Shown: piece by piece, positions 1-64,000 of the stretch
Layout: the number at the start of each line of letters is the position of its first letter
Position numbering within the stretch: the stretch's first letter is position 1
From: Amphiscolops sp. MND2022
Taxonomy: Eukaryota
Length of the DNA: 64,000 nt
Assembly: GCA_964187785.1 (NCBI GenBank)
Contig: OZ076410.1
Location: 40,176,001-40,240,000, forward strand
Reading direction: 5' to 3'
The notes under the pieces: generated by a model
The model's input: the letters and a program-made list of their open reading frames with translations, nothing else
Databases searched by the model: none
Told to the model about the DNA's origin: nothing
Position numbers and translations under genes: made by a program

Positions 1-255
1 AATGTAGAAATAATGGTTCACTCGAAAGTCTTGATCCTGAGCACAAGAAGCTTCGAAACTGCACAGAATCAAAAGTGTGCTCCTCTGTCTGTACTAGCAT
101 AGTTCTTTGTAATAGAACTATATTTTATTCATTCAACTTTACTTCCTGGAAATTCCAACAAAAATTTCTAATAAAAACGCAGGGGAATCATTATTACAAA
201 TTTGATACAAAAATCAAAAACAAGAATCGTCAATAGTTTTCACAAGTACTGAACA
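1..255 (-). repeat. Probable 3' LTR (partial) of the BEL/Pao element
   Basis: On the minus strand a purine-rich AAGGCGAGTGATA is followed by TGTTCAG just after the pol end. No partner LTR is visible in the window. Confidence 0.4.
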
Positions 256-299
256 TATCACTCGCCTTGACTTCCTTTGCGCAAATCAATCAAACTGCA

Positions 300-3200
300 A
301 GTCAGTAGGCAGTAGAAACTTTCGCTACTTTTGAACGGCTCGGTTGTGTTCTCCGCTCCCTGACTTTTTTTTGACAACTTTCACAAAGGAATCTCGCCCA
401 ATGTAAACATGTTCGACGCGTCGAAGTGATAGCACAGGTGGCACATTATCATCATTTTGTACACTGCATCGCCAAGTATTGGCTTGAGGACTTCATTCCT
501 AGTTTTAATTCCTGGTCACCAGCGACATACTCTTTGATCCAACGCTTCCAGGAATGTGTCATTTTTGCTTGGATACAAGCACATTTTTTTTCGAGTTGCA
601 GTGCGAAGTAGATATTGAATGTTGACTAATTTTCGTTGTTGATCACAAAGCTTCAAACTTTGCACTGTTACAATAGGCTGAGGGAGTCAGTGGAAAACTG
701 ATGGAGTGAAAATTCAAGACAAGTTCAATCTGACTGAAAGTTATCTGCAATTCGTCGTAGCTAAGGGCACAATTGCCCTTGACACGTTGCAGTTCCTTTC
801 TAGCGCTTTTGGGCCACTTACCTCAAACCAACAAAAAGAGGAGCCCTGAAAAGACTAAAAGAACAGTCCTGCTAAAAAGACTGCTAAAATTTGCTCCGAC
901 TGGCAACTAGTAGCGTTAGGTGTTCTTTCAGATTTGCTTGCGCTTTAGTGAACTTCTTTACGTTGTCGCTAAATGTCCTCTTAGGACAGCTTCGGCGCGA
1001 AACAAATCTTCGTAGTACAGCAATTAGGGCTTATGAACTCAAGTCGGACACTAACTCCAAGTTCACAGCACGTCTGGCAAAACAGACAAAAAGTGACATT
1101 CAACATTAGCCTCTTTCATGCGAACTATTTTACACAAAAAACGGTCCTCTGATGTCAATGCCAACATCTTGGAAGGCTCTATTTCATTCCTTAGGCAAGT
1201 CAAATCAGAAGATTACTGGCTTTGGTTTAAAAGCGACAACAAGACACACAAGTTCTGACTTTTTCCGTGTCAAGTTTCTACACTTGAAAGTCGAATATAT
1301 AGTTCTAACAAGAGCCAAAATTTGATCGAGCACAGCATGCAATGTAGCGTGGCGAGATTCCAAAAAAATGCAGTAGACAAATATTTAGGCAGTAGTCTTT
1401 CGCTTCATAGTTGAATTTACCCTTAGCTAAGCGTCCTCCAGCATATAGAACTTCATAATTCAAAAAGGCACACATTTTTTTGAATTTTGCTCAATATTTC
1501 CACTTGTGGAATAGTTTGTAGCGTGTTTATTTCATCAGAGAAGAATTTTTCTGCTTCTGTACCATTAGAATTTTAATGGCTTCAGTTGACTCGCTGGCTG
1601 TAATGAACTTAGTATATAATAGTTTTGATTGGCACATAGTTGTAAAACATAGACATAAGCAACAATTCTGAGAGCTTTTTTTAGTGAACGCTGCGTTGAT
1701 AAATCAAAATTACATTCAGCTTTGGAACTTGAGAAAACCTAACCAAAATTTTTGGTTTCGTTTCAGCCTTGCTTCTGTGCTAGGTAAAACTTAAGGGTAA
1801 ACCTAGGTGTTGTGAACTGGAAGGGTCTACTACAAGGGATGCCCACTCCGAAAAATTTCTTGAGAATGTTCCATTTTAAACTGAAACATTTTTTAAATTC
1901 TGCTGTTCTATCAGCAACAAATGTAGACCAACTTTATACTTCTCTGTTCAAAAACCTACGAACAATGGTACAATCAGTCCACACGATTGCCTTGTCAATT
2001 TTTGATTCCATTCGTTATAATGGTTTAACTACTGATGATGAAGCGCAACATACATTTCAATCTTTCCAGTATAACCAAGTCTTTGGCGCCAATCAATATT
2101 ATTGTGATAAGTCAGCAAACACATTTTGATCCGAAGCTAGTTTTGCAATCAGTTTTCTGCAACAGACATATTGTGGAATTCATGACCGGTGGTAACCAAC
2201 AAAGTTGGTCAAATGTTTTTGAAACATTAGTCAGCATTCGTCGTTTTGTACAGGATTCAACCTTCCAAGAATTTGACTTTCAAATGGTGCAGCAAAATTG
2301 ATAAGACGAAAAATTCCACGCAATTCCCAATCTTTCAATCATATGTTCTTCGTCTTGAAGTTTGAAACGTTCAATTGCCTCCCTGTTCTCAGGTTGGAGT
2401 CTCAGAACAAGTTTTGGGTCAATACTCATCTACTTCCTCAAATCAAAATAGGACTGGTTTAGAGTGGAAAATATACAAATTGCAGTTTTTTTAGCTTTTG
2501 ATGCAGAACCAGCGCCAGTCAAAAGTTCGAAAACTTAAAAGTCATGCAGAGTCTTTGACCGCTTGAACAGATGTTTCGAAGTTTACAAGATCGAAAGGAA
2601 TGAAAGGATGAACCAGTACATCAAAGGTTACGTGGGTGAATTTGAGAGCGTCAGGATTTACAAAGAACGTCTCGATCACGTTGCTGTGATTCGACTTGCC
2701 GACACAATTTAGCTACGTCTGTTGACATTGCTACATTGGAAAAACGTTCTCATTTTATAAAATTGAATAAAATGTATTGATGTATTGAGCTCAACATTAG
2801 GCAATCATTTAGAGAGAAGCCATTTATTGTTTCTGCACTTCCATTAAAAACAACGCGCAGTTTCGACGAGAACTGGCTCCTTTGAACACGCAATGATGAG
2901 AAAAATGAAAATGCTGATGATTGTTAAATTCGCTGTTTGGCGTTTTCTATATGTGTCTTCAGTCAAAATGATCGTTTAGATGTCTGAGTACCTCCGGTGC
3001 AACTCAGGATCACGTATAAGTTTTCCCTCTTCCTAAGTTTAAAAACGTCGTTGCATAGCCACGTTTTCACTCAAACCGAGTATCGACTGGCCCCTTTGAA
3101 AAGCATTCAAATGACAAACCGACCATCGTGATTGTGTTTTGTTGTAGACAAAAACTGTTTATCACCATGGTTTTCGTCAACAATTTCAGTAGAAGTCTGC

Positions 3201-3509
3201 TCAATGTCAAAAGTGCTAGCGACGGTAAACTGGGGTCGGTCTTGTTCCAATTTGTGATTTGCCGCAATTGTGAAATGACAATTTTGTTTAACAGAATGTG
3301 ATGTTGAATCTTCGGTAAAAACAGATGAACAACCACCGAGTCGTTGAGCTTCGCAGCTGGCAACTGATTGATTCTTGCGCGGTAACAGTACCAAATGGTG
3401 TCAATGTAGTGCATGTAATTTTGGTAGGTAACCGTGGTGCATGAGACTTATCATTGATGACAAAACTAGCTTGTGATCCGGATTCCTGCATAGTACAGGT
3501 TTTTCGCAT
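300..3509 (-). pseudogene. pol: BEL/Pao pol pseudogene (protease, RT, RNase H, integrase)
   Basis: Motifs ESGSQASFV, KLRVVFNGSA, TKRRML..FDQL, WTDC, WKRWIKEY; multiple stops and frameshifts. Confidence 0.85.
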
Positions 3510-5249
3510 TTAGCAAGCTGAAAAGTTCCCTAGCAAACGCAAATATGTGTTTGGATCCGGGTCGTACATGTACTTCATGCTCGGGATCGCATTCAGAAAA
3601 GTACCCACAGAATGCGATTGTGTTTTTTTTCTTTCAAGGAGGCTGATTGCTGGGTTAGAAAACAACATGACCAGTTTCGAAAACACCCTTCTTGTATCCA
3701 GAAGTTTTGCTGACTCCGCCCAGGTGAATAAATCAGATCCGTACTGATCCAATTAGCCTTGCTTTCTTGACTAACAAGCCGGGAACGGCCCAAGTCGGCG
3801 CCATATCTAAGGCTCAAAAACAGCAAAAGGACTTCAAAGTGTCAAAGTATTCTCTTCTACGGTACCGGAAAAACCCAAAAGGTGAACTTAATTGGCGCAC
3901 CAGAGGGGATACTTTGAGATTTTTCATCCATTCTGTCGCAAATCATCAAAAAAATTAAACAGGCAATGAGAATAATCTAAACAGTCAAAAAAAATCAGTC
4001 ATTTAACAATACCTTCGTGGATGCAGTGAAAATGAAGAAAACCTACCTGAAAAAAAAAAGAAAAACATACATTTTGCTGCAAAATAACAAAAAACTCGAA
4101 GGGGGGACTCTTTGTAGACACTAGAATTTTTCGGGGAAAAGTCGCACAGTGCCGAAAAAAAAATCAAAAGGGGGGACCCTTTAGTCTCGGCTGGTTTTGT
4201 TGGTTACGTTAAAAAAGTAAAAAATGAAAGGGGGGACCCTTTGGAGTTGAAAAAACTTTAGGAAAAAAAGTTGCACAGTGCCGAAAAAAATCCGAAGGGG
4301 GGTGCCTTTAGACACGACCGGTTTTGTATGTTTATTTGAAAAAGTAAAAAATGAAAGGTGGGACCCTATGGACCCTTTGCCTTGGCCGGACCTGGCCTTA
4401 GATGGTTTCAGGATTGTTTCTAAAAAGTGGACCGATCAGTGTGAGGATTGTAGTCTGAAGAAAAAAAAAGGTCACTGCTATAGTCGGGCATTTTTCCTTA
4501 AAAGGATAAAGCGCCGACTAAAAACGTGTCGCAATGTCCAACAGGTTGACCCAAATCAGCCCAGCTTTCAGGTTCTCGTATATAAATTCCAAGATCTTCC
4601 GCAGGCCAGGTAACAGCTCCATTTTCACTAAAGGTTTCTACCGAAACTGTTTGCAGATGCGTTTGTACTCGTAACGTTCCTCCAACAGTTGCATTGCAAT
4701 TGGATAATTGATAAATGTTACGGTGTGGAAATAATCATTTTCGCCTTCCACATGAGCCCAGGGGTTTTTTGATTTTTCAGAATTAGTCAACTGTGAATTG
4801 GAATCAACAGACACCTTCAACAAATCAATGACGGAGATCCAATTCATGTAGGAGCCTGTAAAAAAATATATCCGTTTTGGGGAGTCTAAATTTACTCGTA
4901 TTGCCACCGGATGATTCATACGGAGGAGGATTATCCAATTTTTCTAAAGACTTGTGCTAATTGCTAATCAGAGCTAAAAGTCTATCTACAGTAATACTAG
5001 TGTTATTGTCGAAAACAGCAGTGGTCTCCAAATTTTTGACCACATCTTCGAATAACTATATTATTTCACGATCCCAACGATGAATGTCTATGACTTGTCT
5101 TTCAAAGTACAGCATAGGGCTTCAGTTTCACTTAAACGTTTAGAATCGTCAAATGGATGACCCAAGAATTCATCAAATTCTCTATTCAGACGCGTGAAAA
5201 CCGCTCTTTGTTCACCATGGACAACATCTTGGTTAAGCTTTCCAGACAT
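3510..5249 (-). pseudogene. gag: BEL/Pao gag pseudogene (DUF1759-like), split by the insertion at 3773-4522
   Basis: ORF 4638-4919 resembles the Pao gag pattern F.G....W..F.D.F...N..LS..EK...NY..A..LL..RY; candidate ATG at 5249. Confidence 0.75.
3773..4522 (-). mobile_element. Non-autonomous Helentron-like (HINE/DINE-1-type) element with internal tandem repeats
   Basis: Inverted sub-terminal repeats AGTCGGCGC (3793-3801) and GCGCCGACT (4511-4519) placed asymmetrically; hairpin GCCG-GGAA-CGGC (3778-3789) at one end; internal duplicated 'gcacagtgccgaaaaaaa...ggggaccct' blocks; interrupts Pao gag. Confidence 0.65.
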
Positions 5250-5365
5250 AATTGATTGTTGAATCGAGTTTTCGTTCGAAAATGTGGCGAATAATAACTT
5301 TGATCAACTGAATAGTTAGGTTAGTTGTATTGGCGAAAACCGATAGGCCAGTGAGTAGGTAATGT

Positions 5366-5986
5366 CTAGAAACCACAGTACATCAGTAAGATACTAACCG
5401 GTGTCGTCAGGTTTAGATTACTCTTTGTAAACTTTTTTTTCTTCAGCAAGCGTCGTTTACGTTGGGACAGGTTTCTGATTTTGCGTCGGGTGTTTTTGGA
5501 TTGCGCTTGCAAATGATGACTATTTTGCAGGACAATGGACAAAGATTTCAACTCAAGTAATGATGCAGCAGAACTTTGCTGTATTCCAACGAATGCGAAA
5601 AACTCCGCTGCTTTATCTTTGAGATGAGATTCTTTGTATCTCCTAAGGATTACAGTTTTTCGCAAAGTGATAAAGATATTGGGCGCTCCTGTTCTGTGAC
5701 AGTAAATAAATGCAGCAATGCAACTTCTATAGCCTTCAAGTATTCCCACTAAGGCTCTGGGATGTAGTGCTTATAAAAGTTAGACTTGTGTTTTGTCAAG
5801 GTGTTTTCGAAAAAGATGTCGTGCCGCAAAAAAAGATTGCTTTTGCCCCTCAAACGAGCCATCATTCAAAAAGAATTGAATTGATTCCATTTCAAAATTG
5901 ACGTTTGGGTTATTGGGTGCTATTCTGCCCAGCTGATTGATAACATTTAATACAACATCTTGGTAGGTAAATTCTACAGGATTCAT
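5366..5986 (-). pseudogene. Degenerate ~205-codon ORF of unknown function upstream of Pao gag
   Basis: ORFs 5780-5986 and 5366-5749 are in the same frame, separated by two stops; basic C-terminal stretch RKRRLLKKKK. Confidence 0.4.
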
Positions 5987-6679
5987 CTATTCAATCCTAA
6001 TAAAAACAGGCAAGCTGAGCATCAAGTTGTGAGTCAACCTGACTTTTAGCAATACAATCAAAAACGAGAAAGCCAATGAAATATTCGACCTTGCATGCAA
6101 AAATCAACAATTGCAAAATGTTCTTGATACTATTCCGAGAGTTTCAGAAATCTCCATGAAGAAAAAATCTTTTCCTGGTATTTTAAAAAAGAATTATCTT
6201 TTGAGCATAAAATCAAGTATGGCGCATATAATGAAAGAACAGCTTTTGGGAGTTTATGAATTATGAGAGAAAATTCATGGCACCAGTTAGATCAATCGGT
6301 ACAGATTGAGAAATGCGCACTGGATGGGAAAACTCAACAGAGCCTGAAAAATGCATAAAGTCACTTTTTCGTCAGATTTCTAGGAGTTTTTATCCCAAAT
6401 TGCGAAGATGCATCAATCCATCGACAGCTGGTCTAGTCGGGTTAACATTTTCAGTCTCAAAATGATATTTTTGGTAGTGAGTCGTGATGAAACGACTATG
6501 CTCAAAGCCTAGAACGAATGTATACATGTTGATTTTAATGAAAATGTTTTTGAAAATAGTTAATCAAAAGTGTCTTCGATTGCATTGCGCTTTATAATCA
6601 TCCACAGCGGTGGAAAAATCCAAATTTTGCCAATATGTGTAGCCATCGATTAAAAAATTCAATATGAAAAAAATATATA

Positions 6680-8437
6680 CGTCGCACGCATGGGTAGATT
6701 TTACTATTTACTGTTTTCTCTTTTCAAGGGACTGTTCAATTGTTATCTATATTAGTCAGTTCAGCTTCTGTTGCATTTTGCGAAGTACTTTCAGGCGGCC
6801 GTTCCTTTATTGATTAGGTATGAGTAAGAAAGTCTCAATAGCTTACTCTGTGTTATCCTGAAAAGAAGTGCCTTGCGTGTACGCGCGGACAAAAGAAGTT
6901 GCGTGAGTAAATGCAAGGCAATGTATGTAAAAGAGCTATCTGAAAGGGGGAGAAGTATAGGAAATAAATATGTTGAATTATATCACATGAACAGGCATAA
7001 ATACGGAACAAAGTTTTACAGGCGTAGCAGTAATTATTCCAATTTTACAATTATCAGCTGTTACTGAGCAAAAGAGAAATTTGTTTTCAGCCAAAGTAAT
7101 ATTGCTTTCACTTATTTAAATTTAATGCAAGGTATTCATAAAATTTAGCATCGAAGAAATCATTGAACCTTCATTTCAGTTCAGGAATCTTATCAGAATA
7201 CCAAGGTTACAATCCGTTTTAGCGCTTTGACGGAAGTATTTTTCTTTTTGTGTCTCTATTCAATTTTAAAATTGAGTAGCATCAAGACACTTTGGGTAAA
7301 TAAAGTTAAAAGTTAAAGATTATTCTTTCGGGTGAATCTATGTAACGTCGGTGCAGTTGACTCATGACTAGACTAGGGAAAAGGTTTCTATGTTAAAACC
7401 GCTGAACGAAACCAGCATAAAATTTTCTAAGTTAGAAATTAAGATAGCCGCTGAGTGAAATCTGCGGAAAACTTTCTAAGTTAGAAATTAAGATAACCGC
7501 TGGATGAAATCTGCGGAAAATTTTCTAAGTTAGAATTTAAGATAACCGCTGAGTGAAATTTGCTGAAAATTTTCCAAGTTAGAAATTAAGATAACCGCTG
7601 AGAGAAATCTGCGCAAAATTTTCTAAATTAGAATTTAAGATAACCGCTGAGAGAAATCTGCGGAAAATTTTCTAAGTTAGAATTTAAGATAACCGCTGAC
7701 AGAAATCTGCGGAAAATTTTCTATTTTAGAAATTAAGATAACCGCTGAGAAAAATATCTAAGTTATTTTAGACTCACCAAGCCGCGGACTAAGTCGGATT
7801 GAAGGAATTTTTCTAAGACAAGTTGAGCTTGGGAGAAAAGGTAAGAAGTGGATTGGGAGAGAAGGAAAATTTTATAAGATATTAATCAAAGAAAGAAGAG
7901 AGGAAATGGGAAGATAGACTTTTTAAGTCTAAGATAAACGGCAGCGAAATGAGGGGAAAATAAGCAAAAGAAAAAGGGGAAAATAAGAGTCGAGGGAGAA
8001 GAGGGAGAATAAGAATAAGAGAAGGGAAGTGAAGGAAGAGAAGGGAAGAGGGAAGAGAGCTGCTTAAGTTGAGCTCAGCCGTTCGGCGGGAAGAATGAAG
8101 CTCCAGCCTGTGCGCGCGGTATAAAATCAAACCGAGCACTTCTGCTAGCTGGCATGTTTTGCTTGCTACCAATAGTGGCTGTGCTTCATTTTCAAATCTG
8201 CGCGGTAAGTAATAGAAATTTTCACTTGTGCAATTCCTTTCCCGCAGTACTCCATTATTATTACTTTCCTTTGCGGCCGCCAAGTTATGGCCGCCGTTTA
8301 TTTTATTCCCTTCACTTTCTTCGCCTTTACACAACGTTAGTTCTTTTTCCTGTTTTTTTATGCACGTGTCATTTTTAACATAATCAGCACAGTATTACTC
8401 AGATAAGAATTGTTAGAGCGTTAGTCATAGCGCGACA
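6680..8437 (-). repeat. 3' LTR of element 1 (1758 bp)
   Basis: Direct repeat of the sequence starting at 23420; ends in ...GCGCGACA at 8437; the left terminus reads CG instead of TG; minus-strand AATAAA near 6806-6811. Confidence 0.93.
7418..7765. repeat. 49-bp tandem repeat inside the 3' LTR (7 GAT(A/AG)CCGCTG units)
   Basis: Unit approximately gaaaattttctaagttagaaattaagataaccgctgagtgaaatctgcg. Confidence 0.92.
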
Positions 8438-8452
8438 GCTCACCCCCCTGAC
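8438..8452 (-). promoter_or_regulatory. Polypurine tract (PPT) of element 1
   Basis: Minus strand CAGGGGGGTGAGC lies immediately before the LTR start TGTCGCG. Confidence 0.75.
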
Positions 8453-8487
8453 AGGGTAAAAATAAGGTATTCGGGAGAATTTACGGG

Positions 8488-9567
8488 TTAGGTCAAGAGT
8501 AAGGGGATATTCGGAGGAAGGTCAGAAAAGATGGGAATGTGGTTTAGCACTAGGGATTTGGGGGAAGGTTTTTCAAATTTGATTTGTATAATAACGGAGT
8601 CGTCGTTTAGAAAAGCTTCTCTGAAGTTTACTAGTAGTTTTGTGTGGGCAATGAAGTCTTCTCGTAGTAGGCCAGGGAGTGTGTAGTCGTTATTGCGGGT
8701 GCTGACACGTTCATTCATGTTGGGGGTGACGGGGAAAGAGACAGACCATTTGTTGTCCTTGTTTTTCTGGTCGAGGAGAGCGACTTCTATTTTGCCGTCG
8801 AAGGGCCATGTTCGTGGGAGAGTGAAATCGCTAAGGTAGAGCTCACAGGAGATTGAGGTGTGAGTTCCACGGAAAATGTTCACCCCGTATGGGAATATTC
8901 GGAAGGATATTTTGTAGCCTGTTAGGTGGGTATTATAGATAGGGCTTGTGAAGCTATACTTCTAGTGGTGAAGGGGGTCATCAGGAGATGTTCGGGCCTT
9001 TCGGTAGAGAGTGGAGAATGCAGCAATTTGCCAAAGACAGGGGTCACTGCTTCTGTGATCGATCGTATTAACCTTGCCGAAGATAGAGGTTTGGCATTTG
9101 ATGGTCGCCCTTAGACCTGAGTTAACAGTTTCTAGCTGTAGGCGCTTTGCTTTTTCTTCTTCTACCGAGTTGTTGAGCTGTTTTATTCGGCTTTCTAATT
9201 TCTGACGATGTTGGTAGATCTCGGTTATTGGGAATGATTTCTGTGAGGTAAAATTTGTCGATTTCTTGTGTTGGTTATTCGGGTTCGTTGATGATTCCCA
9301 TTCGTCTATCCACTTGCTTAGTCTTTTTATTCCCTCTAAAGTCTCGTGTTCGTCAGGGTCATCTGTTCTCGATATTGGTGGCCAGTCGTGGGGATGTTTA
9401 GTGGACGTAAGGGTACTTTGTGGGGTAAAGGGGATAGCGTTTGAGTTTAGTGTGCGATTCATTGTGCGGAAATTGATCGTAGTGGGACTGTTAGTCTTTG
9501 TCCTTTCAACGTTGGGTTTTCAATGGTATACTCTTGTCTCCTGCTGTCCCAGAAAACTATTTTCCAT
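8488..9567 (-). pseudogene. TRAF-like protein (coiled coil + MATH/TRAF-C domain, no RING) carried inside the retroelement; two in-frame stops
   Basis: ORFs 8962-9462 and 8488-8883 are in frame across one TAG: 'LWQIAAFSTLYRKA...*KYSFTSPIYNTHLTGYKISFRIFPYGVNIFRGTHTSISCELY...TWPFDGKIEVALLDQ...FLNDDSVIIQI', matching the TRAF MATH pattern (W.I..FS...S.P.YT...GYK..LR.Y..G.G...GTH.S......WPF..K....LLDQ). Preceded by a heptad-rich segment; upstream in-frame ATG at 9567. Confidence 0.85.
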
Positions 9568-9599
9568 GTTGAAAATTGGGGGAGTAAGGTGTATTTTAA

Positions 9600-12229
9600 A
9601 TCTACATTAAATCGAGGTGTCTTGACAAATTTGGCTCTTTTTGTGAAGTACTCCCATTTTAGTTGTTTTTTTAATGGTGCTTCATCTGCGATGATGTGAC
9701 TCCACTGATGGTGGTGTTTTCTGGGGAGTATCCGTCTAATGTCTTTTCCGCCGAATCTGTGTGGGTGTTGTGTGGATGGAATTGGCGGGACTTCTTCTGT
9801 AAACGAGAGCGGAAACGTGAGTTGTTGTTGGTCTGGTGTTGTTGAGGAGGGTGATGTTGTAGTTTGTCGTGTAGGAGGAGAAGGAACTGTTGAATCTGGA
9901 GGGTCTATTAGGAAGTTGATTGTTGTGGGTGATACTGGGGACAGCAGCAGGTCCGACGGGGATAATGGCTCAATTTCTAAATCGTCATCTAGGTTGTCGT
10001 TAGGGTTGTCGTCGTCCAGGTTTGGTAGGTCGAATATTGAGTCTCATTGCTAAAAGTAAGATAATTAGTGAGAAAGTTTTTTCTTTAAATTGGAGCTACG
10101 AAGCGCTGTACTGAGGGGTATAATGATTTCTCTTTTTGTCTCAGGTTTTGAAGTTCTACCTCTTTTATTTCGTTTTCCGTTTTTGTTCTTTGTTCGATGC
10201 TATCCTCAATAGGGGCCGCGGGGTGAATACGGAAGTTAAAACGGAGGTTAAAAAGAGATTGTACGAAGCACTGAGCAAAGTTTTAGTGAAGCTCAGGGTA
10301 TCACCAGTAAGGTGACGAAGTTCGAAATAGCGGAAGACTAGGACCGTGATATCTATAACGAATTTAATAAAGAGAAAAGCGCCGAAATATGCGCCGCAGA
10401 GTTCGAGGACATACGATATACTTCCGAATGTTTCTAAGAATTGGTTTTTGAAGTAGTCGGGTGATATCATACCGTCAACGTAAAAATCTGTACGGGGAGC
10501 GTATAACCCAAATGATTCGGGTCCGCTATGGGCCATGGAAGGGATGATGAGCTCTCGTGAAAACTTCTGGAGGGCATTTCGTGAAGCTGCGCTGATGAGG
10601 ATGTTAACCCAAGTTTCCGAGAGTTGTTTCGGCGTGTACATTCCTGCGTCTTGTGATCCAGCAAAGGATCTAGTGATCATTGGTTGATTGTCCTTGGGGC
10701 CGAAGATAGCAGGTCGGTCGCGATGTTCGGGTGAAGGAGTAAGGGTAAACCAGGAGTCTTTGTCTTCCATGTCCAGTTGAAAGAGGTTTTTAATGCGATC
10801 GCTGCAATTTTGCACGTTCGCGTTAGGATAGGTCTGTCGGGTGATGGGGTCCACGAAGGCAACCACTCCTTTGTAGAAGATGGGTATGCGGTCGTAGCAT
10901 TGGTTCATCGTGTGAAGAGGTGAGTGGGGTTCCGGGCAGTGGTAGAGCCATGCTAGGCTACCATCCGTATTAAGGAACATTGAGCGATTTCACGTGAGCA
11001 TGTATCCGGCGAGTCGTGGGTTTTCCATGGATAACATCAAGATAGTGAGGATTTGTGTTCGTTCTTGTTCACATTGAGCTTTCAATAGTTGGATTTCTGA
11101 AGCTTCGAGTAAGCGGGTGCTCTCAAAAAAGAGATAATCTAACTTCGTTCCTTGGTGGAGCCTGTAATCCATGTTGAGATAATGTGGTGTATTAGGGTTA
11201 GAGTCGCTGGGTCCTCTGAAGAGGTGGAGTCGGCCATTACCAGAACCGTCGTCAGGTGAGTAATATTGAAGTTTAGATGTCTCGCCCATGAAGATGCCGA
11301 GTCTTCTGCCGAAGGTCATGTCGAAGCCACCAAGTTGGATTGAAACGTACAGGGATTCGTAGTTGGTCGTGTATACATCGTCGGGTTTGTTGCAGTACGT
11401 TTGTGGTCTGTTGTAGACCTCGAATAAAAATTTGGTAGTCGAATCGTTGCCGCTAACAATATAGTAGTTAGATCCGTGTTTGATCATGTTCACCATTTCC
11501 TTTCTGTGTTCTGCAAGCACGCAATTATCGGTTTCTGCCCATGTGTATGCGTAGGCGTCCAGTGACGCCGTTTCACAACCAAGTTGCTCCAAAGGACAGG
11601 GAAGGACCATTTGAAACGGTGTGAGGACCTTTCCATCTCGGGTTTTGACGGATAATTCAGCGTCTTGAATGTGAGACTCGAAAGTTTCGCGTTTGATCCA
11701 TCCTCCTGTTTTGCACTCGTTGCGGGTATCAGCGTCGCGTACTCCGTCCCAACTTTTTCCGTATTTGGCGTTTCTCGTCTGTACTTGTTTCACTCCTTTC
11801 TTAAATCTGAGGACTTGTCAATGGATTATGACTTCTTTTCCCTCACCCATTGCCTTACAGGTTTCCGGGGGACAAGGAAAGATCGCTGGTGATTCCGTTG
11901 TGTAGGATTGACATACTGGAGTGGTCGTGACGACCACAATGCCATTCTTCACTCTGGTGTTTCACACGGCACATAGTGGCGTTGATAGCGCGGCGAAAAT
12001 GTTTAGTGTATAACGTTACGCTAGCACGACTTATTTCTAAGTTTTTTGGGGCCACATTAAATTGCTCTACTTGATTCAATGCGTAGAGCTTATTTTGGGT
12101 CATTTCGCGGCAGTCGAAATTAGTAACTCGCAATTTTTTAGCAACGCTAGCGAGGTTCGGCGTTGGACGTTGTGAGATCACAACGGGCGCGTAATAGGCG
12201 CATAACAAGAGTAGGAAAAGTAGTTTCAT
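9600..12229 (-). pseudogene. env: Envelope glycoprotein, gB/chuvirus-like (class III fusion type), fragmented
   Basis: Signal peptide MKLLFLLLLCAYYAPVVISQ; 'FDC...L..V..(C)' start and 'C...HC' pattern; Cys-rich ectodomain; TM segment 'VLELCGAYFGAFLFIKFVIDITVLVF'; long Pro/Ser/Thr/Asp-rich tail. Pieces 11855-12229, 10990-11793 and 10165-10980 are separated by one frameshift and one TGA. Confidence 0.85.
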
Positions 12230-12310
12230 TTTTGAAATTTTTCAGTCTGTTTTTCAATCAACCGCGTAATTGTTCCTTTTTAGAGAAAAAGTTTTAGTGT
12301 TTAGTATAGA

Positions 12311-12750
12311 CCGTAAAGAGGCAAGCTGTAATATCAAACCGGCAGCTTAGCTGGCATGACGCTAAGTGGAGGTTAAAATTTTATAGTAGTAACCTCACTA
12401 CTGTCAAAACGTGCCGAGGGGAACGATAAGTATAATTTTTTCTGTTATTTTGTTTCAGAGATGTGGATCCGTAATAAGGCCGTAAAAAGGCAAGTCGTAA
12501 TATCAAACCGACAGCTTAGTGGGCACTAGCACTAAGCGGAGGTTGAAATTTTATAGTAGTTACCTCACTACTGTTAAAAAGTGCCGAAAAGTATGTTAAT
12601 TATTGTAGTGTCTTTATGTTGCGTATTTGGGGATCCGTCGTAAGGCCGTAAAAAGGCAAGCCGTAATATCAAACCGGCAGCTTAGTGGGCAATAGCACTA
12701 AGCGGAGGTTAAAGTTTCATAGTAATAACCTCACTACTGTTAAAAAGTGC
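12311..12750 (-). ncRNA. Three tandem ~167-nt structured RNA units (pseudoknot + two hairpins) upstream of env
   Basis: Copies at 12311-12416, 12480-12586 and 12646-12750 have conserved stems with compensatory changes between copies (see findings). Confidence 0.6.
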
Positions 12751-12796
12751 AAAAATAGAAGTTTGAAAGAGACTAACTTCAACTATTGCTGAAGGT

Positions 12797-13141
12797 TCAA
12801 TTGTAGTTGTCAAGGATTGATTGGAGACTGGGAGAGGGTTTGTTTCGTCTTCGCGTATCCAAAAATTCGATAAGTTTGGTGAGAAGGAAAAGTGTTAGAG
12901 GGTGGATATGATTTAGGTATGCTATTTGTCTGTATTCCTTGAGGGACTGTGCGAGATCGGCAGCTTCTTGTGAGTCAATGTCTACCGGGATGAGCCAGTG
13001 GCCTGGTTGGTGTGGTCGAAGACTATGGATTTCGATTTGGACCACTGCGGCGCTGTCTTTCCAAGCGATAGAGAGGATTTCTTGGAGAGTGTTCGTTTCC
13101 GGGTGGCGCCAGAGAAATTTGAGTTGAATCTTAAACATCAT
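12797..13141 (-). CDS. Accessory ORF C of element 1, 114 aa, unknown function
   Basis: Intact ATG-stop ORF whose start overlaps the previous ORF's stop by 11 nt. Confidence 0.65.
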   Translation of the reverse strand: MMFKIQLKFLWRHPETNTLQEILSIAWKDSAAVVQIEIHSLRPHQPGHWLIPVDIDSQEAADLAQSLKEYRQIAYLNHIHPLTLFLLTKLIEFLDTRRRNKPSPSLQSILDNYN

Positions 13142-13526
13142 AGGGGTCGACTAGGCTGTGAAGGTATTCGATTTTAACTTCTTCCTCGAAGGGGTTGGAT
13201 GTGAGAGTGATGTCCATAAAATAAACCAAGTCGTCGAAAGCCTTGTCTTTGAGGACGGCGGGGTGCTGGAGTATGTATTGTTTGAACGAAAGGAACCAGT
13301 AGGCGTATTCCTTGGATCCGAAGTGGATAGGGAAGAGTACTAGAGCTTCTTTGTCTTCTGGTGTGAGAATACGAACTTGAATCGCTGAGGTAGTGATCTC
13401 GTAGAAGGTTGACTGTATTTCGTATTGTCCCTTAAGTTGGTTGGGAGTCCAAGGGACCGGAGGTTGAAATTGAGTGTGGAAGTAAAAGTTGTTTCCGCGA
13501 AAGACAGCCACAGCGGGAGAGGACAT
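13131..13526 (-). CDS. Accessory ORF B of element 1, 131 aa, unknown function
   Basis: Intact ORF; its ATG overlaps the upstream stop in TAATG. Confidence 0.68.
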   Translation of the reverse strand: MSSPAVAVFRGNNFYFHTQFQPPVPWTPNQLKGQYEIQSTFYEITTSAIQVRILTPEDKEALVLFPIHFGSKEYAYWFLSFKQYILQHPAVLKDKAFDDLVYFMDITLTSNPFEEEVKIEYLHSLVDPYDV

Positions 13527-13768
13527 TAGATGACAGACTTGGCTCTAGTAGAGACGTCTGTAGGTGTGTTATTATATAGCAAGCTTTCCAGAAAAGGGTA
13601 GATAGGTGATGCGGGTACACACGTGTAGGTTTCACTTTCTTCTTCTACAATTGCGTAGGCTTGAATGATGATGTTCTGCGTTGAGGGTTCCTTCTGGATA
13701 TCTGTGATTTGTGAGAGACGGTTGTCAATTTTGAAGAATATGATCATCTGTGGGTGGTGTGGAGTCAA
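13526..13768 (-). CDS. Accessory ORF A of element 1, 80 aa, unknown function
   Basis: First ORF of a stop-start coupled chain of three. Confidence 0.55.
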   Translation of the reverse strand: MTPHHPQMIIFFKIDNRLSQITDIQKEPSTQNIIIQAYAIVEEESETYTCVPASPIYPFLESLLYNNTPTDVSTRAKSVI

Positions 13769-14175
13769 TCACTGGCATTCATAAATCATAGCAAATCGGA
13801 GAATGGAATCATCAGTTATTTCATTGCTTTTGGGAGTCGAAAAAGGTCTATCTCTGCCCAGGCGGAGAGAGTAGAGAGTAAGAAAAACGAAATCTTAAAT
13901 GTATTAATTTAGTTACATTAAATAGGATAAACAGATGTAGATATTGATATACTGCACTATGTCTACTGGTTCTAGCCTGAAGTTTGATGGGCCAAATGAT
14001 CCGCGTGTGCTTGTCAGACTTTGGGTAGGGAGTGGTAGGCGTATATTCATTTCTTTGTAGCAGTATCGTTTGATAGAAAGAAATTGGAGTCGATCTTGAC
14101 TGGTCTGAGGATTATCCTCGGCCAGGAGGATTTTAATGTCTCATCTAATCTGTCTTTCTGTTGTAATATCAAAAG

Positions 14176-14880
14176 ATGGGAAGTCAGGAGAATTACGAAG
14201 ATGAGCGGGAGTTCGTGCGAGAGGAAGTTATCCTGGAGGGAACATTAGAAGAGGGGGTCGTCATCACTTATTCGGAGGGTGATGATTATTATGAAGAGCC
14301 CTCTTCGTCTTCGTCCTCCGAGTACCTGCCATCGGATGTGGAAGGCCTCGTGGGCGAGTTTGTCGAGCCACCTCTGGAGCCAGAGCCTGAGGCAGGCCCC
14401 AGCGGGCCAGATACATCGCGGCCAGTGGCTGTAGTACATCCTGAAGGACGTAATGTATCCCCCGTCCCTTCGTCTAGTAAAGGGGGTGATCCGGAAGATT
14501 TCGAGGATATGGGCAATCCCCTGTTGGAGTCCTTTAGAGGAATATTTAATCGAAATGATTTGGATATCCTTCAGTCGTGGATCCTGAATACCCGGGCATC
14601 ACTGGGTACGGAGGGGTTTGTGGTACCACATGCACCTGTTCTGCTCGCGTTCGCTAGCTTCCTTGAGGTAGATATCGGCCACACGTGGGAGGAGGTGCTG
14701 CTGTCTCAGTCGGTCGAAGTGCACCTTGCTAGGCTTTCAGCCTATATTAGTGGATGGTCAAGAATGACCATGTTCCAGCGGTTACAGTGGGAGCGAGTGT
14801 ACCAGTATTGGACTCCGGAGTCTCGGCGGGAGCAGCTCCGTTTGTTGGCGGAGAGCGGCGGGTTCCTCGTCGTGGAGTAG
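14176..14880 (+). CDS. Antisense accessory ORF of element 1, 234 aa, acidic N-terminus and helical C-terminus
   Basis: Intact 705-nt ATG ORF (AAGATGG context) opposite to gag-pol; it mostly does not overlap a long sense ORF, so it is not a shadow frame. Confidence 0.72.
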   Translation: MGSQENYEDEREFVREEVILEGTLEEGVVITYSEGDDYYEEPSSSSSSEYLPSDVEGLVGEFVEPPLEPEPEAGPSGPDTSRPVAVVHPEGRNVSPVPSSSKGGDPEDFEDMGNPLLESFRGIFNRNDLDILQSWILNTRASLGTEGFVVPHAPVLLAFASFLEVDIGHTWEEVLLSQSVEVHLARLSAYISGWSRMTMFQRLQWERVYQYWTPESRREQLRLLAESGGFLVVE

Positions 14881-15448
14881 GCCCGTTTTGGGCTACTCCA
14901 CCTCCAATACCGCTATTTTTATACGCTTCTTGTCTCTGTGGCCCTTTTGAGTAAGGCTGTTTTCGGGATTGCACAAATAATATCGATAAATATAAGCAAA
15001 TAATGGTAATACTTTTCTGATAGGTTAAATTCGCCGGCTGGAGCTTGGTGAGGAGATAGTAGAGCAGCAAAATAGGGGCCTTTTGAGTATTAGGTGGGGA
15101 AGGTTGTAGGTCAGGTATTAGGGTAGGCGTGTAGGCTAGGAGTTCTTCTAGGATAGGGTCATGGTGTGTGACGGCGAAGTATGCTAGGTGTTGATATAGG
15201 AGAGCAAAGGTCTTGGATTCCGGGCGTATAGGTATGTTTGATTTGCGGGGCGTAGGTTGTTTATGATGGCTAGGGTCTGGGTCTTCAGAGTAGAAGCAAA
15301 ATCTAACTATCTTGTTTTTGTAGGTCCAGTAGATTTTGGTAATTGTTACTTGAAGAATGCCTAAGGACTGAAGTTCTCGCGGAACTTGCCAAGGCAAATT
15401 TAGATAAACTTTATGGCATGGCATGATAAGGTTATTCTTTGTATCCAA
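14747..15448 (-). CDS. Accessory ORF downstream of pol, 233 aa, unknown function
   Basis: Intact ORF starting at the end of the pol region; its 3' end overlaps the antisense ORF by 134 nt. Confidence 0.6.
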   Translation of the reverse strand: MDTKNNLIMPCHKVYLNLPWQVPRELQSLGILQVTITKIYWTYKNKIVRFCFYSEDPDPSHHKQPTPRKSNIPIRPESKTFALLYQHLAYFAVTHHDPILEELLAYTPTLIPDLQPSPPNTQKAPILLLYYLLTKLQPANLTYQKSITIICLYLSILFVQSRKQPYSKGPQRQEAYKNSGIGGGVAQNGPTPRRGTRRSPPTNGAAPAETPESNTGTLAPTVTAGTWSFLTIH

Positions 15449-18400
15449 TTCGAGTTCTTTCGCGAAGGATGGATTGTTGTGCAGGTTGATTGGGCTGTGC
15501 GCGTTGATAGCGTGGATTTCTTTCTAAGTGACGGGCGACTGCTCTCCTTAGTTCTTGCAAGGGAGTTGGCGATTTGGTCAAAGATGCTGGGGTGTTAGTT
15601 GGGGGTGCTGGAGTCGGTTGACGTTGTGTCAACGTCAGGATAGGGGTTGTGGTGTCTCGAGGATGTGAGGTCGAAGGCTGATCGTGAGTCTTTGGGGTTG
15701 CCAACAATTGATTTTCTGGAGAGATGATACCAGAGTCTCTGATCTGGGGGGTTTGCGTTCTTTTGCGGGCAAGTATTTGGTCTCGTTGGTTCCGAACCGG
15801 CAATATGCAGAGATCTCAAAGCGTTTGTGGTTCTGAAACATTAAGTTGTTCAATTCGTCCCTTGACAAGATTGTTATAAAAGTCCGTGTCTCCACGGTGG
15901 GGAGTTGTGTATTCTTCGATAAGAGGGGGGAGTGTTTCCTCTTTAGGAAAGTATTCTATTAGATGATTCCTATGTACAGTTCGGAGATTCTCAGGGTTTT
16001 GATCTTCTGTTATTTGGTAGGTTGTATTGGTAATTCTTTTGGTAACCGTAAAGGGTCCTAGTCGCAGTTTTCGGCTTTTGGAGAGATCTTTTCGGTGGTT
16101 TTCTAGCAGAACCTTTTGTCCTATGTTGAGGTGGTTTCCAAGTTTAAATCTGTTTCTGTAGGCGTGTGAGCGAGCTGTTTGTTATCTGCACTTTTCGTAT
16201 ATGGATGAGTAGATCTTTTTGAAGGCGGTTTCTCGGTCCAGCAAGCTTTGTGATATTTGTGGCCTTAATAGTCCATTTAGTAGTTCGTTTTTGACTTGGT
16301 TTTCGCTATGGCAATGGGGAGGTAATCCGTTACAAAACTGTGATCTGCAGTTCTTGATTTTGTTCCTATAGAGTCCTAGCTTAAGACTCATAGGTATTTG
16401 CGGCTTGTTGCAGAACACTATTTCGTAGGGGGTCTTTCCGGTTCTGTAGTTGACGCTTGTGTTGTGGGCAAATGCAAATTTAGCAGCTAGTTGGGCCCAG
16501 TTGTTTCCTGATTCGTTTATGAAGTTTCTCCAGTACCTTGCAATGTGTTGGTTTTGAGTTTCGACTTTGCCATTTGTCCAGGGTGAGTGTGCAGTTCTTG
16601 GTCGAAGAGTAATGCCAAACTCTTTCGTCCAATTGACGAATCCAGTGTTCACGAAGGCTGTTCCTCTATCATGTATGATAGATTGGGGGATGCCATAATG
16701 CATAATCCATTTTTCCATAGCGTTGATTGTAGATTGTGCTCCGGTATCTCTAACCGGGTATGCCATCAAATAACGTGAGAATGCGTCAATAATGGGGAGG
16801 CAATGTGAATTTCCGCGACTAGGAGGGTTGAGTGGTCCCTTGTGATCGATATGAACCGTTCTGAACACCTGGGTCTCGGTTTCACAGTCTTCCAGAGGGA
16901 CTTCGTTATTTCTTCGTTGTTTAGATTTGTTAGATTGACAGCTAACACAATCTTGCGTGAGGGCACAGATCCAGTCGTGCATTCCAGGCCAGTAGTAGAA
17001 TCGTTTAGCATTTAGGTAGGTTTTTTCAGCTCCCATGTGGCCGCCCAGGTCGTTGTAATGTCCCATTCGGAAGCAGGCTAGAAATAGGGAGAGAGGTAGG
17101 CAGATTCTCAGGTTTTCGTCTGCCGTGTCGTCCGTTGGCTCGTTGTAACAGAGGAGGTTTCCTTGTTCTTCTATAGTTAGTCTGTCGAACTCCTGAAAGT
17201 AGCGCATGAGGCCCTTCGAGTGTTGTAACTCTGGTGACTTTGGCGTAGGCTTGTTTCCTGCCTTCATCCATTGTCGAACCGCACTGAGGACTGGGTCATT
17301 AATTTGTTCTTGTAAGATCGTTGTGACATTGAGTTCTGCTTCTCTGGATACTTTATCAAGTTGCTTGATGAATTCTTGTGCTGGCATCCTTTGTTTACCC
17401 GTTGTTGTTTTGGGGGTCTCGAGATTTTCTATCGTTTTGTCTTTTTTCGACGTACACGGGCTAGGTGCTATGAGGTCTGTATTTAAGTCGTAATTGATTT
17501 CGTTCACTTCTTGTGGTTCGTCTTCTGTGAGGGCTTCATCGTCAGCGTCGCTGTTGACAGAGCTGTAAGTGTTTTGTGATATATCGGAAGTGCTTCCTCT
17601 CGTGCCCGATCTGATTCGTAGCTCTTCGTATTTTCCAATTTCCTTTCCGGCGTCAAAACAACTTTGTGCTGTTTCTATTTTCGGGAGGTTAGGTTCCTCG
17701 TAGATATTGTTGACTCTGAAATTATTTCCATCGTTTTGTAGGTGGAGTATTTTCCGTTCTTCCCCCTTTTCGTATAAGATAGGATAGAAGTCATTTTTTG
17801 AAGTCTCTTCGTTTTCCTCGTGTTCGATCTTGTAATGAACTTGTGTCCCGTGCTCGTCGAAGAAGTGTATGTCGTTGGGTAAGATCTTGTGGCTGAGTTG
17901 ATGCTTCTTATGTTCCTCTATGGAGACGTTTCGGCTGAGTATATCAGGGAAGGCTAAGTTGCTTACCGGCGTCCATATTATCTTTAGATTCGGGAATTTG
18001 GATATAATCACTTGGTACCTGAAGAAGCGCGGTGAGACTTGTCCTTTTCGCCCCCAGAGATATAGAATCGGTTTATGGTCACAATACAAGTAAATCGGGA
18101 AAGGCGATCCGATGATGTAGTGCTCATAGGTTTGAAGAGCTGAAACTGTACCGCATAGTTCTCTATGTAATGTGGACATCTTTTGTTCTTCTTTTGCAAA
18201 AACTCGAGAAGTGAAAGAAATAATCCGTTTTCCTTCGGGGAAATGTTGTATTAGAATGCATCCGGTTCCTACGTTGGACGAATCGACGTGTATGTGGAAA
18301 GGGTACTTTGTTGAGGGTACAGCAAGGACTGTGTCCTCGCTTATTCTCTTCTTGATTTCCTGAAAGAGGTCTTCGTCCGCTTGTTTCCAACAGAAGTTCG

Positions 18401-19609
18401 TATCTTTCTTGGTCAGTTCGTAGAATGGTCGACTATCTACGTGAAGATCCTTGATGTAGCAGCTATAAAATCTTAGAGCCCCTAGGAAGATTTTTACTTC
18501 CGTTTTTGTTTTTGGCGATTTGAGATCGTGAAGATCCCTGACTCGTTTAGCCACAGGTTGTATTCCTTCAGCTGCTATCACATGTCCCAAGAACTTGACT
18601 TTTCTTGCGAAAAAGAGTGTTTTGTCAGGCGCGGCCTTGAGTCCTGCCTTCCGTAATAATTGGTGGTATTCTTGGATCACTGTGAACATTTCTTGTTTGT
18701 TTTTGGCCTGCATCAACGTGTCATCGATGTAGGTAATCGCTTGTTTCTTTTTGATTAGCGGTTCGAAGTGGATAGTCATCATACGACTGAAGAAACTTGG
18801 TATTCTTTTAAATCCGTAGAATCCTCTGGTAAATGTATATTGTTTGCCGCCAATTATGAAGCTAGTGAGTTTCTGTGTGGGCTCGTCTAGTGGAACTTGG
18901 TGAAAAGCGCAAGAGAGGTCACTTACTGAGAAGATTTTCCCGTTGATGTGCGTCATTATGGTTTGTATTGGTTCCAAGGGCCAGGAGTAATTTGTTAGAT
19001 CGGTAACTGAATTCAGGTACCTTGCGTCTATAATCAGCTTGACGTAACCGTGTTTTGGTTGTAGGATGATAGGATTTACGAATAAGGATCCCATTTCGTC
19101 GTCATCTCCCATCTCTCGAATGATGTCTGCCTCTTTGAGTTGTGTTAGTAGTTTTTCTAACTTCTCCCGTAGGTGTAATGGTACCTTACTAGGTCTCTGT
19201 CTCTTCAAAATAGCTCCCTGTTCCAGTTTAATGTTGAATTTCTGACGAGTTTTCCCGACGTCGAACTTGTGTTGTGAGTATACATCCCTAGCATCCATTA
19301 GTAGGTCTATTAGTAGAACCAGTTCTTCATCTGTGAGGTCTGAGTAGCGAAAGTCGAATTCTTTGATGTATTGAACTGCTTCTTTGTTCTGATATTGGAG
19401 ATAGTATTCGATGAGTCGTTCGTTGTCTTCCTTGGGCCTAAATATCTTGAATTGGTCGTCGCAAGGTGGTTGACAAGACTTCGCGTCGTTTGTAAAGTCG
19501 GTTTCCTGTGCTTCAAGTGAAATTCTTCTGAGAACTGTTGTATTTCGTCTTCTAGTGCGTATTCGGGGTCTCCTCTGGTTGTCATGGCGTAAACATCTAG
19601 TTCGTTTCT

Positions 19610-20040
19610 TGTATAAATTCGGAGTTGTATTTCTGAGTAGGCGAAAACGTCTTGAATAATTTGTGTAACGTCTTGCCATTGGAAGTCTTCTAGTTCTGAG
19701 GCTTCCCGTAACATCGAGACTGCCTTGATACTATTCATTTTGGCCTGTGCTTTTAGTGTCTCCAGCGATTGGACTAAGATTTGTGGGTCAATTTTGTCTT
19801 TCGATTTAGTTTTTGTGATTAGTACGTATATAAATCGTTTTAGGGTCATGTCCCAGTAGAGTATTGTATCTCCTTTTTGTGGTTTTTGTTTTGCGCAGGA
19901 GTCTTTTAGTGAGGGTATGTTCGTTAGAATTTCTTTAGAGAAGCCTTTGGCTGGTTTTAGATCAACCGGGACAAAGATGATGATAGAATCTGGTCTGCTA
20001 AGTATTGTTGTAGAATTTCCTGCTTCTATTCTGAGGCAAT
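19610..20040 (-). other. TARG1/OARD1(Poa1p)-like macro domain embedded in pol
   Basis: 'LRIEAGN...DSIIIFVPVDL...GDT...RFIYVLITK...ILVQSLETLKAQAKMNSIKAVSMLR...LEDFQWQDVTQIIQDVFAYSEIQLRIY' aligns by eye along its full length with TARG1 '...DSLAHCISEDC...RYIYYLITK...LQKSLEAMK...[26 protein letters not shown]...I.ITVY'. Confidence 0.82.
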
Positions 20041-20910
20041 CGTTCATATCTTGTGAAGGGATAGTGGAGTGTAGTAAGAGGCAATCATTGTATTCTTCAT
20101 TTTCGCTCAAAATGGTGTAAGCGAGTTCGGTAGGACTTCTAATCTGATATTTTGTGATTTCTTTGTCAATGATGTCTAGCATAGAGTATCCAATTGTTCC
20201 TTTTACTAGTGTGATTGTATGGTTCTTGTTGTTTTCCATAACATCTGGCAAGGTCCTCTCGAACCGTGTGCAGAGGACATTTATGAAGTTGAGTCCTGTG
20301 GAAACTGCCTTTCGGTTTGGTAGGAATGTAGATCCGAGAGGAAAGGAGTTCTTCGCGTTTTCGGGGGCAAATTTGTAGCATCTTGTTGTTTTCGGGTCAA
20401 TGTACACAGAGTGGGGGATTTTTGCTGTTATTATTTGCGAAACATAGGGGTAGACTTTGTTTAGTTGAAGGCTATCATAGCAGAAGGTATTTAGAGGTCT
20501 CATGAGCTCTATACCGGGGAGGTCAAAATGTTTTTTGTTGATCTGTTCTTGGCAGAAATGCATTCCAAGAAGGTTCTGTGTCTTCATCTCGGTGATCCAG
20601 ACTGTCAGAGGGAAGTTGTGTTGGCCGTCGGAGTCATAGAAGAGTCTTAGTGAGATATATCCCATCATAGGAATGATTTGACCAGAGTAGTTCCGTGTTG
20701 TGTTGTTGCTCCTTTTGAGTTCGAGGTCTTGTTGAAATTGGCAAAGTTCTCTAAAGGTCCTATAGTTGATGATTGAAGATGTTGCCCCTGTGTCAAGTAG
20801 AAATTCAATTTCCAAGCCACTATCTTTTTGTGAGTCTCCGGCAGCAAAATAATAAAGATTAAGACTAAATTTTAACGGGGCACTGCTGCTATTTTCATTT
20901 CTCGGAGACC

Positions 20911-22354
20911 TTAGTAGTTTAAAGGACGAAAGTCGGCTACCGAGTTCACCGAGTAGTCAGTTTCTATGAATTGTACTATGGATCTTCCCATGTCGTTAGT
21001 CTTGGAAATCTTTGTTCGTAAGATTGAGTAGGGGTGCTGGGAATTTCGTTTCTGTTTTGTCTCTGGAAAACTGAGTTACTCCTTGGTGGAAGAGGTTGTA
21101 TGTTGCGGTTGAACGAACTAAACAGTCCTCTATTGGAGACAAATGGAGATCTTGCTCTCTGTGGTCCAGGAGAGACGTTCCTAGAATTGATAGTGTTGTT
21201 GGAAAAGGGTCTTCGCGATTCTTGTGAAAATCTCGATTTATTAGGGTCAAACCTTGTGTTCATAGTTCTGCGTTCTGGGTTAAAGTTTCTGTTCTGTGGT
21301 CTATCGAATCGGTTCCAAGTAGGGGTTGCTTGTAGAGCTCCAGCGAGCGCCAGTTGATGTGCCTGCCACAGCCATATGTTTTTGGAACTCCGAATCGGGT
21401 AATCTTGACTGAAATCTTGAGCCATGTCCAGGTCCGGTTCTTTTGTTGTAATCGTTGGTGAAGTTATTCTCTTTTCTGTGTTAGCCTCATTTTGAACTTT
21501 CTTAACTTCTTCGTCTCTCATCTTCTTTCTGCACCAGTTAGGTGTATGTCCATTCGTTCTGCAGTAGCCGCAGAATCGTGTGGCCATTATTCGTCCTGTA
21601 GCATCTACTGTTTTCTCTACTGCGTTGATCGTGTTATTCATCTGTTCTTTGATTTGTAGTTTAATTCCCTTCAGGTCGTCTCGCATTTCCTGTATGAGTG
21701 GGTCTGCGTGTGATTCTCCGCCAGTGAGGGCGGTAGTTACTGTGTAGGAATGGTCTTTGTTTATTACTGCTTGTGAAAATTGCTCCCAAGTTCATTCGGG
21801 TGGTCCATTAGATATTCGTGTGCCTTTTCCCTCAGCTTTGGAGGTCTTAGGCCTCTCAGTGAGTAGTCGATGCACCTTTGTCTTCTTTGTCTGTCTTGTG
21901 CTGCTCTTTCTGCATTTCTGTCGTTTTGGGCAACGCCAGCAAGATCATTTGGCCAGCCTTTCCCCACGACAATTTTGATTCTGTGTAGGAAATTCTTGAT
22001 CTCTTCTCCTTCTCGTCTGGTAACATGTTCTGCTTCTATTCTGTGCCTGAATTTGTTTCTGCCATCTGCGAATCGTGTGATGAACCTTTCTCTGATTTCT
22101 GCCCAAGTGTTAGCGTCTGTGATGCTGGTCTCGAACCACTCCGCTGTGGGTCCTCTTAGTAGTGTAGCAAAGTAGGATTTTCTTCTGGAGTTGTAGTCGT
22201 CAAGTGCTGCTCCGTTTGCTGGGGTATCGCCATGAGAAAATCGGAACTTCTTTTCGATTAGCTGTATAAATTGTTCAGGATCTTGATTTGGGTCTGTTCC
22301 TGTGAATTGGTCTCTGCCGAGGTCTGGATAAGCAAAGTAATTTTGCGCAGCCAT
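20911..22354 (-). pseudogene. gag: Gypsy gag (capsid-like domain + CCHC zinc knuckle), frameshifted
   Basis: 'LRGPTAEWF...TWAEIRERFITRF' retrotransposon gag pattern; CGYCRTNGHTPNWC = CX2CX4HX4C. Confidence 0.9.
20917..20923 (-). promoter_or_regulatory. -1 ribosomal frameshift slippery heptamer U UUA AAC at the gag/pol junction
   Basis: The gag frame ends CCT TTA AAC TAC TAA (PLNY*); the -1 frame TTT AAA CTA... stays open through to FLLDTG. Confidence 0.8.
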
Positions 22355-23400
22355 TGTGAGCTGTTGAAATTATTAGAGAAAGGAATTGTAGCAACGAATA
22401 GTAAATTAAGGATTCGATTAGGTAAGATACTTCAGGTCTCTGTGAATAACCACAAAGGACTAAGGTAAAAGACGCTCTTGCAAGGATTCTAAAGATTATA
22501 AGAATTAGGCAGGCCTGACTTTGCATATACTCAGTAGTATGCAAAAAAAAAATTTTGAAGATCTCGCCTCTCAGCTTAGGAGATGTTAGTCCTCTGGTTT
22601 AAATATTTCAAACCCAAAAAATTAGGGGATACTTACAAATCCCGCTAAATTTAGATGATTAACAGAAAGGGCAATTCTGGGTATACCAATCCTCCGAATT
22701 AACCCAAAGAAAGGAAAATATGGAGAGTAAAATCGGTCCAAAAGGTCTTCAATTCGCTAGTCTAGCCTTTCAATGGCTTTTGTAGAAGTAGCGCAACAAA
22801 CAAACAGAGGGAGTCACTCTCGTCCTCAGGATTAAGTAGCCCGGGGCCAAGATCACTATCATGCAAACACTAGGGTACTATCACTAGAATTCTTAGAATT
22901 CTAGGTTTCCACCTTGGATTGCTACACAGGTTCCTGGACACCCACTGGGCTCACGGCCTTCAATCAGCCTCCGAGGAGACCTAGGCGGGCTTTTCCTTAA
23001 TATGTGTCCGTCTGGACTCGAGTGAATTTCCCAACTGTAAGTTTAAATTCCATATTAGAAAACAGTTTCATTCTTGTTAAGGACCGAATGTAATCTCATA
23101 GCGTTTCTGTATAATTAATATAAGTAAATCAGCTCTAACCGTTTTGGGGATTGAGAGGGCTAAGTTGAGCGGTGCACAAAGTTTTCCGAAAGCTGTTAAG
23201 CTGGAGAGATTCTATTGGAATACTTACCAGCAGTTCTATGATTTATATAGACCAAAGAAGCCACATATTGAGGCAGTAGGAGAAAAAAGAAAATAAGAAT
23301 TAAAACTAAGAGAAATAGGTAATTAACCGTGACTTCTGAGAGTAGGGATTCTAACAGATAGCTCATTTACTTCTCTTTTAAAAGAGAGAAAGAATTAAGC

Positions 23401-23416
23401 CTCACTGGTCGCACCA
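23401..23416 (-). promoter_or_regulatory. Primer binding site of element 1
   Basis: TGGTGCGACCAGTGAG lies 3 nt downstream of the 5' LTR ...CA; complementary to a tRNA ending ...GCACCA. The priming tRNA was not identified. Confidence 0.8.
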
Positions 23417-24156
23417 GTTTGTCGCACGCATGGGTAGATTTTACTATTTACTGTTTTCTCTTTTCAAGGGACTGTTCAATTGTTATCTATATTAGTCAGT
23501 TCAGCTTCTGTTGCATTTTGCGAAGTACTTTCAGGCGGCCGTTCCTTTATTGATTAGGTATGAGTAAGAAAGTCTCAATAGCTTACTCTGTGTTATCCTG
23601 AAAAGAAGTGCCTTGCGTGTACGTGCGGACAAAGGAAGTTGCGTGAGTAAATGCAAGGCAATGTATGTAAAAGAGCTATCTGAAACGGGGAGAAGTATAA
23701 GAAATAAATATGTTGAATTATATCACATGAACAGGCATAAATAAGGAACAAATTTTTACAGGCGTAGCAGTATTTATTCCACTTTTACAATTATCAGCTG
23801 TTACTGAGCAAAAGAGAAATTTGTTTTCAGCCAAAGTAATATTGCTTTTACTTATTTAAATTTAATGCAAGGTATTCATAAAATTTAGCATCGAAGAAAT
23901 CCTTGAACTTTCATTTCAGTTCGGGAATCTTATCAGAATACAAAGTTTACAATCCGTTATAGCTTTGACGGAAGTATTTTTCTTTTTGTGTCTCTATTCA
24001 ATTTTAAAATTGAGTAGCATCAAGACACTTTGGGTAAATAAAGCTATAAGTTAAAGATTATTCTTTCGGATGAATCTATGTAACGTCAGTCCAGTTGACT
24101 CTTGACTAGACTAGGAAAAAGGTTTCGATGTTAAAACCGCTGAACGAAACCAGCAT

Positions 24157-24550
24157 AAAATTTTCTAAGTTAGAAATTAAGATAGCCGCTGAGTGAAATC
24201 TGCGGAAAATTTTCTAAGTTAGAAATTAAGATAACCGCTGAATGAAATCTGCGGAAAATTTTCTAAGTTAGAATTTAAGATAACCGCTGAGTGAAATTTG
24301 CTGAAAATTTTCTAAGTTAGAAATTAAGATAACCGCTGAGAGAAATCTGCGGAAAATTTTCTAAGTTTGAAATTAAGATAACCGCTGAATCAAATCTGCG
24401 GAAAATTTTCTAAGGTAGAAATTAAGATAACCGCTGAGTGAAATCTGCGGAAAATTTTTTAAGTTAGAATTTAAGATAACCGCTGAGAGAAATCTGCGGA
24501 AAATTTTCTAAGTTAGAATTTAAGATAACCGCTGAGAAAAATATCTAAGT
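24157..24550. repeat. 49-bp tandem repeat inside the 5' LTR (8 units)
   Basis: Same unit as 7418-7765 with one extra copy. Confidence 0.9.
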
Positions 24551-25011
24551 TATTTTAGACTCACCAAGCCGCGGACTAAGTCGGATTGAAGGAATTTTCC
24601 TAAGACAAGTTGAGCTTGGGAGAAAAGGGAAGAAGTGGATTGGGAGAGAAGGAAAATTTTATAAGATAATAATCAAAGAAAGAAGAGGGGAAATGGGAAG
24701 ATAGACTTTTTAAGTCTAAGATAAACGGCAGCGAAATGAGGGGAAGATAAGCAAAAGAGAAAGGGGGAAATAAGAGTCGAGGGAGAGAAGAGGGAGAATA
24801 AGAATAAGAGAAGGGAAGTGAAGGAAGAGAAGGGAAGAGGGAAGAGAGCTGCTTAAGTTGAGCTCAGCCGTTCGGCGGGAAGAATGAAGCTCCAGCCTGT
24901 GCGCGCGGTATAAAATCAAACCGAGCACTTCTGCTAACTGGCATGTTTTGCTTGCTACCAATAGTGGCTGTGCTTCATTTTCAAATCTGCGCGGTAAGTA
25001 ATAGAAATTTT

Positions 25012-25423
25012 GGCTCTTTTCTGTTCCCCCCCCACCACCAAAATTTTTGAAAATAACTTTCCTTAAAAACTTTAGACTAACCTTTTTAAAAGTAAAACCT
25101 TCTTTCATAACAGAAAGTTAACTTCTATTGGAGTAGTTTTCCGCTTGAACAAAACATTGTTCACGCATTTTGACTATAATTATGTTCGTATTAAGTGTCT
25201 ATTGATGACTCAAAACAGGAAGCTGTTGATTTCTTCATCAAAAAAAGGCGTGACTACATATTGAAAAAGTGTGAAAAAAGTTTGTATCTGAATCCTAAAC
25301 GATCACCCTGAGAATAAATTTAAAATTGAAGCTTTCTGGTTTGTATTCAAGTCTATTTGCTATAAGATTTTCACTAATTTTCCAAAAAAAATTTTGGTGG
25401 TGGGGGGAAAACAGAAAAGAGCC
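25012..25423. mobile_element. 412-bp MITE with GG...CC TIRs and 8-bp TSD (Merlin-like)
   Basis: TIR GGCTCTTTTCTGTT(T)CCCCCC(C)ACCACCAAAATTTTT at both ends; GAAATTTT duplicated at 25004-25011 and 25424-25431; the empty site is visible in the other LTR (~8214-8221). Confidence 0.9.
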
Positions 25424-25555
25424 GAAATTTTCACTTGTGCAATTCCTTTCCCGCAGTACTCCATTATTATTACTTTCCTTTGCGGCCGCCACGTTATGGC
25501 CGCCGTTTATTTTATTCCCTTCACTTTCTTCGCCTTTACACAACGTTAGTTCTAT

Positions 25556-25755
25556 NNNNNNNNNNNNNNNNNNNNNNNNNNNNNNNNNNNNNNNNNNNNN
25601 NNNNNNNNNNNNNNNNNNNNNNNNNNNNNNNNNNNNNNNNNNNNNNNNNNNNNNNNNNNNNNNNNNNNNNNNNNNNNNNNNNNNNNNNNNNNNNNNNNNN
25701 NNNNNNNNNNNNNNNNNNNNNNNNNNNNNNNNNNNNNNNNNNNNNNNNNNNNNNN
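25556..25755. other. Assembly gap (200 N)
   Basis: Run of N bases. Confidence 1.
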
Positions 25756-25803
25756 CGATGTCTTCGTCATGTGTTGCCAAGCACCGCTTCGCCTCTCTGT
25801 TAA
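25756..25803 (+). mobile_element. 3' end of a Helentron-like element (same family as 27063-27355), truncated by the gap
   Basis: gtcttcgtcatgtg followed by the hairpin gccaagc-acc-gcttcgc, near-identical to 27314-27355. Confidence 0.55.
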
Positions 25804-26249
25804 TATTTCTGCGGTAGCAGGAATATTATTAAAATCCCAAGATGTCTATTTTTTCCAGTAAAATTTTTCACATGATACTGAATAATTCGGATATTTTGTT
25901 TGGCAGTGACTATAGGCGTGAGAATTAAGTTTCTGAAGCTGCCGATGACCATTCAATTCTTGTGCGATGGAACGAGCGAGTGGTACTCAAGCATTCGTAC
26001 ACTGACGTCATTGAGATGAAGCGAATGAGTGTTAATTATTTGTCCGCCAAGAGCTTCGCCTGCACTCAAATGCGAATGCGAAACTTCGTCTACGCTCAAT
26101 AGTTATATTTGCTTTAGTACGAGATTTAAAGGCGGTATAAACTGGTACAGTGAGTGCGCTAAATAATGATTAAACAGGTGTGTATTGGTATTCCAGATAT
26201 TATTCTATTATTAATGAAAGATTAAAGCAGAAATAATGAGTGGCCCGGA

Positions 26250-26700
26250 GGGGCCTATTTTATTAGATTGGTACACCAATTATCACGATTACTAAAATTG
26301 TGGTACGTTGAGAAATGCATTTTCCAATTTTTAGGAGTCGGAAGAATTTTCGACTATTTATGCAATCGTGTTGTTTTTTTTTGTTTTTTTTCTCCCGACC
26401 TTTTCATAAAAATTTCAAATTTCTCAAAAACTGTCCATACGATTTTCATAAAATTTTGCACAGTCATTCTACACTCAAAAGGGCCCCTGCGTGCTCAAAG
26501 GCATCAAAATCGTATGACTGAAATGTGAGAAACATAGCCAAAATTAGCCCAAAAATGGCCAAAATTAGCCCAAAACAGCCATTTTCGACTTTTTTTCGAG
26601 TTTTGCAAAAACTCCATGCGATTCGAACGAAAATTTCAACAGTCATCTTCTACACCATAGTATGGTCTATTTGTGCAATTTCAATAAATTCGGATAACTG
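26250..26700. repeat. Dispersed interspersed repeat, inverted relative to copies at ~32750-33260, ~39350-39860 and ~45840-46340
   Basis: 'aaatttctcaaaaactgtccatacgatttt...cattctacac' is the reverse complement of 'aaaatcgtatggacagtttttgagaa' in the tandem units. Confidence 0.7.
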
Positions 26701-27062
26701 GGATTGGAGCGAGTCATAAGGAAAAAGACCTAAACCGACTTCTTTACCGCATATGCGGCTCTGGTTTAAAATGTCAACTTCCAGGAAATAATTCTGAAGT
26801 TTAATTTTTTTGGTCTTTCTCGAGGCCGATGCTGGATCAATTCCATTGTTTTGTCATATTTTTGGTCGATCCAATTTAGCAGTGCAAGACTATTGGGAGA
26901 CAAAATTATACCGATTATACGATGATGGTCATCTCTGGACTTCATGAATAATTTGTCTCGACATGACTCGAAACTTTGACAAGAGATTTTTCAAGGCACA
27001 TGTTTTCTGCCGCTGATATCACTGCTCTGTAAACTTTGGGCAAACGTTTTTTGGGCAGTCAG

Positions 27063-27355
27063 TTTTTGCACATGACGAAGTCAATGTGCATTGCAGTCCA
27101 GCTAAGAAAGTTTTTTTTTCCACAATAGCCAACTTCATAATAAGCGCCTTTTAGAGAAAAGCCAAAACCCCAGAGAGATTCGAACCTGCAGCCTCCTGAT
27201 TGCGCGGCATAAGTGTTAACCACTGTGCCATAAGGACGTTATTGAATAAAGTTGAACTGTTGAATATATACGCATCCGATTAAAATAATATATATACGCA
27301 TATTAAAATCGTTGTCTTCGTCATGTGTTGCGAAGCACCGCTTCGCCTCTGTGTT
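27063..27355 (+). mobile_element. Short Helentron-like (HINE) element carrying a tRNA-derived segment
   Basis: Sub-TIR CACATGACGAAG (27069-27080) and inverted CTTCGTCATGTG (27316-27327), followed by the perfect hairpin GCGAAGC-ACC-GCTTCGC (27330-27346) and a TT end. Confidence 0.6.
27165..27237 (-). pseudogene. tRNA-derived sequence (Pol III A and B boxes), not a functional tRNA
   Basis: TGGCACAGTGG (A box), GGTTCGAATC (B box) and a downstream TTTT; acceptor and anticodon stems do not pair well. Confidence 0.65.
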
Positions 27356-29681
27356 AAACATTTTGCCGGCCAGAGCTGATAGTGTTGACCTCAATTTCCA
27401 TTGCTATTGGAACAAAATGAGGTCACAAACACTGCTTTAACGACAAATTGAATGCGCTGATTCGAAAAATGACAATTGATGGGGTGAACTGATCAATTGA
27501 TAAACATTGTAAGTATTTAAACTACCTTTTTGAACAATGATCTTCAAACAAGATCAATTTCATCTAGGTTTTTGGTTTTTCATTCAGTAATTGGCGTCTT
27601 CAATACGAGGAAACCCATTTGAATTGCTTTAACGCCATGAAATTTTTCAACTACGTGATTAGTTCAAAAGCTTTGATCGAAAAAACTTTATGAAAAAACA
27701 TTGAACATGGCGTCTCATGTTAATCGCTTTGATTAAAGAGATGTTACTGTGCCAATTTGTTTGGTTGCCTAGATAGATCTACGAGGGTTCTATCTATTCT
27801 AGTAGATCTATGTAGGTTCCAACCCAGTTTTTACCGCCACCGCTGTTACTATCAAAATTTGTTAGCAGCAGAAAAATAGCTACAGGGAATTATCTTATAG
27901 TAGTCTTCCGGATGCACTCATCACTTGAACAAAGTTATAAATAATTAAAGATTCAAACTTTCTGAACTAGACCATTCAAAGCTTATGAACAGCTTTCTTT
28001 TCATATACAATTCTTGAAAAACTGTAATATCTCTCTGAGCTTTATTTGTTTTTGTTATTTCTGCGATACGATACGGAACGCCGGGTTTTTGACATGAAGC
28101 GAATGAGTGTTAATTTTTCGTTCGCCGAGAGCTTGGCGTGCGTTCAGATGCGAATGCGAAACTTCGTCTACGCTTAGTAGTTATCTTTACTTAAGTCCGA
28201 GAAGAATTGAAGGCGGTGTAGACTGGTAGTGTGAATAATTGTGCGCTTTTCAGATGAATAAGATATGCTTCTACTATCGAATATGAAAGCCTAAACGCAG
28301 AAAAAATACTGTGCCCGCAGGGACTTATTTTAGGATATATAGAAGTCAAAGCTGGTTTCGAAGCTAGAAACAAGATTCCTAAAATGTATGAACAACTTCT
28401 CCAGTTGGAAGTCACGCGTTTTTGTATTTAGGCGGAAGGTAATCATTTTGTTTTGTAAATCACTTTTCGGTTAACTTCTAATTACCAACTCTTCGTCTCA
28501 GACTCAAAAGTCAAGAGAATGCGCGGCCCTAACCAATCATCTGCAACTAAGGTTGCTGTCAACTTTCGACGAAAAGTCACTTGCCAAAGATAGACTGAAC
28601 AACGAAACAATTGATGGCAAGTAGAAGTAAAAAGGTAAGTAGAAAGAAACAGTCATAGTTCCAGTGAACCACCACGTAATGTAGTCAGAAATCAATTTTC
28701 AGAGATGAGAAGCGAGTAAATTTTTCAAAACTCCGACTGAAACGTTCTTTTTCTGATGCTTTTGGTAAATTTCTGGCTGTTATTCCTAAGCTGAGTGGAG
28801 TTCAGTTTGAAGTTGAGTGAGAGTACACATGGATAAAACATAATTTTGAAAATTTTCCTGGAAGATTTGGAACACACTTCAGCGAAAATAATTAGGCTTG
28901 AAGAAAAATCTTATTGACAATTTTCTGACAGACGTTTACATAGCATTGCTTTGTTTTGGTTAATTTCCAAAGAGCACGTAGCTATGCACTGCAAAGCATG
29001 ACGGGACGTAAGAATTTTTCTGAACTTTGTTTTTAGTACGACGTCTTCCGAGTTTTTTTGAGTTGTTTTTGCAATCCAGAGAAGCGTCGTTATGCGTAAA
29101 ACAGTTGAAGAAACATTTTTACAAAGTCAAGGAGAACAAGGTCAGGTTCACAGGGTTTTAGAAATTTGAGTGTTTTCTTTGATTTAGACGATTCAGACAT
29201 AAAATTACTAATCATGCTATGATAACCGACTAAAACATTGTTTCTGCCCCATTGAACTCAAGTCCCTCGATGGCGGTCGTGGGATTTTTCGAAAAGATTC
29301 ATTGTGAAAGTCAATGAATCAGATTATTTCAAGTTGAGTAGCAACTGCGAGTGGTACATGCTGCGCAACAGTAGTCCTTTGACACATTACGGGCAACGTT
29401 CGAGGAGTATTGAACCGCAACACCGTTTCCAAAATAAGCTTTGGTCAAGGCTCTTTCAACTGAAGTAGATTTACTGCAAAGTTTTTCACTTCTTGATCTG
29501 ATTCCGACAATACACGCAGCCTGTGTCTGCAGCAAGGTGACCACTTGGTCTGCTTTTAGCAGACATTCTGCTTTGGTCTGTTTTTGTCTGCTTTTTCAAT
29601 CATGTCTGCTTTTTTCTTTTGAACGTATCAAATCTAACAATCTATATAACAAGTAATTTCATCATTTCTTAAAATGTTCTA

Positions 29682-31000
29682 ATGGTTTGTTATAACATTA
29701 TATTTTATTTTAAGAAAAAAATACCATGCTCTCTAACTCCTGCTATGAAGGAAACGTTTTCTTGGGCACTACCAATTCCCGGGAAACCCACACATGCTCG
29801 ATGCAAATTTGATGATGCCACCATCATTAGCGTTGAAAATGGTGGTGTACAGCTATCACGACTTGTGGAGACGAGTGAGCATTCGAAAGCAGCTGCCGAC
29901 TCGCGATTACAAGCTTTCTTCAACGATGTCAAGTTGTTAATTCATTTGGATCAATTCGTTATACATACTGAACCAATCTACAACTTTACAAAGCGGTCCA
30001 ATTGCCAAAGCTGAACATTTTTACTTGTCTCGAGTCCATTCTAAATCTTTTGATTAAATTTCTGCAACGCCTAGGACATTCGGTTTTGCTTTCTCCTTCA
30101 AAGTACAAGTCACTTTTATTTAAAAGTGACAAGCCAAAATTCTTTTGCAACAAAGTCAAAAATTTGCATTACACTGAAGACTTTGCACATGTTCTGCATT
30201 CCCTGAATAATCTCACCGCTTCTGAACAAGAAAGTCATAAAAATGAAGAACAACTTCAACGAATCTTGATGCGCTTCAAGCCTTTTTTGTTATCTCCCAT
30301 CGTGAGCAGATATCTCTTATTCGAATCTGAGATCAACAACAAATTTTTGAAAGTCTTACAAAATCTTGCGGATGCTTCGGATTTGAATGAAGTAATGGCG
30401 TTGAACGAATTAGCCGGTTTGCGATCGAAAAATATTATGAGCAACTTTTCCGATTTGCTCAAAGCAAATTTGCTTGATACTTCTCCTACGTTATTAAACC
30501 TTACAGAAACAATCCTACTGTATCTCCCACACATTATGATCGTGGAAAGTGGGTTTTCAAAAATGAATATTCATGAAAGCGACTACCAGCCAGGTATGCG
30601 TAACCAATTGTACGACGCAATATCAATTTGTAAATGATAATATTTAGCGGGTTGCCCTAGAAAAATTTGAGTTTGTGAACGAACTCAACATTGAAATGAA
30701 CAAAGCTAGCATACGATACCACGAGTCCGAAAAACAAAGATTGAAAAACGAACGCCAGGCACAAATAAACGGCATTGAATTAAAAAGAAAGAATTTTTGA
30801 AAAGATTTCAAATGGGCTACGCAGGAGAGAGTTAAAAGAAGTGGATAAAGAAGTGGCCGATATTGAGAAAAAAGCTTGCGGAAGCGCTCGATTGAAAACC
30901 GAAAACGTTGGACGAATCTGCTGCGGTCTCGGAAAATCAAGAGAACATTTCTAACAGTGTTATGAACAAACTCTTTAGAAAATAAGTTTGTTTTCCGAAA
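29682..31000 (+). pseudogene. Degenerate hAT-like transposase fragment (unit 1)
   Basis: 'SPTLLNLTETILLYLPHIMIVESGFSKMN...MRNQL' resembles the hAT C-terminal dimerization motif (P.L..L...L......ER.FS......RN.L); frameshifted; DDE residues not identified. Confidence 0.45.
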
Positions 31001-32035
31001 ACATTCCATACTAAAATTTCTCACGGTCTACTCACGGGCAAGTCTTTTTCAGAAATTATTTGTGGTTTCCCTGGTCTGCAGATATTGAAGGAATAACACC
31101 CCAAGTGGTTTTGATTCCACATGACAGATCCTCAGCCCATTCTCCGTGGCTGTTTTCCCAATACGTTTGAAATATTCTCGAGTCGAAAGTTTCGGCAATA
31201 TGCGCGAACTACGCCCCGAAACCAATAGCAACTGACAAATAATCAACGTTTCCAGAAATCGCTAGCAGTAACCGCCTCGAGTAACCGTCACATGCACGAT
31301 TACTTTGAATCAAGTTCGACTTTTGAAGAAACAGGTAGTAAAATAAAAAAACTTGTCAAACAAATAGGATGTTGTTTTTAGCTGATCGAAATCGTCTCAA
31401 ATTTGCCATTAATTACGTCGCAACTCAAATCAATAGACATGTTAGCCACGCAGTTGTTCGAAATCGGCGCATAACAGTTGAGATCTTGGTAACAACCTGT
31501 TGCCTTGTCGAAAGGAGTCTAAAAGCTAGACAACTGCGACCTGTCACTTCTGATGCGGCCGATTGGAAAGCATCATTTTCAAAACCTCAACTTCATAGGG
31601 AACTGCTGCTTCCGCTTTACCATTGCACACTTTTCCGACTCCATTGGAATTAATGGTTAAAGTGCGTACCATAGCATAGCCGACTCTCTAAATAGTCCAG
31701 CCAGTCAGGCATGCAACTTTTGATAGGAGATTGTCTAGACTATCGAACGAAATTTACATGAAGACATTATCCACTGGCTCGTTTTGTCAAGTTGAATTTT
31801 GGCAGCGATGTCGTCGCGTTCCGTTGAATTGAAGACTACCGCCGTATTTCTTGTTTGTTTTTGTTGTGAAGCTCACCCTCTCTGAATTGGAACTTTTGAT
31901 GATTCTTCGAAACGTATCACAACGTGTTGTTTTATCCATTTTGTATGTTCCTGAGTCATTTTAAAAACATCTGCTCGGTCCCGGAGGATGTTGCAAAGCA
32001 TTTCAAAAGAGAATGAACAAAGAAAGTATCAGACC

Positions 32036-32100
32036 TTTTGGCGTAATGGTAAAAGATTAGACTTTAAAGCTGTAAATTGCAGGTTTGAATCCCCATAATT
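32036..32100 (+). pseudogene. tRNA-derived remnant (unit 1; copies at ~38640-38700 and ~45135-45195)
   Basis: TGGCGTAATGGT ... GGTTTGAATCC with tRNA-like spacing; stems are broken. Confidence 0.45.
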
Positions 32101-35100
32101 GCTCTCGTTTGCTACTTAGTAGAATAGAGAAATGTTACCTTCTCAATATTGATGCGAAGTCTTCGATGTTGTGATCTCAAAACTTCAAGGTGTTTTAGTT
32201 TATTACTTAACTAACAAGACGCGCCGCTGACTTGATGACATGATTTTGAGGCTCATTATTTAGTCACTTCACTGTGAATTTTCATGAAAAATGAAGGAAT
32301 GAAAGTTTTACACTTTGCGATTCATCATATCCCATTTTAAACCCTATTTAGAAACACACTATTTAGGCTTTCTACAGTATTGTTTAGTTGTTGAACTTAG
32401 TTATTAGCAGTACCTAACTCACCATATTTTGATGTTTATCTACACAAAAAGTTAATTTACACCAAAATTATCAAAAACTTGAAGTATTAACATTTCGACT
32501 TCTTTGGGCCGATAAGTCACTTTGACGCGCTTTTCAAAGACAAAGGTGCACACACTCTTGCAAAATGCCCGGAATGTTGCAACTGGATGCCGGATTTAGT
32601 CGATGGTGCTTTATTACACCATTCCGACACGCGAATTAGCTCGGACATTCTACAAATAGTTGCATGAAACCGCTTTTTGGATTTTTAGTTGTATTCCGAG
32701 TTTTTTTAACGGGAAGACTGCGGAAAATTTTTTGATGCCATTGCACAAATAGTTCTCTAATATAGGGTAGAATGACTAGAAAATTTCATTCGAATCGTAT
32801 GAAGAGTTTTTGAGAAAATCGAAAAAAGTCGAGAATAGACTGTTTTTTGGCCATTTTGGGTTAATTTTGGCTATGGATAATTTGTGGCTATGTGCACATC
32901 CCGGTCATGCACGTTTGATGCCAATGCGCACCAAAGCGGTCCCTTTAGGTGTAGAATGACTGTGCAAAATTTCAAAATCGTATGGACAGTTTTTGAGAAG
33001 TTTGAAGTTATCATTGATAGGTCGGGAGACAAAAAACGGCACGATTGCATAAGTAGTCGAAAATTTTCTCCGACTCCTAAAAACAAGAAACGTTATATCA
33101 GGTATCCGTTATATCCGGAATTCATCATATCCGGTTTGTGTTAAGTCGTATGGACAGTTTTTGAGAAATTTGAAAATTTTATTGAAAGGTCGGGAGAAAA
33201 AACACGATTGCATAAGTAGTCAAAAATTTTGTCCGACTCTTAAAAACTATGAAACAAACCACAATTGTCCAATTTTTTCCTCTGATTTAGAGTCATTCTG
33301 AAGTGCTTTTAAAGCGAAACAGTGCAACTTTCTATTCAAAAAGGGGTAATGCATAGCTTGTTCTTTCGTCTTCGACCGTTTTGACCCTCTAACACAAGAA
33401 TACTATAAAATATGATAGTTTAGGAATTTCGTAATTTTCAAGGTGAATTTAGGGCCTTTTTCGAATAAACAAATGCATTTATCTCTTCACAAATGTCTAC
33501 TGGACGGTGAATTTGTTCCTTATTTACCGTTTTTACTTTCTAAGCCACGAAGTTGATCGAGTTTTTGATAACAATTGCAATAAAACGTTAAACTTCGGAA
33601 ACTTTTGCTAGTTTCGTTTTTCAATGGTTCTTTTTGGATCATTATCTTGATCTTTGGGGTCAACCAAAAAAGTCGAAAAATCTCTAAAAATACATTACGC
33701 ATGAAAATTTTTGTTAATTCATTCTATGGGTTAAACCTCTAACTTGGAAATAATTTTGGATCATTCGGAACCAAAAAACGCGCCTGATTTATAGTTTTTC
33801 GTTTCCCCTATCAAAAAACGGGCGAAAAATAACAACAAAAGCAGCAAATTACTGCTTCCTTATAGAGTAATAAGTGTGTGACGTAAATATACCAGTGTGA
33901 CTAAGGTGCTAGAGCACAATGCATGTAACTGCTTCAGTTAGAAGCAAACCCGTAAAAAGAAAGTTGCGAAGCAGGGGGTTGAGCTGTTAAAGACTTGTTG
34001 GATGTTTATCTTAATTTCTTTTACTGAACACATAAGAAGTTCTATGAAGTCTTAACAGGAGTAGCGTCTAGATAGCTATCTTTTCTACTGAACTGAGTTT
34101 GACTAGTTTGAACTGAGATCTCACTGAGTCTTCAATACGAGGAAACCTATTTGAATTGCTTTAACGCCATGAAATTTTTCAACTACGTGATTAGTTCAAA
34201 AGCTTTGATCGAAAAAACTTTATGAAAAAACATTGAACATGGCGTCTCATGTTAATCGCTTTGATTAAAGAGATGTTACTGTGCCAATTTGTTTGGTTGC
34301 CTAGATAGATCTACGAGGGTTCTATCTATTCTAGTAGATCTATGTAGGTTCCAACCCAGTTTTTACCGCCACCGCTGTTACTATCAAAATTTGTTAGCAG
34401 CAGAAAAATAGCTACAGGGAATTATCTTATAGTAGTCTTCCGGATGCACTCATCACTTGAACAAAGTTATAAATAATTAAAGATTCAAACTTTCTGAACT
34501 AGACCATTCAAAGCTTATGAACAGCTTTCTTTTCATATACAATTCTTGAAAAACTGTAATATCTCTCTGAGTTTTATTTGTTTTTGTTATTTCTGCGATA
34601 CGATACGGAACGCCGGGTTTTTGACATGAAGCGAATGAGTGTTAATTTTTCGTTCGCCGAGAGCTTGGCGTGCGTTCAGATGCGAATGCGAAACTTCGTC
34701 TACGCTTAGTATTTATCTTTACTTAAGTCCGAGAAGAATTGAAGGCGGTGTAGACTGGTAGTGTGAATAATTGTGCGCTTTTCAGATGAATAAGATATGC
34801 TTCTACTATTGAATATGAAAGCCTAAACGCAGAAAAAATACTGTGCCCGCAGGGACTTATTTTATGATATATAGAAGTCAAAGCTGGTTTCGAAGCTATA
34901 AACAAGATTCCTAAAATGTATGAACAACTTCTCCAGTTGGAAGTCACGCGTTTTTGTATTTAGGCGGAAGGTAATCATTTTGTTTTGTAAATCACTTTTC
35001 GGTTAACTTCTAATTACCAACTCTTCGTCTCAGACTCAAAAGTCAAGAGAATGCGCGGCCCTAACCAATCATCTGCAACTAAGGTTGCTGTCAACTTTCG

Positions 35101-36220
35101 ACGAAAAGTCACTTGCCAAAGATAGACTGAATAACGAAACGATTGATGGCAAGTAGAAGTAAAAAGGCAAGTAGAAAGAAACAGTCATAGTTCCAGTGAA
35201 CCACCACGTAATGTAGTCAGAAATCAATTTTCAGAGATGAGAAGCGAGTAAATTTTTCAAAACTCAGACTGAAACGTTCTTTTTTCTGATGCTTTTGGTA
35301 AATTTCTGGCTGTTATTCCTAAGCTGAGTGGAGTTCAGTTTGAAGTTGAGTGAGAGTGCACATGGATAAAACATAATTTTGAAAATTTTCCTGGAAGATT
35401 TCGAACACACTTCAGCGAAAATAATTAGGCTTGAAGAAAAATGTTTTTGACAATTTTCTGACAGACGTTTACATAGCATTGCTTTGTTTTGGTTAATTTC
35501 CAAAGAGCACGTAGCTATGCACTGCAAAGCATGACGGGACGTAAGAATTTTTCTGTTTCTGAACTTTGTTTTTAGTACGACGTCTTCCGAGTTTTTTTGA
35601 GTTGTTTTTGCAATCCAGAGAAGCGTCGTTGTGCGTAAAACAGTTAAAGAAACATTTTTACAAAGTCAAGGAGAACAAGGTCAGGTTCACAGGGTTTTAG
35701 GAATTTGAGTGTTTTCTTTGATTTAGACGATTCAGACATAAAATTACTAATCATGCTATGATAACCGACTAAAACATTGTTTCTGCCCCATTGAACTCAA
35801 GTCCCTCGATGGCGGTCGTGGGACTTTTCGAAAAGATTCATTGTGAAAGTCAATGAATCAGATTATTTCAAGTTGAGTAGCAACTGCGAGTGGTACATGC
35901 TGCGCAACAGTAGTCCTTTGACACATTACGGGCAACGTTCGAGGAGTATTGAACCGCAACACCGTTTCCAAAATAAGCTTTGGTCAAGGCTCTTTCAACT
36001 GAAGTAGATTTACTGCAAAGTTTTTCACTTCTTGATCTGATTCCGACAATACACGCAGCCTGTGTCTGCAGCAGGGTGACCACTTGGTCTGCTTTTAGCA
36101 GACATTCTGCTTTGGTCTGTTTTTGTCTGCTTTTTCAATCATGTCTGCTTTTTTCTTTTGAACGTATCAAATCTAACAATCTATATAACAAGTAATTTCA
36201 TCATTTCTTAAAATGTTCTA

Positions 36221-37500
36221 ATGGTTTGTTATAACATTATATTTTATTTTAAGAAAAAAATACCATGCTCTCTAACTCCTGCTATGAAGGAAACGTTTTC
36301 TTGGGCACTACCAATTCCCGGGAAAACCACACATGCTCGATGCAAATTTGATGATGCCACCATCATTAGCGTTGAAAATGGTGGTGTACAGCTATCACGA
36401 CATGTGGAGACGAGTGAGCATTCGAAAGCAGCTGCCGACTCGCGGTTACAAGCTTTCTTCAACGATGTCAAGTTGTTAATTCATTTGGATCAATTCGTTA
36501 TACATACTGAACCAATCTACAACTTTACAAAAGCGGTCCAATTGCCAAAGCTGATCATTTTTACTTGTCTCGAGTCCATTCGAAATCTTTTGATTAAATT
36601 TCTGCAACGCCTAGGACATTCGGTTTTGCTTTCTCCTTCAAAGTACAAGTCACTTTTATTTAAAAGTGACAAGCCAAAATTCTTTTGCAACAAAGTCAAA
36701 AATTTGCATTACACTGAAGACTTTGCACATGTTCTGCATTCCCTGAATAATCTCACCGCTTCTGAACAAGATGAAATTGATGAAAATTGGGGTCATAAAA
36801 ATGAAGAACAACTTCAACGAATCTTGATGCGCTTTAAGCCTTTTTTGTTATCTCCCATCGTGAGCGATCGTATCTCTTATTCGAATCTGAGATCAACAAC
36901 AAATTTTTGAAAGTCTTACAAAATCTTGCGGATGCTTCGGATTTGAATGAAGTAATGGCGTTGAACGAATTAGCCGGTTTGCGATCAAAAATTTTTATGA
37001 GCAACTTTTCCGATATGCTCAAAGCAAATTTGCTTGATACTTCTCCTACGTTATTAAACCTTACAGAAACAATCCTACTGTATCTCCCACACATTGTGAT
37101 CGTGGAAAGTGGGTTTTCAAAAATGAATATTCATGAAAGCGACTACCAGCCTACGGTAGTCTAAAATCAGACTAAATGCGTAACCAATTGTACGACGCAA
37201 TATCAATTTGTAAATGATAATATTTAGCGGGTTGCCCTAGAAAAATTTGAGTTTGTGAACGAACTCAACATTGAAATGAACAAAGCTAGCATACGATACC
37301 ACGAACCCGAAAAACAAAGATTGAAAAACGAACGCCAGGCACAAATAAACCGCATTGAATTAAAAAGAAAGAATTTTTGAAAAGATTTCAAATGGGCTAC
37401 GCAGGAGAGAGTTAAAAGAAGTGGGTAAAGAAGTGGCCAATATCGAGAAAAAAGCTTGCGAAAGCGCTCGATTGAAAACCGAAACCGTTGGACGAATCTG
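36221..37500 (+). pseudogene. Degenerate hAT-like transposase fragment (unit 2)
   Basis: Copy of 29682-31000. Confidence 0.45.
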
Positions 37501-40500
37501 CTGCGGTCTCGAAAAATCAAGAGAACATTTCTAACAGTGTTATGAACAAACTCTTTAGAAAATCAGTTTGTTTTCCGAAAACATTCCATACTAAAATTTC
37601 TCACGGTCTACTTTTTTTCCACTCTTTGATGCGTTTCGGGCAAGTCTGCTTTTTCAGAAATTATTTGTGGTCTCCCTGGTCTGCAGATATCGAAGGAATA
37701 ACACCCCAAGTGGTTTTGATTCCACATGACAGATCCTCAGCCCATTCTCCGTGGCTGTTTTCCCAATACGTTTGAAATATTCTCGAGTCGAAAGTTTCGG
37801 CAATATGCGCGAACTACGCCCCGAAACCAATAGCAACTGACAAATAATCAACGTTTCCAGAAATCGCTAGCAGTAACCGCCTCGAGTAACCGTCACATGC
37901 ACGATTACTTTGAATCAAGTTCGACTTTTGAAGAAACAGGTAGTAAAATAAAAAAAAACTTGTCAAACAAATAGGATGTTGTTTTTAGCTGATTGAAATC
38001 GTCTCAAATTTGCCATTAATTACGTCGCAACTCAAATCAATAGACATCTTAGCCACGCAGTTGTTCGAAATCGGCGCATAACAGTTGAGATCTTGGTAAC
38101 AACCTGTTGCCTTGTCGAAAGGAGTCTAAAAGCTAGACAACTGCGACCTGTCACTTCTGATGCGGCCGATTTGAAAGCATCATTTTCAAAACCTCAACTT
38201 CATAGGGAACTGCTGCTTCCGCTTTACCATTGCACACTTTTCCGACTCCATTGGAATTAATGGTTAAAGTGCGTACCATAGCATAGCCGACTCTCTAAAT
38301 AGTCCAGCCAGTCAGGCATGCAACTTTTGATAGGAGATTGTCTAGACTATCGAACGAAATTTACATGAAGACATTATCCACTGGCTCGTTTTGTCAAGTT
38401 GAATTTTGGCAGCGATGTCGCGTTCCGTTGAATTGAAGACTACCGCCGTATTTCTTGTTTGTTTTTGTTGTGAAGCTCACCCTCTCTGAATTGGAACTTT
38501 TGATGATTCTTCGAAACGTATCACAACGTGTTGTTTTATCCATTTTGTATGTTCCTGAGTCATTTTAAAAACATCTGCTCGGTCCCGGAGGATGTTGCAA
38601 AGCATTTCAAAAGAGAATGAACAAAGAAAGTATCAGACTTTTTGGCGTAATGGTAAAAGATTAGACTTTAAAGCTGTAAATTGCAGGTTTGAATCCCCAT
38701 AATTGCTCTCGTTTGCTACTCAGTAGATTAGAGAAATGTTACCTTCTCAATATTGATGCGAAGTCTTCGATGTTGTGATCTCAAAACTTCAAGGTGTTTT
38801 AGTTTAATACTTAACTAACAAGACGCGCCGCTGACTTGATGACATGATTTTGAGGCTCATTATTTAGTCACTTCACTATGAATTTTCATGAAAAATGAAG
38901 GAATGAAAGTTTTACACTTTGCGATTTATCATATCCCATTTTAAACCCTATTTAGAAACACACTATTTAGGCTTTCTACAGTATTGTTCAGTTGTTGAAC
39001 TTAGTTATTCGCAGTACCTAACTCACCATATTTTGATGTTTATTTACACAAAAAGTTAATTTACACCAAAATTATCAAAAATTTGAAGTATTAACATTTC
39101 GACTTCTTTGGGCCGATAAGTCACTTTGACGCGCTTTTCAAAGACGAAGGTGCACATACTCTTGCAAAATGCCCGGAATGTTGCAACTGGATACCGGATT
39201 TAGTCGATGGTGCTTTATTACACCATTCTGACACACGAATTAGCTCGGACATTTTACAAATAGTTGCATGAAAACGCTTTTTGGATTTTTAGTTGTATTC
39301 CGAGTTTTTTTAACGGGAAGACTGCGGAAAATTTTTTGATGCCATTGCACAAATAGTTCTCTAATATAGGGTAGAATGACTAGAAAATTTCATTCGAATC
39401 GTATGAAGAGTTTTTGAGAAAATCGAAAAAAGTCGAGAATAGACTGTTTTTTGGCCATTTTGGGTTAATTTTGGCTATGGATAATTTGTGGCTATGTGCA
39501 CATCCCCGTCATGCACGTTTGATGCCATTGCGCACCAAAGCGGTCCCTTTAGGTGTAGAATGACTGTGCAAAATTTCAAAATCGTATGGACAGTTTTTGA
39601 GAAGTTTGAAGTTATCATTGATAGGTCGGGAGACAAAAAACGGCACGATTGCTTAAGTAGTCGAAAATTTTCTCCGACTCCTAAAAACAAGAAACGTTAT
39701 ATCAGGTATCTGTTATATCCGGAATTCATCATATCCGGTTTGTGTTAAATCGTATGGACAGTTTTTGAGAAATTTGAAAATTTTATTGAAAGGTCGGGAG
39801 AAAAAACACGATTGCATAAGTAGTCAAAAATTTTGTCCGACTCTTAAAAACTATGAAACAAACCACAATTGTCCAATTTTTCCCTCTGATTTAGAGTCAT
39901 TCTGAAGTGCTTTTAAAGCGAAACAGTGCAACTTTCTTTTCAAAAAGGGGTAATGCATAGCTTGTTCTTTCGTCTTCGACCGTTTTGACCCTCTAACACA
40001 AGAATACTATAAAATATGATAGTTTAGGAATTTCGTAATTTTCAAGTTGAATTTAGGGCCTTTTTCGAATAAACAAATGCATTTACCTCTTCACAAATGT
40101 CTACTGGACGGTGAATTTGTTCCTTATTTGCCGTTTTTACTTTCTAAGCCACGAAGTTGATCGAGTTTTTGATAACAATTGCAATAAAACGTTAAACTTC
40201 GGAAACTTTTGCTAGTTTCGTTTTTCAATGGTTATTTTTGGATCATTATCTTGATCTTTGGGGTCAACCAAAAAAGTCGAAAAATCTCTAAAAATACATT
40301 ACGCATGAAAATTTATGTTAATTCATTCTATGGGTTAAACCTCTAACTTGGAAATAATTTTGGATCATTCGGAACAAAAAAACGCGCCTGATTTATAGTT
40401 TTTCGTTTCCCCTATCAAAAAACGGGCGAAAAATAACAACAAAAGCAGCAAATTACTGCTTCCTTATAGAGTAATAAGTGTGTGACGTAAAATATACCAG

Positions 40501-42731
40501 TGTGACTAAGGTGCTAGAGCACAATGCATGTAACTGCTTCAGTTAGAAGCAAACCCGTAAAAAGAAAGTTGCGAAGCAGGGGGTTGAGCTGTTAAAGACT
40601 TGTTGGATGTTTATCTTAATTTCTTTTACTGAACACATAAGAAGTTCTTTGAAGTCTTAACAGGAGTAGCGTCTAGATAGCTATCTTTTCTACTGAACTG
40701 AGTTTGACTAGTTTGAACTGAGATCTCACTGAGTCTTCAATACGAGGAAACCCATTTGAATTGCTTTAACGCCATGAAATTTTTCAACTACGTGATTAGT
40801 TCAAAAGCTTTGATCGAACAAATTTTATGAAAAAACATTGAACATGGCGTCTCATGTTAATCGCTTTGATTAAAGAGATGTTACTGTGCCAATTTGTTTG
40901 GTTGCCTAGATAGATCTACGAGGGTTCTATCTATTCTAGTAGATCTATGTAGGTTCCAACCCAGTTTTTACCGCCACCGCTGTTACTATCAAAATTTGTT
41001 AGCAGCAGAAAAATAGCTACAGGGAATTATCTTATAGTAGTCTTCCGGATGCACTCATCACTTGAACAAAGTTATAAATAATTAAAGATTCAAACTTTCT
41101 GAACTAGACCATTCAAAGCTTATGAACAGTTTTCTTTTCATATACAATTCTTGAAAAACTGTAATATCTCTCTGAGCTATATTTGTTTTTGTTATTTCTG
41201 CGATACGATACGGAACGCCGGGTTTTTGACATGAAGCGAATGAGTGTTAATTTTTCGTTCGCCGAGAGCTTGGCGTGCGTTCAGATGCGAACGCGAAACT
41301 TCGTCTACGCTCAGTAGTTATCTTTACTTAAGTCCGAGAAGAATTGAAGGCGGTGTAGACTAGTAGTGTGAATAATTGTGCGCTTTTCAGATGAATAAGA
41401 TATGCTTCTACTATTGAATATGAAAGCCTAAACGCAGAAAAAATACTGTGCCCGCAGGGACTTATTTTAGGATATATAGAAGTCAAAGCTGGTTTCGAAG
41501 CTAGAAACAAGATTCCTAAAATGTATGAACAACTTCTCCAGTTGGAAATCACGCGTTTTTGTATTTAGGCGCAAGGTAATCATTTTGTTTTGTAAATCAC
41601 TTTTCGGTTAACTTCTAATTACCAACTCTTCGTCTCAGACTCAAAAGTCAAGAGAATGCGCGGCCCTAACCAATCATCTGCAACTAAGGTTGCTGTCAAC
41701 TTTCGACGAAAAGTCACTTGCCAAAGATAGACTGAACAACGAAACGATTGATGGCAAGTAGAAGTAAAAAGATAAGTAGAAAGAAACAGTCATAGTTCCA
41801 GTGAACCACCACGTAATGTAGTCAGGAATCAATTTTCAGAGATGAGAAGCGAGTAAATTTTTTAAAACTCCGACTGAAACGTTCTTTTTTCTGATGCTTT
41901 TGGTAAATTTCTGGCTGTTATTCCTAAGCTGAGTGGAGTTCAGTTTGAAGTTGAGTGAGAGTACACATGAATAAAACATAATTTTTTACATAGCATTGCT
42001 TTGTTTTGGTTAATTTCCAAAGAGCACGTAGCTATGCACTGCAAAGCATGACGGGACGTAAGAATTTTTCTGAACTTTGTTTTTAGTACGACGTCTTCCA
42101 AGTTTTCTTGAGTTGTTTTTGCAATCCAGAGAAGCGTCGTTATGCGTGAAACAGTTGAAGAAACATTTTTACAAAGTCAAGGAGAACAAGGTCAGGTTCA
42201 CAGGGTTTTAGAAATTTGAGTGTTTTCTTTGATTTAGACGATTCAGACATAAAATTACTAATCATGCTATGATAACCGACTAAAACATTGTTTCTGCCCC
42301 ATTGAACTCAAGTCCCTCGATGGCGGTCGTGGGACTTTTCGAAAAGATTCATTGTGAAAGTCAATGAATCAGATTATTTCAAGTTGAGTAGCAACTGCGA
42401 GTGGTACATGCTGCGCAACAGTAGTCCTTTGACACATTACGGGCAACGTTCGAGGAGTATTGAACCGCAACACCGTTTCCAAAATAAGCTTTGGTCAAGG
42501 CTCTTTCAACTGAAGTAGATTTACTGCAAAGTTTTTCACTTCTTGATCTGATTCCGACAATACACGCAGCCTGTGTCTGCAGCAGGGTGACCACTTGGTC
42601 TGCTTTTAGCAGACATTCTGCTTTGGTCTGTTTTTGTCTGCTTTTTCAATCATGTCTGCTTTTTTCTTTTGAACGTATCAAATCTAACAATCTATATAAC
42701 AAGTAATTTCATCATTTCTTAAAATGTTCTA

Positions 42732-44000
42732 ATGGTTTGTTATAACATTATATTTTATTTTAAGAAAAAAATACCATGCTCTCTAACTCCTGCTATGAAG
42801 GAAACGTTTTCTTGGGCACTACCAATTCCCGGGAAAACCACACATGCTCGATGCAAATTTGATGATGCCACCATCATTAGCGTTGAAAATGGTGGTGTAC
42901 AGCTATCACGACATGTGGAGACGAGTGAGCATTCGAAAGCAGCTGCCGACTCGCGATTACAAGCTTTCTTCAACGATGTCAAGTTGTTAATTCATTTGGA
43001 TCAATTCGTTATACATACTGAACCAATCTACAACTTTACAAAAGCGGTCCAATTGCCAAAGCTGATCATTTTTACTTGTCTCGAGTCCATTCGAAATCTT
43101 TTGATTAAATTTCTGCAACGCCTAGGACATTCGGTTTTGCTTTCTCCTTCAAAGTACAAGTCACTTTTATTTAAAAGTGACAAGCCAAAATTCTTTTGCA
43201 ACAAAGTCAAAAATTTGCATTACACTGAAGACTTTGCACATGTTCTGCATTCCCTGAATAATCTCACCGCTTCTGAACAAGATGAAATTGTTGAAAATTG
43301 GGGTCAAAAAAATGAAGAACAACTTCAACGAATCTTGATAAGCTTTAAGCTTTTTTGTTATCTCCCATCGTGAGCAGATCGTATCTCTTATTCGAATCTG
43401 AGATCAACAACAAATTTTTGAAAGTCTTACAAAACCTTGCGGATGCATCGGATTTGAAAGAAGTAATGGCGTTGAACGAATTAGCCGGTTTGCGATCGAA
43501 AAATATTATGAGCAATTTTTCCGATATGCTCAAAGCAAATTTGCTTGATACTTCTCCTACGTTATTAAACCTTACAGAAACAATCCTACTGTATCTCCCA
43601 CACATTATGATCGTGGAAAGTGGGTTTTCAAAAATGAATATTCATGAAAGCGACTACCAGCCAGGTATGCGTAACCAATTGTACGACGCAATATCAATTT
43701 GTAAATGATAATATTTAGCGGGTTGCCCTAGAAAAATTTGAGTTTGTGAACAAACTCAACATTGAAATGAACAAAGCTAGCATACGATACCACGAGTCCG
43801 AAAAACAAAGATTAAAAAACGAACGCCAGGCACAAATAAACCGCATTGAATTAAAAAGAAAGAATTTTTGAAAAGATTTCAAATGGGTTACGCAGGAGAG
43901 AGTTAAAAGAAGTGGATAAAGAAGTGGCCGATATCGAGAAAAAAGCTTGCGGAAGCGCTCGATTGAAAACTGAAACCGTAGGACGAATCTGCTGCGGTCT
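42732..44000 (+). pseudogene. Degenerate hAT-like transposase fragment (unit 3)
   Basis: Copy of 29682-31000. Confidence 0.45.
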
Positions 44001-47000
44001 CGGAAAATCAAGAAGACATTTCTAACAGTGTTATGAACAAACTCTTTAGAAAATCAGTTTGTTTTCCGAAAACATTCCATACTAAAATTTCTCACGGTCT
44101 ACTTTTTTTCCACTCTTTGATGCGTTTCGGGCAAGTCTGCTTTTTCAGAAATTATTTGTGGTCTCCCTGGTCTGCAGATATCGAAGGAATAACACCCCAA
44201 GTGGTTTTGATTCCACATGACAGATCCTCAGCCCATTCTCCGTGGCTGTTTTCCCAATACGTTTGAAATATTCTCGAGTCGAAAGTTTCGGCAATATGCG
44301 CGAACTACGCCCCGAAACCAATAGCAACTGACAAATAATCAACGTTTCCAGAAATCGCTAGCAGTAACCGCCTCGAGTAACCGTCACATGCACGATTACT
44401 TTGAATCAAGTTCGACTTTTGAAGAAACAGGTAGTAAAATAAAAAAAAACTTGTCAAACAAATAGGATGTTGTTTTTAGCTGATTGAAATCGTCTCAAAT
44501 TTGCCATTAATTACGTCGCAACTCAAATCAATAGACATCTTAGCCACGCAGTTGTTCGAAATCGGCGCATAACAGTTGAGATCTTGGTAACAACCTGTTG
44601 CCTTGTCGAAAGGAGTCTAAAAGCTAGACAACTGCGACCTGTCACTTCTGATGCGGCCGATTTGAAAGCATCATTTTCAAAACCTCAACTTCATAGGGAA
44701 CTGCTGCTTCCGCTTTACCATTGCACACTTTTCCGACTCCATTGGAATTAATGGTTAAAGTGCGTACCATAGCATAGCCGACTCTCTAAATAGTCCAGCC
44801 AGTCAGGCATGCAACTTTTGATAGGAGATTGTCTAGACTATCGAACGAAATTTACATGAAGACATTATCCACTGGCTCGTTTTGTCAAGTTGAATTTTGG
44901 CAGCGATGTCGTCGCGTTCCGTTGAATTGAAGACTACCGCCGTATTTCTTGTTTGTTTTTGTTGTGAAGCTCACCCTCTCTGAATTGGAACTTTTGATGA
45001 TTCTTCGAAACGTATCACAACGTGTTGTTTTATCCATTTTGTATGTTCCTGAGTCATTTTAAAAACATCTGCTCGGTCCCGGAGGATGTTGCAAAGCATT
45101 TCAAAAGAGAATGAACAAAGAAAGTATCAGACCTTTTGGCGTAATGGTAAAAGATTAGACTTTAAAGCTGCAAATTGCAGGTTTGAATCCCCATAATTGC
45201 TCTCGTTTGCTACTTAGTAGAATAGAGAAATGTTACCTTCTCAATATTGATGCGAAGTCTTCGATGTTGTGATCTCAAAACTTCAAGGTGTTTTAGTTTA
45301 TTACTTAACTAACAAGACGCGCCGCTGACTTGATGACATGATTTTGAGGCTCATTATTTAGTCACTTCACTATGAATTTTCATGAAAAATGAAGGAATGA
45401 AAGTTTTACACTTTCCGATTCATCATATCCCATTTTAAACCCTATTTAGAAACACACTATTTAGGCTTTCTACAGTATTGTTTAGTTGTTGAACTTAGTT
45501 ATTAGCAGTACCTAATTCACCATATTTTGATGTTTTATCTACACAAAAAGTTAATTTACACCAAAATTATCAAAAATTTGAAGTATTAACATTTCGACTT
45601 CTTTGGGCCGATAAGTCACTTTGACGCGCTTTTCAAAGACAAAGGTGCACACACTCTTGCAAAATGCCCGGAATGTTGCAACTGGATGCCGGATTTAGTC
45701 GATGGTGCTTTATTACACCATTCCGACACGCGAATTAGCTCGGACATTCTACAAATAGTTGCATGAAAACGCTTTTTGGATTTTTAGTTGTATTCCGAGT
45801 TTTTTTAACGGGAAGACTGCGGAAAATTTTTTGATGCCATTGCACAAATAGTTCTCTAATATAGGGTAGAATGACTAGAAAATTTCATTCGAATCGTATG
45901 AAGAGTTTTTGAGAAAATCGAAAAAAGTCGAGAATAGACTGTTTTTTGGCCATTTTGGGTTAATTTTGGCTATGGATAATTTGTGGCTATGTGCACATCC
46001 CCGTCATGCACGTTTGATGCCATTGCGCACCAAAGCGGTCCCTTTAGGTGTAGAAAGACTGTGCAAAATTTCAAAATCGTATGGACAGTTTTTGAGAAGT
46101 TTGAAGTTATCATTGATAGGTCGGGAGACAAAAAACGGCACGATTGCTTAAGTAGTCGAAAATTTTCTCCGACTCCTAAAAACAAGAAACGTTATATCAG
46201 GTATCCGTTATATCCGGAATTCATCATATCCGGTTTGTGTTAAGTCGTATGGACAGTTTTTGAGAACTTTGAAAATTTTATTGAAAGGTCGGGAGAAAAA
46301 ACACGATTGCATTTGTAGTCAAAAATTTTGTCCGACTCTTAAAAACTATGAAACAAACCACAATTGTCCAATTTTTCCCTCTGATTTAGAGTCATTCTGA
46401 AGTGCTTTTAAAGCGAAACAGTGCAACTTTCTTTTCAAAAAGGGGTAATGCATAGCTTGTTCTTTCGTCTTCGACCGTTTTGACCCTCTAACACAAGAAT
46501 ACTATAAAATATGATAGTTTAGGAATTTCGTAATTTTCAAGTTGAATTTAGGGCCTTTTTCGAATAAACAAATGCATTTACCTCTTCACAAATGTCTACT
46601 GGACGGTGAATTTGTTCCTTATTTGCCGTTTTTACTTTCTAAGCCACGAAGTTGATCGAGTTTTTGATAACAATTGCAATAAAACGTTAAACTTCGGAAA
46701 CTTTTGCTAGTTTCGTTTTTCAATGGTTATTTTTGGATCATTATCTTGATCTTTGGGATCAACCAAAAAAGTCGAAAAATCTCTAAAAATACATTACGCA
46801 TGAAAATTTATGTTAATTCATTCTATGGGTTAAACCTCTAACTTGGAAATAATTTTGGATCATTCGGAACAAAAAAACGCGCCTGATTTATAGTTTTTCG
46901 TTTCCCCTATCAAAAAACGGGCGAAAAATAACAACAAAAGCAGCAAATTACTGCTTCCTTATAGAGTAATAAGTGTGTGACGTAAATATACCAGTGTGAC

Positions 47001-47225
47001 TAAGGTGCTAGAGCACAATGCATGTAACTGCTTCAGTTAGAAGCAAACCCGTAAAAAGAAAGTTGCGAAGCAGGGGGTTGAGCTGTTAAAGACTTGTTGG
47101 ATGTTTATCTTAATTTCTTTTACTGAACACATAAGAAGTTCTTTGAAGTCTTAACAGGAGTAGCGTCTAGATAGCTATCTTTTCTACTGAACTGAGTTTG
47201 ACTAGTTTGAACTGAGATCTCAGAA

Positions 47226-47239
47226 TTCTTTTTCTTCCT
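47226..47239 (-). promoter_or_regulatory. Candidate PPT of element 2, implying a 3' LTR whose inner end is the CA at 47222
   Basis: Minus strand AGGAAGAAAAAGAA followed 3 nt later by TGAGATCTC; partner LTR not in the window. Confidence 0.35.
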
Positions 47240-48712
47240 AAATGAGAGTACTGTCAGATTACAACATTCAAGTTACTCTGAGTATATAGTTTCAGTTATT
47301 ACATCAATCAGTCTTCAGATTATTTAGAATTAAAATGTTTACAAGATGAGATTGACGAGATTACTTTTTTAATGAAATCATTCTAAGCATCTCAATAATT
47401 GAAGTATTAACTTCTAAATAGAATGGCATCTGTCATGCTATTAGGTCAGAGAGTTTAAATATACTTTTACAAATATTAAGATTCTTGATGTCATGCATCA
47501 TGACGTCACAATTGACCGTTTTTTTAGAAAATGTAAAATATATCAGTATCTTCAGAGTGTGTGTGTTTTAAACTTGGGCTTTGTACTCTAGGAGTTTAAT
47601 GTTTCATGTTATGATAGAGTACCATACTTAAGAAGTGAGAACAACCTAAGACGGTTTGAACTTCTTAGTGATTTGACGGTTCACATTGGTGCAACGTTTT
47701 CAGTCAAAAATTTTGATTGACGTTGTTGTTCAAGTTATTGTTTGACAACCTTGTGGTAAGCTCCATCAGCTTTTGTTTAAAAAAATATATGAGTTCCTCA
47801 AATGAGCATTCAAATGAAAATTTTTGAGTTGAAGAACATTTCTAAAAGTTGTCAATGAGTTGTGAACAAACATTGGCGGGTAGTGAACAAAGTGTGAAGA
47901 AGTCAAGAATTGCAAAGGTTCATTTCATTCCCAAGAAAGTGAAGAATAGTCTTTTCTGAAAGTACTTCAAACTTCAAAGTTCAGTTGAAATTCAAAAGTA
48001 AAAATGTGTTATAGAAGAAGGTGTCTTGTACCGGAAAAAAGGAGGAAAGACAAGAATTTGTTGGGTACAAAATAGGGTTATATAGGTGAAATTTGAGTAC
48101 TAAGCACAAAATGATTGAATAAAATGATTACATTTTGATTAAATGAGAGTATATAGTAGCATCAGATTAGAATATTGATTATACGATTACAATGAATTAT
48201 AGTAAAATAAAGATTATACGGGGGTATGTATATTATGAACTAAACTGGAGATTATACGGGTTATTGGAGGTTAAATTTTGAGGTAATGAAAGTTTGAAGT
48301 TTGACTAATGAAAGTTTGAAGATTGGAAGTTGCAAGAAACTGGAGTTTGGGCGATGTTGAAGAGTGATGATGACTGACGGTTGAAGTGACGATGATGGGC
48401 GATGGTTGAAGTGACGATGATGGGTGATGGTTGACGATGTCAAAGAAGTGAAGAGTGACGATGTCTGGATGGACAGTGAAGAAAAGAAGCAGCGACGCAA
48501 GTGAATGAGTGGCGATGTTAAGAATAGGTCGAGAAGCATGTGGTGAAAGATGCATGTTGAAGTTGATGAAGTCAATGAATCCATTGAAGAAAATCAGCAG
48601 CATCGAAGTAAGAAGAAGTTGTAGAGAAGTGAAGTAAGTGAGGTTGGTTCAAGTTGTGTTTCACTTCTTTGGCCAAAAAGGATGTTTTGAAGGAAGGTGT
48701 ACTTGATGTGTT

Positions 48713-49231
48713 TTATAACGTTGTAATTGTATACCCAAAATCGAGAAGGGTAGCATTCAATGCGTCTATGGCGTCATCTAGAGCGGTTTGGAAGTAGTTG
48801 TCCTTAGTTGTAAATGCCGAATTTAGGACGAATACTGTTTCTGAAAATGTCTCGCACACAGCGATTTTTGGGCCTTCAACATGAATGCGATAGTATTGTT
48901 CGAAATTTATATGTTTTTTCTTGATATGACATACATTGTAAAGAACTTTCAGGAAGGAACCTCGGGTAGGAAGAATTACATTGCCATTGTTGATTTCCAG
49001 TGACATTTTGTAAGCCATAGTGTGGAATGTGGCGGCTTTTAAACTATGGACTTTAGAGGTTGTGGAATTAACAAGCTTTTTGATTTCAGAGCTTTGCGGA
49101 GCCATTAGAAGAAGAACGAGAGCTGAAATCCTGGTAGACGTTTTTGGAGTTTGCGGAAGCTGAAAGAAGTCCAGAAGGAGGAAGAAGAATAGAAGTTTGT
49201 GAAACAGATGGAGTCTTAGATTTGAAGACAA
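48713..49231 (-). CDS. Post-env accessory ORF of element 2, up to 172 aa, unknown function
   Basis: Intact ORF with globular, non-repetitive composition; alternative start at MAPQ. Confidence 0.62.
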   Translation of the reverse strand: MSSNLRLHLFHKLLFFFLLLDFFQLPQTPKTSTRISALVLLLMAPQSSEIKKLVNSTTSKVHSLKAATFHTMAYKMSLEINNGNVILPTRGSFLKVLYNVCHIKKKHINFEQYYRIHVEGPKIAVCETFSETVFVLNSAFTTKDNYFQTALDDAIDALNATLLDFGYTITTL

Positions 49232-49510
49232 AATGCGAGGAGTTTTTTGTTATATAATCTGGTGCTATAATATGTATGTCATTTTCGTACTATAGAGGAA
49301 AAGAAATTCTGAAAAGAGTTGAAAAAGATAGTGCTAGAAGATAGATTAGAAAGTAAAATATGTGAAAATGTTCGTGCCATAAATATTGTCGCAAAATTTT
49401 TGGAAGTAAAATAGGAATGTGGCCTGTAGTTTGGGTTGAAAAAGTTCAATAGAGAAAAGTGTACCATATCGTACGAAAATGGAAGAAATTTGTAATATCT
49501 GAGAGATGAT

Positions 49511-50650
49511 TTAATGAAGATTGAAAGTATTAAAAAGAATATTCATAGAGTCAAGTGCAGATTGAATTGCTTGAGATGGTTGTGCTATACGTTGAGAATC
49601 TAGGTCTAGAGTCTGAAGAAGTTTAGAAGTTCTGTCATAGCAATGTACTATGTGGTTAGGAGTGGTGATTGGGGAATTCGATGGATTTCGTTTATATGGG
49701 TCTAACATTTGAGTTAGATCCTTAAGAGTACGATTGTTCAACATGGTAGAAAGTTTTTCACTAGTGGTTTGTGAGTGTTTGATAGGAGATTGAGTAGGGG
49801 ATTCATGATCGGAATGTTTTTGTTCTGTTTGAACCATATAGGAAATGATTTTTGCAGCGATGAACAAAAGTTCAATATATGAGTGTGATTGTTTTGAGAA
49901 TGTTGTAAAATAAGAAATGTGTTTATCATCTAAAGGTGATAAAACAAGGTGTTTTATTATTGCCAAAGGTTTGACAATCTGAGTCGGAATGTTGCAAGGC
50001 AACAGAAAGTCGTCAAAACGAATGAGATATTCTTGAGGTACGATAAGCGGACGAGATGTATCATTGTGAGGAAGTAGACAAAAGTATGGTTTAATAGGAT
50101 CGTAATTACTGAGGTATCCTGGTATTTTAGAGTGATCAATGGTATATAGGATCGTCATTGTGAAAGTTGATGTATATTTGTAGTTTGCAAAAATGTAATT
50201 TTGAGGTTTGGTGTGTTGAAGAAAGCGAGTATAAGTGAAGTGATGATTGGCTTTTTGAGCGTTCGATAGGAAAGACGGATCATTTTCGTCTGTTTTTAGA
50301 TCATAGATAGATGGGCGAAGAAAGTTAAACTGAAGAGAGAATATTTTTACACCATTATCAAAACAGTACTGATACGGTGCCATTATTTTAGAAGCAATTG
50401 ATGTGAAGAAATATTGATTTTTGTCATAGAGTATGAAGGTGTAGTCAGTCGGATGCATGTAGAGAGAAGTTGATTGGGATTTGAAGGAGAATTGATTTGT
50501 AGAAAGTATGAGTGTAAGATATTCATCGCGATTAGTTGAGAGTTGAGGTTTTGTAGGTTTTATTGGAGGAGATACCGGTGATGAGAGAAATGCAGGATCT
50601 TTCATTATTTCATATATCTTTAGTATCAAGAAAGAGAACAGGAGAATCAT
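49511..50650 (-). CDS. Post-env accessory ORF of element 2, 379 aa, unknown function
   Basis: Longest uninterrupted ORF in element 2, on the element's coding strand. Confidence 0.72.
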   Translation of the reverse strand: MILLFSFLILKIYEIMKDPAFLSSPVSPPIKPTKPQLSTNRDEYLTLILSTNQFSFKSQSTSLYMHPTDYTFILYDKNQYFFTSIASKIMAPYQYCFDNGVKIFSLQFNFLRPSIYDLKTDENDPSFLSNAQKANHHFTYTRFLQHTKPQNYIFANYKYTSTFTMTILYTIDHSKIPGYLSNYDPIKPYFCLLPHNDTSRPLIVPQEYLIRFDDFLLPCNIPTQIVKPLAIIKHLVLSPLDDKHISYFTTFSKQSHSYIELLFIAAKIISYMVQTEQKHSDHESPTQSPIKHSQTTSEKLSTMLNNRTLKDLTQMLDPYKRNPSNSPITTPNHIVHCYDRTSKLLQTLDLDSQRIAQPSQAIQSALDSMNILFNTFNLH

Positions 50651-51339
50651 TTGAGAGAGGTTTTGTTATAAGACCTGTAGTGTGCATTTCAAGTTGATGT
50701 TGAAGATCAATCTGTTCTTGTGTTATAAGTGGAGTCAGGTTCTGAAAATCTAATTGTGCTTGTGTCATATTTCAGGAGAATTGTGTTAAAAAATTTCTTT
50801 TATTGAGAAAACACTAACGAGTAGCTTTAGTAGCTGTTTGTGGAGGAGGAGCAAGAACTCGGATAGTTATTGGGCGGTTGAGTGTTATTTCGATTACGGG
50901 TTCAAGTTGAAAAAGAGGCAGTGGCTCAATTTTTGAAGAGAAGATCGGATGTATAGCAAGAAAGAAAGTGAAAAGAAGTTAGCAGCTATTCGGGAGGAGT
51001 GAAAAAGTCAGACTGGTCAGTTTGAAAAGATGGCGGAGGAAAAGAGTAATTTGTTTTGGAATATATGCGGACAGGAGTCTCCATCTCACAAATGACAGGT
51101 GATGTAATTAATGGATAGTCATTAGGATTTGTGGTGACAGAAGAGTAATGTGGTAACGATGATGAAGTAACAGATGTGGGTTGACCAGTAATGGGTTTTT
51201 TGATCGTAATACTGTTTCCTTTTGGGAAAAAATTTAAAACGTGTTATTTTGGAAATCCTATTTTTACGTTTTGTATAGAATGGTGGGGGTGAAGTAATGC
51301 CAGTTGGATTTGAAGAAATACCAATTGTATCATGAGGAT

Positions 51340-53707
51340 TTATGAGGATTCGTCTAATGAGTTTTCACTTATGTTTGGTAGGTGATTTGAACTTTTGAGA
51401 GATCTTTTGGAACGAGTATTTCTTAGGTCATGTAACGTGTCAGCTGTAAGAACATTCAAGAAACCATGAGCAATAGAGCTAAGAACTGTGATGTTTTGTT
51501 TAAGATTGTATTTGATTGAAATGGTTTTATAAAGTGTAACTATGAGTGTTAACATGGTTTTTATGAAAAGGTATGTAGAAAAATATATTCCACATTGTGT
51601 TAGAATGTAACATGGGTATCCAAATAATGCGATAAAAGCATCAGAAAACCATGTAGGAGTAAAAAGTGGTGTAAGATTAATTAGTCTATCATGAAGTCCA
51701 ATACGAAGTGTAATGTATGGATTGTCATAAGGGGTATTAGCATCATATTTAGGTGTGTTAGAGGAAATGAAGGAATAACTAAGGGCTTTTTCCAAAAGAA
51801 TGTTTTGAAAAGAGGATTCTATTCCAAAACTGATCTAGTTCAGCATTAGAATATATACCAGCATCTTGAGCTGTAAAAGTATTAGGGCGTATTGTAGTTT
51901 TAAGTTGAGAAGGAGAAAACATAAGTGGTGGTTTTCGTTTAAAAGGTTCAGGACCAAATATATAAAAGACTTGATCGTCTGAGTCGGGATCAAGTTGGAT
52001 AATGTTCTTTGGATTATTTTCGCATCTGATGGGAGTAGCATAATCAAATGTTTGACGTGTAATAGGATCAACGTACATAAGAGTGTCTTTGAAGTGAATA
52101 GGAATTCTGTCAAAACAGCGGTCAGTAATATATAATGGAGAAAGAAAATGTGGACAATCATAAAGCCAAGCAGTAGATCCTTAAACATAAAGGAAATTAC
52201 TGCGATTGCCTAATAAAAGGAAGCCAGCAAGTTGAGGGTTCTGTACAGACATTGCAAGTATTGTAAGAACCTGGTTTCGTTCTAATTGACATACTGTAAG
52301 AAGAGTATTTAGTTCTTGGACAGTCATTGAACGAAAAACATGGTTAGTAGTGTAATCTATTTTTGTATTTATATGTGTATCATAGTCTATTGTAGCAAAA
52401 TTGTTCTAAACATTTGGTGCTGGGAATACGTATTTGTTAGAATTATTCAATACTATTTTACCAGAAATATATTCGTTTATTATCGAACTAGGATTTGGTT
52501 GTCCTGTGTGCATATTAAATCCTTCAGTGTAAGTAATAAAAAGATCAGAGTATTGTGTAGAATTCAGAGTTTCAGGTTTACCACTAAAGGTTTGAGAATT
52601 GGGAAATACTTCAAAGCGTGAAAGACTTGGGATATGTGGGTTTTGTGCATGTGAAGCATGGACATAAGGATAAGAAGTACCTTTAACACCAGCGTTGGTG
52701 GCAGGTTTTTCAAGAATAGAAGAGTGTACAAAGGAGTCTGTTTCAATTTCATAACGGTCTTCAATTTTAGTCATTCGTCCATTAAACTCTTGTAATGTAA
52801 AAATGAGACAAAAGTCATCACGGAACCATACAAGTGTATAAGGAGTTTTTGTTGTTGATTTACAGAAACCATCTGCGAAATAACATGGTAAAGTGTGACC
52901 ATCGATTATTATAACATTTTGTGTATCATCATAAGTTAATTCTATTTCAGATATTGCAAGTCGCCAACTAACTAGGTTGACTTCAAATTGATGATGGGCA
53001 GGACAGTTATGATGAGGATTGCGAAGTGGGTCATATATCAAATTTTTGTCGACAGGCATTTAAGTAAATGTTCCGGTATACATTTTGTTAAATTGATATA
53101 CAATGAAAAGTGTTTGAAAGCGTTCTAATTGTTCTTGAAAGTAGTGGGCTTTTAATAGTGTGAAAGATTTGTTATAGTTGAGATTGTTCAATATTTTATT
53201 ATCAGTTTCATTAGGATGTCTAATAAGGTTTTTACATTCAAGAGGATCAAGAGTGATAGGTAGTCGCATAGTGTTGTGATTCCAAACAGTTCGATCAACA
53301 CGTCGATGTTTGACATTTCCTTGAAAGAAAACTTTGCGTTCTTTTTTAGCATAAGCTTCACATTTGAAAGCGCCAAAACGTTTGGCTTTTGCTCTTACAT
53401 AAACTCGGGCTTGAACATTTGCTTGTTGTATGTTAAAAGGAGCTTCAGTACCTTGTTTCACATTAAGGAGATTAAATTGGCGAAGGTTATGTTGTTCTGC
53501 ACAGTCAAAATGAGAGACCATAAGATTTGTAATGTTTGGATCATCAGATGGAAGGTATTGGGTATCATCAGTGGGAGTAATAGGAATAGAAGAAGTAAAA
53601 TATATTGTAATATAGAAGAGTAGTATATATGTAATAGAAGTGTATTTGTTAAAAGGAAGTAGTATATTTGAGACCAGAAAAGGGGTTGTAGAATACGATT
53701 TTGCCAT
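51340..53707 (-). pseudogene. env: Envelope glycoprotein of element 2, gB/chuvirus-like, fragmented
   Basis: N-terminal hydrophobic segment; 'HFDCAEQHNLRQFNLLNVKQ'; 'YVDPITRQT...QDAGIYS' shared with env of element 1 ('FVDPITRQT...QDAGMYT'); TM 'ILTQCGIYFSTYLFIKTMLTLIV'. Confidence 0.85.
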
Positions 53708-54930
53708 AAGCTAAATCATGTAATTCTGGGTCACGATTAAAATCAATTAAAATGACTTCAAACGGAGCAGGGGTTGTTTTATGTACAATCTTTGCAACGC
53801 GAAATATAGGATGAGGTTTAAGACCTTGGAATTTGACTTTAACTTCAAATTTTAATTCCAAGTTGGGAGTTTGAAGACGTTTGAGTTCTAGTTCTTTTCT
53901 TTTATTTGAAAGTGAATTATTATTTGCAATAAAACGTTTTGTAAGAAGGGGGAAATGAGGATCGTTTTGAGGATCGTAAATAGTCGTTCCGTCTACGCGT
54001 ATAGGATAATCTGCAAAATTGGGAGTAGGTGGCCTTGAGTGATCAGATGTAAAATATTCAGGCATTCTTACGTGAGGAGCAACAAGTGTGGGTATTAGAA
54101 CTTCAGAAAAGAGATTTCCTGAGAGGTATGCAGTTTGAACATCAGAGGAAATTAACGAAGCAGTGTCAACTCCAGTTGTAAAATAAGATTGTGGGACAAG
54201 TTCTGAAGAAAGTGTGCTTTCAGAAGATAAGGGTTGAGCGTGTTGTCTGAAAAGACGTATTGCAGAATTACTGGATAGTGCAGAAAAATTAGATGTTGAC
54301 GAGTCAGTAGCACTGAGGCGTCTATTCGGTAAAGGTCTTAGATTATATCTATGTTGAGGTACAATATCAAAGCTAGAAGTATCTGTTTGTGGTTGATACA
54401 CAGATGCAAAACCTAACAAGTTAGAAAAGAAGTTGAAGGGTGTCTGAGAGGTTTTAAAGGAGGGTAAAGTTGAGCAGTATTAGACGATTCAGATGGTAGG
54501 TGTAATGAAGGAAGAGGTGTGTATTCTACGTCAGGTATTTGTACTAGATCTAAATTATGTTGGTAATGAGGTGGAAGGCGAGCAGTTTTGATAGCAGTTG
54601 GCTGTTTGTAGTTTACAAAGTGTGATACAGTATGAGGATCTGGTATATGAATTACAGGTGTATGAGTTGATGGTTGAGATCGAGAACGAAGAGTAAGTGG
54701 TATCTCAACAATAGGTGCTCTACTAATATGAGTAGAGGTTGTATGAGAAGATTGTGTAGGAGAAGTGGTTATAATATGAGATCGTGGTCGTTTTGAAGGG
54801 GTTACAGGAGTTACATTGGTTGATTGAGTAACTTGTGAAACCGAAGATTCAGTTGGAGAAGGTATACTAGGAGCAGAGGAAGATGTCTGAGGTGAAGAAT
54901 CCAGGGTGAAAATTGAAATGAATAACTCAA
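53649..54930 (-). pseudogene. Ser/Thr/Pro-rich ORF between pol and env of element 2 (ORF 53649-54419 plus an upstream frame joined by a frameshift near 54452)
   Basis: The 256-aa ORF has a basic C-terminal region; hand translation shows a further ~170 open codons of S/T/P-rich sequence upstream in an adjacent frame. Confidence 0.5.
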
Positions 54931-57900
54931 AGTTTGGATGGAAGTAAGAAAAGACGATAATCCATTTTGGGTTGTTGTCTTAAGTTATAATGAGTTTTGG
55001 TATTTCTATTATCTGTAACATAAGGAGGTGTTGATTGGTTTTGAGATGGGTGACGGGTTCTGTCAGAAAATTGATTATTATCAAGAGCTTTGAGGATTTG
55101 TTTGAAAGGTGATGTAGTATTTGACGGAGGATTAATATTTGATGAGTTTTGAAAGAGGTCATCTTGTGAAGGGTTTTGATAATCTGATGAAGATAGATCG
55201 TCAGAGAGAGATTCATCGGAATTAAAAGGTGATGAGTCACTGTTAGCATATTTAATGTTTGGAATGTTAATATCATAGTTAATTGAGTCTGAGAAACGCA
55301 TGAATTGACGTAAATGAGGATATAAGAGTGATTCTTTAGGATAATAAGGTATTAAATGGTTACTATGAACGTGTAATGTAGAACCATTTTGTGCACGAAG
55401 TTCATATGTAACATCGGATAATCTATCAAGAATTTTGTATGGACCAATCCGAAGGGGTTTAAATTTGTCTGAAAAATGGACATGTGCAAAATGACGTTCG
55501 AGTACAAAAGTGCCAATAGGAAGTGGTTTTCCTTCATGATAAGTTTCAGTAATGTTAGCGTAAGAATTTAGTTTTTTAGGGTGTTGTAATATACAGTGGA
55601 GTATAATTGTAACATTGTAGTTTCGACAGCGAGAAACCATTGTGGGATAGGTTTAGAGAGAGTTTTATAAAAGAAGGGGTTTATATCCGTTTTGTCATAG
55701 TGTGAATGTTCTGGAAAATGAGAACAATATTGTGAAATACAAGTTTTTGAGGAATTACGATTAAGGTTTAAATCAAAGGTAAGTGGAATTCCTGGTCTTG
55801 TGTGAAAAACAGTTTCGTACGGAGAAACATTGAGTTCTGAAATAGGTTGTGAATTGTAGGCATAGGAGTACATATGGACTTGGAATGCCCAATCTTGAGG
55901 AGTGTTATGAAGAAACATACGAAAGTGAGTGTCAAGGTTTCTGTTTCGTACTTCTACAAGGCCGTTTGTGCACGGAGAATCAGCTGTTCAAGGAGAATGT
56001 CTAATTCCCATAAGAGTACAAAGATGTGCCATATCGTTATTTATGTATTCAGATCCACGGTCTGTAACAAGGTATATAGGTGGACCATATTTGGTAATCC
56101 AATGGTGTAATAGAGTTTTGACTGCAGTTTTAGCGTGGTTGATTTAATTGGAACAGTAACAATGAAATGACTTAAAGCGTCGACAATGACATGAATGTTT
56201 GATTTGTGTGCTGAAAGAGGATTGATAGGTCCTTTGGTGTCCATTGAGATTCTGTAATTAAAAGAGGGAGCATGTTCTGCAAATGATTGTGTAGGAGCAG
56301 TTTGGATTTTCATATTGAAGTGTTTGTTTCGTTGACATTCAAGTCAGTCATGTATAAAAATAGATTACCATTTTTCAAGATAGGGAATGTAACAATATTG
56401 TGAAAAAGTGTTATATGTGATTTTGATACCTGTGTGAGAGTGTTCGTGAAGTTTGTTAAATACAGTTTGAAACATTCTAAAAGGGAGACAGATTCGAATA
56501 GTATTATGTATTAATTTTGGAATTGAAGTAGAATGTGTTTCAGGAGGAAGCTGGTTTGTTGTATATAGGCTTATGAGGTTTGTAGTGTCGTCAATAAAAA
56601 GTTGTGAAAATCGTTTGTAATGTGCGTGTAAGAAAAGATTACCAGTGATTAGAGGTGTAAGAAACTCAGGTTTCTCATTTCGAGATATCCAAGAGTAGAT
56701 AGTTCTAAGAATAGGATCCTGGGATTGTTGTGCTTTAAGTGTTTTGAGGTCTAAAGAGTTGTCATCAGGAAGAAGGAAGCCTTGAAAGTAAGTTTTGTAT
56801 TTGAAGCAGGAAGGATCATAGAAAGGTATAACTCGTGGAGAATGTGTTATAGGGTTTGCATTGGTTTGTACATCGATAGCAGAAGTTGATTCTGATAATG
56901 GTTTTGATATTGTATTGGGTGTTGATTTTTTGATTGTAGAGAAAGTTTCTTTTTGTTCATGTAACGTTTCGTCAGTAGAGAAAGGAGAGTTATTTTTTGG
57001 AATTCTAGTGTATATATGTTCTTCGTCATCACTTGTAGCATCAGTATCGTTCAATAGGAGAGATTGTTGGTGTAGAGAATTATGTTTTTTTATAGGTGTT
57101 TTGAATTTAGGTTGAAAGGAAGTGACAGCTTTGAAAGAAAAGGAGTTTAACGATAATATCGTTACTTTTGTCATTAATTCGTAATGAAAATTGATCTGTT
57201 CCATAATCAGCAAGGATTGGATGAGAGTCATGTTTTTTATGTGGTAAAACTTCTTCGTGTTTGATCAAGTAATTTACGGGTTTAAGGGTGTTGTTTTGTA
57301 ATATAGTAAAGTCAATTTGAGTTGGAAGGTGTTTGTGTTTTAATTGATTTACCTGGAGTTCTTCTTTCTTAAAAGAGCGACTGAGTAGGTCAGCAACAGA
57401 AAGGTTTTTCCAGGAGTATGTATAATTTCAAGTTTTGAGAATTTAGTTAGTTGCATTTGAGCTCGATAGAATCGTGGACTAAGGTTTCCTTTTTTGTAAA
57501 ACAATGTAAATTAGGTTTGTGTCAGTGAATATATGGATAGGATGAGGAGATCCTATATTGATGAATTCGTAGATTTGAAGGGCATGGACTATACCAAGGA
57601 GTTCACGTTCAAGAGTGGCATGTTTTTGTTCTTGTTGGTTTAATATACGTGAATTGTAAGATATGACTTTCATTTGGTTTTGTTCATTTAATTGAAAAAG
57701 GACAGCGCCTATTCCAAAAAGTGAAGCGTCTACTGTATTAAGATTGGGTGTTTTGTATTGGGAATTGTATGTTCGGTGTCAGAAGTAAGAGATTTCTTTA
57801 ATGTCTGGAATAAACGTTCATGTTCATCGGTCCATTTCCAAGGAGTGTTTTCATGTAATAGATCGTAAAACGGTTTGAGGTTAATATGAAGTTTGTCTAT

Positions 57901-59926
57901 AAATTTGGCATAAATGTTAAGTGCACCAATGAAACTCATTAGGGCAACTTTTCCAGTGGGAGAAGTAATTTTATGTATGGCTGCAATTTTTGAATGAATA
58001 GGTTTGATTCTATTGTAACCTTTTTCAAGTCCCAAAAAATTGACCATGAGAAGCATGAAAATGGACTTCTCGGGGCGAGTTTGTGATTATTTTTTGTACT
58101 AATAATATGTAATTGTTCGATAAGGTGAAACATATGTTCTTTTGAATTTAATAAGAGTAAAGTATCATCTATGTAAACAAGAGCAAAACCTTGTTCCATA
58201 AGAGTTTTAAAGAAGGTTGACATTTGTTTTGTAAAAAATTTCGGAAGTCCTTTGAGACCATAAAAGCCTCGTATAAAAGCGAAAAGTTTGTCTCCGGAGG
58301 AAAAACTTGTAAGTTTAAAAGTTTCTTCACCACGAGGTGTATGTGCATAAGCATACATGAGGTCTCTTGCACTTTTATATTTTTTATTCGCTCATGCCAA
58401 TTGTGGAGCAAGAGGTTCAATAGGCCAAGATTCGTCTGATTGTTCTGTATTAGAATTAAGGTGTCGTGCATCAAATACACATTTAATGGAGTATCCCTTA
58501 GATATAATAATAAGAGGACATAAATAAGTTGTGCCATAGACTGGTTTGTCTTGAGGAGAAGAACCGATTTGTTTAATAATGTTATGTTTTTCTAGTTCTT
58601 TAAGAAGATTGTTGAGTTTATCATGGTGATGGATTGGTACTTTGGAAGGTCTTTTGGATGAAGTTGAGCATTTGGTTTAAGTCTAATGCGGAAGGGCGTT
58701 GCAACCTTTCCAACATCATTTTTTTGGGTAGCATAACATGTTTTATATTTGAGTAGTAGATTGCATAGTGTAATGTATTCGGTATCTGTTAGATCAGAAA
58801 ATTGGAAGTTGAATTTGTTTAAAACTTTGAGATTTTCTGGAGAATATGGTATTGAAGGAAGAACTCGAGGTTTTGAAGTGTGAGAAGTAGGTTGGACATT
58901 ATAGAGAGATGAAGTTTCTTGTAAGGTTTCGGAATTTGTCATATAAACTTGGTGTAGTGGAAATTGAGTAGTAGAGAAGATATCATGATTGGGTGATACA
59001 GAGTAGTTTGTTTGTGGAATTGGTTCTGTAAGTTCAGGATGGTATGTATGAGTGACATTGTGTTTGAGTGTATTTATATCATTGACTTGGTAATATTTAG
59101 GTTTTTCATTTGTGATTGGAACATCTATGTATCCAATGTGTCCTGTAGGAAGTGTTGCAACATGGTTCGTAGAGTTTCGAATAATTGTAGCACAATTATC
59201 TGGTTGTCATCCGTGAATACTTCAATGAAATTGAAGGTTGTACGATATTTTGAAGAAAAATAAGTATGTGGTATTGTAGGGAAGAATTGGTTTTGTGGAG
59301 TCGTTGAGAAAAGAAGGTTGTAATAATTGTTTATACGGAAGTATTTATTTTGTTTATTTTGTTTGTTTATTTTGGAGGAGTTAGGTTTTAGACGAATTTG
59401 TGTTTTGGAATTGATTCGATAAATATATGAGAAATATGGGTAATCTTTGGATAGAAGTGAAGTAAATTTGTATAGTTTGGGTGTATTCTAGAGTGATGTT
59501 TGAATTGTAATGTAAAATCTTGAATATTTATGGTTTGTATATTTTCCTCGAAGAAGGGTGTGCCAAGGATATTGTATTTTATGTCTGCTACTGCAAAAGG
59601 TATTATAAATTGACGAGAGTCATCTTCTATTGTTGTATTTAAGGTGAGAGTGACATAGTGTAAAATAGGAACATCTGTTTGGTTTGCAACTGTTAGTGTT
59701 TCAGACGAGGTTGTGGATTGCTTTGTTTAATATTAAGAAGTTTTGCAATTGTAACATAAGTAGGGTAGTTTAATACAGAGATTGAAGCGCCACAATCTAA
59801 GAGAAATGAAATTTCAAGTGTGGATGGATAGTCACGTTGGGTTTGGTTTGGTGAAAAATGTGTATATAAGGAGTAAAACCAACTTGTGGGAGTTAATGCA
59901 TTTGCCATTTCTGTTGGGTGATACAT
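54927..59926 (-). pseudogene. pol: Gypsy pol of element 2 (PR-RT-RNH-INT), many frameshifts, no macro domain
   Basis: FLLDCGASISVL, ALVYIDD, LERELLGIV, ISMDTKGP, LRIGPYKI. Confidence 0.92.
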
Positions 59927-59929
59927 GTG

Positions 59930-62900
59930 TATTTCAAAGTTTATTGGATCTGGAGGAGATTGCGATTGAGTATTATTGACTATATTTCGTGTATTAGAGT
60001 GTAAACGAGATCTAGAGTATCTGAAGTCTCTAGGTCTTGAAGGAGGTCTAAATGAAGAAGTGTATTTTGGAAGTTATTATCTCTGGAGTAAGATCGAGAT
60101 TTGTATCTAGGACGTGAATCACGTGTGTATGGTGATCTGTAAGAAGACATGTATGGTGAACGATGTGATCGAGAGTCTCTTTGATAATTATCATAACGTG
60201 ATCTAGTGCAATGTGGAGGAGTAGTATTTCGATCATAATTGTAACGAGTTCTAGATGTAGATCTTTGTCTATAATGGGGATTGGTATTTCTTTGATAGTT
60301 ATTACGAGATGTACTTGATGTAGTACGAGATGTAGGGGTATTCAATGTAGGTAAAGGTGTAGTAGAAGAAGGTATAGCGTAAGTGTTGTGAGAGTTAAAA
60401 GTTTGAGGTATGTTTAAGGTATTCGCTTGAGGTTGAAAAAAAGTCAGGTTATTATGTGGGTTTGTTTGTATTGTATTAGGAGGGATATGATTGTTAAATT
60501 GAGTAGAAGAGGATTGAAAATTAGTATTATATTGAGTAGTGTTTGAAGATGAGTGTGAGTGAAAATAAGTACTAGTAAGGTTATACGAGAGTGGGTTGTT
60601 TTTAAAAAGTGATAAAGGAGGTCTAGATAGTGTACGAGAAGTGGTTGTATTAGTTATAGAATTGGTATGTAAGGTATTAATTGTCAATACGGAATTAGGA
60701 TTTTGTGCTATTGAAGGTTGAGCAGGAACATATTGTATTGTTTGTGTAGATTGTCTTGGAGAGGTATTTGGTTGAGACTGTGATTGCGTTAAGGTGTGTT
60801 CTCTATTTTGAAATGTATTAGATGAACCTTGTTGAGGTGAATATGTAGGAGTACTATGAGGAGAAGTTTCAGATCGATGAGGCGGAGGATCATAGTTTTG
60901 TCTGTGGTGTGTTTGGAGTGTTTGTGTGTCAATAGTATTTATTGTGGACAGTGTAGAAGGATCTTCTTGATTGAAGAGATTTTTGGTTTTTTCTGTTATA
61001 TATTGGGTAGGCACTTGAAGAGCATTAGAATCTGTAATAGTGGAAGTAGTATGTGTATTTGCAAGAGTATCTTGAATATTCAGTAGTATCTCGTATTATA
61101 TGAGATGGTGGTTGTGGTGTTGTTGGTTGGTGGTGAATGACGTTGTCATTATTATCAAGATTTCTGAGGAGATTTTGATCTTGCATAAGCATCACGTCTG
61201 TCTTCATGATCTCGTTGTTTTTTGAAACAAGCAGAGATAGAATGGTTTGTTCTATGACAGTAGGAACAGTATTTCTTGTAAGTGGGTTTAGTTTTGTTAT
61301 TAGGTTCTCGAGGTTGTGTAAACAGTACTTGATCAAATTGTGGTGAACCTAATGTTTGAGTTTGTAGTTGTTTTGTAATATTGTTGACTTCAAAGGTAAG
61401 GTCATGTGTACGTATTTTGTCATTTGCGATGTCTTCAGCATCAACATGTTTGACTAGAGTGTGAAAGGGAATTGAAGGTTCTAAAACAGTAGAGGTTTGT
61501 TTAACTTGTCGTTTGTTTGCAAAGTCTTTAAGATTTTTTGGCAGTCCTTTTGTAAAGATTCCATTACACTTGAGATTTATAGTCGATGCATTCTCATTGC
61601 ACCAGCCTTTTTCAACCAGCTGTTGAAATTTCTGTGCAAAATGGCGAACTGTTTCTTTGTCTTTTAAAATCAAGATAAGAGCTTCAACTTGTGCGTTATA
61701 GACGTTCGTTTGTGACGAAAACTGTTTTTTAAATGCTTGTACAAAATCGTGCCAATCTAGTTTCTAGGAATCATTCAAACGAATATACCAACTAGGAGCA
61801 GTTCCAATTAACGAACATTGTAAAAAAGCCATTCGGCGAGCGTGTCAAAACTTATATTCATGAGCAGTAGTAGGTTGTAATCCTAGAGAGAGTGTAACAC
61901 GGGCCTCAATTTGTTGTAAATATTCTTCTGGTGTATAGTTGTGATCCAAACCATCAAAAGGTTTGATAGGTTCGGAAATAGATGCAGAAGAGTTAATGTA
62001 TGTAGGGGTATTCAATGTAGGTAAAGGTGTAGTAGAAGAAGGTATAGCGTAAGTGTTGTGAGAGTTAAAAGTTTGAGGTATGTTTAAGGTATTCGCTTGA
62101 GGTTGAAAAAAAGTCAGGTTATTATGTGGGTTTGTTTGTATTGTATTAGGAGGGATATGATTGTTAAATTGAGTAGAAGAGGATTGAAAATTAGTATTAT
62201 ATTGAGTAGTGTTTGAAGATGAGTGTGAGTGAAAATAAGTACTAGTAAGGTTATACGAGAGTGGGTTGTTTTTAAAAAGTGATAAAGGAGGTCTAGATAG
62301 TGTACGAGAAGTGGTTGTATTAGTTATAGAATTGGTATGTAAGGTATTAATTGTCAATACGGAATTAGGATTTTGTGCTATTGAAGGTTGAACAGGAACA
62401 TATTGTATTGTTTGTGTAGATTGTCTTGGAGAGGTATTTGGTTGAGACTGTGATTGCGTTAAGGTGTGTTCTCTATTTTGAAATGTATTAGATGAACCTT
62501 GTTGAGGTGAATATGTAGGAGTACTATGAGGAGAAGTTTCAGATCGATGAGGCGGAGGATCATAGTTTTGTCTGTGGTGTGTTTGGAGTGGTTGTGTGTC
62601 AATAGTATTTATTGTGGACAGTGTAGAAGGATCTTCTTGATTGAAGAGATTTTTGGTTTTTTCTGTTATATCGTGGGTAGGCACTTGAAGAGCATTAGAA
62701 TCTGTAATAGTGGAAGTAGTATGTGTATTTGCAAGAGTATCTTGAATATTCAGTAGTATCTCGTATTATATGAGATGGTGGTTGTGGTGTTGTTGGTTGG
62801 TGGTGAATGACGTTGTCATTATTATCAAGATTTCTGAGGAGATTTTGATCTTGCATCAGCATCACGTCTGTCTTCATGATCTCGTTGTTTTTTGAAACAA

Positions 62901-64000
62901 GCAGAGATAGAATGGTTTGTTCTATGACTGTAGGAACAGTATTTCTTGTAAGTGGGTTTAGTTTTGTTATTAGGTTCTCGAGGTTGTGTAAACAGTACTT
63001 GATCAAATTGTGGTGAACCTAATGTTTGAGTTTGTAGTTGTTTTGTAATATTGTTGACTTCAAAGGTAAGGTCATGTGTACGTATTTTGTCATTTGCGAT
63101 GTCTTCAGCATCAACATGTTTGACTAGAGTGTGAAAGGGAATTGAAGGTTCTAAAACAGTAGAGGTTTGTTTAACTTGTCGTTTGTTTGCAAAGTCTTTA
63201 AGATTTTTTGGCAGTCCTTTTGTAAAGATTCCATTACACTTGAGATTTATAGTCGATGCATTCTCATTGCACCAGCCTTTTTCAACCAGCTGTTGAAATT
63301 TCTGTGCAAAATGGCGAACTGTTTCTTTGTCTTTTAAAATCAAGATAAGAGCTTCAACTTGTGCGTTATAGACGTTCGTTTGTGACGAAAACTGTTTTTT
63401 AAATGCTTTAACAAAATCGTGCCAATCTAGTTTCTAGGAATCATTCAAACGAATATACCAACTAGGAGCAGTTCCAATTAACGAACATTGTAAAAAAGCC
63501 ATTCGGCGAGCGTGTCAAAACTTATATTCATGAGCAGTAGTAGGTTGTAATCCTAGAGAGAGTGTAACACGGGCCTCAATTTGTTGTAAATATTCTTCTG
63601 GTGTATAGTTGTGATCCAAACCATCAAAAGGTTTGATAGGTTCGGAAATAGATGCAGAAGAGTTAATATATGTAGGGGTATTCAATGTAGGTAAAGGTGT
63701 AGTAGAAGAAGGTATAGCGTGAGTGTTGTGAGAGTTAAAAGTTTGAGGTATGTTTAAGGTATTCGCTTGAGGTTGAAAAAAAGTCAGGTTATTATGTGGG
63801 TTTGTTTGTATTGTATAAGGAGGGATATGATTGTTAAATTGAGTAGAAGAGGATTGAAAATTAGTATTATATTGAGTAGTGTTTGAAGATGAGTGTGAGT
63901 GAAAATAAGTACTAGTAAGGTTATACGAGAGTGGGTTGTTTTTAAAAAGTGATAAAGGAGGTCTAGATAGTGTACGAGAAGTGGTTGTATTAGTTATAGA
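59930..64000 (-). pseudogene. gag: gag of element 2, rearranged by tandem triplication and deletion
   Basis: 'PFDGLDHNYTPEEYLQQIEAR', 'FAQKFQQLVEKGW', CSYCHRTNHSISAC knuckle, Arg/Ser-rich tail. Confidence 0.88.
60331..64000. repeat. 1670-bp tandem repeat within gag (60331-62000, 62001-63670, 63671 to window end)
   Basis: Identical ORF pairs offset by exactly 1670 (61155/62825, 61014/62684, 61025/62695). Confidence 0.95.

Follow-up and report, generated by a model that had tools for sequence, protein, structure and literature searches.

The element and its TRAF-like gene

The window, by which we mean the whole 64,000-nt stretch of DNA that was analysed, was found to contain an env-bearing LTR element of the Ty3/gypsy type, about 19 kb long and encoded on the minus strand, which hosts a TRAF-like gene between env and its 3′ LTR. 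The gene order is gag, protease, TARG1-like macrodomain, reverse transcriptase (RT), RNase H, integrase, small open reading frames (ORFs), env, an ORF that we refer to as orfX, and the TRAF gene. The 5′ LTR (23420–25555; on the minus strand, as are the genes, ORFs, polypurine run and 3′ LTR listed below unless stated otherwise) has lost its outer end in an N gap (25556–25755). After it come a TGG near 23416 that resembles a primer site, a gag-like region split in this copy (20976–22369) and a broken pol (15816–20956) coding for protease, RT, RNase H and integrase, with the TARG1-like macrodomain (19520–20020, E 1e-9) located between protease and RT. The interval between integrase and env holds small conserved ORFs (12797–13150, 13131–13544 and within 14747–15523) with no significant Pfam family, as well as a conserved antisense ORF on the plus strand (14167–14880), again with no Pfam family. 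Next come an env-like fusion glycoprotein gene (PF24664; 10165–12241), orfX (9459–10043), the TRAF-like gene (8488–9462), a polypurine run (8443–8449) and the 3′ LTR (6680–8442). The latter contains an internal 49-bp tandem array, and its edge at 8442 was inferred from a TG that follows the purine run, the counterpart in the 5′ LTR being lost in the N gap; outside the array the two LTRs are 97–99% alike, with the outer end in the gap. Overall, gag, pol, env and the TRAF gene are each broken in the window copy. ARAGORN detected no tRNA in the window, and no BIR or BCL2 match was obtained among the scanned window ORFs. A repeat of about 168 bp is present in three copies (12308–12769) directly before env. 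Elsewhere in the window, 27596–47222 is occupied by a tandem array whose unit measures about 6.5 kb, and 48000–64000 by a strongly G-skewed region with a 1,670-bp period near the window end.

A genome search with the MATH query returned at least 150 matches (150 of 473 candidates scored) and a Pfam-family search also at least 150 (150 of 440 candidates scored), the two lists overlapping in part. Among 20 loci chosen from across the first list, env homology was found upstream in all 20 and orfX in 18; a further 20, mostly from the Pfam-family list, comprised 16 loci with env and orfX, three host TRAF-like exons and one env-less fragment. Four element families were found to carry the TRAF gene at the same place, family I being that of the window. 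Their env genes are 55–74% identical between families and their MATH domains 18–37%, and gag and pol were found in the neighbouring stretch for all four (one stretch per family). In families III and IV, the integrase–env interval contains distinct sets of 105–155-aa ORFs, with no Pfam family.

An earlier note on this DNA had described an intronless frame of about 360 codons between env and the polypurine run, with LNSNAIPFTP near its N-terminus, a coiled-coil segment, a complete MATH domain and two in-frame stops. The 360-codon frame was indeed recovered, free of introns, on the minus strand (9567–8488), the plus strand of the same segment being closed, and LNSNAIPFTP is encoded at 9450–9421. 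Both stops are present, a TGA at 9522–9520 and a TAG at 8964–8962, but only the second is a lesion. The gene has its conserved start at 9462, an ATG that shares the sequence ATGA with the orfX stop and gives sister proteins of 300–338 aa; the TGA is not a lesion because it lies upstream of this start, and its position is also a stop in three of the five sister loci compared. The TAG was seen in the window copy only, among six loci compared, and falls within MATH, so that the domain is present here but interrupted rather than complete. Set against its closest sister, the window copy shows a difference of one gap. The ATGA overlap recurs in both family II loci and in all 13 family I loci with an identified orfX end. 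Of the 30 best loci of the MATH search (window included), 28 have a recognised start, and 24 of these 28 are open for at least 290 codons; the 30 are the top scorers, and 19 of the 24 open copies belong to a young, near-identical set (mean difference 0.4%) and hence are not independent. The window copy is a pseudogene, and the gene itself is real and, as read from the sequences of its sisters, functional as a family.

The earlier note had missed orfX, a conserved ORF between env and the TRAF gene (10043–9459) for which no Pfam family was matched. In families I and II it has no ATG and is preceded by an acceptor-like TTTTAG site, and a spliced subgenomic message is therefore likely. Stop-restart translation at overlapping stop and start codons is known from viruses and LINEs. 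We incline to the view that a spliced orfX–TRAF message would be made and that the TRAF gene would be translated from it by stop-restart at the ATGA. In all four families the N-terminus of orfX is acidic and rich in proline, and its C-terminal domain is basic and conserved; that orfX might be a nuclear regulator is a guess.

Fold, receptor surface and PAM2-like motif

The part of the frame after the TAG matched the TRAF/meprin MATH family (PF21355, E 2e-13), and the best PDB match was TRAF5 (E 1e-8). For one natural sister with an open frame, AF2 predicted a loose N-terminus, a helix, a 57-residue helix (residues 75–131) and a MATH sandwich (pLDDT 79), and the best Foldseek matches of this model were TRAF5 and TRAF4 (E 5e-11). 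The coiled-coil segment (9066–9240 in the window) agrees with this long helix and with a heptad score that was reached by only 0–14 of 2000 shuffles in four open sister copies; it opens with an FP[LI] block resembling the first coiled coil of the host TRAF. The protein thus combines a TRAF-C/MATH β-sandwich (about 8575–9036) with a preceding TRAF-N coiled coil, as in TRAF-domain proteins, on the evidence of PF21355, the model and the heptad test. The N-terminal RING and zinc fingers of canonical TRAF2–6 E3 ligases had no match in five open sisters. Judging by its fold family, the element protein may form trimers.

The receptor groove of this MATH domain has diverged. In the sections of PMC6125299 consulted, the receptor hot spots common to TRAF1, 2, 3 and 5 are given as R393, Y395, a serine triad, F456 and C469. 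Through the TRAF5 alignment, family I was seen to keep the arginine of this set, while the tyrosine, the serine triad, the following phenylalanine and the cysteine are not kept; along with the triad, the FQRP stretch and the strand-7 motif have been replaced. P0009, a host-type protein, keeps the arginine, tyrosine and phenylalanine and lacks the serine triad of the same partial description. Classical TNFR-tail binding by the element protein is therefore unlikely, as the hot spots are largely absent.

The N-terminal motif fared better than the earlier note, which had called it weaker evidence, would suggest: it is among the best-conserved features of the gene. The PAM2 motif is defined, in the portion of PMC2854688 consulted, by positions 3, 4, 5, 7, 10 and 12. 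LNSNAIPFTP (9421–9450) corresponds to positions 3–12, with S at position 5 in the window copy and P in most sisters. In six of six representatives of families I and II, L3, N4, P5, A7, F10 and P12, that is the MLLE-contact positions, as well as position 9 are invariant, and other columns near the motif show three to five residues in the same six. The full pattern (L3, N/S4, P/V/T5, A7, F10, P12) was found in 25 of the 28 loci with a start among the 30 mentioned above, the window copy failing at position 5, and the chance of the pattern within the first 20 residues is about 5e-6; the score for Pfam PF07145 is below its cut-off. Families III and IV have no PAM2 motif. The host PABPC carries an MLLE domain. 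Binding of the family I and II proteins to PABPC through PAM2 is predicted, and we consider it quite probable. P0092, a protein from another source, begins with the same PAM2 pattern and groups with families I and II at 87/91.

Probable host origin, selection and possible roles

The closest host genes that were found are two intron-containing TRAF paralogues with GT-AG intron ends, L065 and L080. Their relatives in other data sets are 72–94% identical over the MATH exon (best seven of ten), and the cluster of one relative contains RefSeq proteins of the acoel Convolutriloba macropyga, from which the host is probably an acoel flatworm too. In a MATH tree of 47 rows, all the element genes and L065/L080 formed one clade (100/100), apart from the RING-TRAFs and from two other host TRAF exons. 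The MATH domain of family I is only 23–26% identical to the host paralogues, both family I and family II sit on long branches, and the tree comes with a warning of long-branch joins. The likeness of the element genes to the host reaches the first coiled coil, where family IV shares an exact ten-residue stretch with L065. L065 and L080 share a phase-2 intron, located towards the end of MATH, that is absent from the element copies (one locus for each of the four families), family IV reading through the site as a spliced message would. Because this shared host intron is missing from the element copies, the simplest reading, and in our view a very probable one, is that the gene was captured from spliced host mRNA, in line with the capture that the earlier note had proposed. 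It is possible, alternatively, that the gene was captured as DNA and that the intron was then lost during the RNA cycle of the element. An AU test (p 0.27, for 30 of the 47 rows and a quick tree) did not reject one common origin for the LTR copies, but the free tree needs three changes, so that one capture or several are possible.

The donor also bears on what was lost at capture. A 482-aa RefSeq model, the acoel orthologue of the donor, has no RING match and one zinc-finger-like stretch recognised by eye, and L065 has a short exon matching this stretch. A regular-expression scan covering L065 and its upstream side, about 30 kb in all, gave one zinc-finger-like exon and no RING pattern, in a region whose introns could hide a RING. 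The donor subfamily thus appears to be RING-less itself, and no RING needed deleting; since the orthologue has no RING and its zinc-finger-like stretch matches an exon of L065, capture probably dropped a zinc finger rather than a RING. These results weigh on the model of the earlier note, in which a RING-deleted dominant negative would occupy TNFR/TLR tails and block NF-κB. The element protein does lack a RING, and a pathway to block may exist, as the genome holds a RING and zinc-finger gene of TRAF type and 29 TIR-domain matches. A donor subfamily that appears RING-less already speaks against this model, however, as does the retention by family I of the arginine alone among the TRAF2 hot spots listed in the part of PMC6125299 consulted, and no Rel (PF00554) or TNFR (PF00020) domain was matched in the genome by an exon-by-exon search that had no positive control. 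We regard a dominant negative of this kind as unlikely. Of the proposals in the earlier note, host capture is supported, RING deletion is not, and the decoy reasoning is weaker than the note had put it.

Selection on the gene was assessed across its copies. For seven natural open ORFs of family I, the maximum-likelihood ω was 0.17 overall; by region it was 0.11 in MATH (lnL −1794.2 versus −1916.6 at ω of 1), 0.21 in the coiled coil and 0.28 in the N-terminus, with dS above 1 between most subfamilies. Pairwise dN/dS was 0.06 in family III (one pair) and 0.08–0.15 in family IV (ten pairs), compared with 0.03–0.09 for env and 0.06–0.13 for orfX. The sole pair of family II, two near-identical copies, gave 3.4 at a dS of 0.005, an uninformative value although it points in the direction opposite to the other families, and the pairwise values across the 16 PAM2 codons were noisy (0.06–1.4). 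The findings that the earlier note had named as fatal to its proposal, namely no MATH match, a single copy or neutral evolution, were thus not obtained: the gene is multi-copy, many sisters are open, and it evolves under purifying selection. The same tests refute the idea of a neutral passenger, a functionless host fragment. Such a fragment might well be broken, as are the window copy and many matches of the MATH query, yet ω is 0.11–0.28 in all regions of the protein over the above range of dS, and the gene has been retained in four families whose env genes are only 55–74% identical; we give this idea next to no credence.

In the family I pair L035/L036, dS was 2.5 for orfX and 1.9 for the TRAF gene versus 0.65 for env, and other family I pairs are similar, which hints at exchange of a 3′ cassette or homogenisation of env. 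Family II and the internally deleted derivatives contain a second, very diverged MATH-like ORF of 176 aa between integrase and env (L048:1512–2039, L045:4732–5217, L046 and L032; 94 matches in the genome). It had no Pfam match, and none is present in the window. Aligned to the host TRAF profile with hhalign it gave E 4e-4 and a probability of 35%, and its model (pLDDT 64) had the MATH domains of USP7 and TRAF4 as best Foldseek rows (E 0.006–0.01).

The deleted derivatives (L032, L045 and L046) have lost most of env and keep the TRAF gene or its MATH part, and L032 has LTR matches on both flanks. This retention would fit a gene kept mainly for the benefit of the host, in stem-cell survival and regeneration, as has been reported for the planarian Burro1 IAP, for which the passages of PMC13465017 consulted cite a pro-survival role. 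Against such a benefit, the gene sits in dispersed and recently copied elements (the 19 copies with a mean difference of 0.4%), no fixed, LTR-free domesticated locus was shown, and selection on an active element lineage accounts for the dN/dS values with no gain to the host. We hold this explanation to be very unlikely.

The reading that we prefer, at marginally better than an even bet, is that a clade of env-bearing Ty3/gypsy elements carries the TRAF gene after env as an adaptor mimic that would tune host stress or cell-death signalling, with PAM2 as a predicted dock for PABP. Its observed part consists of the position, the fold, the four families, the open frames, the purifying selection, the related host paralogues with their introns, and the absence of a shared intron from the element copies. 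Mechanistically, the element protein would assemble via its coiled coil and meet the partners of the host paralogue; the PAM2 motif of families I and II would tether it to poly(A)-bound mRNPs. In vertebrates, TRAF1 promotes survival by way of TRAF2 and cIAP. Action of the element protein on host TRAF partners and on cell survival is, to our mind, evenly balanced; IAP neighbours in a metagenome locus (L091, below) and in the planarian Burro elements fit a TRAF1-type survival role, the link to cell death being drawn from such neighbouring genes in other elements and from vertebrate TRAF biology. A complex prediction run without alignments for a natural element protein and two copies of the host-type TRAF domain reached a score of 0.10, the mark being 0.34.

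In the window's family the protein may no longer mimic the donor, because its groove has strongly changed and its MATH identity to the host is as low as stated above. The job of the protein may have changed there: the coiled coil and MATH would serve as a scaffold presenting PAM2, and the protein would act on mRNA fate rather than signalling, competing with deadenylation or silencing factors for PABPC and so protecting or favouring element RNA. The invariant PAM2 contacts of families I and II and the same motif at the start of P0092 agree with this, as does the replacement of the serine triad, the FQRP stretch and the strand-7 motif in a domain whose core nevertheless has an ω of 0.11. Families III and IV, however, keep a donor-like MATH with no PAM2, which leaves the original capture unexplained, and the altered surface is conserved across the family I subfamilies, which suggests a new ligand rather than a mere scaffold. 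Overall, we find this change of job rather unlikely and retain the adaptor mimic as the preferred reading.

Relatives of the gene and comparison with known systems

The same TRAF subfamily was also met outside the LTR elements. A fifth form was found in 13 of 18 stretches with no env or pol nearby; it keeps the intron (two of two examined), adjoins a 2-kb inverted repeat and is read as the putative cargo of a DNA element. These loci (L071–L079 and L083–L086) represent a multi-copy element with kilobase inverted repeats and an intron-retaining TRAF of this subfamily. Near its TRAF lie ORFs resembling, by eye, a PC4-type protein and an HUH-type motif, both with no Pfam support, and L079 has a fragment that resembles MO25/CAB39. 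Distant relatives of the second MATH-like ORF occur in the inverted-repeat element as well.

Of 99 relatives found in metagenome data, 80 loci were inspected; env was present in none, and one had a distant integrase match. The best of these loci, L091, is gene-dense with long unbroken ORFs and encodes HSP70, a kinase, a BIR-RING IAP, an endonuclease/exonuclease/phosphatase-family protein and three MATH genes, one of which (P0085) groups with the host paralogues (92/86). With no viral hallmark gene in the 12.5 of 39 kb covered, we infer from its gene content that L091 may derive from a large DNA virus. Lastly, several unnamed outside proteins (P0092, P0096, P0103, P0112, P0141, P0144, P0161, P0088 and P0101), one with the N-terminal PAM2 pattern, group with the element families and may be carried by related elements of other acoels; a search of this genome for P0112 at E 1e-30 gave no match.

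That unrelated mobile elements have repeatedly taken up the same TRAF subfamily suggests that they are limited by a pathway of the host. The immunity of the host lineage has been little studied. A tentative suggestion, which we hold as possible and somewhat doubtful, is that one RING-less acoel TRAF is an anti-parasite hub that has been stolen on three or more occasions, with env-bearing retrotransposons taking it as mRNA, an inverted-repeat DNA element taking it together with its intron, and a probable large DNA virus as the third taker. The window lineage would then have made a PABP-tethered TRAF linking retroelement mRNPs to stress or death signalling. For genome annotation, apparent TRAF expansions in worm genomes can be element cargo, as illustrated by the at least 150 TRAF-MATH matches and by the 16 of 20 sampled loci that lie behind env.

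Searches of the open-access literature turned up no description of the present gene, and none of acoel elements with a TRAF as cargo. The partial text of PMC7586133 reports more than 121 planarian MATH transcripts, and the string ‘transpos’ is absent from it; in the main text of PMC13524379, as far as covered, neither ‘TRAF’ nor ‘Xenacoelomorpha’ appears.

Among known proteins, RING-less TRAFs of the TRAF1 type (PMC7586133 and PMC6125299, each in part) are alike in having a coiled coil and a TRAF-C fold with no RING. The element protein differs in belonging to a separate subfamily, with YPYGCD for YLNGDG and an insert after the first strand, in having no zinc finger and in not keeping the hot spots for Px(Q/E)E motifs. 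The PAM2 proteins eRF3, Paip2, PAN3, Tob and ataxin-2 share the L3, N4, P5, A7, F10, P12 pattern; the element motif has proline at position 9, where glutamate is the preferred residue (PMC2854688, in part), and is here joined to a TRAF domain within a protein encoded by a retroelement, a combination of which the literature searched listed no example.

Among known elements, errantivirus-like Ty3/gypsy elements with a gB-type (class III) env (PMC13524379, in part) have the same gag-PR-RT-RH-IN order and a separate env of viral-fusion type. The window element has these features together with LTRs, and differs in its several accessory ORFs and its macrodomain. The closest parallel is provided by the giant planarian Ty3/gypsy elements Burro/GYPSM1. 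According to the sections of PMC6431247 consulted, these carry MATH_TRAF_C, pair MATH with BIR and BCL2-like domains and have been proposed to meddle with apoptosis and ubiquitination. The kind of cargo is therefore already known. Burro is likewise an env-bearing gypsy element, with MATH_TRAF_C as a separate accessory ORF in one species, but the same partial source describes it as exceeding 30 kb, with a polyprotein of 4,900–5,100 aa that includes env, BIR, BCL2-like and ankyrin domains and with MATH in or upstream of ORF1. The window element, at about 19 kb, shows no giant polyprotein, no env between gag and pol, and no BIR or BCL2-like domain; its env is separate after pol, and its stand-alone TRAF ORF, with coiled coil and PAM2, follows env. 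The position of the element genes in the tree beside acoel host paralogues suggests a capture independent of Burro, which was compared by description rather than by sequence. Large DNA viruses often carry accessory genes of host origin, and invertebrate LTR elements rarely do. The section on Burro MATH in PMC6431247, as consulted, names no donor and no selection test, and one genome here shows a likely donor, a missing intron, selection and later remodelling together. What the present data add is the place after env, the likely donor, the selection, the PAM2 fusion and the parallel captures.

Follow-up and report, generated by a model that had tools for sequence, protein, structure and literature searches.

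Tandem, covarying pseudoknotted RNA units upstream of env in Ty3/gypsy endogenous retroviruses of an acoel

Results

An envelope-carrying Ty3/gypsy element with many internal genes

The window, a 64,000-nucleotide stretch (C2:40176001-40240000) of the 1.07-Gb genome of the acoel Amphiscolops sp. MND2022, carries on its minus strand an 18-kb Ty3/gypsy LTR element with a class III envelope. The 5′ LTR (23421..25011) is 94% identical to the 3′ LTR (6681..8222), which contains 49-bp tandem repeats. Between them, also on the minus strand, lie gag and pol (15816..22369), in pieces but in Ty3/gypsy order by Pfam (protease, TARG1-like macrodomain, reverse transcriptase (RT), RNase H, integrase); two small overlapping accessory ORFs, c and d (12797..13544), for which no Pfam family scored below E 0.09; immediately 3′ of these a non-coding spacer (12230..12796) that separates the accessory ORF stop from the env AUG and is AUG-depleted in younger copies; env (10165..12229), encoding a class III (Monjiviricetes-type) fusion glycoprotein (PF24664, E 3.5e-05 and 5.7e-14); and two further ORFs (8488..10043), the final one with a TRAF/MATH domain by Pfam. 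With LTRs only 94% identical the insertion is decaying, and its env is split into three reading-frame pieces; in other copies env is ~715 aa long. Five younger natural copies (LTRs 98-100% identical) have the order gag-pol, accessory ORFs, a 340-1090-nt non-coding spacer, env and two more ORFs.

These elements fall into four env families, which we call A (the window element), B, C and D; env identity to A is 75% for B, 60% for C and 57% for D. On its LTRs, gag, PR-RT-RH-IN order and class III env we place the carrier in the env-carrying Ty3/gypsy group, errantivirus in the sense of the main text of PMC13524379. The ‘ancient errantiviruses’ with an HSV/gB-type env that this text presents are, like the carrier, multicopy, recent gag-pol-env LTR elements with a class III fusogen; the carrier differs from them in its length (17-18 kb), many accessory ORFs, macrodomain and TRAF domain.

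Several features of the element and its surroundings deserve mention in their own right. The TARG1/OARD1-like macrodomain sits in pol between protease and RT (19313-20200, minus strand; E 3e-09 to PDB 4j5r), and the TRAF/MATH domain in the last ORF (8488-8961, minus strand) is possibly a captured immune-signalling module. Accessory ORFs are linked by stop-start overlaps (UAAUG, AUGA), a sequence arrangement that suggests termination-reinitiation. Those of C and D form a paralogous family (E to 1e-38) that Pfam does not match and that is only weakly linked to the A and B accessory ORFs; no accessory protein received a Pfam or Atlas assignment, Atlas giving only sub-0.9 matches for ORF c. In families A and B the ORF 3′ of env (200-227 codons) has no Met and starts in phase after a U-rich UAG, suggestive of splicing or a non-AUG start. 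The gap between pol and the accessory ORFs contains an antisense acidic ORF of 237 codons (14167-14880, plus strand) with no Pfam match, and a similar strand-flipped stretch is present in other element copies. Outside the element, a ~6.5-kb unit occurs in three near-identical tandem copies at 26000-47300, and 47000-64000 (minus strand) is taken up by another gypsy-like element, which is decayed and has a tandem repeat of 1670 bp in the gag region.

Three tandem units between the last accessory ORF and env

A preliminary description of this DNA had proposed three tandem structured-RNA units just upstream of env, and three units of ~110 nt each are indeed found at 12307-12752 on the minus strand, between the last accessory ORF and env. 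Read 5′ to 3′, the fold comprises a strand X, 7-12 mostly U-rich bases, a 5-bp stem S1, one U (L1), a 7-bp stem S2, a 9-nt A-rich loop L3, one C, a 7-bp hairpin H2 whose loop pairs with X, one base, a hairpin H3 of 4 bp with an 11-nt loop, and a 3-bp hairpin H4. The 5′-most unit (12642-12752) has X at 12751-12746, S1 at 12738-12734/12725-12721, L1 at 12733, S2 at 12732-12726/12711-12705, L3 at 12720-12712, H2 at 12703-12680, H3 at 12678-12660 and H4 at 12657-12644; it carries a rare AUG at 12720 and mismatches within the X helix. In the middle unit (12476-12586), X lies at 12585-12580, S1 at 12572-12568/12559-12555, S2 at 12566-12560/12545-12539 (two pairs broken), H2 at 12537-12514, H3, a U-A variant, at 12512-12494 and H4 at 12491-12478. 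The env-proximal unit (12307-12416) has X at 12415-12410, S1 at 12402-12398/12389-12385, S2 at 12396-12390/12375-12369, H2 at 12367-12345, H3 at 12343-12325 and H4 at 12322-12309, with one H2 and one H3 pair broken and a rare AUG at 12357. It ends 78 nt before the env ATG at 12229, close to the ~80 nt first given. The three cores are 82-86% alike; the two linkers, 55% alike where shuffled linkers reach 50%, diverge as had been described. A palindromic GGAUCC stands 3′ of H4 in most family A units (for example near 12630), kept amid diverged linker.

Some parts of the original structural model required correction. Its H-type pseudoknot with an A-rich loop is supported, but the 6+6-bp dimensions are wrong: they would leave no loop-1 base, and the data fit an S1 of 5 bp, a single-U L1, an S2 of 7 bp and an L3 of 9 nt. 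The reading on the element’s sense strand is supported by G-U types common to several insertions, but the S1 G-U of the 5′-most copy, on which it had leaned, is weak evidence because it is a rare variant (2 of 178 units). By established geometry, the loop lengths suit an H-type pseudoknot on the sense strand only. The compensatory changes claimed for the two hairpins hold in the family: the last H2 pair is U-A in 60 units, U-G in 105 and C-G in 13, and H3 has U-A in 28. The earlier model lacked the pairing of a 5′ GGCAC with the H2 loop, and the 3′ hairpin H4. A closing helix between 5′ GGCA and 3′ UGCC was dropped because the competing pairing of X with the H2 loop covaries.

Covariation supports the predicted fold

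Across 47 of 48 distinct cores (the one left aside, from A2, lacks H2), 94% of cells pair and double changes occur at 13 of 31 pairs. None of 500 shuffles matched this pairing, a contrast inflated by the relatedness of the cores, and slid controls pair 25-50%. Among 178 of 179 distinct genomic units (one was left out of pair counts), the variant pair types found in at least two insertions comprise 9 Watson-Crick, 6 G-U and 7 non-pairs, so that 15 of 22 keep pairing; five of the seven shared non-pair types come from a fixed H2 register that misfits family B and two fall at the terminal S2 pair. One-off variants, with 0 Watson-Crick, 5 G-U and 30 non-pair types, break pairing in 30 of 35.

The helices differ in the evidence behind them. 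S2, H2 and H3 have compensatory changes and S1 has none in 178 units; S1 thus rests on complementarity and invariance, the latter partly enforced by the detection anchor. S2 has three double changes, but they come mostly from three near-identical B elements and so represent few independent events. In the X helix a single pair covaries, with 131 of 166 units of one type and 29 of the other; this is probably one event, and X is lacking in two of three B units. L1 is U in 178/178 units and the junction C is kept in 177/178; L3 and the H3 loop are near-invariant, and the latter looks T-loop-like. H2 is wholly different in sequence among family B units and keeps its shape. Single helices are weak (-2.9 to -9.3 kcal/mol), folding energy alone is not significant on either strand (z -0.8 to -1.9), and RNAalifold predicts a weak structure (-8.6 kcal/mol) that recovers S2 alone, with double changes at 5 of 18 pairs against 13 of 31 in the named structure. 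The predicted fold as a whole, with an H-type pseudoknot and a long-range one between X and the H2 loop, is well supported by covariation; the three-dimensional fold of the units is inferred.

The units are conserved and match no known family

Pattern searches, which count pattern matches rather than RNA-model matches, gave 267 genome matches to the pseudoknot against 3 in the control and 285 to the H3 loop against 21. Arrays hold 1 to 5 units among 66 locus rows. With our RNA model, R1, the window and whole A and B elements showed units before env and nowhere else, while C and D elements showed none (18 sources).

Conservation of the cores far exceeds that of their surroundings. A2 and B agree at 35% of env four-fold sites (54/153), yet their 54-nt pseudoknot-plus-H3 cores are 89-96% identical; A and B cores are 85-96% identical. 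A and A2 agree at 61% of pol four-fold sites; their cores are 96-100% identical and their linkers 38-64%, against 50% for shuffles. Neutral duplication, with cores 85-96% identical while env synonymous sites are 35% identical, is thereby excluded. Together, covariation and core conservation strongly support the proposed selected cis-acting RNA on the sense strand.

The view that the units match no known family also stood: Rfam 15 gave 0 matches at E≤10 in window positions 11500-13500, only sub-threshold matches in 5 loci, and 0 at the gathering threshold in 40 kb. Viral contigs had 0 pattern matches and no env relatives were found among them. Metagenome contigs yielded 7 env relatives at 32-62% identity; neither these nor the C and D loci gave a significant R1 match (11 sources, best E 0.14). 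For the large env clusters P0003, P0021 and P0022, the scored matches in the genome include no close copy. In these searches the motif was seen in families A and B of this genome only. By eye, the layouts of hammerhead, HDV, twister, pistol and hairpin ribozymes do not fit the units, and T runs within the unit led us to reject Pol III genes. We regard the units, on comparative sequence evidence, as a real, selected, uncatalogued multi-pseudoknot RNA with a putative function, among at least two new intercistronic motifs of these elements.

Families C and D carry different tandem arrays

At the position equivalent to the A/B array, C and D carry different structured tandem units. Four helices covary in those of family D (40 units, 8 loci). 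Their 5′ domain, a sister motif of ~50 nt, has 882 exact pattern matches in the genome against 0 in controls; five copies stand before env in D, and C has it 6-10 times in tandem ahead of an accessory ORF. In the C array, the last unit starts 67-69 nt before the accessory ORF AUG, which is preceded by a U-rich CAG, and the spacer has 0 AUG against 8.6 expected, an expectation inflated by the tandem copies. The pre-env spacer of family C has a third, multi-hairpin tandem unit, and a short hairpin near env is common to C and D. Because the sister motif is reused before an accessory ORF, these arrays resemble leaders that serve internal genes in general, a point against packaging.

The spacer avoids AUG and its linkers end in YAG

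In the spacers of the four families, AUG is the most depleted of the 64 trinucleotides (3 against 22.6; 3 against 17.2 after masking repeats). The gap between pol and the accessory ORFs is not depleted (77 against 65), and the LTRs are AUG-poor too (33 against 59.8). The stretch from first unit to env is AUG-free in 54 of 60 locus rows (6 of the 66, without a recognisable env start, were dropped), and the spacers of the four families contain three AUGs, each of them 5′ of the first candidate acceptor. The env AUG follows the last H3 by 38-96 nt, or 77-96 nt in family A, where the env frame is closed 4 codons upstream of it.

Linkers (16 multi-copy types) run from A-rich (pyrimidine fraction Y 0.43) to pyrimidine-rich (Y 0.60-0.63) and end in YAG at the 5′ edge of the unit; in 176 of 178 units, C or U precedes the AG. 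In family B, each of the three linkers closes with a U-rich tract and CAG. The tracts of A and A2 are moderate, their unit-start AGs failing a filter of Y≥11/14, and in one common unit type a purine-rich stretch precedes the AG. The sister motif often has GAG where A/B units have YAG. We found no fixed YAG before the family A env AUG, 7 of 54 loci having none within 60 nt. Elsewhere in these elements, strong acceptors stand 6-8 nt ahead of the starts of other internal ORFs. The poly(A) hexamer AAUAAA is found in the C-env, C-array and D spacers, at the upstream stop or shortly 3′ of it; in A and A2 there is none near that stop, and in B only one at -84.

The host genome has spliced-leader genes

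A spliced leader has been published for an acoel in which, according to PMC9911081, 30% of genes are trans-spliced. This leader has 2775 matches in the present genome against 2 in controls, with array copies bearing a GU donor, and from these sequences the host very likely trans-splices. A spliced-leader gene array with a ~904-bp period lies at C1:16380000-16383000 and presumably alternates with 5S rRNA; three of four other loci look like leader-capped retrocopies. A search for leader-env retrocopies, confined to acceptors within 17 nt of the AUG, gave 4 matches against 3 in controls, none with a leader, and pairing or likeness between units and leader RNA extends to at most 6-7 nt.

The units fit no established class

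The dicistrovirus IGR (type 6) and type 4 IRESs resemble the units in combining pseudoknots with invariant-loop hairpins between cistrons, before a structural protein. The type 6 IRES directs a non-AUG start in frame directly after its last pseudoknot; the closed frame and distant AUG of family A do not share this arrangement, and the units further differ from both types in being tandem, in the variable distance of the AUG, in a frame not open from the pseudoknot and in having no Rfam match. In nematode operons, the proposed logic of the intercistronic Ur element and SL2 trans-splicing is a cut at the upstream 3′ end, an exonuclease halt and leader addition. The route to env that we propose below would share this logic; the units differ in that their conserved fold is far larger and borne by a mobile element, with no pairing to a host leader RNA detected.

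Tandem redundancy, as in our units, is found in the flavivirus class 1/2 xrRNAs. The class 3 xrRNAs of Solemoviridae/Tombusviridae, as the cited part of PMC12397905 describes them, are likewise compact pseudoknotted RNAs, intergenic before a structural gene, and a T-loop is possible in the units also. On inspection against that description, the units have an L2 of 0 nt, no P2 and no AGY after S1; they lack the P1-J1/2-P2 stem with in-loop L2B and AGY and the flavivirus three-way junction, and their T-loop-like element is a separate hairpin. The closest layout is that of the Watson-Crick type of coremin xrRNA (xrRNA-C / xrRNA-WCC; cited sections of PMC10321173 and PMC10520033), some members of which are intergenic. 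It has a short S1, one invariant L1 base, an A-rich loop, an S2 opening GAG/CUC, one base, and then a hairpin conserved in shape only (PMC10321173), and the units have the short S1, the 1-nt conserved L1, the A-rich loop, the GAG/CUC opening of S2 and the shape-conserved hairpin one base after S2. In place of a 4-bp hp1 with a YGAD or YGNNAD loop, however, the units have a 5-bp S1 and an 8-nt loop UGA...UA, and in place of an 8-10-nt hp1-hp2 spacer they have 17 nt (L3, the S2 3′ strand and the C). They also differ in the 7-bp S2, the extra H3, H4 and X pseudoknot, the tandem arrangement and the retroelement setting, and their nuclease resistance is putative. Because they depart from coremin, class 3 xrRNA and type 6 IRES in the dimensions that define each, we file them under no class.

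Discussion

Env follows gag, pol, at least four accessory ORFs and a long non-coding spacer, and thus needs an initiation route of its own; in some way the units probably serve downstream gene expression. The reading that we favour, tentatively, is that exonuclease roadblocks preserve a subgenomic env RNA that is capped by spliced-leader trans-splicing, a possibility suggested by analogy. An upstream cut of the long multi-gene RNA would give a nuclease a 5′ end, the units would act as leaky roadblocks stalling 5′-to-3′ exonucleases, and the protected 3′ part, the subgenomic env RNA, would gain its cap when the leader is trans-spliced to a U-rich YAG within the array or 3′ of it, where use of the AG is presumed. 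The array copy number fits redundant leaky blocks, and the spliced-leader genes remove the main objection to a subgenomic RNA made by decay, namely that it has no cap. The preliminary description held that splicing that removes the units would refute it; with leader genes present, splicing becomes part of the favoured mechanism and no refutation.

Counted for the roadblock reading are the coremin-like layout, the T-loop-like H3 loop, the xrRNA-sized sister motif, AAUAAA in C/D spacers, the leader genes, YAG with pyrimidine-enriched linkers, and the position of the three spacer AUGs 5′ of the first candidate acceptor; counted against it are the unmatched coremin dimensions, A/A2 spacers without AAUAAA, moderate tracts, no fixed YAG, no leader-env retrocopy, AUG-poor LTRs and the recovery of S2 alone by RNAalifold. 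In the cited parts of the literature, a T-loop anchors class 3 xrRNAs (PMC12397905), frameshift-type pseudoknots with an added hairpin are not Xrn1-resistant (PMC10321173) and coremin reduced scanning about five-fold (PMC10520033). Such a reduction fits badly with an array kept AUG-free throughout.

That avoidance of AUG, which the gap after pol does not share, is best explained by a modular scanning-type IRES, in which units would bind an initiation factor or the 40S via their invariant loops, ribosomes would scan to the env AUG and extra copies would add capture. Weak single helices and near-invariant L3 and H3 loops agree with such modules, but the position of the AUG and the closed family A frame exclude type 6 or type 4 geometry, a ~50-nt sister module is smaller than known structured IRESs, and a trans-splicing host has a simpler route. 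Complementarity to 18S rRNA is not unusual (154 of 300 shuffles are as good). Some errantiviruses do carry IRESs (cited part of PMC3383448), and we consider an IRES here doubtful. The same units might instead be structure-gated trans-splice acceptors without nuclease resistance, their folding metering the share of genomic RNA that becomes leader-capped env mRNA. The AG forms the first two S1 pairs and the X helix encloses a U-rich tract, which would explain why S1 is invariant, and the family B linkers, the strong acceptors of other internal ORFs and the leader genes point the same way. However, S1 invariance would also follow from a minor-groove triplex, and in part from the detection anchor; this model leaves the invariant H3 loop unexplained, and the moderate family A tracts and the GAG of the sister motif count against it, so that we regard it as unlikely.

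Of the three functions first proposed (IRES, exonuclease-resistant RNA, packaging or export signal), the last has become the weakest, given an AUG-depleted spacer and a sister motif that recurs before a different internal ORF, neither of which it predicts. An RRE- or CTE-like response element that binds a protein, possibly an accessory one, and serves the export, packaging or stability of unspliced RNA would suit the invariant loops, the tandem copies, the several small accessory ORFs and the way accessory ORFs and motif are common to A and B, and likewise to C and D; the accessory proteins’ want of any Pfam or Atlas assignment speaks against it, and we judge it quite unlikely. The most improbable readings are a DNA-level internal promoter array, a ribozyme array or neutral duplication. 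L3 reads TATAAAA, TATA-like words occur in A and D units and internal starts would also favour an AUG-free leader, but the helices that cover the TATA word show covariation, and its G-U intermediates are on the sense strand; no Rfam ribozyme matched and cleavage would presumably destroy genomic RNA; and core conservation opposes duplication without selection. These readings, from roadblock to promoter, do not all exclude one another.

The literature searched, which included few subscription journals, held no description of such arrays. The main text of the survey PMC13524379 makes no mention of acoel, splic-, IRES or RNA structure, and does not address env expression in non-insect env-carrying Ty3/gypsy elements. 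Before internal genes, these elements carry compact folded RNAs that covary in natural copies and have no Rfam entry. If ribosome recruitment is true, the units would be an unusually small modular IRES; if gated trans-splicing is true, a mobile element would be exploiting the host leader; and if exonuclease stalling is true, xrRNAs would extend to retroelements and bring new scaffolds. A broader picture, in which acoel endogenous retroviruses are operon-like, with exonuclease-resistant RNAs in tandem, interchangeable and of two or more new folds, protecting downstream cistrons that the host spliced leader then caps, is rather speculative as a whole. Should this picture hold, it would mean both a retroelement xrRNA and viral use of spliced-leader trans-splicing for env.
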